Positions 1-64,000 of a stretch of 64,000 nucleotides of DNA are shown here, in pieces. Below the pieces are notes generated by a model, which saw only the letters and a program-made list of their open reading frames with translations, was not told the origin of the DNA and searched no databases. Source of the DNA: Octopus vulgaris (taxonomy: Eukaryota). The DNA is taken from NCBI GenBank assembly GCA_951406725.2, contig OX597817.1, forward strand, positions 38,874,001 to 38,938,000, in the 5' to 3' direction. The translations under genes and the position numbers were made by a program. Numbering within the stretch: the stretch's first letter is position 1; every line of letters begins with the position of its first letter.

Positions 1-31
<31 letters not shown>

Positions 32-291
32 GAACATACGGCCAGTCCATATATATATACGTACGTGTGTTTATTGTGTGTATATATGAATTCATGTATA
101 CACACAGACACACATATATGTACATATATATACATACATACATACATATATACGCGCGCGTGCGAACTCACACACACACACACTCACACACACACACATT
201 GTAGCCACATTATCATTATTTGCTTTTCTGATGAAAGGTACCGCTCCAAAATGGGAATTTTCTTTTCGTCACGGCACTTCAACATTGACAG

Positions 292-292
<1 letters not shown>

Positions 293-357
<65 letters not shown>
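293..357 (+). repeat. (TG)n microsatellite
   Basis: Direct reading. Confidence 0.95.
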
Positions 358-361
<4 letters not shown>

Positions 362-534
362 CAAGAATTTGGCACATCATTAGGTCTACATATATCACAA
401 ACCTTTTCGCCAGATTCATCTAAGACAGTGTCCAATCGATTGCGGTGCTTCTAAGCCTATAAGCATAACACAGAGGACGGAGTATATATATGTAGGCACA
501 GTCACACACTCAGGTTTATTTCTAATAACGAACC

Positions 535-710
535 ATGAAGAGTTCCTACCGTCTCTACTCAGTGTTAACACTTGTTGTATCCACACTTTGTCTTGGACTT
601 GGGGTGATTATCGGTTATTTCCTCCAGATAACTACGGATCCTTTGCTGCTGGCCAAGGATCAGCATGCCTGTGATGTTGGTTACGGAAGCTATTTACCAG
701 AGGTTCAAAG
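535..710 (+). CDS. CBM9-like gene exon 1 (ATG and hydrophobic signal anchor)
   Basis: accATG at 535; MKSSYRLYSVLTLVVSTLCLGLGVIIGYFLQIT...PEVQ; donor AG|GTAAGT; phase 2. Confidence 0.75.
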
Positions 711-2112
711 GTAAGTGTTGTTACTACTTCAAACCAATCTCCATAATCATTTTCTTATGTTGCTGTAGTACGGCCTCCGGTCAGCTCTGATCGAACAGAG
801 TGGTAGCAGGTACGCATGTGAATCGCCTGAACAACAAAACGTTTGACTGCTATTTCTAACAGGTAGAATGGCCTCCAAGGTGTTGTCCCATCGTTGACTT
901 GGATTAGCATAATTGGTTCATAAGAGAATTAAATTTTAAATCGTGAAGAAAATGTTAACTTTTCGGACATTTGTCCTTCTTCGGAGAGAAAGATAAAATA
1001 GATGTCTTATCACTAGGCCGCAAAATTAGACTTTGATATAATCACTCCGTGTTGATACACTCGTTTCTTAAATACTGTAAAAGTTCCATTACACGATGAG
1101 TAGCGTCGTAAAACAATTTGCACTCCACAAAATCTTTTATATTGCAAAAATTTGTTTTTTGCTTTCAGTTATTTTTATTTATTCTTTCATGTGTGTGTAT
1201 GTGTGTGTACATATGTATGAGTGTGTTTGTATGTATATGTATATATTATGATTCAATATGTGACCGCGTGTGTATCATTGGCGATTTTTCCCCCGTCTTC
1301 CCTTCCTTGGATCTTTCCTTTTCCTATGTTTCTGACGAAGAGCTCCGCTCGTAACGTTAAATCCTCCCTCTTTCTTTCCTTTCCTGAGCGTCCAATAACA
1401 TTATACTTGTTCCAGGTCCTCGCGTTGTTGTGTTTTCTCATTGTGTTTTCATGTTTGGATTAACTATATATTTATGTATATATACATATGTATAGGCATT
1501 ATATATATATTTGTATGTATGTATGTATGTATGTATGTATGTATGTATGTATGTTTTGACTGCTATTTTCAGCGTGGTGGTATCTCTCAGATGCCCTAAA
1601 TTATAGTTTTAAATAATTATTACCATTGAAAGGTTTTTTTTCCCATGCTGGCCACTTGATAAGATCGATATTTAAATATCGATCTTATCCTTATTTATAT
1701 AAATTTATATATATATAGGCGCAGGAGTGGCTGTGTGGTAAGTAGCTTGCTTACCAACCACATGGTTCTGGGTTCAGTCCCACTGCGTGGCACCTTGGGC
1801 AAGTGTCTTCTACTATAGCCTCGGGCCGACCAAAGCCTTATGAGTGGATTTGGTAGACGGAAACTGAAAGAAGCCCGTCGTATATATGTATATATATATA
1901 TGCGTGTGTGTGTTTGTGTGTCTGTGTTTGTCCCCCTAGCATTGCTTGACAACCAATGCTGGTGTGTTTAAGACCCGTTACTTAGCGGTTCGGCAAAAGC
2001 GACCGATAGAATAAGTGCTGGGCTTACAAAAGAATTAATCCCGGGATCGAGTTGTTCGATTAAAGACGGTGCTCCAGCATGGCCGCAGTCAAATGACTGA
2101 AACAAGTTAAAG

Positions 2113-2174
<62 letters not shown>

Positions 2175-4849
2175 TATATATGAGTATATATGAGTATATA
2201 TGCGACCACAGTAATAGTAGCACGGATCATCCAACAACATCGACCGCATCGATGACAGCAACAGCGGCAGAAACGACCCCAGTAACAGCGCTACAGCCGA
2301 AGATGACCATGCCGACACCAGCACTACCATGTGGACGCCGTCGTTGATGTGAGTACCGTCGATGGTAACGTTACCATCGACGGTACTCACATCACCGACG
2401 GCGTCCACATCACCACCGGCGCTAATAGCGCCAACCCTACGACCAGGGAGGACTACCACAATGATAATAACCCCAGCGACAGCAGCCACGGCCGCATCAC
2501 CGGACCCGCGCGTCATAATGATAGCAGCACAGACGGCAGCACCAACAGAAATGCACCAGTAATATGAGCGCAGTCAACACCCAAGCCTGGAAATACATCG
2601 TATCAGCCAGTACGGCTGTGGTTGTATTCTACGCGTGGTGGAGGCACGTGGTTAGGGTGTTGGACTCATAATCATAAGATTGTGGTTTCGATTCCTGGAC
2701 TGGGTGATGCGTTGTGTTCTTGAACTAAACACTTCATGTCATGGATTACTCCAATCCACTTTAATGAAACGGTTTTGAGAGTTTATTTTTTTTATATTTG
2801 CTGCAGTTGAAGTCAGTTCATGAAAATATGAACGATAACTTAATTTTTGTTTAAGCTTTTTAGAAAAGAACATAATTGAAGCATGTGCAGCAGAGACCTG
2901 TGATGTACCTTTACCTCATACATATGTGGTCCAGCATCTCAACGAAGAAACCATTGAAATTGATGGCCTGATAGATGAATTTGCTTGGAACCAAGTACCA
3001 TGGTCAGAAAAGTTTGTTGGTACGTCCTATTATACTACATTTTTTTCTAGCTATAACAGAAGTATCATATATTCAATTTGAGTGAACTGTCTAGATGTAT
3101 TCTATGCGTGGTGGAGGCACGTGGTTAGGGTGTTGGACTCGTAACCATAAGATTGTGGTTTCGATTCCTGGATCGGGCGACGCGTTGTGTTTTTGAGCCA
3201 AACACTTTATGTCATGGATTATTCCAATCCACTCAGCTGGCAAAAGTGATTAATCCTGAAACGGACCGGTGTCTCGCCGCGAAATGTTTTTCCCACGAGA
3301 GTTCCAGACCCCAATTATGAACTCATTTGCATACTACCAATCAGAGCTCAACTATCAAACTAATTTATGAACGCATAACAAGTGATGGGCGATAAGATAA
3401 GGTCACTTGGATGAGGAATGACCATGCTTCTTTTCTCTTTTAAGAATGTTTGTTGTTCTTGTTCTTGTTTCAACCATGGCTGCCTCTGCGTAGTTATTTG
3501 TGCTATTGTTTACTTTGTAATACAGCAAAAGGAGAGGGTTGCTAGCACATCACCCTCTACCCACATTTTCTCCATCCGCACCTTTACCATATGGGACCCT
3601 AACAAAATCTGATTATAGGTATAGATGCAAATCTATCTAATTACTTGTCTCCTTCTAAAATCAGGCATAACTTGGCGATCGATCGACTTACAACACCGTT
3701 CTTGAATTCCAACCTTTGTTGACTTGACAACAATGTCAAGGTGAGCTCTGATTGGCTGTATGCAAATAAGTTCATTACTAGAGTCCGGAACTCTCGTGGG
3801 AAAAGATTTTCGCGTCCCGTCCAGGTGGGGAATATATATGTTATAAAACCGGGAAACTGGCCCTTATGACTCCAGAAAGTAACTTTACCTTTAGCCTTTT
3901 ATCCTATGTGTGAAAAATGCCACTACATCAATGCAATTATATCCATAACTATACAACTTCGATTTGATTGGAATATATGTATATAAATGTATACTTTGTG
4001 TGTAAAATATATGTATATACATGTTAATATTTCTACAAAGGTTATGTCCTAATTTCAGTTTGATTGGCATATATGTCGATCCCAATACTTGACTGATATT
4101 TTATTTTGACGACCACGAAAGGATGAAAAGATAAGTTGACGTCGGTGGTATTTGAACTGAAAACCACAATATAACAATGTTTACAATGTAGATCTTTTTC
4201 CAGGCCGGATGCATTCATATAGTGTTGGACTCCGGCTTCAGTAAGCCTTGAGTTAAACCAGTATTTCCACTGATAGGGCACTGAAGTATCGCAAGTCAGT
4301 TTTCCAAAACAGGTTGTTACCCATTTTCCAGTAGATATATGGAAGCAAATAGAAAGAAGAGTCTTGTGAAATAAGAATGCCTTAAAGGATGGTAATGCGG
4401 CACCTTTCCTACTCGGTTATCTGACCTCTAAATTATACATCAGTGTTCAGAACTCTGACTTTGCCATCGTTCCATTTAAGGTGAACACTGTAAGTTTATA
4501 AAAGAAAAATCTGCCGTTTCTACTTATAGAATAAATAAACTATTCTCCGCTATAGTGCCTCTCTCCATTAAATTGGAATGAACAGAACTAAATGTCTTTA
4601 CGATAGACACAAAGCAACGCTGTTGACAAAAGTCAAACATTATCTAACATTTTGGCTAGTATAACTATGCGTGCATATGTGTGTGCATGTGCGTGTGTGT
4701 TCGTGCGTGCGCGCGCGCGCGTGTGTGTGTATGCATGTGAGTGTATGTGTGTGGGCGTGTGTGTGTACGCAAGTGTGCGTGTTTATGAGTTTGGCACAGG
4801 TTTTTGATTATGTATTTACGATGATATATATTACATATACATACATACA

Positions 4850-4882
<33 letters not shown>

Positions 4883-4897
4883 TTACATATATATATT

Positions 4898-4943
<46 letters not shown>

Positions 4944-5018
4944 ATATTTATATGTGTATATATATGTACACACTCATACACGCATTTGTACACACATACA
5001 CAGACAGACAGGCACACA

Positions 5019-5071
<53 letters not shown>

Positions 5072-5695
5072 GTACGCATTCTTTTTATGAACTGTTGAAG
5101 ACCTACAAGGACGCAGAGGACACGATCCTATCTTAACCACACGTTTCAAAATACGATGGGACGACAACAACTTATATATCGCCGCTCTTTTGGAAGACCC
5201 TCACGTCTGGGCAAACAGAACAGAGCACGACTCAGATGGTATGTTTCTTTAGATGATTTCTAAAAATTCTTTTGTATTGTTTTCCTTCTTTTCATCTTTC
5301 ATCACATGATGACAAAGAGCATCCAATCCACCACCCAGTTTTGAGAAAGAATCTTGCCGGAATGTCGTCGTCGTCATCATCATCATCATCATCAATGGCC
5401 TACTCTTATTTCTTCTTAGGTGGAGGAGACGCTGTTGCACACATACGCACACACACACACACACAAAAGCACCCACCTCCCTCACCTCCCATCCCAACAA
5501 GAAAAACTGATTGATTAGCAAATCCTCAATCGCCAACGTAACAGCAACTACCTTCCGACTGACCTGCTATGTTCAATCTTTGTCTTTTCTTACTGCTACT
5601 ACAACAGTTCTTAATTCTCAAAACGAGGAAATTGTGTACCAACCCACCAAAATTCGTCCACTGTACCCTCCTCCTCCTCCTCCTCCTCCTCCTCC

Positions 5696-5741
<46 letters not shown>

Positions 5742-7835
5742 TATCATCATCATCATCATCATCATCTTCATCAGCACCACCATCATCATCATCACCACTC
5801 ACATAATTATCTTTTGTTTCTTCTTTTTCTTGCTCCTTTTTTATTTCTTCTGTTTCTCCTTCTTATCGTCATCATCATCATTATCATCATCATCTTGTCT
5901 TATAATAAAAAAAGTTATGAAGGAACTGCGCAAATCAATCGGAAAACGTGCCTTCATTCATTTGGATGCCCCATGGGTGTTCAACTTTATCTTAGTCTCC
6001 AACAATAACCCTGACCATTTTTGATCAAAAACATACTGGTCCACGATTCTAAAAACCAATGTTAGTATCCATAATAATTATGACAAAGAAATTAGTTATC
6101 AGGTAGTCTAGTACAGCGTTTATCAAACAGTGGGTCCCGACCCTTCAGTGGGTCGCGAGATTAATAAAATAGGTTGCGACAAAAAAGTTTGAAAAATGCT
6201 GGTCTAATATTGAGCATAATAAAGACTATCCGCAGTTATCGTTATTTCATTAAAATATTTTCTGACAGCCAGCATTATTGTGTTATCATAGACATATGGA
6301 AGATTCTTTTCACCCTGCACGTCGACATCTTTACGAACTTAGCTGGATGAAAAGAGAGCAGACATTTGGTCATAGTAAAGAGAAAAAAGCGCCTTAATTC
6401 TCTATCAAAAGTTGCTACCAAAATTACACCTTAGAATTATTCACTAATTCTCTTGTGCCTACGGGAGAAATCAAAATCTTAATCAATTACATTCTATTAG
6501 AAATTAGCTGAAAATTTTTCTGGATTTCCTCTTTTCTTTACAATACTTTTATGTTAGAAATATCTTGAAATATTCGTATCTTGAAAATATTCGTATCTTG
6601 AAAAATTCGTATTCTGTCTAATGTGATTATAATCTACTTTCATTTCAGTTTTCAATGATAATGCTTTTGAGGTAAGTAACTAGAAAAACTCTAATTATCC
6701 TTTTAAAATAAATTATCCTTTATTAATAAAATAATTATCCTTTTTAAATAAACTAATATACTATACTTCAGCTACGAAGCGACATATAACTTTCAATTAT
6801 TATTTGGTATTTTGTCTGCAAAAGAGCGAAAGTGTCCAAAGCTTTTTCATATCGTTAAGGTTATTCAGCTTGGACAACAAATGTAGAGAAAGATGCGAAA
6901 GAAGACAGTTTGTAACGATCTTACACAGTTGATAGTTTCGTTTCAGCGTTGTCACATGCGTTATTTTAGCCAATTAGAAACTAACACAGTGGGTCGGGTC
7001 ACATTTTGGTTACTTATATAAAAATTAAATATCTGTTCATTCCAGAAACCATTATGTTTGTCTCTCTTTCTATCTATACGTTTCTCTCTTTCTCTCCCTC
7101 CCTCCCTTCCCCCCCTCTCTCTCTCTCTTCAAACTGTCGAAAAGATCATCGTGGGTCTAATTTTACAATGAGACTAATACATTACAAATATGAGGCGTAT
7201 GCATATCTATTTATAATCCAAGCTACATTCATCAATGGGGAAAGCCACTGGAAACTTATTTTCCTGTTTCGATCGGAAGATGGGCTACCACCATTACAGA
7301 TCCAACCAGAACTGACTCGCGATGTGGCAAGAGGTAGGAGCGACAGGAGAAATCACTCCCTTTTCTAAGGCACAAATCTGAAGGGCCGTGCAAAATTTTC
7401 TCTCTTCTAATAAATGCGACCGCAACTGAGTTGTATCTCACACACATCTGAGGCTTTATATAAACATAAGGAATCATTTTTATCGTTGTTCAGCTCTGAT
7501 CCAACAAACCTATGATTAGACATTCTAGCAACAGCCATTCTATCTATCTCCAGGCTTTTGTGTACCCCAGGTTATATTTTTTAATCTGTCTGTTTTTTCA
7601 AGAGGATGGATATAACTCGAGAGATATTTGGTTGTTATTTCTGATGTTTCTGTTATTTCTCTTCATTTTTATTTGAAGGAATTTTATTAAGGAATTTTAT
7701 GGCAAAAAGACACTTTGATGTATCAAAAGAAAGGAAGACATTGCGAATGGGAATTAGAATTGACAATCTTCTCCATTCAACGATGTATGTTTATTTGTGC
7801 TTGCGTATGTATGAAGATAGGGGAGAAACTAAAGG

Positions 7836-7909
<74 letters not shown>

Positions 7910-10900
7910 AAGAAGAGAAACGGAAACTTAGAGATGAGGAAGAATTCCGAAATAAAAAATCAGAGATAGACTGAAACACGGGTAAAGAAAGTAGAAAGAG
8001 GCTATTTTGTTTCAGATAACGATTCCAAGTTCTATTTAACATTAAGTGATTTTTCTTTTATACGTAACAGTCTACATTTTTGTGTTTTTCTTCATAGATT
8101 TTTCTTGACACTGCTGGATCATTCCATAAGTGAGTATCACATATTTCACTCTTGTCCAAAGTTTTTATTGCCTTCTTGCGAAAAAAGAAACCGAAATACA
8201 ATAAAACTAAAAAAAAATTAACAGTTTGCTGGAGTATAAACGGCGGAATGGCAGAATCGTTAAAACATAGGACAGAATAATTTGCAACATCTGTTTCAAC
8301 TCACTGAGCTCCGCGTTCAAATTCTGCCGAAGTTAACTCTGCCTTGTCTCCTCTTCGAGTAAATAAAAGGAAATATTACTCCAGGGTAGAGGATTAAACT
8401 GGCACCACCGTCAGTTACCACAGCGACGAGGGTTCCAGTTGATCCGATCAGCGGAACAGCCAGCACGTGAAGTTAACAAGCAAGTGGCTGAGTGCTCCAC
8501 GGACGCACGTACCCTCGATGTAGTTCTCGGGGAGATTCAGCATGACACAAGGTCGGCCTTTTAAACTACATATACAATTCATTTTTTCCAGCCGAGTGGA
8601 CTGGAACAACGTGAAATAACGTCTCTAGCACAAGGACACAACGCACCGCTAGATATCGAACTCACTACCTTACGATCTTCAGTTGACTACCCTAACCACT
8701 TAGCATGAGTCTTCATGAGTAGAAGTTTAAGGAAATTGTGAAAGAACAGAAAGTGATGCTTTGCGCTACTTACTCCGGCTCTTTATATTCCGATCTGTTA
8801 GACTGTAGATTAAATTTCATCCTTTCAGGGTCGATAAATTAAGTACCAGTTACGCACTGGGGTCGATGTAATCGACTTGATCCGTTTGTCTGTCCTTGTT
8901 TGTCCCCTCTATGTTTAGCCCCTTGTGGGTAATAAAGAAACAGATAAATCCGTCACCCGGTTTAATACCACAACCAGGTCTCTGGTTTAAGAATAACTTT
9001 CTCCCTTCCTCTCGCTAGTCTCGGAGGCCCCGAAAATATAAAGTGTCACGAGTACTACCCTTACTACTTCCTTGGCGGATCGGTAAAAATATACATATAC
9101 ATGCTTGAAATATCTTTATACGTGTGATATGAATCTTAGAAGTATACCCCTATGTTCCCAGTAAACGGACATAGATAAAAGAAAGACCAGTTTCAGGCTC
9201 GTCGTCCTTCGTCAATTTCTGTTAAACCCAGTAATTCTGTGGCGAATTAATGATTGTTTTGCCGTAAACTTGGACATATCCTTAATATTCATTCCTAATC
9301 AAAACTATACATATTTTTAAGTACACACACGTGTGTGTGTGTGTGTAAATATATATATATATATAATATATATATAATATATATATATATACGTATTTCA
9401 AAAATGTAACAAAAACACATCAAATAGAAATGTTACAAAAACATAACAAGCAAAAACTTCGTATCTTATTCCTCATCAGTCAACGTCCAAAAGATCATTA
9501 CAATTTCGCTCCTTTAGCTCTTGGTGACGTCAGTGGCAAAAAATCGCGGGGAATAGCCACAATGACGAAAACAAATACGACAAAATAAAACATATATATA
9601 CAACAAAAAAAGCCATGCGGCCGCAAGACTGACTGACATGGGGTAACGCAAAGGAAAATGAAAATGTCCTGTAGGACTGAAGACTAGAGAAGGACAGATA
9701 GAAAGTCAGAATAAAAGAAGTAAAGTATTATGGAGAGACACACACATACACATATTAACATATTAATTTCTTTTATTGCCCCTCTTGTTTTTCTCCTTCT
9801 AGATACAAGGAGATAGGAGTCAACGCATTTAGCACAGTATGGGATGCACTACTAACAAAGGTAAGCTCAGTATTTTTATCTGCGACCTAGTATTGTCTAT
9901 AGGAGGTTCGATTTCCTGTTGCAAACAGCAAGAGAACTGTGTAATTAACGACTATCCTACGAACTGAGTCAACTTCTCTGATAGAAGCAGGATTGAAAAG
10001 ATCACACCGCAGCTCCGTTAGCCAATTATTTCACCGTCATGTTAGAGTTCTCTCGCCACTCTAATTCCAGCTTCTTCTCTCCTACTCGGCCACCTCAAAG
10101 CCCGACACTTCTGACCCTCTCACACCACCTCTCTCACAATTCCAACCCCTCACTTGGCATAATGTCTTCATAATGTCTTCATAAATGTTTGCAGTTTTCT
10201 CACTTTATTAATTTTACTGCACCTTATTCGTTAATGAAAATAATGTGCATATATACATCTAATGGCGTACATACCGTATTGTCATTTTTACATTGAAGGA
10301 TCACAAACCATGTTTTTCTGCACTTTGCTTCAGCCAGCTACTTTCCTCTATAGACCTCGCCACAGTCATATTGAATATAGAAATAAGTTCAAGTAGCAAA
10401 AGGACTGGAACCAAAGACGAACAATAGTCTGTCGATCTCGCTTTTTGAAGGGTTTAGGTGGCTCAAACAAGGCACAAGAAAGACAGTGTCACGGGACCTT
10501 ATCCGAAGGCCGTGATTGGTTGGCTTACACACTGACGCGATATAAGTCGAGAGACAAACTGCGCCAATGCCAACCAATCAGAGCAGTGGACACAACAGGG
10601 TCAGATTGCCGAAGATGGTTGTTATCTAACACGAGATCATTTCTAATATATCTCTCAAACAGTGATGCTACAGCATCTTTTTTATGGTTTCCTTCAACAT
10701 TTACACTTCACATCTGCAAATTTTAGACTATTCTCATTATTTCGCTCAATCATCTTACAAACATTTCACTGGCAGGACAGTCTATGTGATAATATCCAGT
10801 AATCAACGAATGTCGCGATTTGCTGGAATGTTGCCCATATGGCCAGCGAATTTGATCAATCTCTACATCGCTTGGAAAGAATATTCCCCACGTGGTCAAC

Positions 10901-13900
10901 AAAATCTGGCCAATCACAACTTCACGTGGAATAGGCTCCAGCAACTAATCTCAACTTTTCGCGCGTCCCTTCTGAGCCCATTAATAGGTATAAAAGGACA
11001 CATGCGCGCGACCATGACCCAGAAAGCTTTGGGATGTAGCAGAGAGAGCATGAACGACAAAGCAGACGGATGGCGAACAGACACAGGCAGCGGCTGAACC
11101 TAACTAATATCATCATAACGAACTACCGGCAGCAACACAACGACTAGCCGTAACTTTTCGAATACAATTACAATAACATCCAAACTCTCTCAAAAGAATA
11201 AAGTTTGTTCGTAAAAACCTCTACAATTTTCTTCTATGTAGAAATTTTGACCTCCAACGCTTGGAAAATAACAACCAGCACTCAACATCCAACAGTCAAC
11301 TCTAAACATCAGCAGTCATATACAGCTCTTAGCAGTTAGCTAATCAGCTCAAATACAAGGAGTAAAGGACATCTAACAGCCACAAGTATTTTATAATTCG
11401 CTATTTCTAAACCAAGATAATGTAGTCCTGGCTGTAATACCTTTGATCATATATCTGTTCAGTCAGGAGTTAAACAACAACACCCCGCAAAATAATGCTA
11501 TTTAAAGTTTGTTAACCCACGGATTCTTTGTCTTTTGTTTATCATTTCTAACATCCATCTTTTACACAAGGCTTACATTGATAGAGGTGAAGCTTTGCAG
11601 AACTGGGACAGTCGAGTGAATGTAGCTGTTAATGTTGACGGAGAAGTCAACAACCCGAACAGTCAAGGTAAATGTTTTCACTTGTTTTGATTTAATAATA
11701 AAGGCGCTTTTCAACGAATGGAGAGAGCGTGTATTGAACTTTGAATGAGTATATGACTGGATTTTTGTAACGTGTGCCAAAACGCAAGAAATATGCTCCC
11801 GGCAAATCAAGATTGTGACGTGGTGCTAACACATTTCATTTCACTGCGGGAAAAATCACGATTCTACATCAGGCACAATTAAAGATTTCGTTGTGAATTA
11901 AGACAATGTTATATATTCGCGGTTTCCCAGTATAATGTAATTTACATATACACCTTTTAGCGATCTCTTTTACATAAAGAGAACGTTTACAAGTAATTAC
12001 TTTGGAAGTTAGAGTTATTAGTCCGAAGGAAAGAACTGTGCCCATGATATACGCAGGTTTACCTGCTAATATCCTTGGCACTTATGTGAATTTTTGCTAC
12101 CTTAGTAACTATTTATTTATTTTTTCCTTGTTATTTGTACACATTGAAAAACACACACACATATACATATGTGTATGTATGTATATATATATATAAACTT
12201 AGATATGTTTCGACCAAAGATTGGTCCAGGCCAAGTCTAACTTAATAGCACCATCTGATGTGATTATCTAAATCTTTTTTAAGTCAAGGTTTGTGGTATC
12301 GTGGTCCATTCGAGTAGGGAGTTCTTGTTGAGTGAGTTGTATCCAGGTATAGGTGGCTTATTTGGTATTCCTTGAAGAAATTTGTCCAGATTCCGTTTGA
12401 AGGTAATGGGATCCTTATCTTCTTTGATCTGTTTCGGGACAATGTTAAATAGGGCAGGGCCTTTTGAGGGAAAGAAATTGTGTTGCAGGGACGAAAGAAT
12501 CTTCAAATTGGAATCCGGAGCCCAAATGCTTTCAACAGGATGGGTTCTGCTAAAGGCAACCGATATGCCAGTGTTTAATCGGCTGATGGATTAAGTCTGC
12601 CGCCCAGGTGGACCATGGCAGAATTTGAACTCAGAGCACAAAGAGCCGGAACAAGTACCGCAACGCATCCAGTCCGACATTCTTACGGTTCTGCAAATCC
12701 CACTCTCGATTGGAACATTTTTATGAACCCCCGAAAGGATAAAAGGTGAAGTTGACCTCGGCGAGATTTGAACACAGAGCGTAGAGAGCTGGAACAAATA
12801 CCACGGAGCATTCTATCCGATACTCTAACAACTCTGCCAATTCACGACTTCATATGCAATTTTGTTTCAATAGTTTTCGTTTTTAACACGATTTTCCCTA
12901 CTATATCTTCAAATCGTTGTAATGTAAACTAACATTTCAACATTCCAACAAAGCATTTGAGTCATACGTTTATATCGATTTGACATTTTAATGAACATGT
13001 TAAACTGGATTCTACATTTATAGAGCTAGATAAATATAATGATTTTTATTTTTAATCGTATGTTTTTCTTTGTCAGGAGATTTCTGGTCAGTTGAGATGT
13101 CACTACCATTTTCACAACTGCTCGCCGGTTCAGTGAAGACCGACACTAAACCTCATAATCTGGAAATATGGTATGCCAATTTTGCCAGGTGAGCTCAAGA
13201 AGGCACTACTTTTAGAATATAATAATATATAACATAATAAATGTAATAGCAATAAAGACAATAAAATAACGAAAAAAATTAAATTTAAAAACAATTATAG
13301 CGTGGAAGGTGTTTATAAGCCATTTAAAAACACACAAAACCCGTTAGATTCACTTCAACATTTAAATTTAATTCGCCAAAATATTTTTGTCGCTTTGAGA
13401 CCGAGACCTGTTCACTGACAAAATTCCGTGCTGCATTTGAAAAAGTAACAGTTAGTTCATGATATACATACATACATACATACATACATACATACATACA
13501 TACATACATACATACATACATACATACATACATACATACATACATACATGCATACACACACACACACACACTATATATATATATTTATGTATAGGGAGAG
13601 TTCACGAAAAAAACAAAAGACGAAGACAGGTGGTATACAAAACAAAAAGATGTATTAGTATAATGCTCAGGAATTGAAAAAGTCTTTTACGTTTCGAGCC
13701 TACGCTCTTCTAAAGGGATACAGAAAAAAAAAAAACAAGGAGAAAAAAATGTGTGTAGCGGCTACCGATCTAGTACACACTACCCATTAATGGTGTATAT
13801 CTTCACAAGGATTCCAGTAATTCCAGTTACACACCTAACCCCAGTTATAATCTAAAAATTTAGCAGCCGTAATCAGTTGGATAATTTCTAATTTATTCTC

Positions 13901-16900
13901 AGCTGGAATCTTTTTTGACGGAATTGCATATTATTAGAAAGCCTTAACGAGTAATGGCTTTAATGAAAAATTAGTGGGCATGAAGTATCCCTGCTCCAAC
14001 TTCCGAAGAAAGTTAGAAAAAAGGGAAATAACTTGATTCAATCCATCGCTTAACATGAATAGCTCCATAAATAAAGCCTGGTCTTTTGTTGTCCTTAATT
14101 AAACAACTGTTTCCAAGCACATATAAATATCACAAGCTTTCCAATGGATTCAATATCAATATTGTTGCATAAACTACATTGCTATATACATTTCTAATTT
14201 CGTTTTGTTTATTTACTCTTGCATTTGAAGATTTTCTCCCTCTTTTAAAATTATTATTAATCGTTGCAACATTTTCACTACTTTCAGTATAAAGCCAACT
14301 TTCGGGTATCGATACAATAAATGTCAATCAAACACTGAGTTTGAATTAATTGACCCCCTCACATCCTACAAAATTTGCGCCAAGTGCCAAATCAAAAAAC
14401 ATTAAAATTAAATGTGTACACACTCTGACAACACGCAACAATGAATACCCACAGATATAGAATAAATTCACAAATATCCTAGTTTAGTCATCAATTCACT
14501 AATTGTTTCTAATTCATTTATTTTGCACGAAGTAAAATTATTGTTCATATGCAATTAGCCTTTGCGTATTTTGCCGTCAAAAACTCGTTAGGGGTGCTTT
14601 TAAAACCATTCAGATTCCCCTCTGTTGTATTTATAGATCGCACATACAAGCATCAGCACATGGAGATCATTACCATCCGGTAAATATATTTTCTTTTTTA
14701 TATTCAAATCAAACATGGCAGGGAATTAGCCGAATTGTTGAAGCTCCGGACTAAATGCCTTGAAGTCTTTACTCCGGTGCCCTACATTCTGAGTTCAAAT
14801 CTTACCGAGGTCAAGTTTGTCTTTCATCCTTCCACAAAGAATAGACTAAACCCAACCCTCTAAAAATCCCGGGTCTTGTACAATGCCATCGATGGAATGT
14901 CTATAAAGTGAGGATTAGCAACAGGTTTGAATTCTTGAGATAAAGATCAATTCACCAATTTCTTCCGTTTCCATTCACAAAAGGGGTGGGAATTATTTCC
15001 TGTTCGGGACAAGCGCAGCAACGCAGTCAACTGGTCCTTTTCGGGATATGTGGAAAAGGACGAAACGCTTCTCTGCATGCTCGTTCCATATTTGAACATA
15101 GCTGGCTTGACATATGAACACAGAAGAAAGGATCCGGCTGTCAAGTAGATTGTTTTAGAACTTTCATTTAACAAGTAAGGAAGGTAATTTTGCCTTCTGT
15201 AGTGCCTACTACAAGATCGGCACTGTTATGCATTGTTTCGTTCTTGATGGGATGATAGACAACTCAATGAAGGCATTGTTATTGTTTTATGTGTTTATTT
15301 ACTTTATCTGTTACACGAACTGTCAACATTCAGCGTAGTAATACACATTCTCTTTAGACACAGTTCGTACTGTTTACTAACAAAATAGTGCCAAAACGTG
15401 AGGATGTATTCTACACACGTATACCTACGTATACACAGAGATATGAATGTGTAACAGGCACTGTTGTGGACACGACTGAAAGGCCTTAGCTCCACTTGGA
15501 GTAAGTAGTACGCTCCTCCAGAAAAATCCCTGAAAGTTAGATGAAGGTAGCGAGTACACCCAAGTTGCATGAGCCTGCACTCGATACACGATTTGTAACC
15601 CGTGAATAGAAACTTGGAGACACACTTTCCTTTGGTAATCTGAGAAATCTGTAATTGTGTGGAGAGTCGATTGGACTTAGAGGAGTATCTTCCTAAAACG
15701 AATACTTGACCATACAATTTCTTTTCTTTTTATCTCTTGTCTTTTCCCATATTTTGTTGCAGTCTTGTTGTATATGCACATCATATGGTATTTCTTGTTT
15801 GTTTTCCGTACAGCCAATAATAAAATGTTATAATTATTTTTAGTTTTTAGAAATATATGCGTATATGTGTATGCTGTCGTTCAGTTTAATCTCTAGATTT
15901 CTTGCCAATGCAGAAAGCATCGGTTTCTAATCTAGATCCAAGGCTCTTTCATTGGCAATTCAACAACTCCGACAGACTAGCTCTGCATGCATGTGTGTAT
16001 ATTTGCTATTATTTGGCGTTAGTATACGTGAAAATATGTATGATTTGCTTGCAAGCCAAGAGTAAAGAATCACCAACAAATGGTAGATGCAGCGACGCGC
16101 TGTTACAGCGCATACCCCCAAACTGCCAGACATGTGCATATGTAGTTATGTGTCAAGCTTTGGGAAGTTTTACATATTTTTGAAGTTCCTTTGATAACTT
16201 GTATCCGAGGTTTTAAAATTAGTTTTCTCCTTTCTGGTTCTGGGAACCCTAATTTCTCAAGATGTATGTATGTATGTATGTATGTATGTATGTATGTATG
16301 TATGTATGTATGTGTGTGTGTGTTTGTGTGTGTGTTTATCAATGCATGTATACTAGAAATATCACGTATAGTTTTATCGCTCAAGGGAAGAAAAGAAGAA
16401 GCAGTCGATTATTTTGTGTGTATGCCTCGAATGATATTATTCAATGTGAAATTGTCTTTATTTTTCGAGGATGACACAATTTATTCTGTCTCCTACAATT
16501 TTTAGCTTCGTCCTTTATGTTCTGCGATTAAATCCTACCGATCTCCCCTTTACGTTATGTCTTTCTGGTGTCGATTAAATAACTATCAGTTAGATACCAT
16601 ATAGCGATTTCTCCTATAAGTTGTTGACCTTTTGCAACAATCAAAAATTATTATAGCACTTTGTTCTATGCAGTAGATACCGTATCAAATTAAAATAGAA
16701 TGTTTTTTTTTATATTACGTGGATATATAGATGACTATTTTAATTTAATACAGCTTCCATTGCATACGATGACTTTTTATTCAGCTGGGTGGCTATTGCG
16801 AATAGCTGTGAGTGCTTGTTACCCGTTTCCTACACATTCTGGCGACAAATCTCGTCTAAACGTGAGACTAGCTTTGAGTACACGCCATTGATAAAACCCA

Positions 16901-19900
16901 ACAAGAATAAGATGCATCTGGCGATCCTGCTAACCACAGCTGGAACGATTTTCGTCTCCCTCCGATATATATATTTTTAAACAAGGCACGTCCATAAGAG
17001 ATGTTATCTCTGGACGAATACCGCAGTAAATTTCCTTTCAGCGATGTAATTATATTAAGTATGAAATTTGTAGTAATATATATGGTAAACTTTGACAGCT
17101 GCTCATTTTGCGCCATTATAATATTTTGACAATCTTTATTCTTTGTTAGAAAGCTGACACATATATTTCTTTATTCTAACTCATTTTGCGCTTTATAAAG
17201 TTTTTATAAATCGTTTTTTGCTATTTTAGTTTAGAGATAGATAAGTCGAAAATTCGTACAGTTTTGAAATATGAGTTCTTTCTTGGAAATACAGCATCAC
17301 AGAAAGCTCGGAATATTAATGGAGTGTTTCATTCTAATGATATTACACAGCAGACAGTATCAAATTGATTTTCAAAATATCACTCTGGTAACTTTGACCT
17401 CACAAATGAGCAACGCAGTCGACTAGAAACAAAGGTGGATAATGACGAAGTGAAAGCCACCGTCGAGTCAGATCCATCTCAAAGTGCCCGTGAAATATTG
17501 TTGTTGTTTGGTATTAGCAAGCAAACAATATTGACTCACCTAGTTCAAATCGGTAAAGTGAAAATGTTGGATAAGTGGGTTCCACATGAACTCAATGAAA
17601 ATCAGAAACAGCAACGTTTGGAAACCTGCATTATGCTACTTAGGCGTCACAAAAATGAATCATTTTTTAATCGAATTGTAACATGTGATGGGAAATGAAT
17701 CCAATACAACAACCGTAAACGTTCAGCACAATGCGTGGACAAAGATGAGCCACCAAAACATAGTCCAAAAAGCAAAATTCATCAAAAGAAGCTGATGATG
17801 TGTGTTTCGTGGTCTGGCGCAGGTGTGATCTATTATGATTTCATTAAACCTGGCTCATCAATTACGGCTGAAGTATACTACAGCCAACTAGACCAAATGA
17901 TGCAGAAACTTAGAAAAAAAAAAGAACAGCCTAGATCAGTCAACATATCCACTCCTATTTTATTGCAAGACAACACCAGACCACACATCGCAAAAATGAC
18001 ATTAGTGAAACTACAGGAGTTGCAGTTGGAAGTTCTCCATCATCTACCATACTAACCTGATCTTGTCCCACTCATTACCACTTCTTCCAGAATTTGAATA
18101 ACTTTTTGATAGGAAAAAAATTTAACTCCGACAATGCTGTAAAACAGGCCTTCCAAGATTTTATTGACTCTAGATTGCCAGCTGGACAAGCTACCGCTGA
18201 AATGGCAAAAGTGTATTGACAATAAGGGTGAATATTTTGATGAATAAAACTATTCCTTGTATTTATAAAACAATCGCAAACTTTTTTTACTTTTCTACAA
18301 ATTTCATACTTGACTACTTAATATTACGCTGGCAGTCCGTCTTTACGTTTTAAGTTAAAATTCCTCCAAGGTCGACTTTGCCTTTCATACTTTCGGGGTC
18401 TATAAAATAAATACTAGTAGAGCATTGTGGTCGATGTAATCGAGTAGTCTTCTCCCACAAAATTTCGCGCCTTGTGTCTATAGCAGAAAGACTTATTACA
18501 CTTATCTATATCAAATATGTTTAATATATCAGAATGAAACATCAGGTATTTTCTTCTTCACTATGTTTATAATTATTTGTATCCCTCAATGAATGATTAA
18601 CCCTATTGACTTTAGCTGGGAACTGGTTTTAAAAACAGCTTCTCTTCTCATTGGCGACACCATCATTTTGCCAGCTTTTGAAGATATAGAAGACGGTAAC
18701 AAAGGCACACAAGGAAAATGGACAAGCTTGCAACTCAGCACCAAGAGAAGCAAAACTATAGTCAGCTACTCTTTGGCTGAATTGCAGTTATGAGTAAAAA
18801 CGTAGACCAAGTGCAATTTTTCCATTGTATTCTCCCAATCAGTTGAAATGTGTTATTCTCCCAATCAGCTGAAATGAAGTGAAATGATTTTGCCTGTGAT
18901 TCAAGATGGAGTCGCAAATTTGACTTTCCAAGACCTTACTACTATCTCCTAATTATAAACACTTACTTTCAAATTCAAAGCGCGCGCGCGTGTGTCTGTG
19001 AGTGAGTAAATATATTGTATCAAGTGATAATGAAACATTCAAAAACTAATCATATCTATTCTATATTTCAGATCCCGAATATTCGGCCGAAGTGGTGGTC
19101 ATGGAATCCAACTGGTGCTTATAGTCTACATTTACCAAACAGGTTAATCATTAAATTATTTTTAAGTATTATAGGTTAATAAAATAAAATACTAAACAAA
19201 TGCTGAAGTCGACTAATACACCACCCACCACTAACTACACCGCTACCATCTCCTCTATTATTATATGGTATTGCAAAAGTCTGTAATCTTACATTTTTTG
19301 TCGTCTACAATCATATCTGGTCTCCTTGCTTCAATAGTATAGTCAGTCTTTGTGGAGAAATTCCATAAAATTTGTAAAGATGAAAAGTCAGCTTTGCCTT
19401 TCATCTTTCCAGATCGATAAACTAAAATAGTCAATTTTATAATAGGCTAACATCCTCCCACAAATTTTCATTTCTTGTTCTTATTGAAAAAGGATTATCT
19501 ATTTCTGCAAGGGCAATGGATTAGCAGTGTTATTAAAGCATTGAAAGGAATGTCCTGTATTATTCGGTCTAGCTCTTTATATTCTAAGTTCAAACATCTT
19601 TAAGATCAATAGTGCCTTTCATCTTTTTGGGTCGATGGTATCGACTAACCTCTTCTATCAAGGTTGCTGGTCTTGTATTATAATTAGGAACAAAGGCGGC
19701 GGCGAACTGGCCGAATTGTTAGCGTTGGGAAAATACTTTTGCGGTTTTTTACAATCTGATTTCAAATCTCATCGAGGTCCAACTTTGCCTTGCATCCTTT
19801 TGGGTTCAAGAAAATATAGTGCAAGTCATGAAATAGAGTCGATGGTATCGACTGGTCTTTAACCTAGAGTAGAAACAATTATTGTTGTTGTTCAGTGTAA

Positions 19901-22900
19901 TGGGGCCGATTATACACTTCCTCAAAATTTGTGGCCTTATGCCAATGTTAAAAATCCTTTTGTAGAAAACGGTGAAGAGAGACAAATAAAATGTATTGTG
20001 AAATTTGGTCTCTGTCTCTTTAAATTTGGATTTCAAAGCAGCACTTGTATCAGATATACCTTTCGTCCTTTGCTGATCAATATAATAAAGTAGCAGTCAA
20101 GTATTGGAGTCTATTTAATCTTTATATATAAAAAGCAAGATGTGTGTGTGTGTACGTGAATGCAATTTATGCATGTCCACAAATTAGCACACATGTTGCT
20201 CCAATTTTAGGAGGATAACGATTTCTAACTAGTTGGGTCTCATTAAACTTTTGTACAATCGGGGCTTCTCGTTATCTTAATCATATTGTTTACATGTGTG
20301 TCGATTCTTACCAATCCCATATTATCTGTTTGGTACCTCCCAAAAACCTCACTCTCCAACGGTGTTAGACTTTTTCCCGACAAGCCAATTTATTGCACTT
20401 TTGAACTGTTAACATCCAATAGATTGTCCATTAGTCAATGAGAATAATTCATATGTTCCATAGCGTGTTAAATAATTTACCTCACGTACTTATTGACAAG
20501 TCTATACCAACAAGATATATACAATTTGTCTATAATATTATGATGTTTTATTCATGTCACTGAAATTACAAGAGATTATGTCTCGGTGGACATAATCACT
20601 TGTTAATTTGAGAAGAAAAAAAAAAAAAGAAATGCAGTTGATTTTACATTATCTTTGCATATTTTGTAAATTAGTGACTAATATTTCGATTCTTATTGGA
20701 TGGTCATATTGTTTTTGTCGGTTTTGCTGGATATTGACGGATGTGTAGAGTTTGAGAGATTAAGCATGGTTTTTGTCTTCAGAAGTTGAATGAGATCCAA
20801 GTCAAAAAGTGGTGTCTCTCACTTGTCAGACCAGCATGCTTGGAAGGCCTTTCATCGGGTAGTACTGACCAAAGGGTAAACTATGATAAAATAGATGCTT
20901 TCTCTCTCTGAAGTTATCTATTTTTGACACCAATTTTGCATTATTAGTGGGGGAAAAAAGAAAAAAGAAAAATGCTACCTTATAGTTTCATTTAGTTGCT
21001 TTCAATTAATGAAGAAACAATTTTAGCCTCAATACACCTGTCACCCACTTACAGGTAACTGAAACACATCAATGATTTGCCCTATACAAGAGTGCAACAA
21101 CTTTCTCATTAACAAAATCTTTACAAAGCACCATAGGACATTTTCCTTGTTCCTTTACAGGTGGGGCCTGATTCAGTTTAAGGCAAGTTCAAATGGATCG
21201 TCTTCCTTCAACCATGACCAGTTTATCCCAGACGACTATCGTACAGCTTACCATACACTGGGGATTATTTTCGAGTCTTTACATGTAAGTAGGACTAAAA
21301 CGTTTTAAATGCCTAACATCTTCAATGTTACTTTTCAATTTTGTTTTTCTTTTCGTTGCAGTTAGATAAAACATACAACCTCCAAATAATAGAAATGTAC
21401 AAAGTCCTCTGTTTCATATATGAAAAATAGCATGTTAAAAAGGATGCAAAGCATGTTTTACCCACAAGGCATGTCTATGTGGTTAAGAAGCTTGCTTTCC
21501 AGCCACAAGGTTTCGGGTTCAGTCCCATGCACACGCACACTTTAACTCCAACTAATACAAATGCGCTAAGTCCTTGAAACCCTTCCTAACGTGGTTGGCG
21601 TTAGGAAGGACATCCAGCTGTAGAAACACTGCCAGATCAGACTGGAGCCTGGTGCAGCGTCCTGGCTTCCTGGACCCCGGTCGAACCGTCCAACCCATGC
21701 TAGCATAGAAAACGGACGTTAAACGATGATGATGACGATTTATATAAGAATAACCTGCTATAAGATTTTACACCATTATCAACTATTTAGATGCATGTAT
21801 AAATGACCTTTTCGCAGAATCGATTTGGATGAATTATATTCTAATTCTATTCTAAATCAGGGTTTAGCAACAGATGAGCCACAGCCCACAAATCGGCCGC
21901 TGAGATGTTCTGTGAGCCTGGGACAGTCTCTAAACAAGTCTTCAAATTTAACGTAATTGATTGTCTTTGAGCAGTTAATGATTCCTTGATAATTATTTGC
22001 ATCACCGTTTGTTTAATTTTTGCTTACATAAGTATTACTGGTGATGGAAATGAAGGATGATACTCAGGGATATGTTTATATGCAAAGTGTGATATGATAT
22101 ACATGTGAACTAAAGGCAAATGTAAAATAAAAGATCCAAAGTCTCATTACAAAACGATGTTACTAATCCATGTTTTAGATATTCAGTTTTCTTATTTAAT
22201 GATTGCTTTAATCTTTTTTTTTTTTTCAGAAATACAAAGCACTGTTTGGTAGCTATGTGAGCGATATAACTCAGCTGGATCTTCCACCATACATAAACAA
22301 CAAAATGTGTACCCCAGCACCCCAGATTACTTTAGACTGGCGAGGTTTTGTTGTGTCTTTAACTCCAGACAAGGGACAGTTGCAGCCAATACACATCCGT
22401 GCAGATAGATTTGTTTGGTTCGGACACATAGATAAGTTAGGTAAAAATTATTAACAATGAAAATACTTGTATAAGTGAATATGCAATATAATGTAGACCC
22501 CTGAATGAAATACATGTGCTAGTCAAATCAAAAGAAAAATACTTTTCTTTTTCTTTAATCTTTATTCTGTTCACCAGAGAAAAGGAGAGAGAGAGGCACT
22601 GAAAAGAATCTCTCCAAAGAGCTGATCAGCAGGTCTTCAGAGAAGGAACCCACATCTCAAGCAAGTGTTTTGGCCCTTCTAAATACTCTAAGAAGACCAG
22701 ACCGCATCCACATCAGGAGTCATGACTTGGGCATGGCCCAAATCTCTTAGACTGTAAAGTAATTAAATGCTGAAACACTTGCCTGAGTGGTGTTTCTTCT
22801 CTGAAGTCCTTCTCAGGTTCAGCTCTCCCAAGAGTTCCTTGCCGGTATCACACACACACACATTATATAAGTATTTTCCCTCTGACCTATTACTGATATA

Positions 22901-24015
22901 TACAAACAGCATCACTATTTTCCTTGTTTCGATAAATACTTAATCACATCCAAGCCTGGGCAATTGAGGTGAATACGCTTTGCTAATGAAATCAACAAGA
23001 TTGAAACATTCATTGCTTAAAGATGTGTTGCCTTAATTTTCCAAGATTTTGAATTACTTGATATCGCTGAAGTTGTCTCCCAGGTTTCTAGTTTTAGATT
23101 TTAACCCTTTAGCATTCAGATTAATTTATCAAATGTAACGCTTATGTATCCACATTTTAAAAAAATAATTATGTATTATCTCAAAGTCTTGATATTTTGA
23201 TGATGTAATTGTTTATTTTTAGAATATCATTGTAGGGTAGGTGTAAGAGGCTGAATCTGGTTAGTTTTAACATAAAACTGGTACAATATATGAGCCAGAT
23301 ATGGCTGGTTTAAATGATTTTGTCTATTAATTGCAAGGAAAATTTCACTTAATAGTGAGTTGAAAGACCAGTTAACACAGTGTAGTGAGCTTCATGTATC
23401 AACAGTAACTGATATAGTCGCCAGACCTGCTAGATATAGCAACCAAATTTCTCATATTCTGACTGGAATGTCTGATCATGTCTATTAGACTAGAAAAAAC
23501 CTGGGGCTACAAAAAGGCATTCTTTTAAAAGGACATTGTTTAGTTTAATTTCAGTATCTTTAGCAAACAAGAGCCATTGTGTTTGTCATTTTCATTAAAA
23601 GCTTCCATTTTCCACAAATAAAAAAATTATTTAATTGTTTCTTTGAGTTTATAAATCAATTTCTCCAAAATCCTTTCTGTTGGGGTAATAAAACAGCAAT
23701 TTAAGAAGGCTGAAATTCCTGCTTCAGAAATAAAACTCCCAAGTTCAAAATGAAATATGGAATATATATATTATAATACAACAAATAAATTGTGATAAGG
23801 CAAATTAACTGGAGATATCTCATATGGATGTGCTGCAGATGAAAATTATCCAGCAGTGGCAGTGATAAAGCTAAATGTACTCACACCAACTGCACGCTAG
23901 GACAAACTCCATTGCTACTGATATAGGAAAATAGTGGTAAATGATACACATATAGCTTTTTTAATCTAATACTTCTGTTGCAGATTACCAGGTTTTTATT
24001 CAGCCATGTGGCTAA
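535..24015 (+). CDS. Multi-exon gene: type II membrane or secreted protein with a CBM9-like (DOMON-like) carbohydrate-binding domain, ~420 aa
   Basis: Phase-consistent GT-AG exon chain: 535-710, 2856-3019, 5101-5238, 6649-6671, 8098-8129, 9803-9860, 11571-11667, 13077-13188, 14637-14679, 19072-19142, 21161-21284, 22230-22440 (or read-through to a stop at 22454), putative 23984-24015. Motifs IEIDGLIDEFAW..VPWSEKFVDLQG, TRFKIRWDDNNLYIAALLEDPHVWA, DSDVFNDNAFEIFLD, YKEIGVNAFSTVWD, FWSVEMSLPF, WYANFAR, WWSWNPTG..LHLPNRWGLIQF follow the order I recall for bacterial CBM9-like proteins. Confidence 0.85.
1718..2114 (+). mobile_element. tRNA-derived SINE (octopus-type)
   Basis: A-box tggctgtgtggt and B-box ggttcagtccc; related copies at 54610-54755, 56120-56390, 57893-58055 and 21465-21530. 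Confidence 0.85.
2856..3019 (+). CDS. CBM9-like gene exon 2
   Basis: tttttgtttaag| acceptor gives the matching phase; FLEKNIIEACAAETCDVPLPHTYVVQHLNEETIEIDGLIDEFAWNQVPWSEKFV; donor G|GTACGT. Confidence 0.8.
3278..3814. mobile_element. MITE with long TIRs inserted in a SINE
   Basis: cgcgaaatgtttttcccacgagagttccagac / gtccggaactctcgtgggaaaagattttcgcg; subterminal pairing continues inward. Confidence 0.75.
4665..5072 (+). repeat. Compound (TG)/(TACA)/(TA)/(CA) microsatellite
   Basis: Direct reading. Confidence 0.92.
5101..5238 (+). CDS. CBM9-like gene exon 3
   Basis: DLQGRRGHDPILTTRFKIRWDDNNLYIAALLEDPHVWANRTEHDSD; AG acceptor and GTATG donor. Confidence 0.88.
5667..5797 (+). repeat. (CCT)n(CAT)n trinucleotide microsatellite
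   Basis: Direct reading; source of the spurious poly-Pro/His ORFs. Confidence 0.95.
6114..6201. mobile_element. Tiny hAT-type MITE
   Basis: TIRs cagcgtttatcaaac / gtttgaaaaatgctg; 8-bp TSD gtctagta / gtctaata. Confidence 0.7.
6649..6671 (+). CDS. CBM9-like gene exon 4 (23-nt microexon)
   Basis: tttcatttcag| VFNDNAFE |GTAAGT; phase 1 to 0. Confidence 0.82.
7840..7907 (+). repeat. (GA)n microsatellite
   Basis: Direct reading. Confidence 0.95.
8098..8129 (+). CDS. CBM9-like gene exon 5 (32 nt)
   Basis: tttttcttcatag| IFLDTAGSFH |GTGAGT; phase 0 to 2. Confidence 0.82.
8405..8720 (-). mobile_element. tRNA-derived SINE, second family
   Basis: Reverse strand reads gtggttagggtag...gagttcgat (A and B boxes); homologous copy at about 51180-51480; related heads at 2625-2760 and 3097-3245. 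Confidence 0.75.
9803..9860 (+). CDS. CBM9-like gene exon 6
   Basis: ttctccttctag| KYKEIGVNAFSTVWDALLTK |GTAAGC. Confidence 0.85.
11571..11667 (+). CDS. CBM9-like gene exon 7
   Basis: AYIDRGEALQNWDSRVNVAVNVDGEVNNPNSQG; AG acceptor and GTAAAT donor; phase 0 to 1. Confidence 0.82.
12279..12510 (-). mobile_element. LINE ORF2 C-terminal remnant
   Basis: FPSKGPALFNIVPKQIKE..ITFKRNLDKFLQGIPNKP resembles CR1-clade C-termini. Confidence 0.6.
13077..13188 (+). CDS. CBM9-like gene exon 8
   Basis: tttttctttgtcag| DFWSVEMSLPFSQLLAGSVKTDTKPHNLEIWYANFAR |GTGAGC. Confidence 0.86.
13464..13585 (+). repeat. (TACA)n/(CA)n microsatellite
   Basis: Direct reading. Confidence 0.93.
14637..14679 (+). CDS. CBM9-like gene exon 9
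   Basis: tatttatag| SHIQASAHGDHYHP |GTAAAT; supplies the required phase 2 to 0 bridge. Confidence 0.7.
17053..18323 (+). mobile_element. Full-length but inactivated mariner (DD34D-type) transposon in an intron of the CBM9-like gene
   Basis: TA-bounded TIRs (tattaagtatgaaatttgtag / ctacaaatttcatacttgactacttaata); transposase motifs WVPHEL, IVTCDGK*, LLQDNTRPH, HLPY*PDL with in-frame stops. Confidence 0.92.
19072..19142 (+). CDS. CBM9-like gene exon 10
   Basis: atatttcag| IPNIRPKWWSWNPTGAYSLHLPNR |GTTAAT. Confidence 0.83.
21161..21284 (+). CDS. CBM9-like gene exon 11
   Basis: ttcctttacag| WGLIQFKASSNGSSSFNHDQFIPDDYRTAYHTLGIIFESLH |GTAAGT. Confidence 0.85.
21858..22172. mobile_element. Degenerate hAT-type MITE
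   Basis: cagggtttagcaac / gttactaatccatg ends; degenerate 8-bp flanks ttctaaat / ttttagat. Confidence 0.45.
22230..22454 (+). CDS. CBM9-like gene exon 12 (stop at 22452-22454 if unspliced; alternative donor after 22440)
   Basis: poly-T-cag acceptor; KYKALFGSYVSDITQLDLPPY...IHIRADRFVWFGHIDKLG(KNY*). Confidence 0.8.
   Translation, partial: KYKALFGSYVSDITQLDLPPYINNKMCTPAPQITLDWRGFVVSLTPDKGQLQPIHIRADRFVWFGHIDKLGKNY
23101..23316. mobile_element. piggyBac-type MITE, same family, opposite orientation
   Basis: ttaaccctttagcattcagatta...gatatggctggtttaaatg is the reverse complement of the 30361 copy. Confidence 0.65.
23984..24015 (+). CDS. Putative terminal exon of the CBM9-like gene (DYQVFIQPCG*)
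   Basis: ctaat branch-like motif then acttctgttgcag acceptor; phase 1 matches the AG|GTAAAA donor at 22441; AATAAA at 24550. Confidence 0.45.
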
Positions 24016-25313
24016 TTGCTACACCAGTGGTTTTGTGTGTGCATCTACTTTTCACCAAAGGATGCAAACATCAGTAAGGAAACTAAAAAATTGGTGATTT
24101 TCAAATTCCTATGTGGTATTTAGTCTGCACAGAATTACAGATACTCCTTTATCATTGTCACTATCATAAATGAAATGATCCAGTGATTATCTCACTGAAT
24201 ATCTAACTAGCAACACCACTGTTCAACCACTGATATGAAATTACACACACACACACGTGAATATTCTTTCCAAAAAAAATGACAGCAGACTGGTCAAGAT
24301 TGAATTCTATATCAGGTAATATCAGTACCATAACCCTCAAAATATGACAAAAATGCATGTACGTGTATGTTTGTAATCAAAAGATTTTTTACAACAACCA
24401 GAACAAAAAACAAAAAAAAATAGTAATAGAAATAACAACAAAAAAATATCTTTGTAATATAATTTAATATTACTCTAATAATGTTAATATACACAGTTCA
24501 TGGCTCATGTGTTGCTGTAATCTTTTTCTTTCTCTCTTCCTTTCAATCCAATAAACTCTTATCCATAACACACAGAATTGTTTTGATATTTTCATTCAAA
24601 ATTTCAAACTGAAAATCATTTATACACGAATATATATGGGTGTGTATATATATATATATATATATATGGAAATATATATTAAGCAATAACCAGGCCACAG
24701 ATGACACTTGTTCACTACAGCACTAAAAAAGTGAAAAGGGAGAATGCGCACAAGCAAAAACTAGAAAAAATAACAATAAAAAGAAAAAGGATATTTAACA
24801 ACAACCAAGCAGGTGTTGGATTAGATATCATTACACTTATGGTAACAGAAATTAGAATATTGAAATGTAAAAAAAAAAGTGGGGGGGATCTAAACCTTAG
24901 ATTTATTTAGAGAGAAAAAAAATTAACACCTTAGGGATGGCATAGGTAAAAACAAAAAAACAGAAAATCTCTAATAAAGGACTGGTCTCTGGAGTATATA
25001 AACATACATAAAGAATGTCCTTGTAATTAAGGATTTTTTCTTTAATATCAAAATAACATCAGAAAACACTTGGCATAGGGGTAATATGTACATGTACACA
25101 CATAGTGTGTCCTCTATGCCCATGATGTTCTTTTTAGACTTCCTGTTATACCCCAGTGAAGATAGGACATTATCACAATTTAATTGACCATGCCACAAAA
25201 CGTTTTTTTTTAACCTACAAGTTAGATTAGAATTATCAATATATATACTTATAAAGTTTAATTCCATACTAGCACCAGACTTCAGGTAGATACTAACACA
25301 GATTTTATAAATG

Positions 25314-25388
<75 letters not shown>

Positions 25389-25548
25389 AAGTGAAAGATT
25401 ATATGTACATATATATATACATACATGTTTTATATATATATATATATTACATATATGCATGTATACAAATGTATACATATAAACATGTATATATCTATAA
25501 TTATAAATATGCACATATTCATTACATACACATGTACTTATGTGCGTC

Positions 25549-25602
<54 letters not shown>

Positions 25603-25728
25603 TTCACACAATGCATACAGATATGTGTACATATACATGAATACATATTCACACACAAAGACAAATGTGTGTGTATATATATGCATTTGTACATATACAT
25701 GAATACTTATCCACACACACCAAGACAA

Positions 25729-25759
<31 letters not shown>

Positions 25760-25827
25760 CATACACATGCATATATGCATGTGCACATATATATGAATAC
25801 ATATCCACACACAAACAAATGTGTGTG

Positions 25828-25879
<52 letters not shown>

Positions 25880-25918
25880 TATACATGAATACATACACAC
25901 ACACACATATACATGAAT

Positions 25919-25965
<47 letters not shown>

Positions 25966-26008
25966 GAAAGACAAACGTGTGTGTGTGTGTGTATATATAT
26001 ATATACAC
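25314..26008 (+). repeat. Compound TA/GA/CA microsatellite-minisatellite downstream of the NXF1 stop (likely 3' UTR)
   Basis: Repeated catatacatgaatacata...cacac...aaatgtgtgtgtata units. Confidence 0.9.
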
Positions 26009-26209
26009 AATCGTTTATCAATCTTATAGTAGTTCAAGTCTTTGAAGTTTTACAAAATTTTGCTCACATTGCAATCCACACACAATTTTATGCCAGCAAC
26101 ACAACAGAGAGAAAACATGTACTAACATTTGGAAACTAACAAAAAAAAAAATGTATGAGTATGAAATATTTACAAGAATGTACATAAATAAATGAATGGT
26201 AGATATTCT

Positions 26210-26248
26210 TCATTTGATGAATGCTTCTAATGGGATTTTGCCATTTGT
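26210..26248 (-). CDS. NXF1: NXF1 terminal coding exon
   Basis: tttcag| TNGKIPLEAFIK*TGA. Confidence 0.93.
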   Translation of the reverse strand, partial: TNGKIPLEAFIK

Positions 26249-28873
26249 CTGAAATATAAAGAAAACAAAGTGTGAGTAAAACTAAACAAATTTAAGAACT
26301 TAATACTGATTTCTTACAATGTCACAAGCTTTTAATTGTTCTAAAGACCAGGTCATGTATGCACTCTTCACAATGGCATTACTATGCAAACTGAAATGTG
26401 TGCAACTACCATATCCAGCCATTGCTGTTCTCCCAAAGGAATATTACTTCACTATTCACTTTATCTAAAAGCGAGAATTTCACTAAAGTCAAGGTATTTT
26501 TGTAATTGATTAATACAGTGTCAAGTCAAAAGTTTGCAATATTTCAGTAACTAATTTGTGTTATTTATCAAGTTACAACAAATGCAGCCAAGCATCCAAA
26601 GTAGAGGAAAGCATGTTGCACCAACTGAAGCCATCTTTCTACCAGTTCTTTGATCCTACACTGATATCAGGTTCTTTCTTATCTCTCACCAAAACTTCCA
26701 TTCTTCTTGGTTAATGAAGATTTGTGAGTACAGGAAGTTAACCATGGATCAGAAAAAGCTATAATCCAAGAGATATTTTTCCATAATCTGGTCATGCATA
26801 AACAGTGGTTAAACAAAGACCAGCTTCTGGAAACTGTTGCCAAACAAAGGCATTTCAAACAAAAGGTGATGCTCTGTGTTTGATGGAATTGCAAGAGGAT
26901 AAATTCAAGAGTCTGTTCCAGATTGTCAAGCCAACTTGTACTCTGAACAGCTGGAGCAGATGTTTGCCATTGTGTAACAAAAATATCAGATATTGGTAAA
27001 CAGAAAGCAAGCTCTTCTGCAGCAAGACAACACAAGACTTCATACTGCTCAAACAACCCCAAGTAAACTCCAGGAACTTGAAGGAATCAAACTGATACAA
27101 CACCCAGCATACAATCCAAACATAAACAAAACTTCCAATGCCAACAATTAAGAGTAATTAACAGTAGTTAATTTACTCATCCTCTATAAACATGCTATAT
27201 CTGTTATCAGGATAACTAAAGAAACCAACCTAGAAATGCATCTGAACCAATAATTAAACAAAATACCTAATGACCATACATTCTGAATTAAAATTTACCT
27301 TGAGGTTGAGGAAGACTTGTGCAGCTTTCTCATATTCCCAATTGTTTTGTTGTAGGCACTGCAATGAATATTCAGCATTCATTTCTGACTGGACTGAAAA
27401 CTGTGACACCATTTCTTTCTGGATTTCTGTTAATGATACATTGCACACAGCTGTGGCATTTGGGAGAGTGAGAGGAGCAGGAGGTGTATTGACAGTTTCA
27501 ACCAAAGCAGACCCTCCTTGTGTTGGACTGGATGAAGGTGTTGGTGCAGGAGTCTTGAAGGCAGACTTAAAAATAAAGATAATAAAATTACTTATTTTGA
27601 GTAGGCACAAAGACAATTTTTGGAGAGTAAAGGATGAAGTTTACATTTGAAATGAATTGTTTAGCATTTAAGGCTAGATCACATATCTCATGACACCAAA
27701 CAGACAAATAAATTTAAGGGCTCAGAAGATTAATAGTTTAACCTCTAGCCATTTTCAAGTCCTCTCATATTGCATATAAAGAAATTTGTAAACTAGACCT
27801 GATAAAGTAAACGTACAAACACCAAAGATGGCATCAACAGTCCCAAAATATAAAAAGCATTGAGTTGCTGAAAGAATTAACTCCTGTAATGTTACTGATA
27901 GCAGATTTATCAGCTCAGGAAGAAAATCAACCATGTGAATTTTTAGGAGATGAATGCCAAAATAATTTTATACATAAAATCAAATCTTTAAACATTTATA
28001 ATAAAAACAGCTCTAAAGTCAGATATCTCAATAGAAAGCAAAATCAGGCTAAAACAGATACAAAAATACATAATACATCTGCCTTTTATAAACTAAGCCA
28101 GATATGATGCTAAAATTTCCATGTAATAAAGAAACCCTCATTTTTTCACACTAAGCCATTCATTATCAAAATCAACCACATTTTCCTACCCATATTCACC
28201 ACCCCATACCCTTTCCTGCAACTCCCTGCCACTGCCAATGGCAGCAGATGGCGTTTTCATATCATGACCACCTCTTGACCAGACACACACAACACTGACA
28301 AAGGTAGAGTGAGGTGTTCAAGTTCTATTTTTACATACTGTACTAGACCACAGCTATCATCATCTTTATCAATTATGATGATGTTAATGTGTTTTGATGA
28401 AGATTATAATTGTGTTGGTCCTAATATCAATGTAAATTATTACTACATAAATGTGATTTCACTAATTAAATTATTAATTGCATACAGGCCAGCATTATTC
28501 TCATAATTCAGCTGTTTTCGAACATATTTTTCATTTTATTTTTATATTTTCAAATTATGTGAACTTACACCTGTACAAAATTTGGGTATTTTCCCTCATA
28601 AATATGATGATGGGTGATGAAGCTACATAGTTAAATTTATCTTTATATTTTTTATTTAATATTTACATAATATAATCCTAATATAACACTGAAATAAGTT
28701 TCTAAACAGGAAAAAAAAAAACAATCCATTCTTACATGTATCAATAAATAAATGACATGAAAATAGCATGATTACCTGTATCTGTTCAGAAGTGGCATTA
28801 GATATTGTCAACATGTCATTCACTATGACAATACTGAAATTATATAAATACAAATAACAAATAAATATGTGTG

Positions 28874-28915
<42 letters not shown>

Positions 28916-29359
28916 ACAAGCAACAAATGCCTGAATATATAACTTACTGAGTTGGTAACTGGAATATTAAATTAACATGAAATTTCACTGGGTTTAGTCT
29001 TAATTTAGAATATTTTGAAACAAAGATACTAAAGAAGTGGGGGAGGGGGTCTCAGGCAGGTCCATATCAAAAGGGTTTATGAATCAACATGTGGTTAAAA
29101 CCATTTGAAACCAGTTTCAAATCAAATTTCTACTGTAAAATATCTAACAAGAACTTTGCTTGAAGACTGCAATTAGATTTGGAAACATCCAATATAGTTG
29201 CAAAATGAGGCTATTAGAAGGTAAATTATATTACGTTTAATTGTACAAGCTATTTGCCAGTTTTTTTTCCCAGCACACCAATAGAAAACTTCCAATTATC
29301 TTTTTCCAGAGAAAAAACAAATTCTATGATTCTCAAATCTCTAAGATCATGTGTATGTA

Positions 29360-29404
<45 letters not shown>

Positions 29405-32400
29405 GCAAGTATCTCATGGCAAAAGCGACTAATTCTTTTAGCTATGTGGAATCAACTAATCATTTGGAAAGCAAAAAGTTAGGTTAGATTTTAAGAAATA
29501 TTTTGCAGTATAGGTTTATAAGAATATTTTCAAATTAATTAATTAATAACTAGCTAAGATGAGTGTTAAAAATCTGATATATTGTCTGAATGAAGGTTAG
29601 ACTTACCCATCCTGCTGTGGGGTTGTAATAAACATTCGACTAAATGTACGAATTGGAGGTTCCCCTTTTGATTCAGCTGTAAAACATAGAACAATGTGTG
29701 TATTAGGTTAATGCAAAATCACTAAATAATATTACATTATAGCAGCACATAAAATGAGCCTAAATATTAAAAAATTTTTAATTCATACTAAATGCCTAAC
29801 TCTATGATAATTATAACCAAAAAGTAATCTTTATATCCAACTTAACATGGATGTTTTGTTAGAATGCCAAATTCTGCATTATTTACCTTGAAAAGACCTC
29901 TCAATATGGGTACATAAAAGCAATTAATAAAATTTCCTCTATCAATTTTTGTTTATATAATAAAAATTTTAGATATTACATGAAGAGAATGTAGTTTATA
30001 GACTTTTGCAGCTAAAAAAATTGATCTGGATATTTTTCTGATATACTGACCCTCCTAAATTATGACAGTATGTGAAGCTTACTAATTTCAAAGCAAAAAG
30101 TAAACTAACCAAGAATATGGAATTTTAAGTATTTTCTTTATCAAACGAGCAATAATAAATTACTTACTTTCTTTAAAAATTCCAAAAACACTGAAAATAA
30201 GCAATGTTCTCTGAAAGAAAAGGAAAAAATTTAAATTGATTAGATACGGAATTAAGAAAAAAGTAAAATGCCATTAGAAAAAAAAATTAAGGAATACTAT
30301 TTAATTGTAGATAAGTATGTATTAGGAATGTTGATCATTATTGATTTATAATTTGAATAATTAACACTTTAGCATTTAAACTGGCCATATCTGGCAAAAC
30401 TATTCTACCTCTTTTATGTTCAAAGTTGCCAGATAGGGCCTCTCACACCTGCCCTACAAGGTCATTCTAAAAATAAAATATTACATCATCGAAATCCTGA
30501 AGCTAAAAGATAATGCTCAAATTAATTCAAAGGAATGTGAATAAATAAACATTACATTTGAAAGAATAATCTAAATGCTAAAGGATTAAACAGAAATAAG
30601 TCATGACAGTTAAAATGTTTTGCTTTGATTTTTTTTTTTTTTTTGCACTTACTGTTATATTAAAAGTAATGAAGAAAATGAAGTTAGTATAGACTGATAT
30701 TTATATAAACACATCTTTTACACAGATTAGTCAACAAATGGTGATTCTTACCGATAGGTGTTGAACATCAATGTGAAATGAATTAAGGTCATGTTGTGTT
30801 CCTGGCAACAACCGAAGCTGTGAAACAACATTAACCCGTCCAACTTTTAAGTGTTTATCACGTCGACCTGTAATCAAAACAGATTACAAATATTAGATCA
30901 ATAATAAATAACAAAAGGAAAACAATTCTCTAAAATCTAATAAAGTAACTGAGATTCAGAACTTACCAGCATTTAATTTGAGTAGATTCCTACTTTCACT
31001 GAAGTATTCATTCAATGAAGGCTGCCTGAAAGAAATCAGAGAAGTCACAAATATGATAGATGCACTTTTAACAGGGAACATGGTAGAGTATTGGTGAAGG
31101 TAAATTATTGCCAGAAAAATTAATTCCTACAGAACACATCATCTAAAAAGAACAGATTTACAAAGAAATCTTATTATAAAACTGGAACTCCAGTACAAAA
31201 ACTTTCAGAAGCAACTAATTCCAACCATTCATTGTTAAGTGCCCAGTTAGTATTATATTGACAACACTGAAGTTAGTCTTAGTAACTTTATGGAATAATA
31301 TATAAGTACAAGTAAATGACCAAGTCATTGGTTTTGACCAATGTGCCATATGGTCAACACTGCAGTTTTTACAAACTAATACAACCATTATCATGTTAAA
31401 TAAAGGTGCTACTTTGGCGTGTGATCTAAAATTTAAAGGAAAATTACTTCTGGTTACTTTTTAGTTTACTTTCCAATTTCTAAAAACCCTTAAGTTGTTG
31501 GCTAAAGACTTTTACAATGTGATCAGCGATGAGACAAAGGCAGTTGCATTTTTATGCAAAAATAACTTTTAGTTGAAGAAGAAAATGTTGCACTAAGTCA
31601 TCAGTGCGGTGGAGTAATGAACACGGCTGCCAAACTTGTGTAATCTATGAACTTATTTTAATTATTATATTGTTTATTCTTGATTTCTTAATATTCTTCA
31701 CTAAGACATAAATGAAACATAGTTTTATTGTTATTAAAATAGTAAGAATTTTGAAAAAATACGTTTACAATGCTCAGTATGTACAAAAGTATTAAAATAA
31801 TTTAGAAATTGAAAAGTAAACTAAAAAGTAATCTCCCTTTAAATTGTAGATCACATGCAAAGGTAGTACTGAAATAAATGTACAAAGAAATGATTTATGT
31901 GCACAACTACTAATAAAAGGAACAAAATGTACATACTTGCCAAGTGCACGGTTGAAGATACATGCAAATGAGAATATAGCCTGTAAAGAAATGGAAGTTG
32001 ATGATCTCAGATGAATACAAGTAAAAAGACATTTATTAAAAATTTTACAGGACATCAAAAAAAAAAAGAAATTACTGGCTATTTAATAATTCTAACAGTT
32101 CAAGGAAGTAAGAAATCAAGATTTGAGTGTTCATAAAAAGATCCTAACAGATTGCTATGTAATAGAGCTTGACACCAACCTGCTTGAGATCACCTTTTGA
32201 TACAAACTGCCTGTTTTAAAGTGATCTAAATTACTTCAAATGGTAAATTGTTCCAAATACCAGCTTATTAGGGACAAAGTTATTTTACTAAATTCTTCAT
32301 GGTTTCAAAATGAAATGAAACAAAGATAATGTATTTCAAAAGAAGCGTTGATGCTTCCTAGGGCTAAATAGCAGTGGTGTGATTCCCTCTATGGGACTGT

Positions 32401-35400
32401 CACATTAAGTTGACAGTAAACAACTGCTCTATCGTTCCACCACTGCTTATATCTCTCTGAGATATTTAGAAATTTAATATAATAGAATAAACAATTGCAA
32501 CGCGGAAGGTGTTTATAAGTCATTTAAGAAACACACAAAACCGTTAGATTCACTTCAACATTTAAATTTAATTTGTCAAAATATTTTTGTCACTTTGAGA
32601 CCGCGACCTGTTCACTGACAAAGCTGAGATGCAACACAAAGCTTTGTCAGTGAACAGGTCGCGGTCTCAAAGCGACAAAAATATTTTTGACAAATTAAAT
32701 TTAAATGTTGAAGTGAATCTAACGGTTTTGTGTGTTTCTTAAATGGCTTATAAACACCTTTCACACTGCAATTGTTTTCGTTCCAGCACATGATCTCAGA
32801 TCAAGTCACTCACTATGCAAGTACATCTCCTATAATGAAATAGTTGAATGAAAAAGGTTTTTTTTTTTTAAAGAAACATTTACAATATAAATGATTTCAA
32901 ATTCTAGATTCCTCTTCTCAGTGGAAATCTTGGTCTTATTTTGAAATAGAAAATAGAATTTGAAATTTCTGGACTACCTGGCCTTTAGAACAAGAGAATA
33001 ATCAAGTAATGTTTGTAGCTTCATTCATCTCTTCACTTCAACTAATTTCTATAACTTCACACAACTTTTCACTGTAATTTTCATTTGAACACACTTTATA
33101 TAAATATAATTTTCCTTTCAAATCATTTCAGAAAAAAAGAAATTTGAATTGAAAGACTTTCAATTCAAACTGAATTACATCTGAATTGAAAATCTAATTC
33201 AAAACTCACTAATCCTTTCATTATGAAATTAAGATTTTGCAATATATTTATACTTCATTTTATATTTGAAATTCCAATAATTATACACTATAGATTACAA
33301 TACAAATGTTTAAGAATGATTTTGCATTTATTATCCATGAATATACACAAGTGAAGTAAAACAGATATTTGCATGAATCAAGTCATTCATAAGAGAGTAA
33401 CCTGATATTTTGGTGTGAGAGAGAGAGAGAAATTGAGTTCTTCAAAAATATCTTGCCCAAGAACTCAATGCTATTCTGGTTACAAAATTAGCTTGAAAAC
33501 ATAACACCTGAATTATTAGGCTACGCCTTATTTTAAACTAATCATTTGTCAGTAAAAATAGACTTAATTTTTGTAACAGAACATATTTCCCCCTCAATTT
33601 GGTTCATTATGTCAAAAGTAAAGATATAGTTAAGAGCAATGTACAAATATTGAAAATATTTACCTGATCATGATAAGCATCAACTAATGCTTGTCTGTTA
33701 TCTGAGTCATATATTAAATAATATTGCTTTAAAAATTTAACCAGTAAATTTTGAACATCAGCATTCATGAAGTAATTATCTTTTGAAGGTGGTAGGTCAA
33801 TATCAGATTCCAAGTCGAAGACAATTGGTGGTGGAAGATCTTGGCAGTCCTACAATGAGATTTCAATGTCATTAATTTAACTTACCCACAATGCTAAATT
33901 AAAATTTCCTTCCATAGTAGTTCTGACAATTTGGATAAAATCTCATTCATTAACTTCATCACCATTCCTGAATATACTCATTCTTTTCAACTACCTTTGA
34001 GTTAGTTTCTCATACATTAAGCTTTTATATATCTCTAACTGTATAAATCAGAGATAAAAACTGAAGTACATCAAACAGCAGTGTAACAAATAGAAGAATA
34101 ACTAAGAGAATATTCTCGATATGGACAATGGATTAAGAACAATCAAACCCCATGGATTACAAAGAAAGTACATTAACTAAAACACTGACAATAACAACCA
34201 AGATGAAGCCACAACTAATCACTATTTCCATTTTGGTTGGATATAATAGATATGTTACAATGCACTCACAGTGAACCAATTCTGGGAGCAGTCATAAACA
34301 GATAATCCCATTTAATGACAACTCTCTCAGAAACGTAATGTCAACTCAATAAATAAGCTTCAGTAAAATACATTGTGATGGAAAAAACATCTAACACTAG
34401 TGACCACAACTGAAAGTGATGCTTAGCAATGTTATAGATTAACATAGTACCGATGCATTAAGTTTTGTTTCAATGAGATCCTCTTCAACTGTCTACTACT
34501 TATGAATGTATCACTATTACTAGACCAATCTGCATAGTTCAATTAATAAGTTACTGATATATTAACAATTCTTTGTTTCAATTGTCCATACATCATTGAC
34601 TACATAGTGTTGGCTAAAACCTATACATTCACTATGTAGTACTGTAGAGCATTGAAACAAAATACTGTAAACATATTGGCTGTTCACAGATTGAACAAGC
34701 TATCAATAAAGTGTTAAGTATACAAATTGGTTAATCGGAATTACTGCAGTCCTTAATAGAAGGTTTATAAGTAGTGTTGCTGTGATCAGTTAAAGAGAGC
34801 GTGGGGTATGCAGATACTGATAAAATCCCAGTATTGGATTGATCTTTCGTTTTTAATATTTGTCTGCCAAGATATTGTTTATGTCTACATTTGATTATTA
34901 CACACATAATTGTATAAAATCTAAATAAACTGCAACAAGGCTTAGCATAGAGAAAGTGACTTAATTTCTACAGTTAAAAGTACACGTTAAAATTTACCTG
35001 GCAATGCAACTCAAATAAATTAGACAAGACCAACCAGATTGTATCAATTTCTGCATCTCACATGCAACATTTAGAAGCTCAACATGAAACCCAATTAGCA
35101 ATTTTATATAGACAGTAAAAACGAACATGGACATTTACTTTATTTCAACAGATAATGGATGGAGATCTAAGGAGAAACTATCACTGATCTGAGTATTAAA
35201 ATTTAAGCAAATACTGAAGTGCAAGTTGGCCACATTAAGAAGTAGTATTTTAAAAGAAAAGTTATCAAAGTATTATTTAATATGCTCTGAAGACAAAGTG
35301 TTGTAAGAAAGTACTTGGAAATAATTATCGCTAACAAAAAGACTAACTCAAACAACTCTCATAAAATATTATGCTTGCATAGGATCAGTTAATGAAGTTC

Positions 35401-38400
35401 TGTTTAGTAGATACATACGTAAAATTGTCTTGATTCATACATATCAAAAGAGCTCTTTCACTTAAAATTAAGATAAATTCTAAAAGCTTACCAATTTTAA
35501 AACTTTTGGGAATTTCTTTCTTACAGTTCTGAAGGTAAAAGTAAATTGATAAAACATTTGAAAGGTTTCAATGAAAATCATCATCATGTTAAAAAGAATA
35601 AAGAAAAATAAAAACTCAAGAAACATGATTAAAATTGGTGTGGAGTAAATGTGTGATATAATTAATTTCCGAGATTTGCAACAAATATAATCAATATCAA
35701 GGAAGTGATTGAAGGAGAATTCTTTTTAACATTTAAAACTAAATCCAGAGGCTGGGACAAATTTGAATACATTGTGCTCAGTCAATTAGAACAGATATCT
35801 AATGCAAATCTAAGAATAGGTATGATTTATTACAGAATAGAAAAATTTTCCTACTCTGTTATTACAAAGAAATGAAGAGGAAAAAAAATTCAAAATTGGC
35901 ACAGAAGCAAATAATATAATTATTTACAAACAACACCCACATACACACCCATACACAAACACACACATGAAAGAAAAATTATGAAATAGAAATGGTTTTA
36001 AAAAAATTTAAATAAATATAAATACATTTTCACTTCACTTAAAGATAAAATCAAGGATAAATAAATAAAAAATCTTCGTCTGCTTGATTCCAGTGTTATT
36101 TTTAGAAGTTTCTTTTTCAAAGTTCCTTTTTCATTTCCACCAATTTAATGGAGAAAAAAAATATGTTGGAAAGGAGTGAAAAGCTGGGTCCCTCTCTAGC
36201 TCAGTTACAAGTTTCTGTCCCTGGTATAGGTCGTTTTCTCTTCTGGAAAAGCTGACCCGTCATCGGTGACAGTACAGTAACTGAAAGCTTGATAGTGAAA
36301 AGCGAAAAGACCAAGTGCAACCAACAGCTTCACAGCTTTCTCTCCTGATTCTGTATAATATCATCAATATCTTCCAGTAGTGAAAATTGGGAGTTTTGTC
36401 GATTCATAGATATTCTGAGTTGAAAACTTTGATTCTCTGAACAATTCTTTCTCTTCAGTTCTGCTATACCAAGATCTTCCTTTCAGATATTGCTTTATGT
36501 ATATACATATAATTAATATATATGTGTGTATATATATATAATATACATATATTATAAATGTCTTTAAATAACACTGCAGCAAGAAATTTCCATCTTTCCA
36601 CACTGATGATGTCAAATCCAAAAAAACCAAAGTAGTAATATTTTCTTTTTTTTCCAAAATACAGAGCAGATAGTTTGAGGATAATTGAAATATTGTATAG
36701 GAGTTTCGAGTCTTTTTTTTTTTTCTTCCCCCCCTTTTCTTTTCGCAAATTCAAAGTAAAAGTTCCAAAATCATAAAACTTCCATTTTATTCAGTTCTTG
36801 ATTAAATCTGAAGTTTAGTTGTTCTTCCTGTAATATAATTAATCCCGCTGACTTGGAAATGGTTCCTTTTCAAACAAAATCATGGTAATGAAGTTAAAAA
36901 TAAAAAGATACAATGGTTGCAAAAAATATTTAAAAATCATCAATTAAAAAAAAAAAAATTGAAACAAACTTCTATTTCTGGCAAATACAAATTTCATAAA
37001 AATGTTCTAATTTTTCCATGGAATTTCAGTAAATTGGTATTGTATGATACCAATCATTAATACCATCTAAATTCAAAGTAGATTAAAATGAGCTTATAAA
37101 GAAAGCAAGAACTTTTCTGATCACAAATATAAATAGAAAATAACAGGAACAGAGTTTTTACATTATATTTTTCTTTTTCACATCAGCATTTTTTTAATAT
37201 TTTCCATTTTCTTCTTTAGCATTGTTTTTTTTTTTTTTTTAGCACCTTTTGGGGTTTTTTTATTTATATTTTTCATTTTTTTTTTTTTGTTTTGTTTTCT
37301 TTTAAAATATTTCTTTCTTTTAATTTTTTTTCCTCCCATGTATTTCCTTACTGAAGTCCATTTTTGTGATCATTGAAAAGATTTTAAGTTTGGCAAACAA
37401 ATCAATACAAAAAGAAAATAAAACTATATGAAATAAAAAAAATTAAGGAATTGGTTTTTGCCAGCTTAAAAAAAAAAAGCTTCTGTGCCATTAAAAAAAT
37501 GCTAGCAGTAGATTACAAACAACAACAATCTTAAAACGCTTTTTGTTTAAGTACAATGCTAACTTGCAAACACAATCTGGAAGAACACTTATAAAAGCTA
37601 TTCTACCAGACTATGTTTGCCAAAAGAGGTTGATAGAGAGGAGATATTAATTTGTGAAGAATAAAAATTTTACAAGTTTATAGTAATTTCGAAAAAAAAA
37701 AAAAAATCAGTCTGAATAATATGGATTATGTTTAACCTTTTAGCATTTAAACTGGCTACATTCGGCCAAAATATTCTACTTGTTCTATATTTATAGACCA
37801 GATCTGGCTTCTCATACCTACCATGCAATGTCATTTTAAAAATAAACTTATAAAAATCTTGAAGCTACAAGATTTTGAATGATTAATTCAAAACAATGCG
37901 AATAAATAAGAATTAAAAGAATAATCTGAATGCTAAAGGGTTAACGCATAATGATGGTTTGTTGCATCATTCCATTAACATAAGATTATTTCTGTACTAA
38001 CAATAAACACTTTGGGTGTTTTGAATATAAAATATTAAATGTAATACCAAAATATAACTGACGATTTTCATTAATAGAAAAAAATTAATATATCATCATT
38101 TGAAAAATTAAAAGAAACAGCTTAATTTTTAATTGTCAGGAATTATTTTAAGACATTCTTATAAAGTTTCAATTCAATTTACATTTAGGAAGTTTCAGCC
38201 CAAGATCAAAATAAAAGATTTGGAGTAAAAAAAAAATAATAATAAGCTTAACTAAATGAATTTCATTTTACTTATCATTTTGAATTCAGTTTGATATGAG
38301 ATTTATAACTTTTTATATGAAATTAAAATGTGCAATAATTCCTTGCACTCTTTACATAAGAATAGTGTTTTAGTTTTATCCCCTTCCCTATTTATTTTAT

Positions 38401-38541
38401 AATGAGTTTATCCAAAACTGGCATAAACAATCCTATATGCCATTCCAATTCAAATAAGAATGAAAGCTTTTTAAACAGTAACATTTTCATAACAACCAAG
38501 CTGAATAATGCTTAGCTTTTGATCTAGAAAGATAAATTTTT

Positions 38542-38575
<34 letters not shown>

Positions 38576-41500
38576 AAAGTATCAACCAATCCACTGTATT
38601 TATTTAATGCTTTTATCCAAAGTTAAATTTCGCTGCTAAACAGAAATCAGCTAAGGATAAAAGATTACTTCTGGTTTCCATAAAAAAAGCTTTGGATAAA
38701 AATACTGAAAGAACATTTTGTAAAATGTTATTCTTTTTATCTTTATTAAGATAAAATTTTTCTTTTGACATACTGAAGAAGCAAATTTTACCAATTGTTG
38801 TCTTTCCAATCACTCAACATTATTATGATTCGATTCATTTTTTTTTTTTTTCTTTTGGTAAATTGTGTAAGTAAGTTTTTTACCACTAGCTGATTTTCTT
38901 ACAACTGCCAATCACTCAACCATCAACAGCTGAGAGTGATATAGAGCTTAATTGTAATAATCATTCAACTCCAAGAAGTATGTCTTTCCACTCGTATTTG
39001 TACCTCATTATAAAAACTTTGTGGAGAAAAAGAAATTTTTTAAACAAAATCAAAATACATATATAAAATAAAAATTTCTTAACATTGGTAGCAAGAAAAC
39101 TAGCCATAGAGGATTTGTCTGAATAATTGAATCAATCCTAGCATATAACTAGAATTGCTTCAATAAAGACAGCAAAATTAACTCTGATAATGTTTAAGCT
39201 CAGAATGTAGAGGGATTAAATACTGGAAAGCTTTAAATTTAGTACTCATAGTTTCGGCTTCTCCATCAACCTCTAGCAATGAAAACTATTATTTTCACAT
39301 TAAACTACTAAAGAAGTCTAAAAGAGAATGTGTGAGAGAGAGAGAGATGTATTTGTTCTAATTGAAAAAGCTTGCATTTAAAGAAATTCTTATCACATTC
39401 AGTCATTAGTTGACTCATAAAACTCAACAGAAAATTGGAATTTTCTTTTGTGTATAGAGATGGCCACTGTAAAACAGGAATTTCAAATCACTTCTTAGAA
39501 ATTGATTATTGGAAAAAAAATCATCCATTCATTCAAATGAAATTTTTTTAAATACTGGCAAAAATCTATGCAAAAACATTTAGCAATTTTAATCATGTCG
39601 AGTTTGGAGAAGAAAATAAATGACATAAAAAAAAACAAAACATAAGAATCACGAAATTATAAACACACACACACACGTATGTATATATATTAAAGGTAAA
39701 AAAAAAATCTTTTTAAATTAATTAATAATTGTAGATTTTCTATGTGATTACTTGCTAATGCTTAATCTAACACAAATAGACATAACTATTGATATATGCA
39801 GACCCACGTACATCTATAACAATTGCTGTGCATGTGTGCATATATATATATAAACACACAAGTACTAATCACTATTTTAAAAATGGAGCATTCCTGTAGC
39901 AACAAGCTTAATATATAGCAATTTTGTTTCATAAATACTTTCCATGTGAACCCCAGACCCAGAACAGAAAGACTATGACCTTGATCCTGCCTGTTGTAAG
40001 AAGTTGATATTTAATATGCATTGTCAGTTTCTTTTAATAACATGGTGTACAAGTATATTATATGTTTGAGTATGTGTATGCATGAATGTACTTATGTGTG
40101 TAAGCATTAAGTGTACATATAGGTATGCGTGTCTGTTTAGTGACATCAGTAACATTTACAAGAATACTGAAGCGTCATTTTTTTTCATCTACAAGCTGTA
40201 GTTATCACTAACAGACTGCATTAATAATATATATGAGTAGCAATCCCACTGTATTTTTATACTTCTCTATTTTAAATGTTCTTTAATAAAGCAAAAATAA
40301 TAGTTAAGTTCCCAATTTTGTATGCTTTACACTTCAAATACTGCTTGAAAAAAATTCAGATGTAACTTGGTGGTAATCCTTAGAAAAAATATCTAAAAAG
40401 AAAAGGTGAAAATAATTAAATACATTAAATGAAAAGAAACGTTCGTACAAAAGAAGATATTTCAAGCCAAAGCCTTACACATATGGGAGTGGATGTGTAA
40501 TTGCATGAGCACTGAACAAAGGAGATATTATATTTGTGGCAGAATTTATTTCTAGCTGACCCATGTCACCTGAAGCCTCAAACATTTTACACTGGTATCT
40601 GTGTGTAGCCTAGAGGGACAGTTTCAGCAGAGTTCCCCAAAAAATACTTTCATGTTGTTCAACAACATTTATAAGGTATGTTTACTTCTATTCACACTCA
40701 AACACACACACATACTAGGATTGTGCACCAAGGGCATCTGCACTGAGATAGAATTAAGTATACACAGTAGGAAAGAAAAATCTATGTAATCTACATAAAT
40801 GTGATGTAGCATTCATATGGTGAATTTCAACCATTTCATTTTGATTCCTTTTTCAATTGAATTTGAAAATATTCATATGCTCAATAAAGTAGTTTTTATT
40901 CTATTGCATTAATATTTCAAGTTTAATTAAACATAACCCAGTTAAAGAGGTTATTGCAAGTAACTGTGGGAAAGGAGGACAATTCAAGTATTTCATGGTA
41001 TGTATACTGTCAAACATGGGTTTTAAATAAGACAGCATGAAGATCCAGATCAATAAAGTTCCAGGCAAGTAGCTGAATATTCTGTATCCCGACTCAGTAC
41101 TGTGCCATGTTTAGAGTCAAATGGTCTGGTTCTGTAAATAGGCAGACAACCACTTGACACTAAAAACTACAGTTTGTAATTTGTCATTTACAGTGCTTAT
41201 GTCAACTCTTTCTGCTAGTAGAGAGAAGGGGTTGGATGTGCACCCTGTCCCACACTACACAACACTAAAATCTTCAGTGGTCCTCTTTGGGACTCACATA
41301 ACTTAAAATTGTTTTAAAAACAAGTCTTCAACTATGTATGCTCAGGTTTACTAAACACAAGAGAAACTGATCAACTTAAAATAGATTCCAATACTTTAAA
41401 TATATAATTAATGATGGAAATTACTGTTTACTATTAAAATAGATTATTTAATAAAGAAAATATAAATTATAGGATGTAAATGTAACTACACTTCAAGGAA

Positions 41501-44500
41501 CCATGAAATCTTTAAAAAAATAAATTTACCAAAAAAAAAAAAAATCTGGCAAATTATTTATCCATTACTCCTACCTTCATACCGAAAAAAATTACTGGTC
41601 AAGAGATAAGTTTAAACAGCTCTGATTTTAAACCCTTTTTCTGTGTGCAGCATGAGAAAAGCAAACACAGCTGGAAAAACTGGTGATACAAAAGACAACT
41701 CATCCTTTACATTACCTGACATAAACTGAATGGTCTTTAAATCTATTACACAATTCATTGCCTTCGAGGATCAATTCATCGAGTTTCCAGTCTTTAATCT
41801 TCTCTAATTCTTCAATAGACTTTAGCTAAGACAATAAGTTAAAAAAGACAAGATAAGTGATAATAAAGAGTAAAGTAGCTTCTATGGCAGTAAAAGCTAT
41901 CACATTCATTAACTTAATATAACACGGCTGAACAATTAACAAGAAAAAGAATTCATTAAAAAGTAAACAAAATCATCCTGATGTAAGAAATGTTTGTAAG
42001 AAATCAGCAAATTAAATGTTGAAACAAATCAAAGTTTAACTGTTATAATTTTTTTATTTTAAACATAAATCATACCGCAACAGTTTTTGATAAAACATGA
42101 AATAATCATTTCTAATTTAGACAATGTTAGCAACAGTGGAGAGAAGGCATTGGTTAGTCGATAGCATTGACCCTAGAGCTTAATTGGGACTTTACAACTC
42201 CTGAAGCATGAAAGACAAAATTGATCTTTGCCTTTCTAGAATGGACAACTGACCTGAATGCTTCAATAGTGCGGATTATGCTAAAGTCATCCAAAGAGCA
42301 CCAAATGGTGGTGGTAGTGGTGGTGTTGTTACACAAAATGGCAGATTAAGTCTACCACACTACAATGGCAACAGTTCTAAATAAGCTTCCACATAATTTC
42401 TGTTTAACCTCTCGAAAGAGCTGTTCTTCACTCCTGCTCCAGTGCGTTGGCTGCGGGGTCATTCCATAAAGCTCTATCTGCAACGATTTCATCTCAATCA
42501 AAGGAGAGGGGCTTTCTCCGTCTGGGTTGCGGATCCGTGGAATAAGCTGCCAGACGAGATGGTGAAGATGCCGACGACCGCTCGGTTCAAAGTCTCCCTT
42601 GACCTCAAGTGGCCTGAACTCTTTACATGAACACCACCCTGTACATAACTCCATGTCCCCCTACATGGCCTTGCTTTTTGCTTTTTGAGCCAAAAAATTA
42701 ACTAACTAACTAACATATGTAATGCTTTGCTCAACTTAAAGATACAGTAGAATATGTTTGTGGAAGTCATAAAATGCTAAAACAAATACAAAGCATTTTG
42801 CCAACACAATTCTGCTAATCCAGCTTTCACAGATTTTTTTTTTAATTACAATGCATTTCATTAAGCAACAAAATTTTAGGGTAACCTACCGTATTTTTAC
42901 CAAGATTCAAGTTTTTCAAATGAGGAGTGTAGGAAACTAGTGGAGATAAATATTCCAAAGTCACCAATTTGTTACAACTAATATCAAGAGATACCAACTG
43001 CAAATATACAAATAATGTAAATAAGTAAATATTTATTACATATATACACACGCAAGTTTAATTTCAGTAAACAAGACTTTTAAAGAAAAACTAACAATCA
43101 AAGTAAAACTGTTTGAGGAAACCAGTTATATTTGTAGAGAAAACGAAAAACTTTTTCAAACAGTTCAAAATTAAGCCCTTGTATTCACCTCTATCTGCCA
43201 CTCTCCTTTAACACTCACAAACTTACCTACCCATTCACTCTGTCTAATCCTCTGTATCACTTGAGACATCTTCACCACCACCACTCCCTCTCTCTCTTTT
43301 CCAAATGAGGTAACCAGGTATCTCCTTTACTGCAAGATACCCATTTCTGTCCTGCCACCATCAACTGGCACAAAACCAGTTCCTGCACTACGACTTCCCA
43401 CTTCAGCTGAGGGAGTCATGTCTTTTGAGCTACTTGGTAACCTCTGGGATGCAGGCCATCATTATCATCATTTAATGTCTACTTTCCAATACCAGCATGA
43501 GTTGGACAATTAGACAAGAATCTGGTAAGTCACGGGGCTGCATAATGCTCCATGTCAGCTTTGGTGCAGTTTCTACAGCTGGATACCCTTCCTAACACTA
43601 ACCACTTTACAGGTGCCATGGAAAAACACATGTAAAGTGGTTGGCACTAGGAATGGCATCCAGCTGTACAAATCATGCCAAAGCTGACATTGGAGCTTTG
43701 CACAATCCTCTGGCTTGCTAGCTCCTAACAAACCGGTTAACCCATGCTAGTATCATACATAAATGAGTGAGGTATGTCAAGGTTATGGAAGTCAAACTAT
43801 TCATATGGCTCTCTATTAACCACCACAGATATCATTGCTAAGGAACTGCAACAACAAACCACAACTATGCAAAACAAATGCTTGTTAAAAACCAATACAT
43901 TACAATAACATACTGACCTTACAAATGACATATCCATTTACTAAACTAATCTGTTCAATCAAGTAACTGATATTCACACATGCCCATTTTCATGCAAGTA
44001 AAAGTTTGAAAACATTTCTTCATATCAGTGTAACCAAACATCTACACCACTTTTTTTTTTTTTTTTTAAGTAAAAGGATTTTACATCAGTTCAGATGTGG
44101 AGGTCAATTATGCTGCCCAGCCTGGGTTAGGGCAGCTACAAACAAGCACATGAAATATTCCTACCATAGTAAGCTATAAAAAATAATCTCTTCAACTTTT
44201 TCCCAACCAATAATTATGAGATAGCACCACAATATTCACAAATGACACATGAACTAATACAGATTTCATTGTAAATAATGTTCCTTGAAAATCCTCACAT
44301 TAACCCTTTGAACCCCAGATACCTGTTGTTCTCAGCATCCTCACCCCAGCTTCCTTGGGTAAAAGAGCCAAAAAAATGATTCCTCACCTAATATTGTTTC
44401 ATCATCATCATTAGCGTCACTAAAATGTGTTTTCTGTTTCTCATATTGAAACAAAATGCCAAACTGAGGGCAACATTATCCATACCACTTTTTTTTCTTT

Positions 44501-47500
44501 TTATCACCAATACTGGTGCCTGTGGTGCCAATCAAACCAGCAGTTACTGTCTAGTTTTCCAATGCTGAAAATACTGGCCGGTTAAGCGGCCACTGGGGTA
44601 TTTGTATCTGTGGCTAGTGGCTGGAATTTGTATTTGTATCTATAGCTAGCGGCCAGAATAGTGACTGCTGGGGTATTTGTAAACATTACCCAGTAAAGTG
44701 GCCGCTGGAGTATTTACATCTGCAACTAGCAGCCGGAATAGTGGCTGCTGGGGTTCTGAGGGTTAATGACACTTTAAATCTGAAGTTGAAAATGTAGCAA
44801 ATAAAAAAGAAATTAAGGATTCTGAGATTTTGTTGTAGATAGAAACTTCAGGAGAGCTAGCAGCTTTAAATAGACATGGAGGAATGAAAATAAAATAAGT
44901 TCTTACCTCTGGTATGTTTTCTTTGATTATTGTAACAACGTTAGTCATCACTTGTGGTCGATTCAAAGCCATGAACGAATCAGTACCTTTCAACACTAAT
45001 ATATTGGAAAAGGAAAGAGAAAGGAAGTTGAGATTAATAAGATAAAAAGAAAAAAAGATAATCCATGAAAATGACAATGATTAATCCTTGTACATAAACT
45101 TAAGGAGTTACTAAAAGTACTTTTTGTTTTACTATTATCACAAAACAATTGGTCACTTAATACTCACTTTCTTCAGTGAGTGAAAGAATTTTCTATTTTT
45201 ATTACAGATGACTTCAACACAATTTTTTGTTTTTCAACACTAAAACCAAAATCTCTAATGAAATAAACTAATCAACTACTCCATGAAAATATCCTCAATT
45301 TTGTTACAAGAAATTGTAAATCAATTACCAAAACCTCATCACCTTAAGAGTTTGCTCTGGCATCCCATCACCTCCTTCCCAGCTATTCCCATCAACCCTG
45401 TATATGTGGGGTAGCCACATATCTCCACTATTACAAGATATCTGTGCTTGTCTTTCACATTGCATAAAGACCTCTCCCCATCTCAAATACTACCCCATGA
45501 AGGTGGGGTGTCCTTTTCTATCTTTCACACTTGGTAAACTTCACTAGTGATAGTGATGCATCCAGCCATAGCAACCATGCCAATGCTAGAGTTCAATGAA
45601 ACCCTGCAGCTTGCTAGATCTTGTCAAACCATCAAACCCATGCTAGTATGGAAAATGGATGATGATGGTGATAATGATTGTATCAAGACAGGAGATATAT
45701 GTTATCTATAATTCCAATATTGCAGACACAAGGTGTTCACCCAATACAAAAGATGACTTCTATTTAAAAAGTACATCATATATTCTTTTCAAGAAATAGA
45801 ATTGAATGGCTTAAGCACATGCCTGAAGCATATGATAATGGTCAATAATAAATTTTTCTCATTCCTGATGCATGAGCATGCAAGTTTCCATTACATATAA
45901 ACACAGAATAAAATTAAAAGAAATTAAACTGCAGAATGTGTAGGAATAAAAATTCTTGCTGTTAAATTTCTTACTAATTATTCATCCATTAAAATGTTTT
46001 TTATTTCATTCAACGAAACAAGTGTTAAAAGATTATACAAGGTACTTACTTTCATCTTGATACAAGCTATTTAGTCGAAGCATCTTGATAGAGGAATCAT
46101 AGCGTTCACTCAGGCAAAGCTAAAAGTAGAAAAAATTTATTGTGTATCATTATCAATTTTATCTGTTTAATAAGACCCACCATTATTTATCCATCAGATA
46201 AATTTTATTGGGGATTTTTTTTTTTTGCCTTTTAAACACTTGTATGCCTTCTCAAGCATTGACTACTATTTTGTAAATAGTGAATGAATCAATAGAACCT
46301 TGAGGATACTAACGATGAATGCCTTTGTAGCACTTGCATCTCCTTTTAAAGTAGCAGGCTATACAATGAAAATAATATCTTTAATCTAATATATAAATCT
46401 CGTTTTGTCTGTCTGTTTGTGCATTTATAACTCGAGTATTGTTCATCCAATCATGCTGAAATTTTAAACATGGATACATGAGAGAGCAGGGTGTTCCGTA
46501 ATCTAAAATGATTTTCAAAATTGTCAGTTTCAAAGTGAGAATTGCATTTTTGTAATGTTTGCCTGTCCATCGGATGATTAAAACTTCCATTTTTATTTTT
46601 ATTTGAAATTACTGTTACATATCCTGTTGTTTTTACCACTACATCAGTGAAAATTGAAATAAAATACTTAAAGCAACAGTCATCATATACAAAAGCCAAG
46701 GTCCATGAAGTGTCATGGACCAAAAAATATTTCCAACTTCTTGCCTAATGCGAGCCCAGAGCAGTCTCTTACACTATTTCACTATTCTGCCTCTATTGTA
46801 ATGTGAAATAATACTTTCAGTTTGAAAGAAGTCTGTTATATTGGTGTGCTAAACACAAATTGTCATTTTTGTAGAGCTTTAAAATTTTCACTGTTGTATT
46901 TATTAAATTACTTGAGGTGTTATTATAAAAGTGCATAAGTGTTATCTGGTATGCAGATATACAAATATGTTATATTCACTTTGGAAATGCAGAAAATCAC
47001 AAAACAAGTGTGAAATTTATCTAATGAACTTTTAAGAAATGACTATTACCTTTAGTTTATCCAGTGTTCTATCATCCAGGGTTAAGCCAGGTGCACAAGA
47101 AGGTTTCACAATTACAGCCAACTAAAAATATATGTGGTAAACTAGTTAAAATGGTTGTAAAACATTAAAATATAAAAATTTTTACTTCAAAGCTAATTTA
47201 GAAAATGGAACAAAATAGCAAACAAAAGAAATTAAAGGATATTTCCACTTAAGGATTTTTATCAGAATGTCACTTTCAGACCAACAACCACTTGAGCACA
47301 CATTTGCAGGAGTGAAGAAATGGAATTACTGCCTCCACCACTCCCATGACAGTCACCATAGCATTTTTAGAAACCTCCTAGCACTCACTCACATACCAAC
47401 TGTACAGGATTTGGAAATGGTACTTGTAAATTAAAGCCCCACCCACCCACTTGTTTTTTACAAATACTTTTAGAAATAATTGATATATTCCAATAACGAC

Positions 47501-50500
47501 GAAGCAAACCTACTTTGAATCCATCAGGCATCATTATCTTCTTATCCACTTGACGGATAGCATCTGCAGTAACTTTATCTTGGACATAAAAACAACAGCT
47601 GCCACGTTCATTTTTAAACTGAAAAGTTGAAGTAAATATATATAGACAAAATCATTTCTTTTTCACTTTCTCCTGTAGGATAAAGATAACAAAATATTTA
47701 TTAAGTCTAACCAATCACACTGTTGTAAAAGAATCGCACAGAGTTTATGTACTTGATAAAATCCTGTCGGCACTTTTACATTGATGTAGGTGGTATCTGA
47801 TCTCACAAACCATCTCAAAACTCAGAGATGACTATGATTTTTTATATATAGATATATTTATATATCTATAAATAAAAATATAACATGGAAGATAACCACC
47901 AACAGAAAAGCAATTAATCATACAATCATATTTTTCATACATTCACTAGAACAAGTTTCAATGCAGTTTAATATAATAAATGATCACACTTGGAAATCAA
48001 TGTAGAATAGTGAGTAGTTGACAAAACAAAATCCACTAAATTAATAAAAATTAACAGAGTTGTTTTATTAAATTTCACAATTTTGCCATTAAATGAAGGA
48101 GAACAGTTCTGACTTTAAGGAACTCAACTACTGAGCATGCAGTCCCAAGTTCAAGCCTTTCTATAATTATTGTTACATTGAGTTTCAGTTATTTTTACAA
48201 TTACCACTATATTATGCTTGTAGCTTTGGTCACAACTTCTTGCAGGTCAAATGAACACATGCTACAAATACTGAATAACCACCCTCCATGTCACAGTAAC
48301 TTCAAAATAATATAATCACACTGTAACACCAAGCAAACATCTTTCTCAAACATTCTTTGAAGATCAGCCGCAAAAATAGTAACTCTTTCCTGCCATCAAA
48401 CACTCCAATAGCAATGGGGAAATTTAAAAACTCAAGAACTAATATTTTGAACCTGAAGGTATCCCTACTGCTACCAACATATACAACCATTTTCACTCAA
48501 CACTGTTAAATTCCCAGAATCTGAAAGCTGGGTGTAAAATGGCTAATCTTTAACATCACAAACCTACACATTCCTATTTTCAAACCACAACACTTAACTC
48601 GGACCACTACATACAAAAAAGAATAAATAAATTAATGGTGGCTTTAAACAAATAAACAATAAAATAAAATTCCTCCAACACAATAGCTTCATAAGTGCAG
48701 CAACTGGGTAAATTCACTTTGACAGCTGTTTCATAGAGGGAAATTATAACAAACACCAAGAATATAATTTTAAAAAACATTTTAAATAAATTCATTCACA
48801 ACTTTATGAAGGATAATATAATTTGACTAGAAAGAAAAAATTCCCATGCAGTTAATAAATTAAATAGATATTAATGTAACTAAGAGACTCACAAATGATA
48901 CTTGGAATGGCATATTGATATAACTTTCGATTTCTCTAATAATAAAATTCCTTTCCAACTTCTGTCTGCATGGTATCTAAAAAAAAACAAAACGTAAAAA
49001 AATTTCAGTCAGGATGTTAAAATATATTTTTTTTTAAATCTCATAAGTTATATAAAAATCAAGCAGTAAATTTATCAGTCATCATAGTATATAATATTGA
49101 TACTGATTTTACAAATATTAAAAAAAAAAATTAAGAGATAAATGGGATCTTTTCCTTTTGAACGGCACTTTGTAACATAATTTCTAGGTAACTAAAAAGT
49201 TTTAAACTTCGTATATGGTAGAATGTGTTTATAAAACATCATTTTCTCTTGGCTTTATTGAGAAAATTCTATGGGTTGTAAGATATTTCGTCTTTAATTT
49301 CAAGCATTTTGGCAATTTTAACCAATCGCTTATGTCCATTTAGGTAAATAACATTCTGTGCATAATGAATATGTCCCTCCTTTAAGAAACAGATTGGGTT
49401 TATTTACATTTGTGAAGAAAAAAAGAAACCCTTCCCCAACCCCAACTCTAACCCTAAATCTAAAATAGATTGAAATGCAATAGATCGATACTAGGGCCAT
49501 AATTATGGGTGACATTTTCATTTGACACTGCTAGAAAAAAATCTTATTTTCCGTAGCGGTGTCGTATGAAATTGTCACCCATAATTATAACCCTAGTATT
49601 GATCTATTGCATTTCAATCTATTTTAGATTTAGGGTGAGAGTTAGGGTTGGTTAGGGTTAGAGGTGGGGGAAGGGTATATTTTTCCTTCACAAATGTAAA
49701 TAAACCCAATCTGTTTCTTAAAGGAGGGACATATTCATTATGCACAGAATGTTATTTACCTAAATGGATGTAAGCGATTGGTTAAAATTGCCGAAATGCT
49801 CAAAATTAAAGACAAAATATGTTACAACATATAGAATTTTCTCAATAAAGCCAAGAAAAAAATGATGTTTTATAAACACATTCTACCAGTATACGAAGTT
49901 TAAAAGTGTTTAGTTAACTAGAAATTGTGTTGAAAAGTGCCGTTCAAAAGGAAAAGATCCGATAAATGAAATTAGATACAAGTCCAATTGAGCATGATAA
50001 GTTTGCCAACAATTTATCAACTATTTATCTTAGTCTCTCAGCCATGTATTTTGATTTTGAATAGTAATTACAATGAAAAGATGAGGAAAATTTTCCAACC
50101 GTCACTATACTGTAATCACAATTTGTATGATTCAACTTCATCTAATCGACATTCAGTTATATTAAATATCAACTTCCCACTGGGTTAACCAAGTATCTTC
50201 TCTAGAGCAAAACACCTGTTCATGTCCCTTTATCATACTTTAACCTCTCATCACTTGGCATAAAACCACCTCCTCCTACCTCAGCTGAGGGATTTTGTCT
50301 TGCAAATTATTTAGTGACCTCAATGGTGCTGGTGCCACATAAAAAGTACCGGTACACTCTGTAATGTGGTCAACATTAGGACGGCATCCAATCACAGAAA
50401 CCATACTAAAGCAGGCACAGGAGTTTGGTGAAGTCCACAACTTGTCAGATCCTGTCTAACCATCTACCTAACAACAGCATAAAAAACGGATGTTAAATGA

Positions 50501-53500
50501 GGAGGACGATGTTATATATATCTTCCATAATCTTTTTACAATTTACATCCCCCTTATACACAGAAATAAGTGTAGAACAGCTTTAATAAGCAGTTGATAG
50601 CTGGAACAACCTTCAAGTTGAACCTATATCATTACACTGAATCAAATAGTTATGTACCAAGGACAACTAAATGGCTGGCAACACCCACCACTTCAACCTC
50701 ATATTGCTTGAGAGGTTTCTAAGATTTTTTTTGTTTTTTTTTCCAGCAAGCCACTAAGTGCATGCTGCAAAAATATGTCATTTCATACAAAATTTGTTCT
50801 TGTATCATTTTATAACAATTTTAATTTCATAAAAATCGAAAAACTGAAAAACAAAAACTTGTTCTTATGAAATAGTAATATTGCAGTTTATAAAGTTACA
50901 TAGAAAGGTAAGTGATTTGTATTTCGAAGGATTTTATAAAAGGAAAAATATATATACCTTTACACGATACCAATTATTATCAGAATGTTTGCTATGTACT
51001 GGTAAGCCAAGACGTTTTAATCGACCTGCAAATATAAAGAATTAAGTTCATACAAAATTTGAGTACCAGTAGTATATAGAATTCTGAATTGAAAATGGTG
51101 TCAGTTGTAGATATAATTAATCTAAAAATTAAACTTTCTATTCAAACAAATTTCAAATATCTCATGTATGTTTTTTATGACACTCAGTCAGTTACGACGA
51201 CAAGTGTTCCATTTGATCCAGTCAAAAGAACAGCCTGCTTGTGAAATTAACATGCAAGTTGCTGAGCACTCCACAGACATACACACCCTTAATGTGGCTC
51301 TCAGCGAGATTCAGTATTACACAGACTGTGACAAGGCAAGCCCTTTGAATTTACAGCTGAGAGGACTGCAACAAGGTGAGATAAAGTGTCTTGCTTAAAG
51401 ACAACACACTGACGGGAATCGAATGCATGACGTTATGATTGTGAGCCAGTTACCCTAACTAAGCTACACACCTTCACTTCATGTAACAAATCAATAACTA
51501 TTCTACTGTTAAATTAAATTACACAGAAATTATGAATATTTGGGGTGTTTATGTTTTTTGATGTGATGCTTTTATGCAGTTTATACAACCATAACATGGT
51601 GCAGACAATGTATAACAATGTAAAAAGAGAACTATAATCAAATACTAAAGCAAATTAAACATTTTTTCTCTCTATAAACACTTGTTTCTTTACTTGTTTA
51701 AAGTTCACAAAAGATTTCAATTGAAAATTAAACTCACCGCTGTTCTGCACTTTATCCATCTCTAAGATCTTATTCTGAGGTCGCTTCCTGTGATTTTTAC
51801 GATAAGGCACACTGATAAAAGAATATTAAATATAGGAGTTAATACATTATTATCTCATATATTCTGATTAATATATGTTAACTTTTTATATATTTCTTTC
51901 ACCTTCTTGGTCATACTGTTTCTATTCAAGCTCATGACTGACAATAGTCATGTAGCTTATCCCGCTTCTTCTCATTTCCATTACAGTACAATGGCTGGAC
52001 AGGTTTTCATGGAAGATTTTAAACAAATGACATTGCTTGTATGATGGTGATGTTTGTTTACAATCAGTGTGCAATATCAAGGAGACACAAGCACACATGC
52101 ATATACAGATGAGTTTCTTTCAGTTTCCTTCTACCAAATCCACTCAAAAAGCTTTCAGCCAGGTGCTACAGAAGTCACTGAAACCATGGAACTCATCTGG
52201 ATACCAGCTTATAACTGGGGAGCATTTACTGTTAAATCATTCACATTACCCAGCAGTAAAGAAGTAAAAGCTAAAAATTGTCATACACAAATGATTTACT
52301 AACAGAAAGAAGCCACATCTTGAAATACTTAGAATTTTGTAAAACTTTACAATTCATTCTCTTTGTTATAGTATTTCTTCTATATTTATTAACCCTTTTA
52401 ATACTAAGTTGTCTGAGACCATCTCTGGTTCTATGATACAAACTTCCTAATTAAAGTGATCTAATTAAAACCTGTTAATTTATATTCCAAATGCATGTAC
52501 CAAGCTGGTGCTTGGAACATTATGTTACTTTACTTAATTCTTCATTCTTTTCAAAATTAACTCAAACCACGGCAACTGAAGAGATTAAAAACGAACTGGG
52601 TTTAACAGATATAAAAACATTTTGAGAAATGATTTTATTTGAATACTGCAAACTTTACATCTAAGATGTAACAATCCATAAGACAAAAAATTAATTACTG
52701 TCTTTGATTTGAGACTCCTGGTAAATCATCACCCATTTGGAAATCATCTTCATCGTCAAGATGTGATCTAGGATTTGCTCCGCCAGCGCCACCTGAAGAA
52801 AAGAAACAGAACAATTAAACCATCTTATGGTTCTAAACTGAAATATAAATTAGACTTTCTTTTTACAGATTTTTCAATCCGGACTGTTGCCATAGTAATG
52901 AAGATAAAGCATGCAGAGTGAAGCCACTTGGCACAAATTGGCCTTGGACTCTGTGCATGTGCACTAAATTTTAACATTCTAGCTCACTTCCACTGTTTAC
53001 AGCAGTGCTTGAGAGCAACGTGTGTAGCATGTGATTGTTGTAATGACCATGACAGAGAAAGTTGCGCAGAGAATCTGCATCAAATTTCGCCAAAAGCTTG
53101 GCAATATCTGCTCAGAGGCCTATGCATAGTTTCCAAAACGCTTTCATCATTCTCAACACAATCAAGGAGATTCTTGTGCAACTGAAACCCAAGTGTCTTT
53201 TTGGGTGGCTGAAAGTTTTGGCACAAACTTGGCAGAAACACATCTCATACCCAAGTCTTCAGTGATAATGGACTGAACTGAACTATAACTTATCTGCACA
53301 TCTGATTAACTCACGGTTGGTGATTCGACAATTTCCCCTCACAGTTGCATGTACATCTGCAATGTTTTTCCCAGTTCTGCTGGTTGCAGGTCTCCAGAAC
53401 GTTCATCACTATCAACATTTTTACGGCCATCTCAGAAACATCTGAACCATTCATACACGTGTGCAGCTCATACACTTTCTGCAACTTTGCATAGGCCTCG

Positions 53501-55778
53501 GGTATCACCATGACAACTTTCTGTCATGGTCAATGTGACAATCACACTTTACTTCGATCCACTGCCGTAAACAGTGGAAGTGAGCTAGAACGTTAAAACT
53601 TAGTGCATATGTACAGCAGAGGTCAAGGTCAATCTGTGCCAAGCGGTTTCACTCTGCATGCTTCAGCTTTGTTACTATGGCAACAGTCCAGATACTTATT
53701 TATCAGACCTCATATATATATATTTCCTTATTATATATTACTTATTGATCAGACCTCATATATATATATTTCCAATGTGCCAGGGACCAGTAATATTTCT
53801 TAGTAATATTAATTTATACCGGAAACAATAAATATAATGAATATAACAAAAGTAGACAATTTTTTTAATCTTATATTTATTTTGTAAACAAATAATACAA
53901 TATTACATAAGCTTATTTACAGCAGTGCATAAGGCGAAATTACTGAAATTATGCTACTGTTTCTTTTCTGGAAACTCGCTGTGTACCAGCAGCTGATGGC
54001 TCACAGACCACCACTGAGTAGCAGTGACCTAGGTTACTTATGTATTGGGTGAGATAGGTAGCCAGAGAGATATATGACATTTCTTAATGTAAAGAAAGAA
54101 ACTAATTAAAATTTAATAGAGAAAAAATATTTAAGTTATGAGAGAAAGTTAAAGAACGAAAAAACATTTTTTTTTTCTGCTTTATATTTTAAGATAATTA
54201 TTGGCATTATACATGACTTTTGTAAATATAACATATCATACACAATGGATAAACACTAACATAACTTCTGGTTTGGCTTGGAACTCCCCTCCTCTCTCTC
54301 TTGCTCTATCCCTTTGTATGTATGTACAGGCATGTACATTGTTCAACATGCTCATTCACTTTCAAAAATTAAAAATTTCTTCTTTCATTATCAGTCTTTC
54401 TATCATCTTTGATACTTCTACAACCTTCTTCAATATTTCTGTTACTATTGACAGCCCACACATTTCAACACATTTCATTATAAAGCAAAGAACTCACACT
54501 CTGCCTTAGCTTTTCTTCCTCTCAGCCTTGCACTATATTTGACACTGTTCACTATGTAGTAAAGATAAAAATTTTTCTTTCCAAATATAATGAAATGTGC
54601 CATTTCTTCCCACCATAGTGTGTGTGCGTCTGTACCTCCTCCATTGCTTGACAACCGATGTTAGTGTGTTTACGTCCTCATAACAGTTTGGCAAAAGACA
54701 CTGATAAATACTAGGCTTACAAAGAATAAATCCTGGGGTCAATTTGTTCGACTAAAGTAATGTTGTTAAGTCAACTTTTCACTCCCATTAACCCAAACCA
54801 TTTAACAGGACCCCTGAATTTTATCACAAAAACATGGAGACAATTTTTTTTTTTTTCATGATTTATCATCTATCTGCTCTGAAATTTCTTCTACTGGAAT
54901 CTTAGGTAGAGGGAAACTGCAAGAAGCTTATTACATGCATACACAGATAAATATTGCACATATGTGTAAGTGTGCAAGAGTATGTGAGTGCTTAATTTGC
55001 TTGATACTGTTTATCAAAAGCAGTGATATCATGTTCTTGTAGTTCTGAACTTCTTATTTTTGAAGACCAGAGGAATAAAAATTCCTTACTCGATAAACTG
55101 GTATGGGAGTTGGCAACAAGAGCATCTAATCATAAAATACTTACCCAATAAGTCTTCATCCAACCCAGCATGAAACAGCAGACATAACACTAATGATGTT
55201 ACACACACACACATAAATATATGAAGTAAACATTATCTTCTGGATAATGATAGACCACAAATAAGCTGAGATAAAAATTGGGCATAAAGAGAAATCAGAC
55301 ATCATATACAAAACAGAAGACTGCACTGGTACAGACATCAGACATGTGAAGATGGCAGTTGGGTAAAGAAATGCCAAGTGATCCAAAGGGGGACTAAAGA
55401 TGACATAGCAGAAGCAGTGAAAACTGATCTCAGTTGAATCTCACAATTAAGATGATAAAGGTTGCACAAGTGGCAAGATATCTCCAGCTCATGCAAACAA
55501 GCAAGCAAAAAAAAAAAAAAGACATCATAACAATAGTATGTTTTGAACTTTCTGAGATGACCTCCCTTGATGTTTAACAAAAAAATGCTATTTCTTTCTT
55601 TAGAAACTATATCAGAATGTGAGCGAGAGAAAGAAAAAAAAAAATCAACATATAACTTTAGTAATTTAACATTTGTGAAATCTAATTAATGCAATTAAAG
55701 TAAACAAACCTTTCCTGTTTCGTCGACCACCTCTTCCATGCCACTTGGATCGCTTGTAGAAAGGTCTTGATTTATCAT
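26210..55778 (-). CDS. NXF1: Nuclear RNA export factor 1 (NXF1/TAP): RRM-LRR-NTF2L-UBA; 21 coding exons in window, 5' exon not located
   Basis: Phase-consistent exon chain of 1862 nt: basic N-terminus, RRM-like region (WYRVKIP...FYVQD), LRR (LVSLDISCNKL...LNLGKN, ELILEGNELC), 'VRKKFPKVLKLDCQDLPPPIVFD', NTF2-like (FLKQYYLIYDSDNRQALVDAYHDQAIFS, SESRNLL, LPGTQHDLNSF, FSRMFI, IVNDML), TAP-C/UBA (FSVQSEMNAEYSLQCLQQNNWEYEKAAQVF...GKIPLEAFIK*). Confidence 0.96.
26620..27130 (+). mobile_element. Degraded mariner transposase fragment in the last NXF1 intron
   Basis: Fragments reading KVMLCV-W, LLQQDNTRLHTAQTT, QHPAYNP. Confidence 0.65.
27299..27565 (-). CDS. NXF1: NXF1 exon (linker and TAP-C/UBA)
   Basis: SAFKTPAPTPSSSP...QKEMVSQFSVQSEMNAEYSLQCLQQNNWEYEKAAQVFLNLK. 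Confidence 0.94.
28776..28833 (-). CDS. NXF1: NXF1 exon
   Basis: IVIVNDMLTISNATSEQIQ. Confidence 0.9.
29607..29676 (-). CDS. NXF1: NXF1 exon
   Basis: ESKGEPPIRTFSRMFITTPQQDG |GTAAGT. Confidence 0.9.
30168..30210 (-). CDS. NXF1: NXF1 exon
   Basis: RTLLIFSVFGIFKE |GTAAGT. Confidence 0.9.
30361..30589. mobile_element. piggyBac-type (TTAA) MITE
   Basis: TTAA-cactttagcatt...aatgctaaagga-TTAA; same family at 37732-37944 and about 23101-23316. Confidence 0.75.
30752..30867 (-). CDS. NXF1: NXF1 exon (NTF2L)
   Basis: RRDKHLKVGRVNVVSQLRLLPGTQHDLNSFHIDVQHLS. Confidence 0.92.
30967..31025 (-). CDS. NXF1: NXF1 exon
   Basis: QPSLNEYFSESRNLLKLNAG |GTAAGT. Confidence 0.92.
31937..31980 (-). CDS. NXF1: NXF1 exon
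   Basis: AIFSFACIFNRALGK |GTATGT. Confidence 0.87.
32489..32777. mobile_element. Palindromic repeat element (~135-bp arms); single-arm copy at 13288-13423
   Basis: Near-perfect inverted arms around a 16-nt spacer; the same arm sequence occurs at 13.3 kb. Confidence 0.8.
33664..33849 (-). CDS. NXF1: NXF1 exon (linker and NTF2L start)
   Basis: DCQDLPPPIVFDLESDIDLPPSKDNYF...QYYLIYDSDNRQALVDAYHDQ. Confidence 0.94.
35492..35528 (-). CDS. NXF1: NXF1 conserved 37-nt exon
   Basis: Exactly 37 nt; TVRKKFPKVLKL |GTAAG. Confidence 0.93.
36171..36346 (-). promoter_or_regulatory. CTE-like RNA stem-loop (candidate NXF1-binding export element)
   Basis: Sense helices paired by eye: AGGAG/CUCCU, AAAGCUG/CAGCUUU, GGUC/GACC, UCAGUUAC/GUAACUGA, CUGUC/GACAG, CC/GG, then internal loop GAUGACG/UAUACCA, then GGUC/GACC and UUUUC/GAAAA. 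Confidence 0.7.
37732..37944. mobile_element. piggyBac-type (TTAA) MITE within the NXF1 cassette intron
   Basis: TTAA-ccttttagcatt...aatgctaaaggg-TTAA. Confidence 0.78.
41716..41825 (-). CDS. NXF1: NXF1 conserved 110-nt exon preceding the cassette intron
   Basis: Exactly 110 nt; LKSIEELEKIKDWKLDELILEGNELCNRFKDHSVYVR; donor AG|GTAATG. Confidence 0.93.
42406..42714 (+). mobile_element. Short 3' fragment of the LINE family at 59141-61520
   Basis: LYLQRFHLNQRRGAFSVWVADPWNKLPDEMV...WPELFT followed by a (TAAC)n tail. Confidence 0.9.
42890..42997 (-). CDS. NXF1: NXF1 exon (LRR)
   Basis: LVSLDISCNKLVTLEYLSPLVSYTPHLKNLNLGKNT. Confidence 0.92.
44300..44766. mobile_element. TTAA-flanked MITE with internal short tandem repeats
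   Basis: TTAA-ccctttgaaccccag...ctggggttctgaggg-TTAA; internal ggggtatttgtatc / gctagcggcc repeats. Confidence 0.6.
44907..44995 (-). CDS. NXF1: NXF1 exon
   Basis: MLKGTDSFMALNRPQVMTNVVTIIKENIPE |GTAAG. Confidence 0.9.
46050..46119 (-). CDS. NXF1: NXF1 exon (LRR start)
   Basis: LCLSERYDSSIKMLRLNSLYQDE |GTAAGT. Confidence 0.88.
47050..47121 (-). CDS. NXF1: NXF1 exon
   Basis: LAVIVKPSCAPGLTLDDRTLDKLK. Confidence 0.88.
47514..47618 (-). CDS. NXF1: NXF1 exon (RRM)
   Basis: FKNERGSCCFYVQDKVTADAIRQVDKKIMMPDGFK. Confidence 0.88.
48893..48976 (-). CDS. NXF1: NXF1 exon (RRM)
   Basis: IPCRQKLERNFIIREIESYINMPFQVSF |GTGAGT. Confidence 0.85.
49145..49960. mobile_element. Almost fully palindromic MITE/foldback with GG...CC ends and an 8-bp TSD (Merlin-like)
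   Basis: Starts ggatcttttccttttgaacggca and ends tgccgttcaaaaggaaaagatcc; perfect flanking direct repeat GATAAATG at 49137-49144 and 49961-49968. Confidence 0.88.
50958..51025 (-). CDS. NXF1: NXF1 exon
   Basis: RLKRLGLPVHSKHSDNNWYRVK; cag acceptor, GTATAT donor. Confidence 0.85.
51180..51480 (-). mobile_element. SINE copy of the 8405-8720 family
   Basis: Shared gatcc..aacagcc..gtgaa.ttaaca.gcaagt.gctgag core. Confidence 0.7.
51738..51811 (-). CDS. NXF1: NXF1 exon (PY-NLS-like R-x-x-PY spans the junction)
   Basis: VPYRKNHRKRPQNKILEMDKVQNS |GTGAGT. Confidence 0.85.
52699..52792 (-). CDS. NXF1: NXF1 exon
   Basis: GGAGGANPRSHLDDEDDFQMGDDLPGVSNQRH; canonical splice sites. Confidence 0.85.
52878..53714. 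mobile_element. Mariner-derived non-autonomous element with long inverted arms
   Basis: ~150-190-bp inverted arms (ggactgttgccatagtaa... / ...ttactatggcaacagtcc); transposase N-terminal remnants on both strands (QRICIKF; VYEWFRCF*DGRKNVDSDERSG). Confidence 0.75.
55710..55778 (-). CDS. NXF1: NXF1 exon (basic RGG-like N-terminus)
   Basis: DKSRPFYKRSKWHGRGGRRNRKG; cag acceptor, GTTTGT donor; phase 1 to 1. Confidence 0.75.
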
Positions 55779-55862
55779 CTGAATAAAACAATAGAATAAT
55801 AAAAATAATAATAATTCTGAAAACAACAATATAAGCACCCCCCCTCCAGCTCTAATGCTTTC

Positions 55863-56071
55863 ATCTATATATATAAAACTGAGGTGTGTCTGTATGTGTG
55901 CCTCACTAAAACTCAAGAACTATCCAACCGATTTCATTCAAATTTTACACATGCATTACTTAGGGTGAATGGACATTCTATGGTCCCTAAGTAGTGTATG
56001 CGTAAAATTTTAATGAAATCGATTGGGCAGTTCTTGGGTTTTAGTGATGCACACATACAGACACATTCTCA

Positions 56072-56109
<38 letters not shown>

Positions 56110-56440
56110 TAGATAAATAGATAGATAGATACTATAGCCCCAGGTCAACAAAAGCCTTGAGTGGATTTTGTACATGGAAACTAAAACAAGACTATCATAT
56201 ATGTGTGTGTGTACTTCCTCCATCGCTTGACAACCGGTTTTTAGTGTGTTTACGTCCTCATAACAGTTTGGCAAAAGACACCAATAGAGTAAGTACTAGG
56301 CTTACAAAAAATATATCCTGGGGTCAATTTGTTCGACTAAAGGCAGTGCTCCAGCATCGTCCCAGTCACATGACAAATAAGTAAAACAATAAAAAAGTAT
56401 GCCATTTTAATCCCAAGCAACGCCAGGTATCTCTGCTAGT
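55863..56440 (+). mobile_element. Helitron-like non-autonomous element with an inverted-duplicated 5' end and a nested SINE fragment
   Basis: atctatatatataaaactgag start; ~105-bp inverted arms over 55863-56090; ends gcaacgccaggtatctctgCTAGt. Confidence 0.5.
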
Positions 56441-56651
56441 ACAGCACTACAATTGAAGTTCACATTTTATTGAAAACATTTGACCAAAATATTTAGGTTT
56501 TTCTTTTCCTTAAAACTTTATCAAAATGAAGCACAAAGTTCAAAGTATAAATTATAGATATAGAACAGAAAAATTAAATCACCATTAGAAAAAATAAGTA
56601 TGAGCCTCAATTTTGAATTTCATCTTTATTATCAAATATTAGTGAGTGCAA

Positions 56652-57532
56652 ATCATCATCATCATCATTTAACGTCCGCTTTCCATGCTAGCATGGGTTG
56701 GACGGTTCAACTGGGGTCTGAGGAGCCCGAAGGCTGCACCAGGCCAGTCAGATCTGGCAGTGTTTCTACAGCTGGATGCCCTTCCTAACGCCAACCACTC
56801 CGAGAGTGTAGTGGGTGATTTTATGTGCCACCGACACAGTGCCAGACGAGGCTGGCAGACGGCCACGCTCGGATGGTGTTTTTATGTGCCACCGACACAG
56901 GTGCCAGATGAGGCTGGTGAACGGCCACGATCGGATGGTGTTTGTTACGTGCCCACAGCACGGAGGCCAGTCGATGCGGTACTGGCTACGGCCACGTTCG
57001 GATGGTTTTCTTGTATGCCACCGGCACTGGTACCACAAAGATACAAATTCCATTGATGTTCATCTATTTTGATTTTGATTTTCACTTGCCTCAACAGGTC
57101 TTCGCAAGATGTTCATCTATTTTGATTTGTTTTAATTTGATTTGATTTTGATTTTCACTTGCCTCAACAGGTCTTCACAAGTGTCACAAGAAGGAAGGTA
57201 TGCACAGGTGGACTGACTACGTCCCAGGTAGGGATCACAGGTTATGGCCTGACTATTCTTGCCGGGTCTTCGGATGGTGTTTTTATGTGCCACCGACACA
57301 GGTGCCAGATGAGACTGGCGAACGGCCACGATCGGATGGTGTTTGTTACGTGCCCACAGCACGGAGGCCAGTCGATGCGGTATTGGCTACAGTCACGTTC
57401 GGATAGTTTTCTTGTGTGCCACAAAGATACAAATTCCATTGATGTTCATCTATTTTGATTTGATTTTCACTTGCCTCAACAGGTCTTCACAAGTGTCACA
57501 AGAAGGAAGGTATGCACGTCCCAGGTAGGGTC
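56652..57532 (-). mobile_element. SINE-like element with a (GAT)n tail and internal tandem duplications
   Basis: catcatcatcatttaacgtccg start; the ~320-bp block from 56870 is repeated from 57270; related 3' ends at 21590-21740, 43460-43750, 45560-45680 and 50330-50510. Confidence 0.7.
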
Positions 57533-59140
57533 CACTGGTTAAAGTTTATTAGTTTAAAAGATAAGTAGCTGATAGATTAGTACTTGTCACTACCGATTAT
57601 ATCATATCCCTTGTCAGTTAACAAATCACTTAAGTTCACTCCTGTATGTTGTAAGAGCTATACAAAAATAAGCCAGGCGTGCTACCATATTTACATTTAA
57701 TATGAAGAATGCTCTCTTTTTTTTTTTCTTTTTTTAGTACAATGTGAGAAAGGTGGTAAACATGGTGTGGATGGTATTACAAATACAATTCTTAAAATAA
57801 AATTTTAACTTCAGTCTTTTCATTTTGTTCTACCCCTTAACATTTATAGAAACCTTTTTTTTTTTTAAGTATGTTTTTGAATATATAATTCAAGCATGGC
57901 TGTGTGGATACAGAGTTCACTTTGTGACCATGTAATTTTGGCTTCTATCTCAATGCATGGTGTCTTGGGCAAATATCTTCTATTAAAGCCAGAAACTGAC
58001 CAATGCCTTGCAAGTGAAATTGGTAGATAGAATTTGAATGGAAGCCTATCATATATAATTCCAAAGTAGATTACAAATATCAATCAACGTCTGTGTATGA
58101 TTTCATGCTTTAAAAAAATGTTGCAGAGCTGTCTTGTTCTGATTAGTAAAATAAGTACCAATTATATACTGAGGTTTGTTCCTTTGATTATATAGGGTTT
58201 GTTCATTGATTGTATAGTATCTTTTTTCTTGTAAAATATAACTAGTATGCTAGCAATGATTGTTTCGTTGCAGTTCTTTAGCCCTTGGTCAGCATTGATT
58301 AAGTATGCTTATGATCAAAAGGTATTCTAAGCATAAACATCATCTATTTTCTGACAAAGTGTATCCAAGATCACAATATTGGCTTAACATATCTAACAAC
58401 ATGAATCCACCTTTCTTGCAATAGTATTTTTTTTATTTTTTGGTACTACCACAATCAGCGAACAGCAAACACCACTGCATGAATTCATGCGGAGGCATGA
58501 CTTCGGTAAGCCTAAAAACATTTATTTTTTCCACACTTTTGACTGATTATTTGGAGTTTCTTTAGAAACGCACCTCCCCAATTAATGAAATGCAATGAAG
58601 AAAATAGTTTTGAAAATGGAACATATATACAAAATAAATGAGGTATGCAAAGAATTAGAAACATTCATTCATTTTTGAATATTCAGTCAAGAGGATCATT
58701 CTTCCATGTTGAAATATAAACTGAACCGCTTACGCTATACTTGAAGCTTGTTCTTCAAGAATATTATTTTGCACAAAATATAAGCATCTATGTCGGAATA
58801 CAGAACAAGTGCTGAGTGAATAAGGAACGGATGCGAATGCACTTTTTTTTTCCTGATAAATGCTTTTTACATTATATAAATGACTAGAAACCTAATTTTA
58901 TTAGAAGAGCAAGTCATCTTATTGCAAATAAAGTGTTGTTTTTTTTATTTCTTTTATTTTTTTTACGACTTGGGACAAGTCCTGAAGCAAGCTGAGCATT
59001 GACGATCCTTGTTGACTTTTAATGCATAGGCCTATGATAACCAATTTGGCTGACCTAGATCTAAGCCGACAGACAAAAATAATGAGTGTATAGAAAGCAG
59101 CTGGAACTAGGAGAGGTTTTGCTTTAAACCAAAGCAGTAG

Positions 59141-61520
59141 TAGTTAGTTAGTTAGTTAGTTAGTTAATTTGGCTCAAAAGCAAATAGCAAGGCCATGTAG
59201 GGGGACATGGAGTTAAGTACAGGGTGGTGTTCTTGTAAAGAGTTCAGGCCACTTGAGGTCCAGGGAGGCTTTGAACAAAGCGGTCGTCGGCATCCTCACC
59301 ATCTCGTCTGGCAGCTTGTTCCACGGATCCGCAACCCGGACGGAGAAAGCTCCTCTCCTTCGATTGAGATGAAATCGTCGCAGGTAGAGCTTTTCGGAAT
59401 GACCCCGCAGCCGACGCTCCGGAGCAGGAGTGAAGAACAGCTCTTTCGAGAGGTTACACTTCCCGCTTATGATGTTGTGGGTGAGAATGAGATCACCATG
59501 GCGGCGGCGTTTTTCAAGAGAACAAAGGTCGAGCGTCCTCAGCCTTTCTTCGTAGGACAAATTTTTGAGACCATGAACCATGCAGGTAGCCAGCCTCTGG
59601 ACTCTTTCGAGGTGCTGTATGTCTTTGAGGAGATAAGGAGAAGAGGCTTGAATCCCATACTCCAATATGGGTCTCACCAGCGTGACAGAGTGGCAGGAAT
59701 ATGGCTGCTGTGAGCATTCCGAATGACCGTCGAATCAAAAACAGAATTCCGCGCGCTTTGTTGGCAGCATGGACGCACTGGGCCGAAGGCGAAAAGGAGG
59801 AATCCACCAAGATATCCAGGTCCTTTACCTGATCGGTCCTCTCCAGCAGCAGACGACCCGGCTCGAAATCAAGTTGAGTTGCAGGAGTAGAGCCGACAGG
59901 CAGATGACAGCACTTTGACACGTTCAGACACAGGTCCCAATCGTTAGACCACTTCCAAATTTGGTGGAGGCATCGACGAAGATCCTCTATACTACCGCGA
60001 GGAGCGACCAGTTTGATATCGTCGGCAAATAGAAGGGTGTGTTGCGTGAGGTCGTCGGGCGAGTCATTTATGAAGACCAAGAACAACAAGGGCCCAAGCA
60101 CTGAACCTTGAAGCACGCCACTGCTCGCACTGGAGACGTCGGACCGCGAACCATTAACTTGAACTTGGTAGGAGCGATCTGAGAGGAAGGCACCAACCCA
60201 TCGTACAATATCCGGATGGAAACTATATGCTTGAAGCTTGACAAGTAGTAGGCGGTGGTTTACCGAGTCAAAAGCTTTGGCAAAGTCCAATAAAACGATG
60301 TCAACAGCATCACTATCATCGAGGATGCGCGTCACCAATTCTTCCATTACTAGTAAGTTGGTCAAGCATGATCTCTTCGGCACGAAGCCATGTTGGGAAT
60401 CAGTGATCGAGGCTGTGTTTAGGAGGTGGAGCATCATACTTTTCTTAAGGATGGTTTCGAACATCTTGCTGATTATTGATGTAAGGGAAACCGGTCGGTA
60501 GTTAAGCGGGTCTTCGCGGCTCCCTTTCTTGAAAATTGGGCAGATTATCGCTGTTCTCCAATCTGCAGGTATAACACCCGTCGCCAATGACATATTGAAT
60601 AGTCGTGTTAAGGGCTCGCAGATGACCGGAGCCAACGCTTTGATAACCCGTGGGTGTATGCCGTCAGGGCCGTGACTCTTGTTGACATCGAGGCCTTGAA
60701 TAACACGTTTGACTTGGTCCCGCGTGATGATCAATCGAAGCATTGGAGGTACCGATCTATCAAATGGAGGGGGTTCACGACCATCATCTTGTTTGAAAAT
60801 AGTTGAAAAAGCCTCGGCAAATAATTGACTCTGTTGATAAGGGTCCTCAATCGATACGCCTGTTGAGTCTACCAACGTTGCAATCTGGTTGTTCAAGCGG
60901 GAATTCCGCTGGACATGGGCAAAGAAGGTTTTTGGATTGCTACTGGCATTTGCCGCGATTTTGTATTCATAACTGAAGCGTTCTTTCTTTTCAATTTTCA
61001 CGGCGGTCTTGTTGAGTTTTGTACACCTCAAAAGCTGCAGTCGAATCCAGATTTTTTAATTCAGCCCAAGCAATATCTCTGAGTTGACGTTCTCGTTTAA
61101 CCTTCTTCGTCACCCAGGGCTTGTGTTTCTTCCTCTTGGGAAGTCCAACGGGAACTGCCTGGTCAGTCAAACAGATTACATATGCTTTGAGGGATGACGA
61201 TAGTTCGTCAACTGAGGACAACGTCATCAGGGAACGCCAGTCCAGAAGCGCGGAAGCCTCGGTTAGAATTTCAAGATTAATTGCAGAGAAGACTCTACGT
61301 GGCAGCGAAGTAATCGTGGGCGTGGAAAAAGTTGTGTGCATGACGAACTTCAGGACCGCATGATCACTCTTGGCAAGAGGGGCGCACACAGATACGTCTG
61401 ACACTGATCTTGGATAGCGGGAGAATACCAGATCTAGCATAGATGGCTGCTGCCCAGACCGATGCCTTGTCGGATATTCAACATGTTGCGATAGAAAACA
61501 ATCTTCAGCCACGTCAAGTA
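59141..61520 (-). mobile_element. 5'-truncated CR1/L2-type LINE (endonuclease tail and RT), few frameshifts, (TAAC)n 3' tail
   Basis: ORFs with KSHGPDGI, NYRPVSLTS, LDFAKAFDSV, GVLQGSVLGPLLF, LFADD; LAKSDH endonuclease motif; tail ttagttagttag on the plus strand at 59141-59166. Confidence 0.93.
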
Positions 61521-61559
61521 AAACTAGTACTAGCCAAAAAACTGATGCAGGGGAGTAGT

Positions 61560-64000
61560 TGGCTGAAGGAACTGAAAGGGCCCAAACAAAACAACCAAGC
61601 TCAGAGGAAAATAGCGAGAGTCTAAACAGATTGCTATTAAACGTGACAGACAAGAAACCTCAATATTTACTGTTAATCAGCGACTTCAACTACCCCAACA
61701 TAAATTGGAAACAAGACAGGAGTCTGAAAGGTGAGAACCATGCAGCGAATAAATTTTTCAAGGCAACAAAGGAAGCATTCCTGATAAAGCACCAGAGAGA
61801 ACCAACAAAAATCAGGAAGGGACGGTGTCCAACTCTAGACGACCTGGTGATGATAAACAGGGAAGACATGATCAATGATATCATTGTAGCATCATCCCTT
61901 GGGAAGAGTGACCATGTAGTGTTGATCATCAGCTTGTGCTATGCATACCAAGAAACAGGAAAGAAAGAATATTTCAACTTTACAAAGGCAAACATAGAAG
62001 AGATGAGGAAAGACCTGGAAAATATCAGATGGGTGGGTGAGCTGAAATGTCTATCAGATGGAGAGGCATAGGAAAAGCTGTGCAAGGAATTGGACAGAGT
62101 AACAGAGAAATATGTACCAAAGATGGGAGGCTCAAGAGCAAGAAGTGGCTCAATAGAGATACACTTAGAACAGTGCAGCAGAAGCACAAACTGTATAGAT
62201 GTTGGTTGCATATCAAGAATGGGCAAGATTATCAGGCCTACATCAAGAGCAGAAATAAAGCAACAAAGGCATGCCATAAAGCAAAGAAGAAATTAGAGAA
62301 AATGGTAGCAATACAAGCCAAGACAAACCCAAAGCCATTTTGATCATATGTGAAGTCAAAAACGAAATCAAAGACTGGTATTGCAGACTTGAAAAGAAGT
62401 GATGGTTCTAAGACAACCACAGACAAAGAGAAAGCCTATCTGCTGAACACTTTCTTTCAGAGTGTCTTCACCGTAGAGAAGGAAGGCGATCAACCAGACA
62501 TGCCAGAGTACATGTATGACATTGAGCTGACCAACATTTTTGTGGAAAAAGTTCACAAGCAGCTGACAAGCCTGAAGATTGCCAAACCCCCAGGACTGGA
62601 TGGAATCAGCCCATGCATAATTTCCGAGCTATCAGATGTACTCGCTCTGCCAATCACAATTGTCTACAGAAAATCAATGGAGACAAGCAAAATCCCAAAC
62701 AAGTGGAGAACTGCTAACGTCTCCCCCATATTCAAGAAAGGGAGCCATTTTACGGTCAACAACTACAGGCCAGTAAGCTTGACCTGTGTACTGTGCAAGA
62801 TGATGGAGATGTTTGTTCGTGAGAACATCATTGAACACCAGCTGTGAAATGACCTCATCAACCAAGAACAGCATGGGTTCACAAAGGCAAGATTATGTGT
62901 GACGCAACTGCTTGACATTCTTGACATCTGGATGGAGGCCTTGGATGCAGGGGAAGGAGTCGATGCAATCTACATGGATTACATGAAAGCATTTGACAGT
63001 GTCCCACATCGTAGGCTTGTAACCAAAGTAGAAGCTCACAGTATCAAGGGAAATATCCTTCAGTGGATCCGGGACTTCTTGAGCCACTGGTCATGAGTCT
63101 GTGTCAATGGCAAGAAGTCAGAGAGGGGAGAGGTGACAAGTGGCATCCCACAAGGCAGTGTCATTGGCCCAGTAGATTTCCATGTATATAAACGATCTGC
63201 CTCAGCATGTCCAGAGTCACATCAGGTTATATGCTGACGACACAAAGATCTTCGTAAGGAATGACGTTGATGTGACCATTGCAACACTGCAAACAACCTG
63301 GATTGCCTTCATGAGTGGTTGACGAACTGGCAAATGCGGTTCCATCATGAGAAGTGTTCCGTCTTGAGAGTGGGGAACCCAAAGACAGACAGCAAATATG
63401 AGAGGCCAGGATGGGGGAACAGACTGAGGTGGAGCTAGTAGAAAGTGAGGTGGAGGGGGATCTTAGTGTCTTGATTGACATAGGGCTGACCTTCACGAGC
63501 CACATAAGCCAAGCAACTGCAAAAGCAAATTGAATCCTTGGAGTCATCCAACGATCATTTGACTTCATTACCCGTTGTCTTCGTCCAGCTGTACAAGTCT
63601 CTAGTTCGCCCGATTCTTGAATGACAGTTTCGCAATCCCAGCATAAGGCAATGTGTTGCAATTTGGAGGATGTTCAGAGGCGTGCCACCAAACTTATTGC
63701 ATCCTTGAAAGAAAAGCCATACCCAGAGCACTTGGCTGCACTAAACCTGCCTAGTCTCGAACATCGCTGTCTCAGGTGGGATATGATTAACATGTATATG
63801 TATATGCACGGCCTGTACCTGATCAACCGCAACCAATTCAACTACTTCCAAGGCAGAAATACGAGAGGACACTGCAGGCTCAACATTAGAAGCTGTTTTT
63901 CGTACAGCGTGTGACCGCCACCTGGAACAGTCTGCCAAGCAGTCTGGTTGCAGCTCCATTGGTCAATGCTTTCAAAAACAGGCTTGACGCACACTGGAGA
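61560..64000 (+). mobile_element. Degenerate CR1/L2-type LINE ORF2, runs off the window end
   Basis: SDFNYPNINW, LGKSDH, KPPGLDGI, NYRPVSLTCV, MDYMKAFDSV, GIPQGSV, LYADD with many stops and frameshifts. Confidence 0.92.

Follow-up and report, generated by a model that had tools for sequence, protein, structure and literature searches.

Does an invertebrate NXF1 gene contain an RNA element through which its protein could act on its own intron-retaining mRNA? The question is raised by a 64,000-nucleotide stretch of Octopus vulgaris DNA (GenBank assembly GCA_951406725.2, contig OX597817.1, positions 38,874,001 to 38,938,000), called the window here, in which an earlier note, made from the letters alone, had pointed to a CTE-like hairpin within an NXF1 intron. 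The published cellular CTEs with this loop come only from mammals, zebrafish and coelacanth, and BLAST is stated to have found no CTE in fly or worm, according to PMC4338338. In the literature searched, which leaves most subscription journals outside, no paper on an invertebrate NXF1 CTE was found. We consider it fairly likely (a probability of about 0.6) that the octopus hairpin is a co-evolved CTE variant, under selection, through which NXF1 acts on its own mRNA when this intron is retained.

The NXF1 gene and its cassette intron

The host gene was traced on the minus strand. One of its exons is a 100% match to the protein P0001, which is labelled Octopus sinensis nuclear RNA export factor 1, and the NTF2-like exon of NXF1 matches once in the 2.8-Gb genome G000, at the gene in the window. 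The parts of the gene that concern the cassette intron are these:

26213..55779, minus strand: NXF1 gene, 21 traced coding exons, P0001 residues 23-642
41716..41825, minus strand: 110-nt exon with the end of the LRR repeats (P0001 residues 301-337)
41712..41714, minus strand: in-frame TAA, intron bases 2-4
35529..41715, minus strand: NXF1 cassette intron, 6,187 nt, GT..AG, equivalent of vertebrate intron 10
35492..35528, minus strand: 37-nt exon TVRKKFPKVLKL

The first step of the proposed mechanism can be read directly from this arrangement. Retention of the intron-10 equivalent would stop the protein after residue 337, leaving the N-terminal part, the RRM and the LRR without the NTF2-like or the UBA domain. 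In a protein alignment the exon junction aligns with human S339/A340, a position that fits the short form of Nxf1, 356 amino acids long, that vertebrates make from their intron-10-retaining mRNA (PMC5170612). The vertebrate NXF1 intron-10 CTE is among the closest known systems: it shares with the octopus candidate the gene, the orthologous intron and a single internal loop (PMC4338338, PMC5170612), and in both cases retention would lead to a short RRM-LRR protein, of 337 amino acids in octopus and 356 in mammals.

The earlier note had placed the hairpin at the orthologous position. This is correct for the intron, as attested by the 110-nt exon, the intron, the 37-nt exon and the S339/A340 junction, but not for the place within it. 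The distances from the element to the splice sites are 5,369 nt on the 5′ side and 642 nt on the 3′ side (it spans 642-817 nt upstream of the 3′ splice site, close to the 650-820 nt estimated before), whereas vertebrate CTEs are found closer to the 5′ splice site (PMC4338338). The element is also the GC-richer island that it had been said to be, with a GC content of 0.46 against 0.28 for the intron, and the two highest-GC windows of the 118 100-nt windows scanned overlap it. Among sequencing runs, none recorded as RNA was listed as a holder of the words searched; 20 rows from nine studies hold at least half of 17 words, 15 of the 20 being classed as RNA by guess only, and none of these rows enters the evidence; two rows of a second organism label, both from one study, hold 0.77 of the words, a value that comes without a flank control.

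Other structures were observed in the same region. A second intron hairpin at 37566-37620 (minus strand), with approximately 25 bp and a 4-nt loop, folds more strongly than the CTE-like core (z -5.3, 0 of 200 shuffles); it is single copy in G000 and has no Rfam match, and it may give rise to a small RNA or serve as a double-stranded substrate for editing. The intron windows 39066-39215 and 41066-41165 (minus strand) have fold z scores of -3.7 and -3.2 (30 shuffles each), and by eye the stretch 37790-37940 (minus strand), with inverted ends of about 16 nt, resembles a small non-autonomous element. The preceding intron includes a GC-richer stretch at 42150-42700 with a plus-strand frame at 42397-42630, which we take to resemble the end of a LINE reverse-transcriptase protein.

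Fold and loop strands of the hairpin

Pattern searches yielded three type-D viral loci, L004-L006, in which each strand occurs twice, and L042, a metagenome contig with a four-strand viral-type array; the viral copies compared were eight in total. The features of the element are as follows:

36171..36346, minus strand: the extended hairpin of 176 nt, present in one copy, GC 0.46
36201..36284, minus strand: core hairpin, 84 nt, which keeps the CTE-like loop in register (predicted fold)
36268..36284, minus strand: 5′ sides of the two outer helices, of 8 bp and 5 bp, whose partner is 36201-36219 (predicted fold)
36255..36266, minus strand: 5′ loop strand CCGAUGACGGGU, equal to CTE C42-U53, with G at 44
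36229..36257, minus strand: apical arm, GGUC/GACC plus the capped stem UUUUC/GAAAA (predicted fold)
36220..36231, minus strand: 3′ loop strand ACCUAUACCAGG, equal to CTE A8-G19, with U11, A12, C16, A17 and G18 kept
36224..36226, minus strand: bulge triplet UAC replacing A13-G14-A15, which is AGA in all eight fetched viral copies

The 84-nt core sequence reported in the earlier note is present without a single difference on the minus strand, the NXF1 sense strand, at 36284-36201. In the ensemble fold of the core, CUGUC/GACAG, CC/GG and GGUC/GACC have pair probabilities of 0.99-1.0, the outer 8-bp helix 0.65-1.0 and the apical 5-bp stem UUUUC/GAAAA 0.55-0.57, and the core helices are unchanged when folded in a 381-nt context. 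The additional helices, said to extend the hairpin to about 175 nt, are also predicted in the 176-nt fold, where the basal GGUC/GACC and AGGAG/CUCCU reach 0.91-0.97 and 0.75-1.0; the AAAGCUG/CAGCUUU helix has a pair probability of 0.54-0.99, and the basal extensions are weaker in the 381-nt context, where values go down to 0.47-0.72. In the predicted fold the internal loop is closed, as in a CTE, by CC/GG and by GGU/ACC with a G.U pair, G36258.U36228, which is unpaired with a probability of only 0.06. Of the 7x7 loop described before, the closing pairs stand and the size does not; the loop is better written as 6x6 closed by G.U, as in the viral half-site.

The stability of the 176-nt fold is moderate (z -2.0; 7 of 200 shuffles as stable). 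The core, whose ends were picked by eye, reaches z -3.3 (0 of 200 shuffles) and -3.6 (1 of 1000), and the opposite strand is equally foldable (-30.2 vs -27.4 kcal/mol). Folding energy alone is moderate and not exceptional. The non-random signal is the motif pair together with the helices that keep it in register. The element also includes the 9-mer CAGCUUUUC twice (36246-36254 and 36178-36186, minus strand), and the arm 36333-36340 could pair with either copy, so that a different fold with an open apical arm is conceivable; in the ensemble the basal copy (36178-36186) is the favoured partner.

Comparison with the fetched L005 bore out the match of 11/12 and 9/12 claimed for the two strands, the 11/12 match being to the AUGACGGG strand. 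The G at 44 is a natural variant, present in two of the eight fetched viral copies. The AAGACA hexamer, tested against these eight copies, is absent from the octopus loop, which has AUACCA instead, and a four-base change of the hexamer is reported to disrupt NXF1 binding (PMC4174252). The 5′-splice-site-like GGGUAA beside the loop, present in seven of the eight fetched viral copies and conserved in vertebrate CTEs (PMC4338338), is replaced by GGGUCA (GGGUCAGC). The octopus element differs from the vertebrate CTE in both of these motifs. Since the hexamer was tested and is absent, the hairpin is not filed as a CTE member. With respect to the type-D retroviral CTE, the octopus hairpin is alike in its strands, its closing pairs, the G.U pair and the order of loop A. 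It is unlike it in having UAC in place of AGA, one loop in place of two in two-fold symmetry (one strand pair is present, with no further match of at least 9/12 nearby), and stems that are unrelated in sequence and capped by an apical hairpin of their own.

The positions at which the loop differs can be interpreted with the structure of the CTE loop in PDB 3RW6. This loop is kink-turn-like, with the pairs G18/A48, A17/A44, A17/G47 and U11/G50, and its flipped-out A13, G14, A15 bulge is the TAP-binding site (PMC5961109). All ten bases named for it agree with L005 under a single numbering. The octopus loop keeps U11, A17, G18, G47, A48 and G50, that is, six of the seven kink-pair bases, the exception being A44G, the natural variant also seen in the viral copies. 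The three changes in the AAGACA strand (AGA to UAC) fall exactly on A13/G14/A15, an outcome expected at 1 in 35 for three random changes among seven loop bases. This exact coincidence of the changes with the flipped-out TAP-binding bases is a new observation. Because the kink bases are kept and the differences are located exactly at 13-15, the pattern argues for a selected three-dimensional scaffold. For function it cuts both ways, since positions 13-15 are those read by human NXF1, and an altered hexamer is reported to disrupt binding. The caveat of the earlier note, which had suggested a co-evolved variant, gained specific support, as the changed bases are the flipped-out protein-contact bases.

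Two further comparisons with the viral loci were set aside: a collinear reading with viral loop B, possible because the two strands are nearly symmetrical, gave 16/24 matches vs 20/24 by hand count and is not preferred, and a 9-mer common to the octopus and viral flanks was judged to be due to chance. The two CTE loop strands of L004-L006 and L042 are themselves alike at 9/12 when shifted by one base, a sequence likeness suggesting that both may derive from one repeated unit.

Chance, copy number and strand order

Could the resemblance be fortuitous, an ordinary intronic hairpin with CTE-like words that was noticed because it was sought in an NXF1 intron? The intron holds other strong hairpins, with z down to -6.2, and the z of the full 176 nt and the foldability of the opposite strand, both given above, would suit this explanation. 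The motif pair does not. A pair with at least 20/24 matches, in either strand order and with a spacing of 4-120 nt, was found in 12 of 39,118 dinucleotide shuffles of the intron (about 3e-4) and in two of 40 window tiles; within the window no pair but the element reaches this score. If the ten closing bases have to be intact and at most four loop mismatches are allowed, the expected count is 1.4e-5, and when the motif was fixed and the spacer and flanks were shuffled none of 8,892 shuffles was as stable around the loop. Taken together, the motif-pair shuffles, the flank shuffles and the closing-base expectation place the CTE-like loop far beyond chance. Furthermore, a 20-base loop pattern with positions 13-15 and 44 free, which were set with the octopus sequence in view and before the structural description was consulted, has one match in the 2.8-Gb genome, at the element, while the reversed control and the other strand order had 0 matches each in that genome. 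As the mismatches are also limited to structurally free positions, we regard a chance resemblance as very unlikely.

The earlier note had considered that the sequence could turn out to be a multi-copy repeat. Instead, the 176-nt stretch is single-copy in G000, as determined by a DNA search that may skip common words. This result also bears on the proposal that the hairpin is the remnant of a retroelement with a viral-type CTE that was inserted in the NXF1 intron. Such an origin would agree with the strand order and with the 36-nt CC-to-CC spacing, which equals that of consecutive strands in L042 (36) and is near that of L004-L006 (35-40), as well as with the other mobile-element fragments in the NXF1 gene. 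However, the element is single copy both by the DNA search and by the pattern in both orders, it has one loop only, comparison by eye showed no resemblance to the spacers or flanks of the viral loci, and a chance landing in this one intron is unlikely. A retroelement remnant is thus highly improbable.

A looser two-strand pattern was used to scan metagenomes and returned 91 loci, 46 of them distinct. With the loop enforced, three of the 46 fold within 2 kcal/mol of their optimum, and only L042 folds at -25 kcal/mol or below, as the octopus element does. The array at L042:736-854, four CTE strands with a regular 36-nt period, flanked by an env-like end on one side and an LTR-like stretch on the other, is a natural viral-type CTE variant. 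None of the 91 loci includes an NXF1 exon, for a pattern whose fixed spacing misses other lengths, and scans guided by the protein, made in viral contigs and in genomes of prokaryotes, gave no NXF1 locus. A still looser two-strand pattern was dropped, 13 of its 14 viral-contig matches being repeats with two like strands. A search of Rfam produced eight weak matches in 33000-40000, none of them at the element. This null result is uninformative because the true CTEs in L005 and L042 were missed as well. No family of Rfam 15 detects them, and CTE-type elements are in this sense invisible to standard annotation.

The order of the two strands is relevant to ancestry. In octopus the AUGACG strand comes first, as in the base-proximal viral loop A. 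The vertebrate order is probably the reverse, a deduction made from a statement about the fold rather than from a vertebrate sequence: the 53-nt vertebrate core is said to fold identically to the MPMV stem-loop (PMC4338338), and the viral apical half is a contiguous short stem-loop with the AAGACA strand first, as indicated by primers (PMC4330393). The published vertebrate loop numbering (32-37 and 68-73, PMC4338338) fits either order within one base, and the 36-nt spacing was for this reason dropped as proof that the octopus and vertebrate elements are collinear. NXF1 is bound by each of the two viral lobes (PMC4330390), hence in both strand orders, so the order is informative about ancestry rather than function. 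The strands could have been permuted by a tandem duplication and a later loss of the outer ones; a regular 36-nt period is seen in the L042 array. The alternative to a permuted inheritance is an independent origin in the same intron. The element may thus have come down from the bilaterian ancestor in permuted form, or it may have been rebuilt where it now lies; descent from that ancestor is plausible but not established.

The NXF1 contact surface and a candidate mechanism

Much of the surface with which NXF1 contacts a CTE has changed in octopus as well. Of the 21 CTE-contact residues listed in PMC4330390, octopus NXF1 keeps seven and eight vertebrate proteins keep 10-16, in a table in which 41 of 120 listed proteins were aligned and seven unnamed ones were omitted from the counts. 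N248, R249, K304 and S305 are kept in octopus; R233Y, R276K, Y278V, R279T and R307E are changes. R233 is present in all eight named vertebrate proteins and in none of the 26 named protostome proteins. Since this residue is confined to vertebrates among the named proteins, a different bulge would be expected in a protostome CTE. As a sequence comparison, the retention of 7/21 contacts would fit loss of binding as well as co-evolution.

These data have to be weighed against the possibility that the fold is derived from a CTE, or shaped like one, and is no longer read by NXF1, either as a relic or as a kink-turn-like platform that offers its UAC bulge to a different protein, or to a tertiary contact with RNA affecting splicing of the intron. 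All three contact bases and the residues R233, Y278, R279 and R307 are changed, as this explanation would have it, and the same motif class is known to use its bulge for an RNA-RNA contact. The kink-turn-like loop 242-247/278-284 of 16S rRNA (PDB 1FJG) clusters with the CTE loop and has a G at the equivalent of octopus G44, although it belongs to the ribosome, pairs its bulge base with an RNA base far away and has no link to NXF1 (PMC5961109). Yet a relic should decay in its scaffold and helices, whereas here the bases of the kink persist and none of the 8,892 shuffles has flanks that pair as well, and the host is the sole gene and intron for which NXF1 binding is the known function (PMC4338338). 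We consider a relic or a platform for another partner unlikely, if by some way the most serious of the competing explanations.

The co-evolved CTE variant, our preferred reading, would operate as follows if the intron is retained. The flanking helices are predicted to juxtapose the two strands that keep the kink-forming bases, and the expected outcome would be an L-shaped, kink-turn-like RNA fold with the three-base bulge flipped out. The RRM-LRR part of octopus NXF1 may then bind this fold, reading UAC in place of AGA with its altered contact surface. By analogy with vertebrates, binding would make the level of NXF1 dependent on, or tied to, what becomes of its own mRNA with the retained intron, which could be exported and give the short isoform, or decay as feedback. 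Speaking against this reading are the lack of AAGACA, GGGUCA in place of GGGUAA, a location towards the intron's 3′ end and the probably reversed strand order, by all of which the hairpin also differs from the vertebrate element, as well as the small share of contact residues kept. More tentatively, it may be proposed that the kinked scaffold is fixed while the bulge and the LRR surface co-evolved into lineage codes (AGA/R233 in vertebrates and UAC/Y233 in octopus), and that the octopus element is the cellular equivalent, strand-permuted, of viral loop A. In that case each half of the retroviral CTE would have a precedent in cells.

Among protostomes, an intron-containing transcript of sbr (nxf1) has been reported in Drosophila heads (PMC8151460). 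As a protostome nxf1 with an intron-containing transcript, this case resembles the one proposed for octopus and counts in favour of the preferred reading; the BLAST search mentioned above detected no CTE there (PMC4338338), and whether SBR binds this transcript is stated to be unknown (PMC8151460).

If the co-evolved variant is real, a fixed scaffold with a changed bulge would explain why sequence searches have missed a protostome CTE, and it would give a rule for finding others: leave positions 13-15 and 44 free and allow both strand orders. It would also represent a natural swap of RNA-protein specificity, testable by gel shift. The octopus element also has a bearing on whether the retroviral CTE came from cells, as has been proposed. 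The hairpin hints that the self-regulating device of NXF1 predates vertebrates and, if the reading is true, the origin of NXF1 self-regulation would shift toward the bilaterian ancestor.
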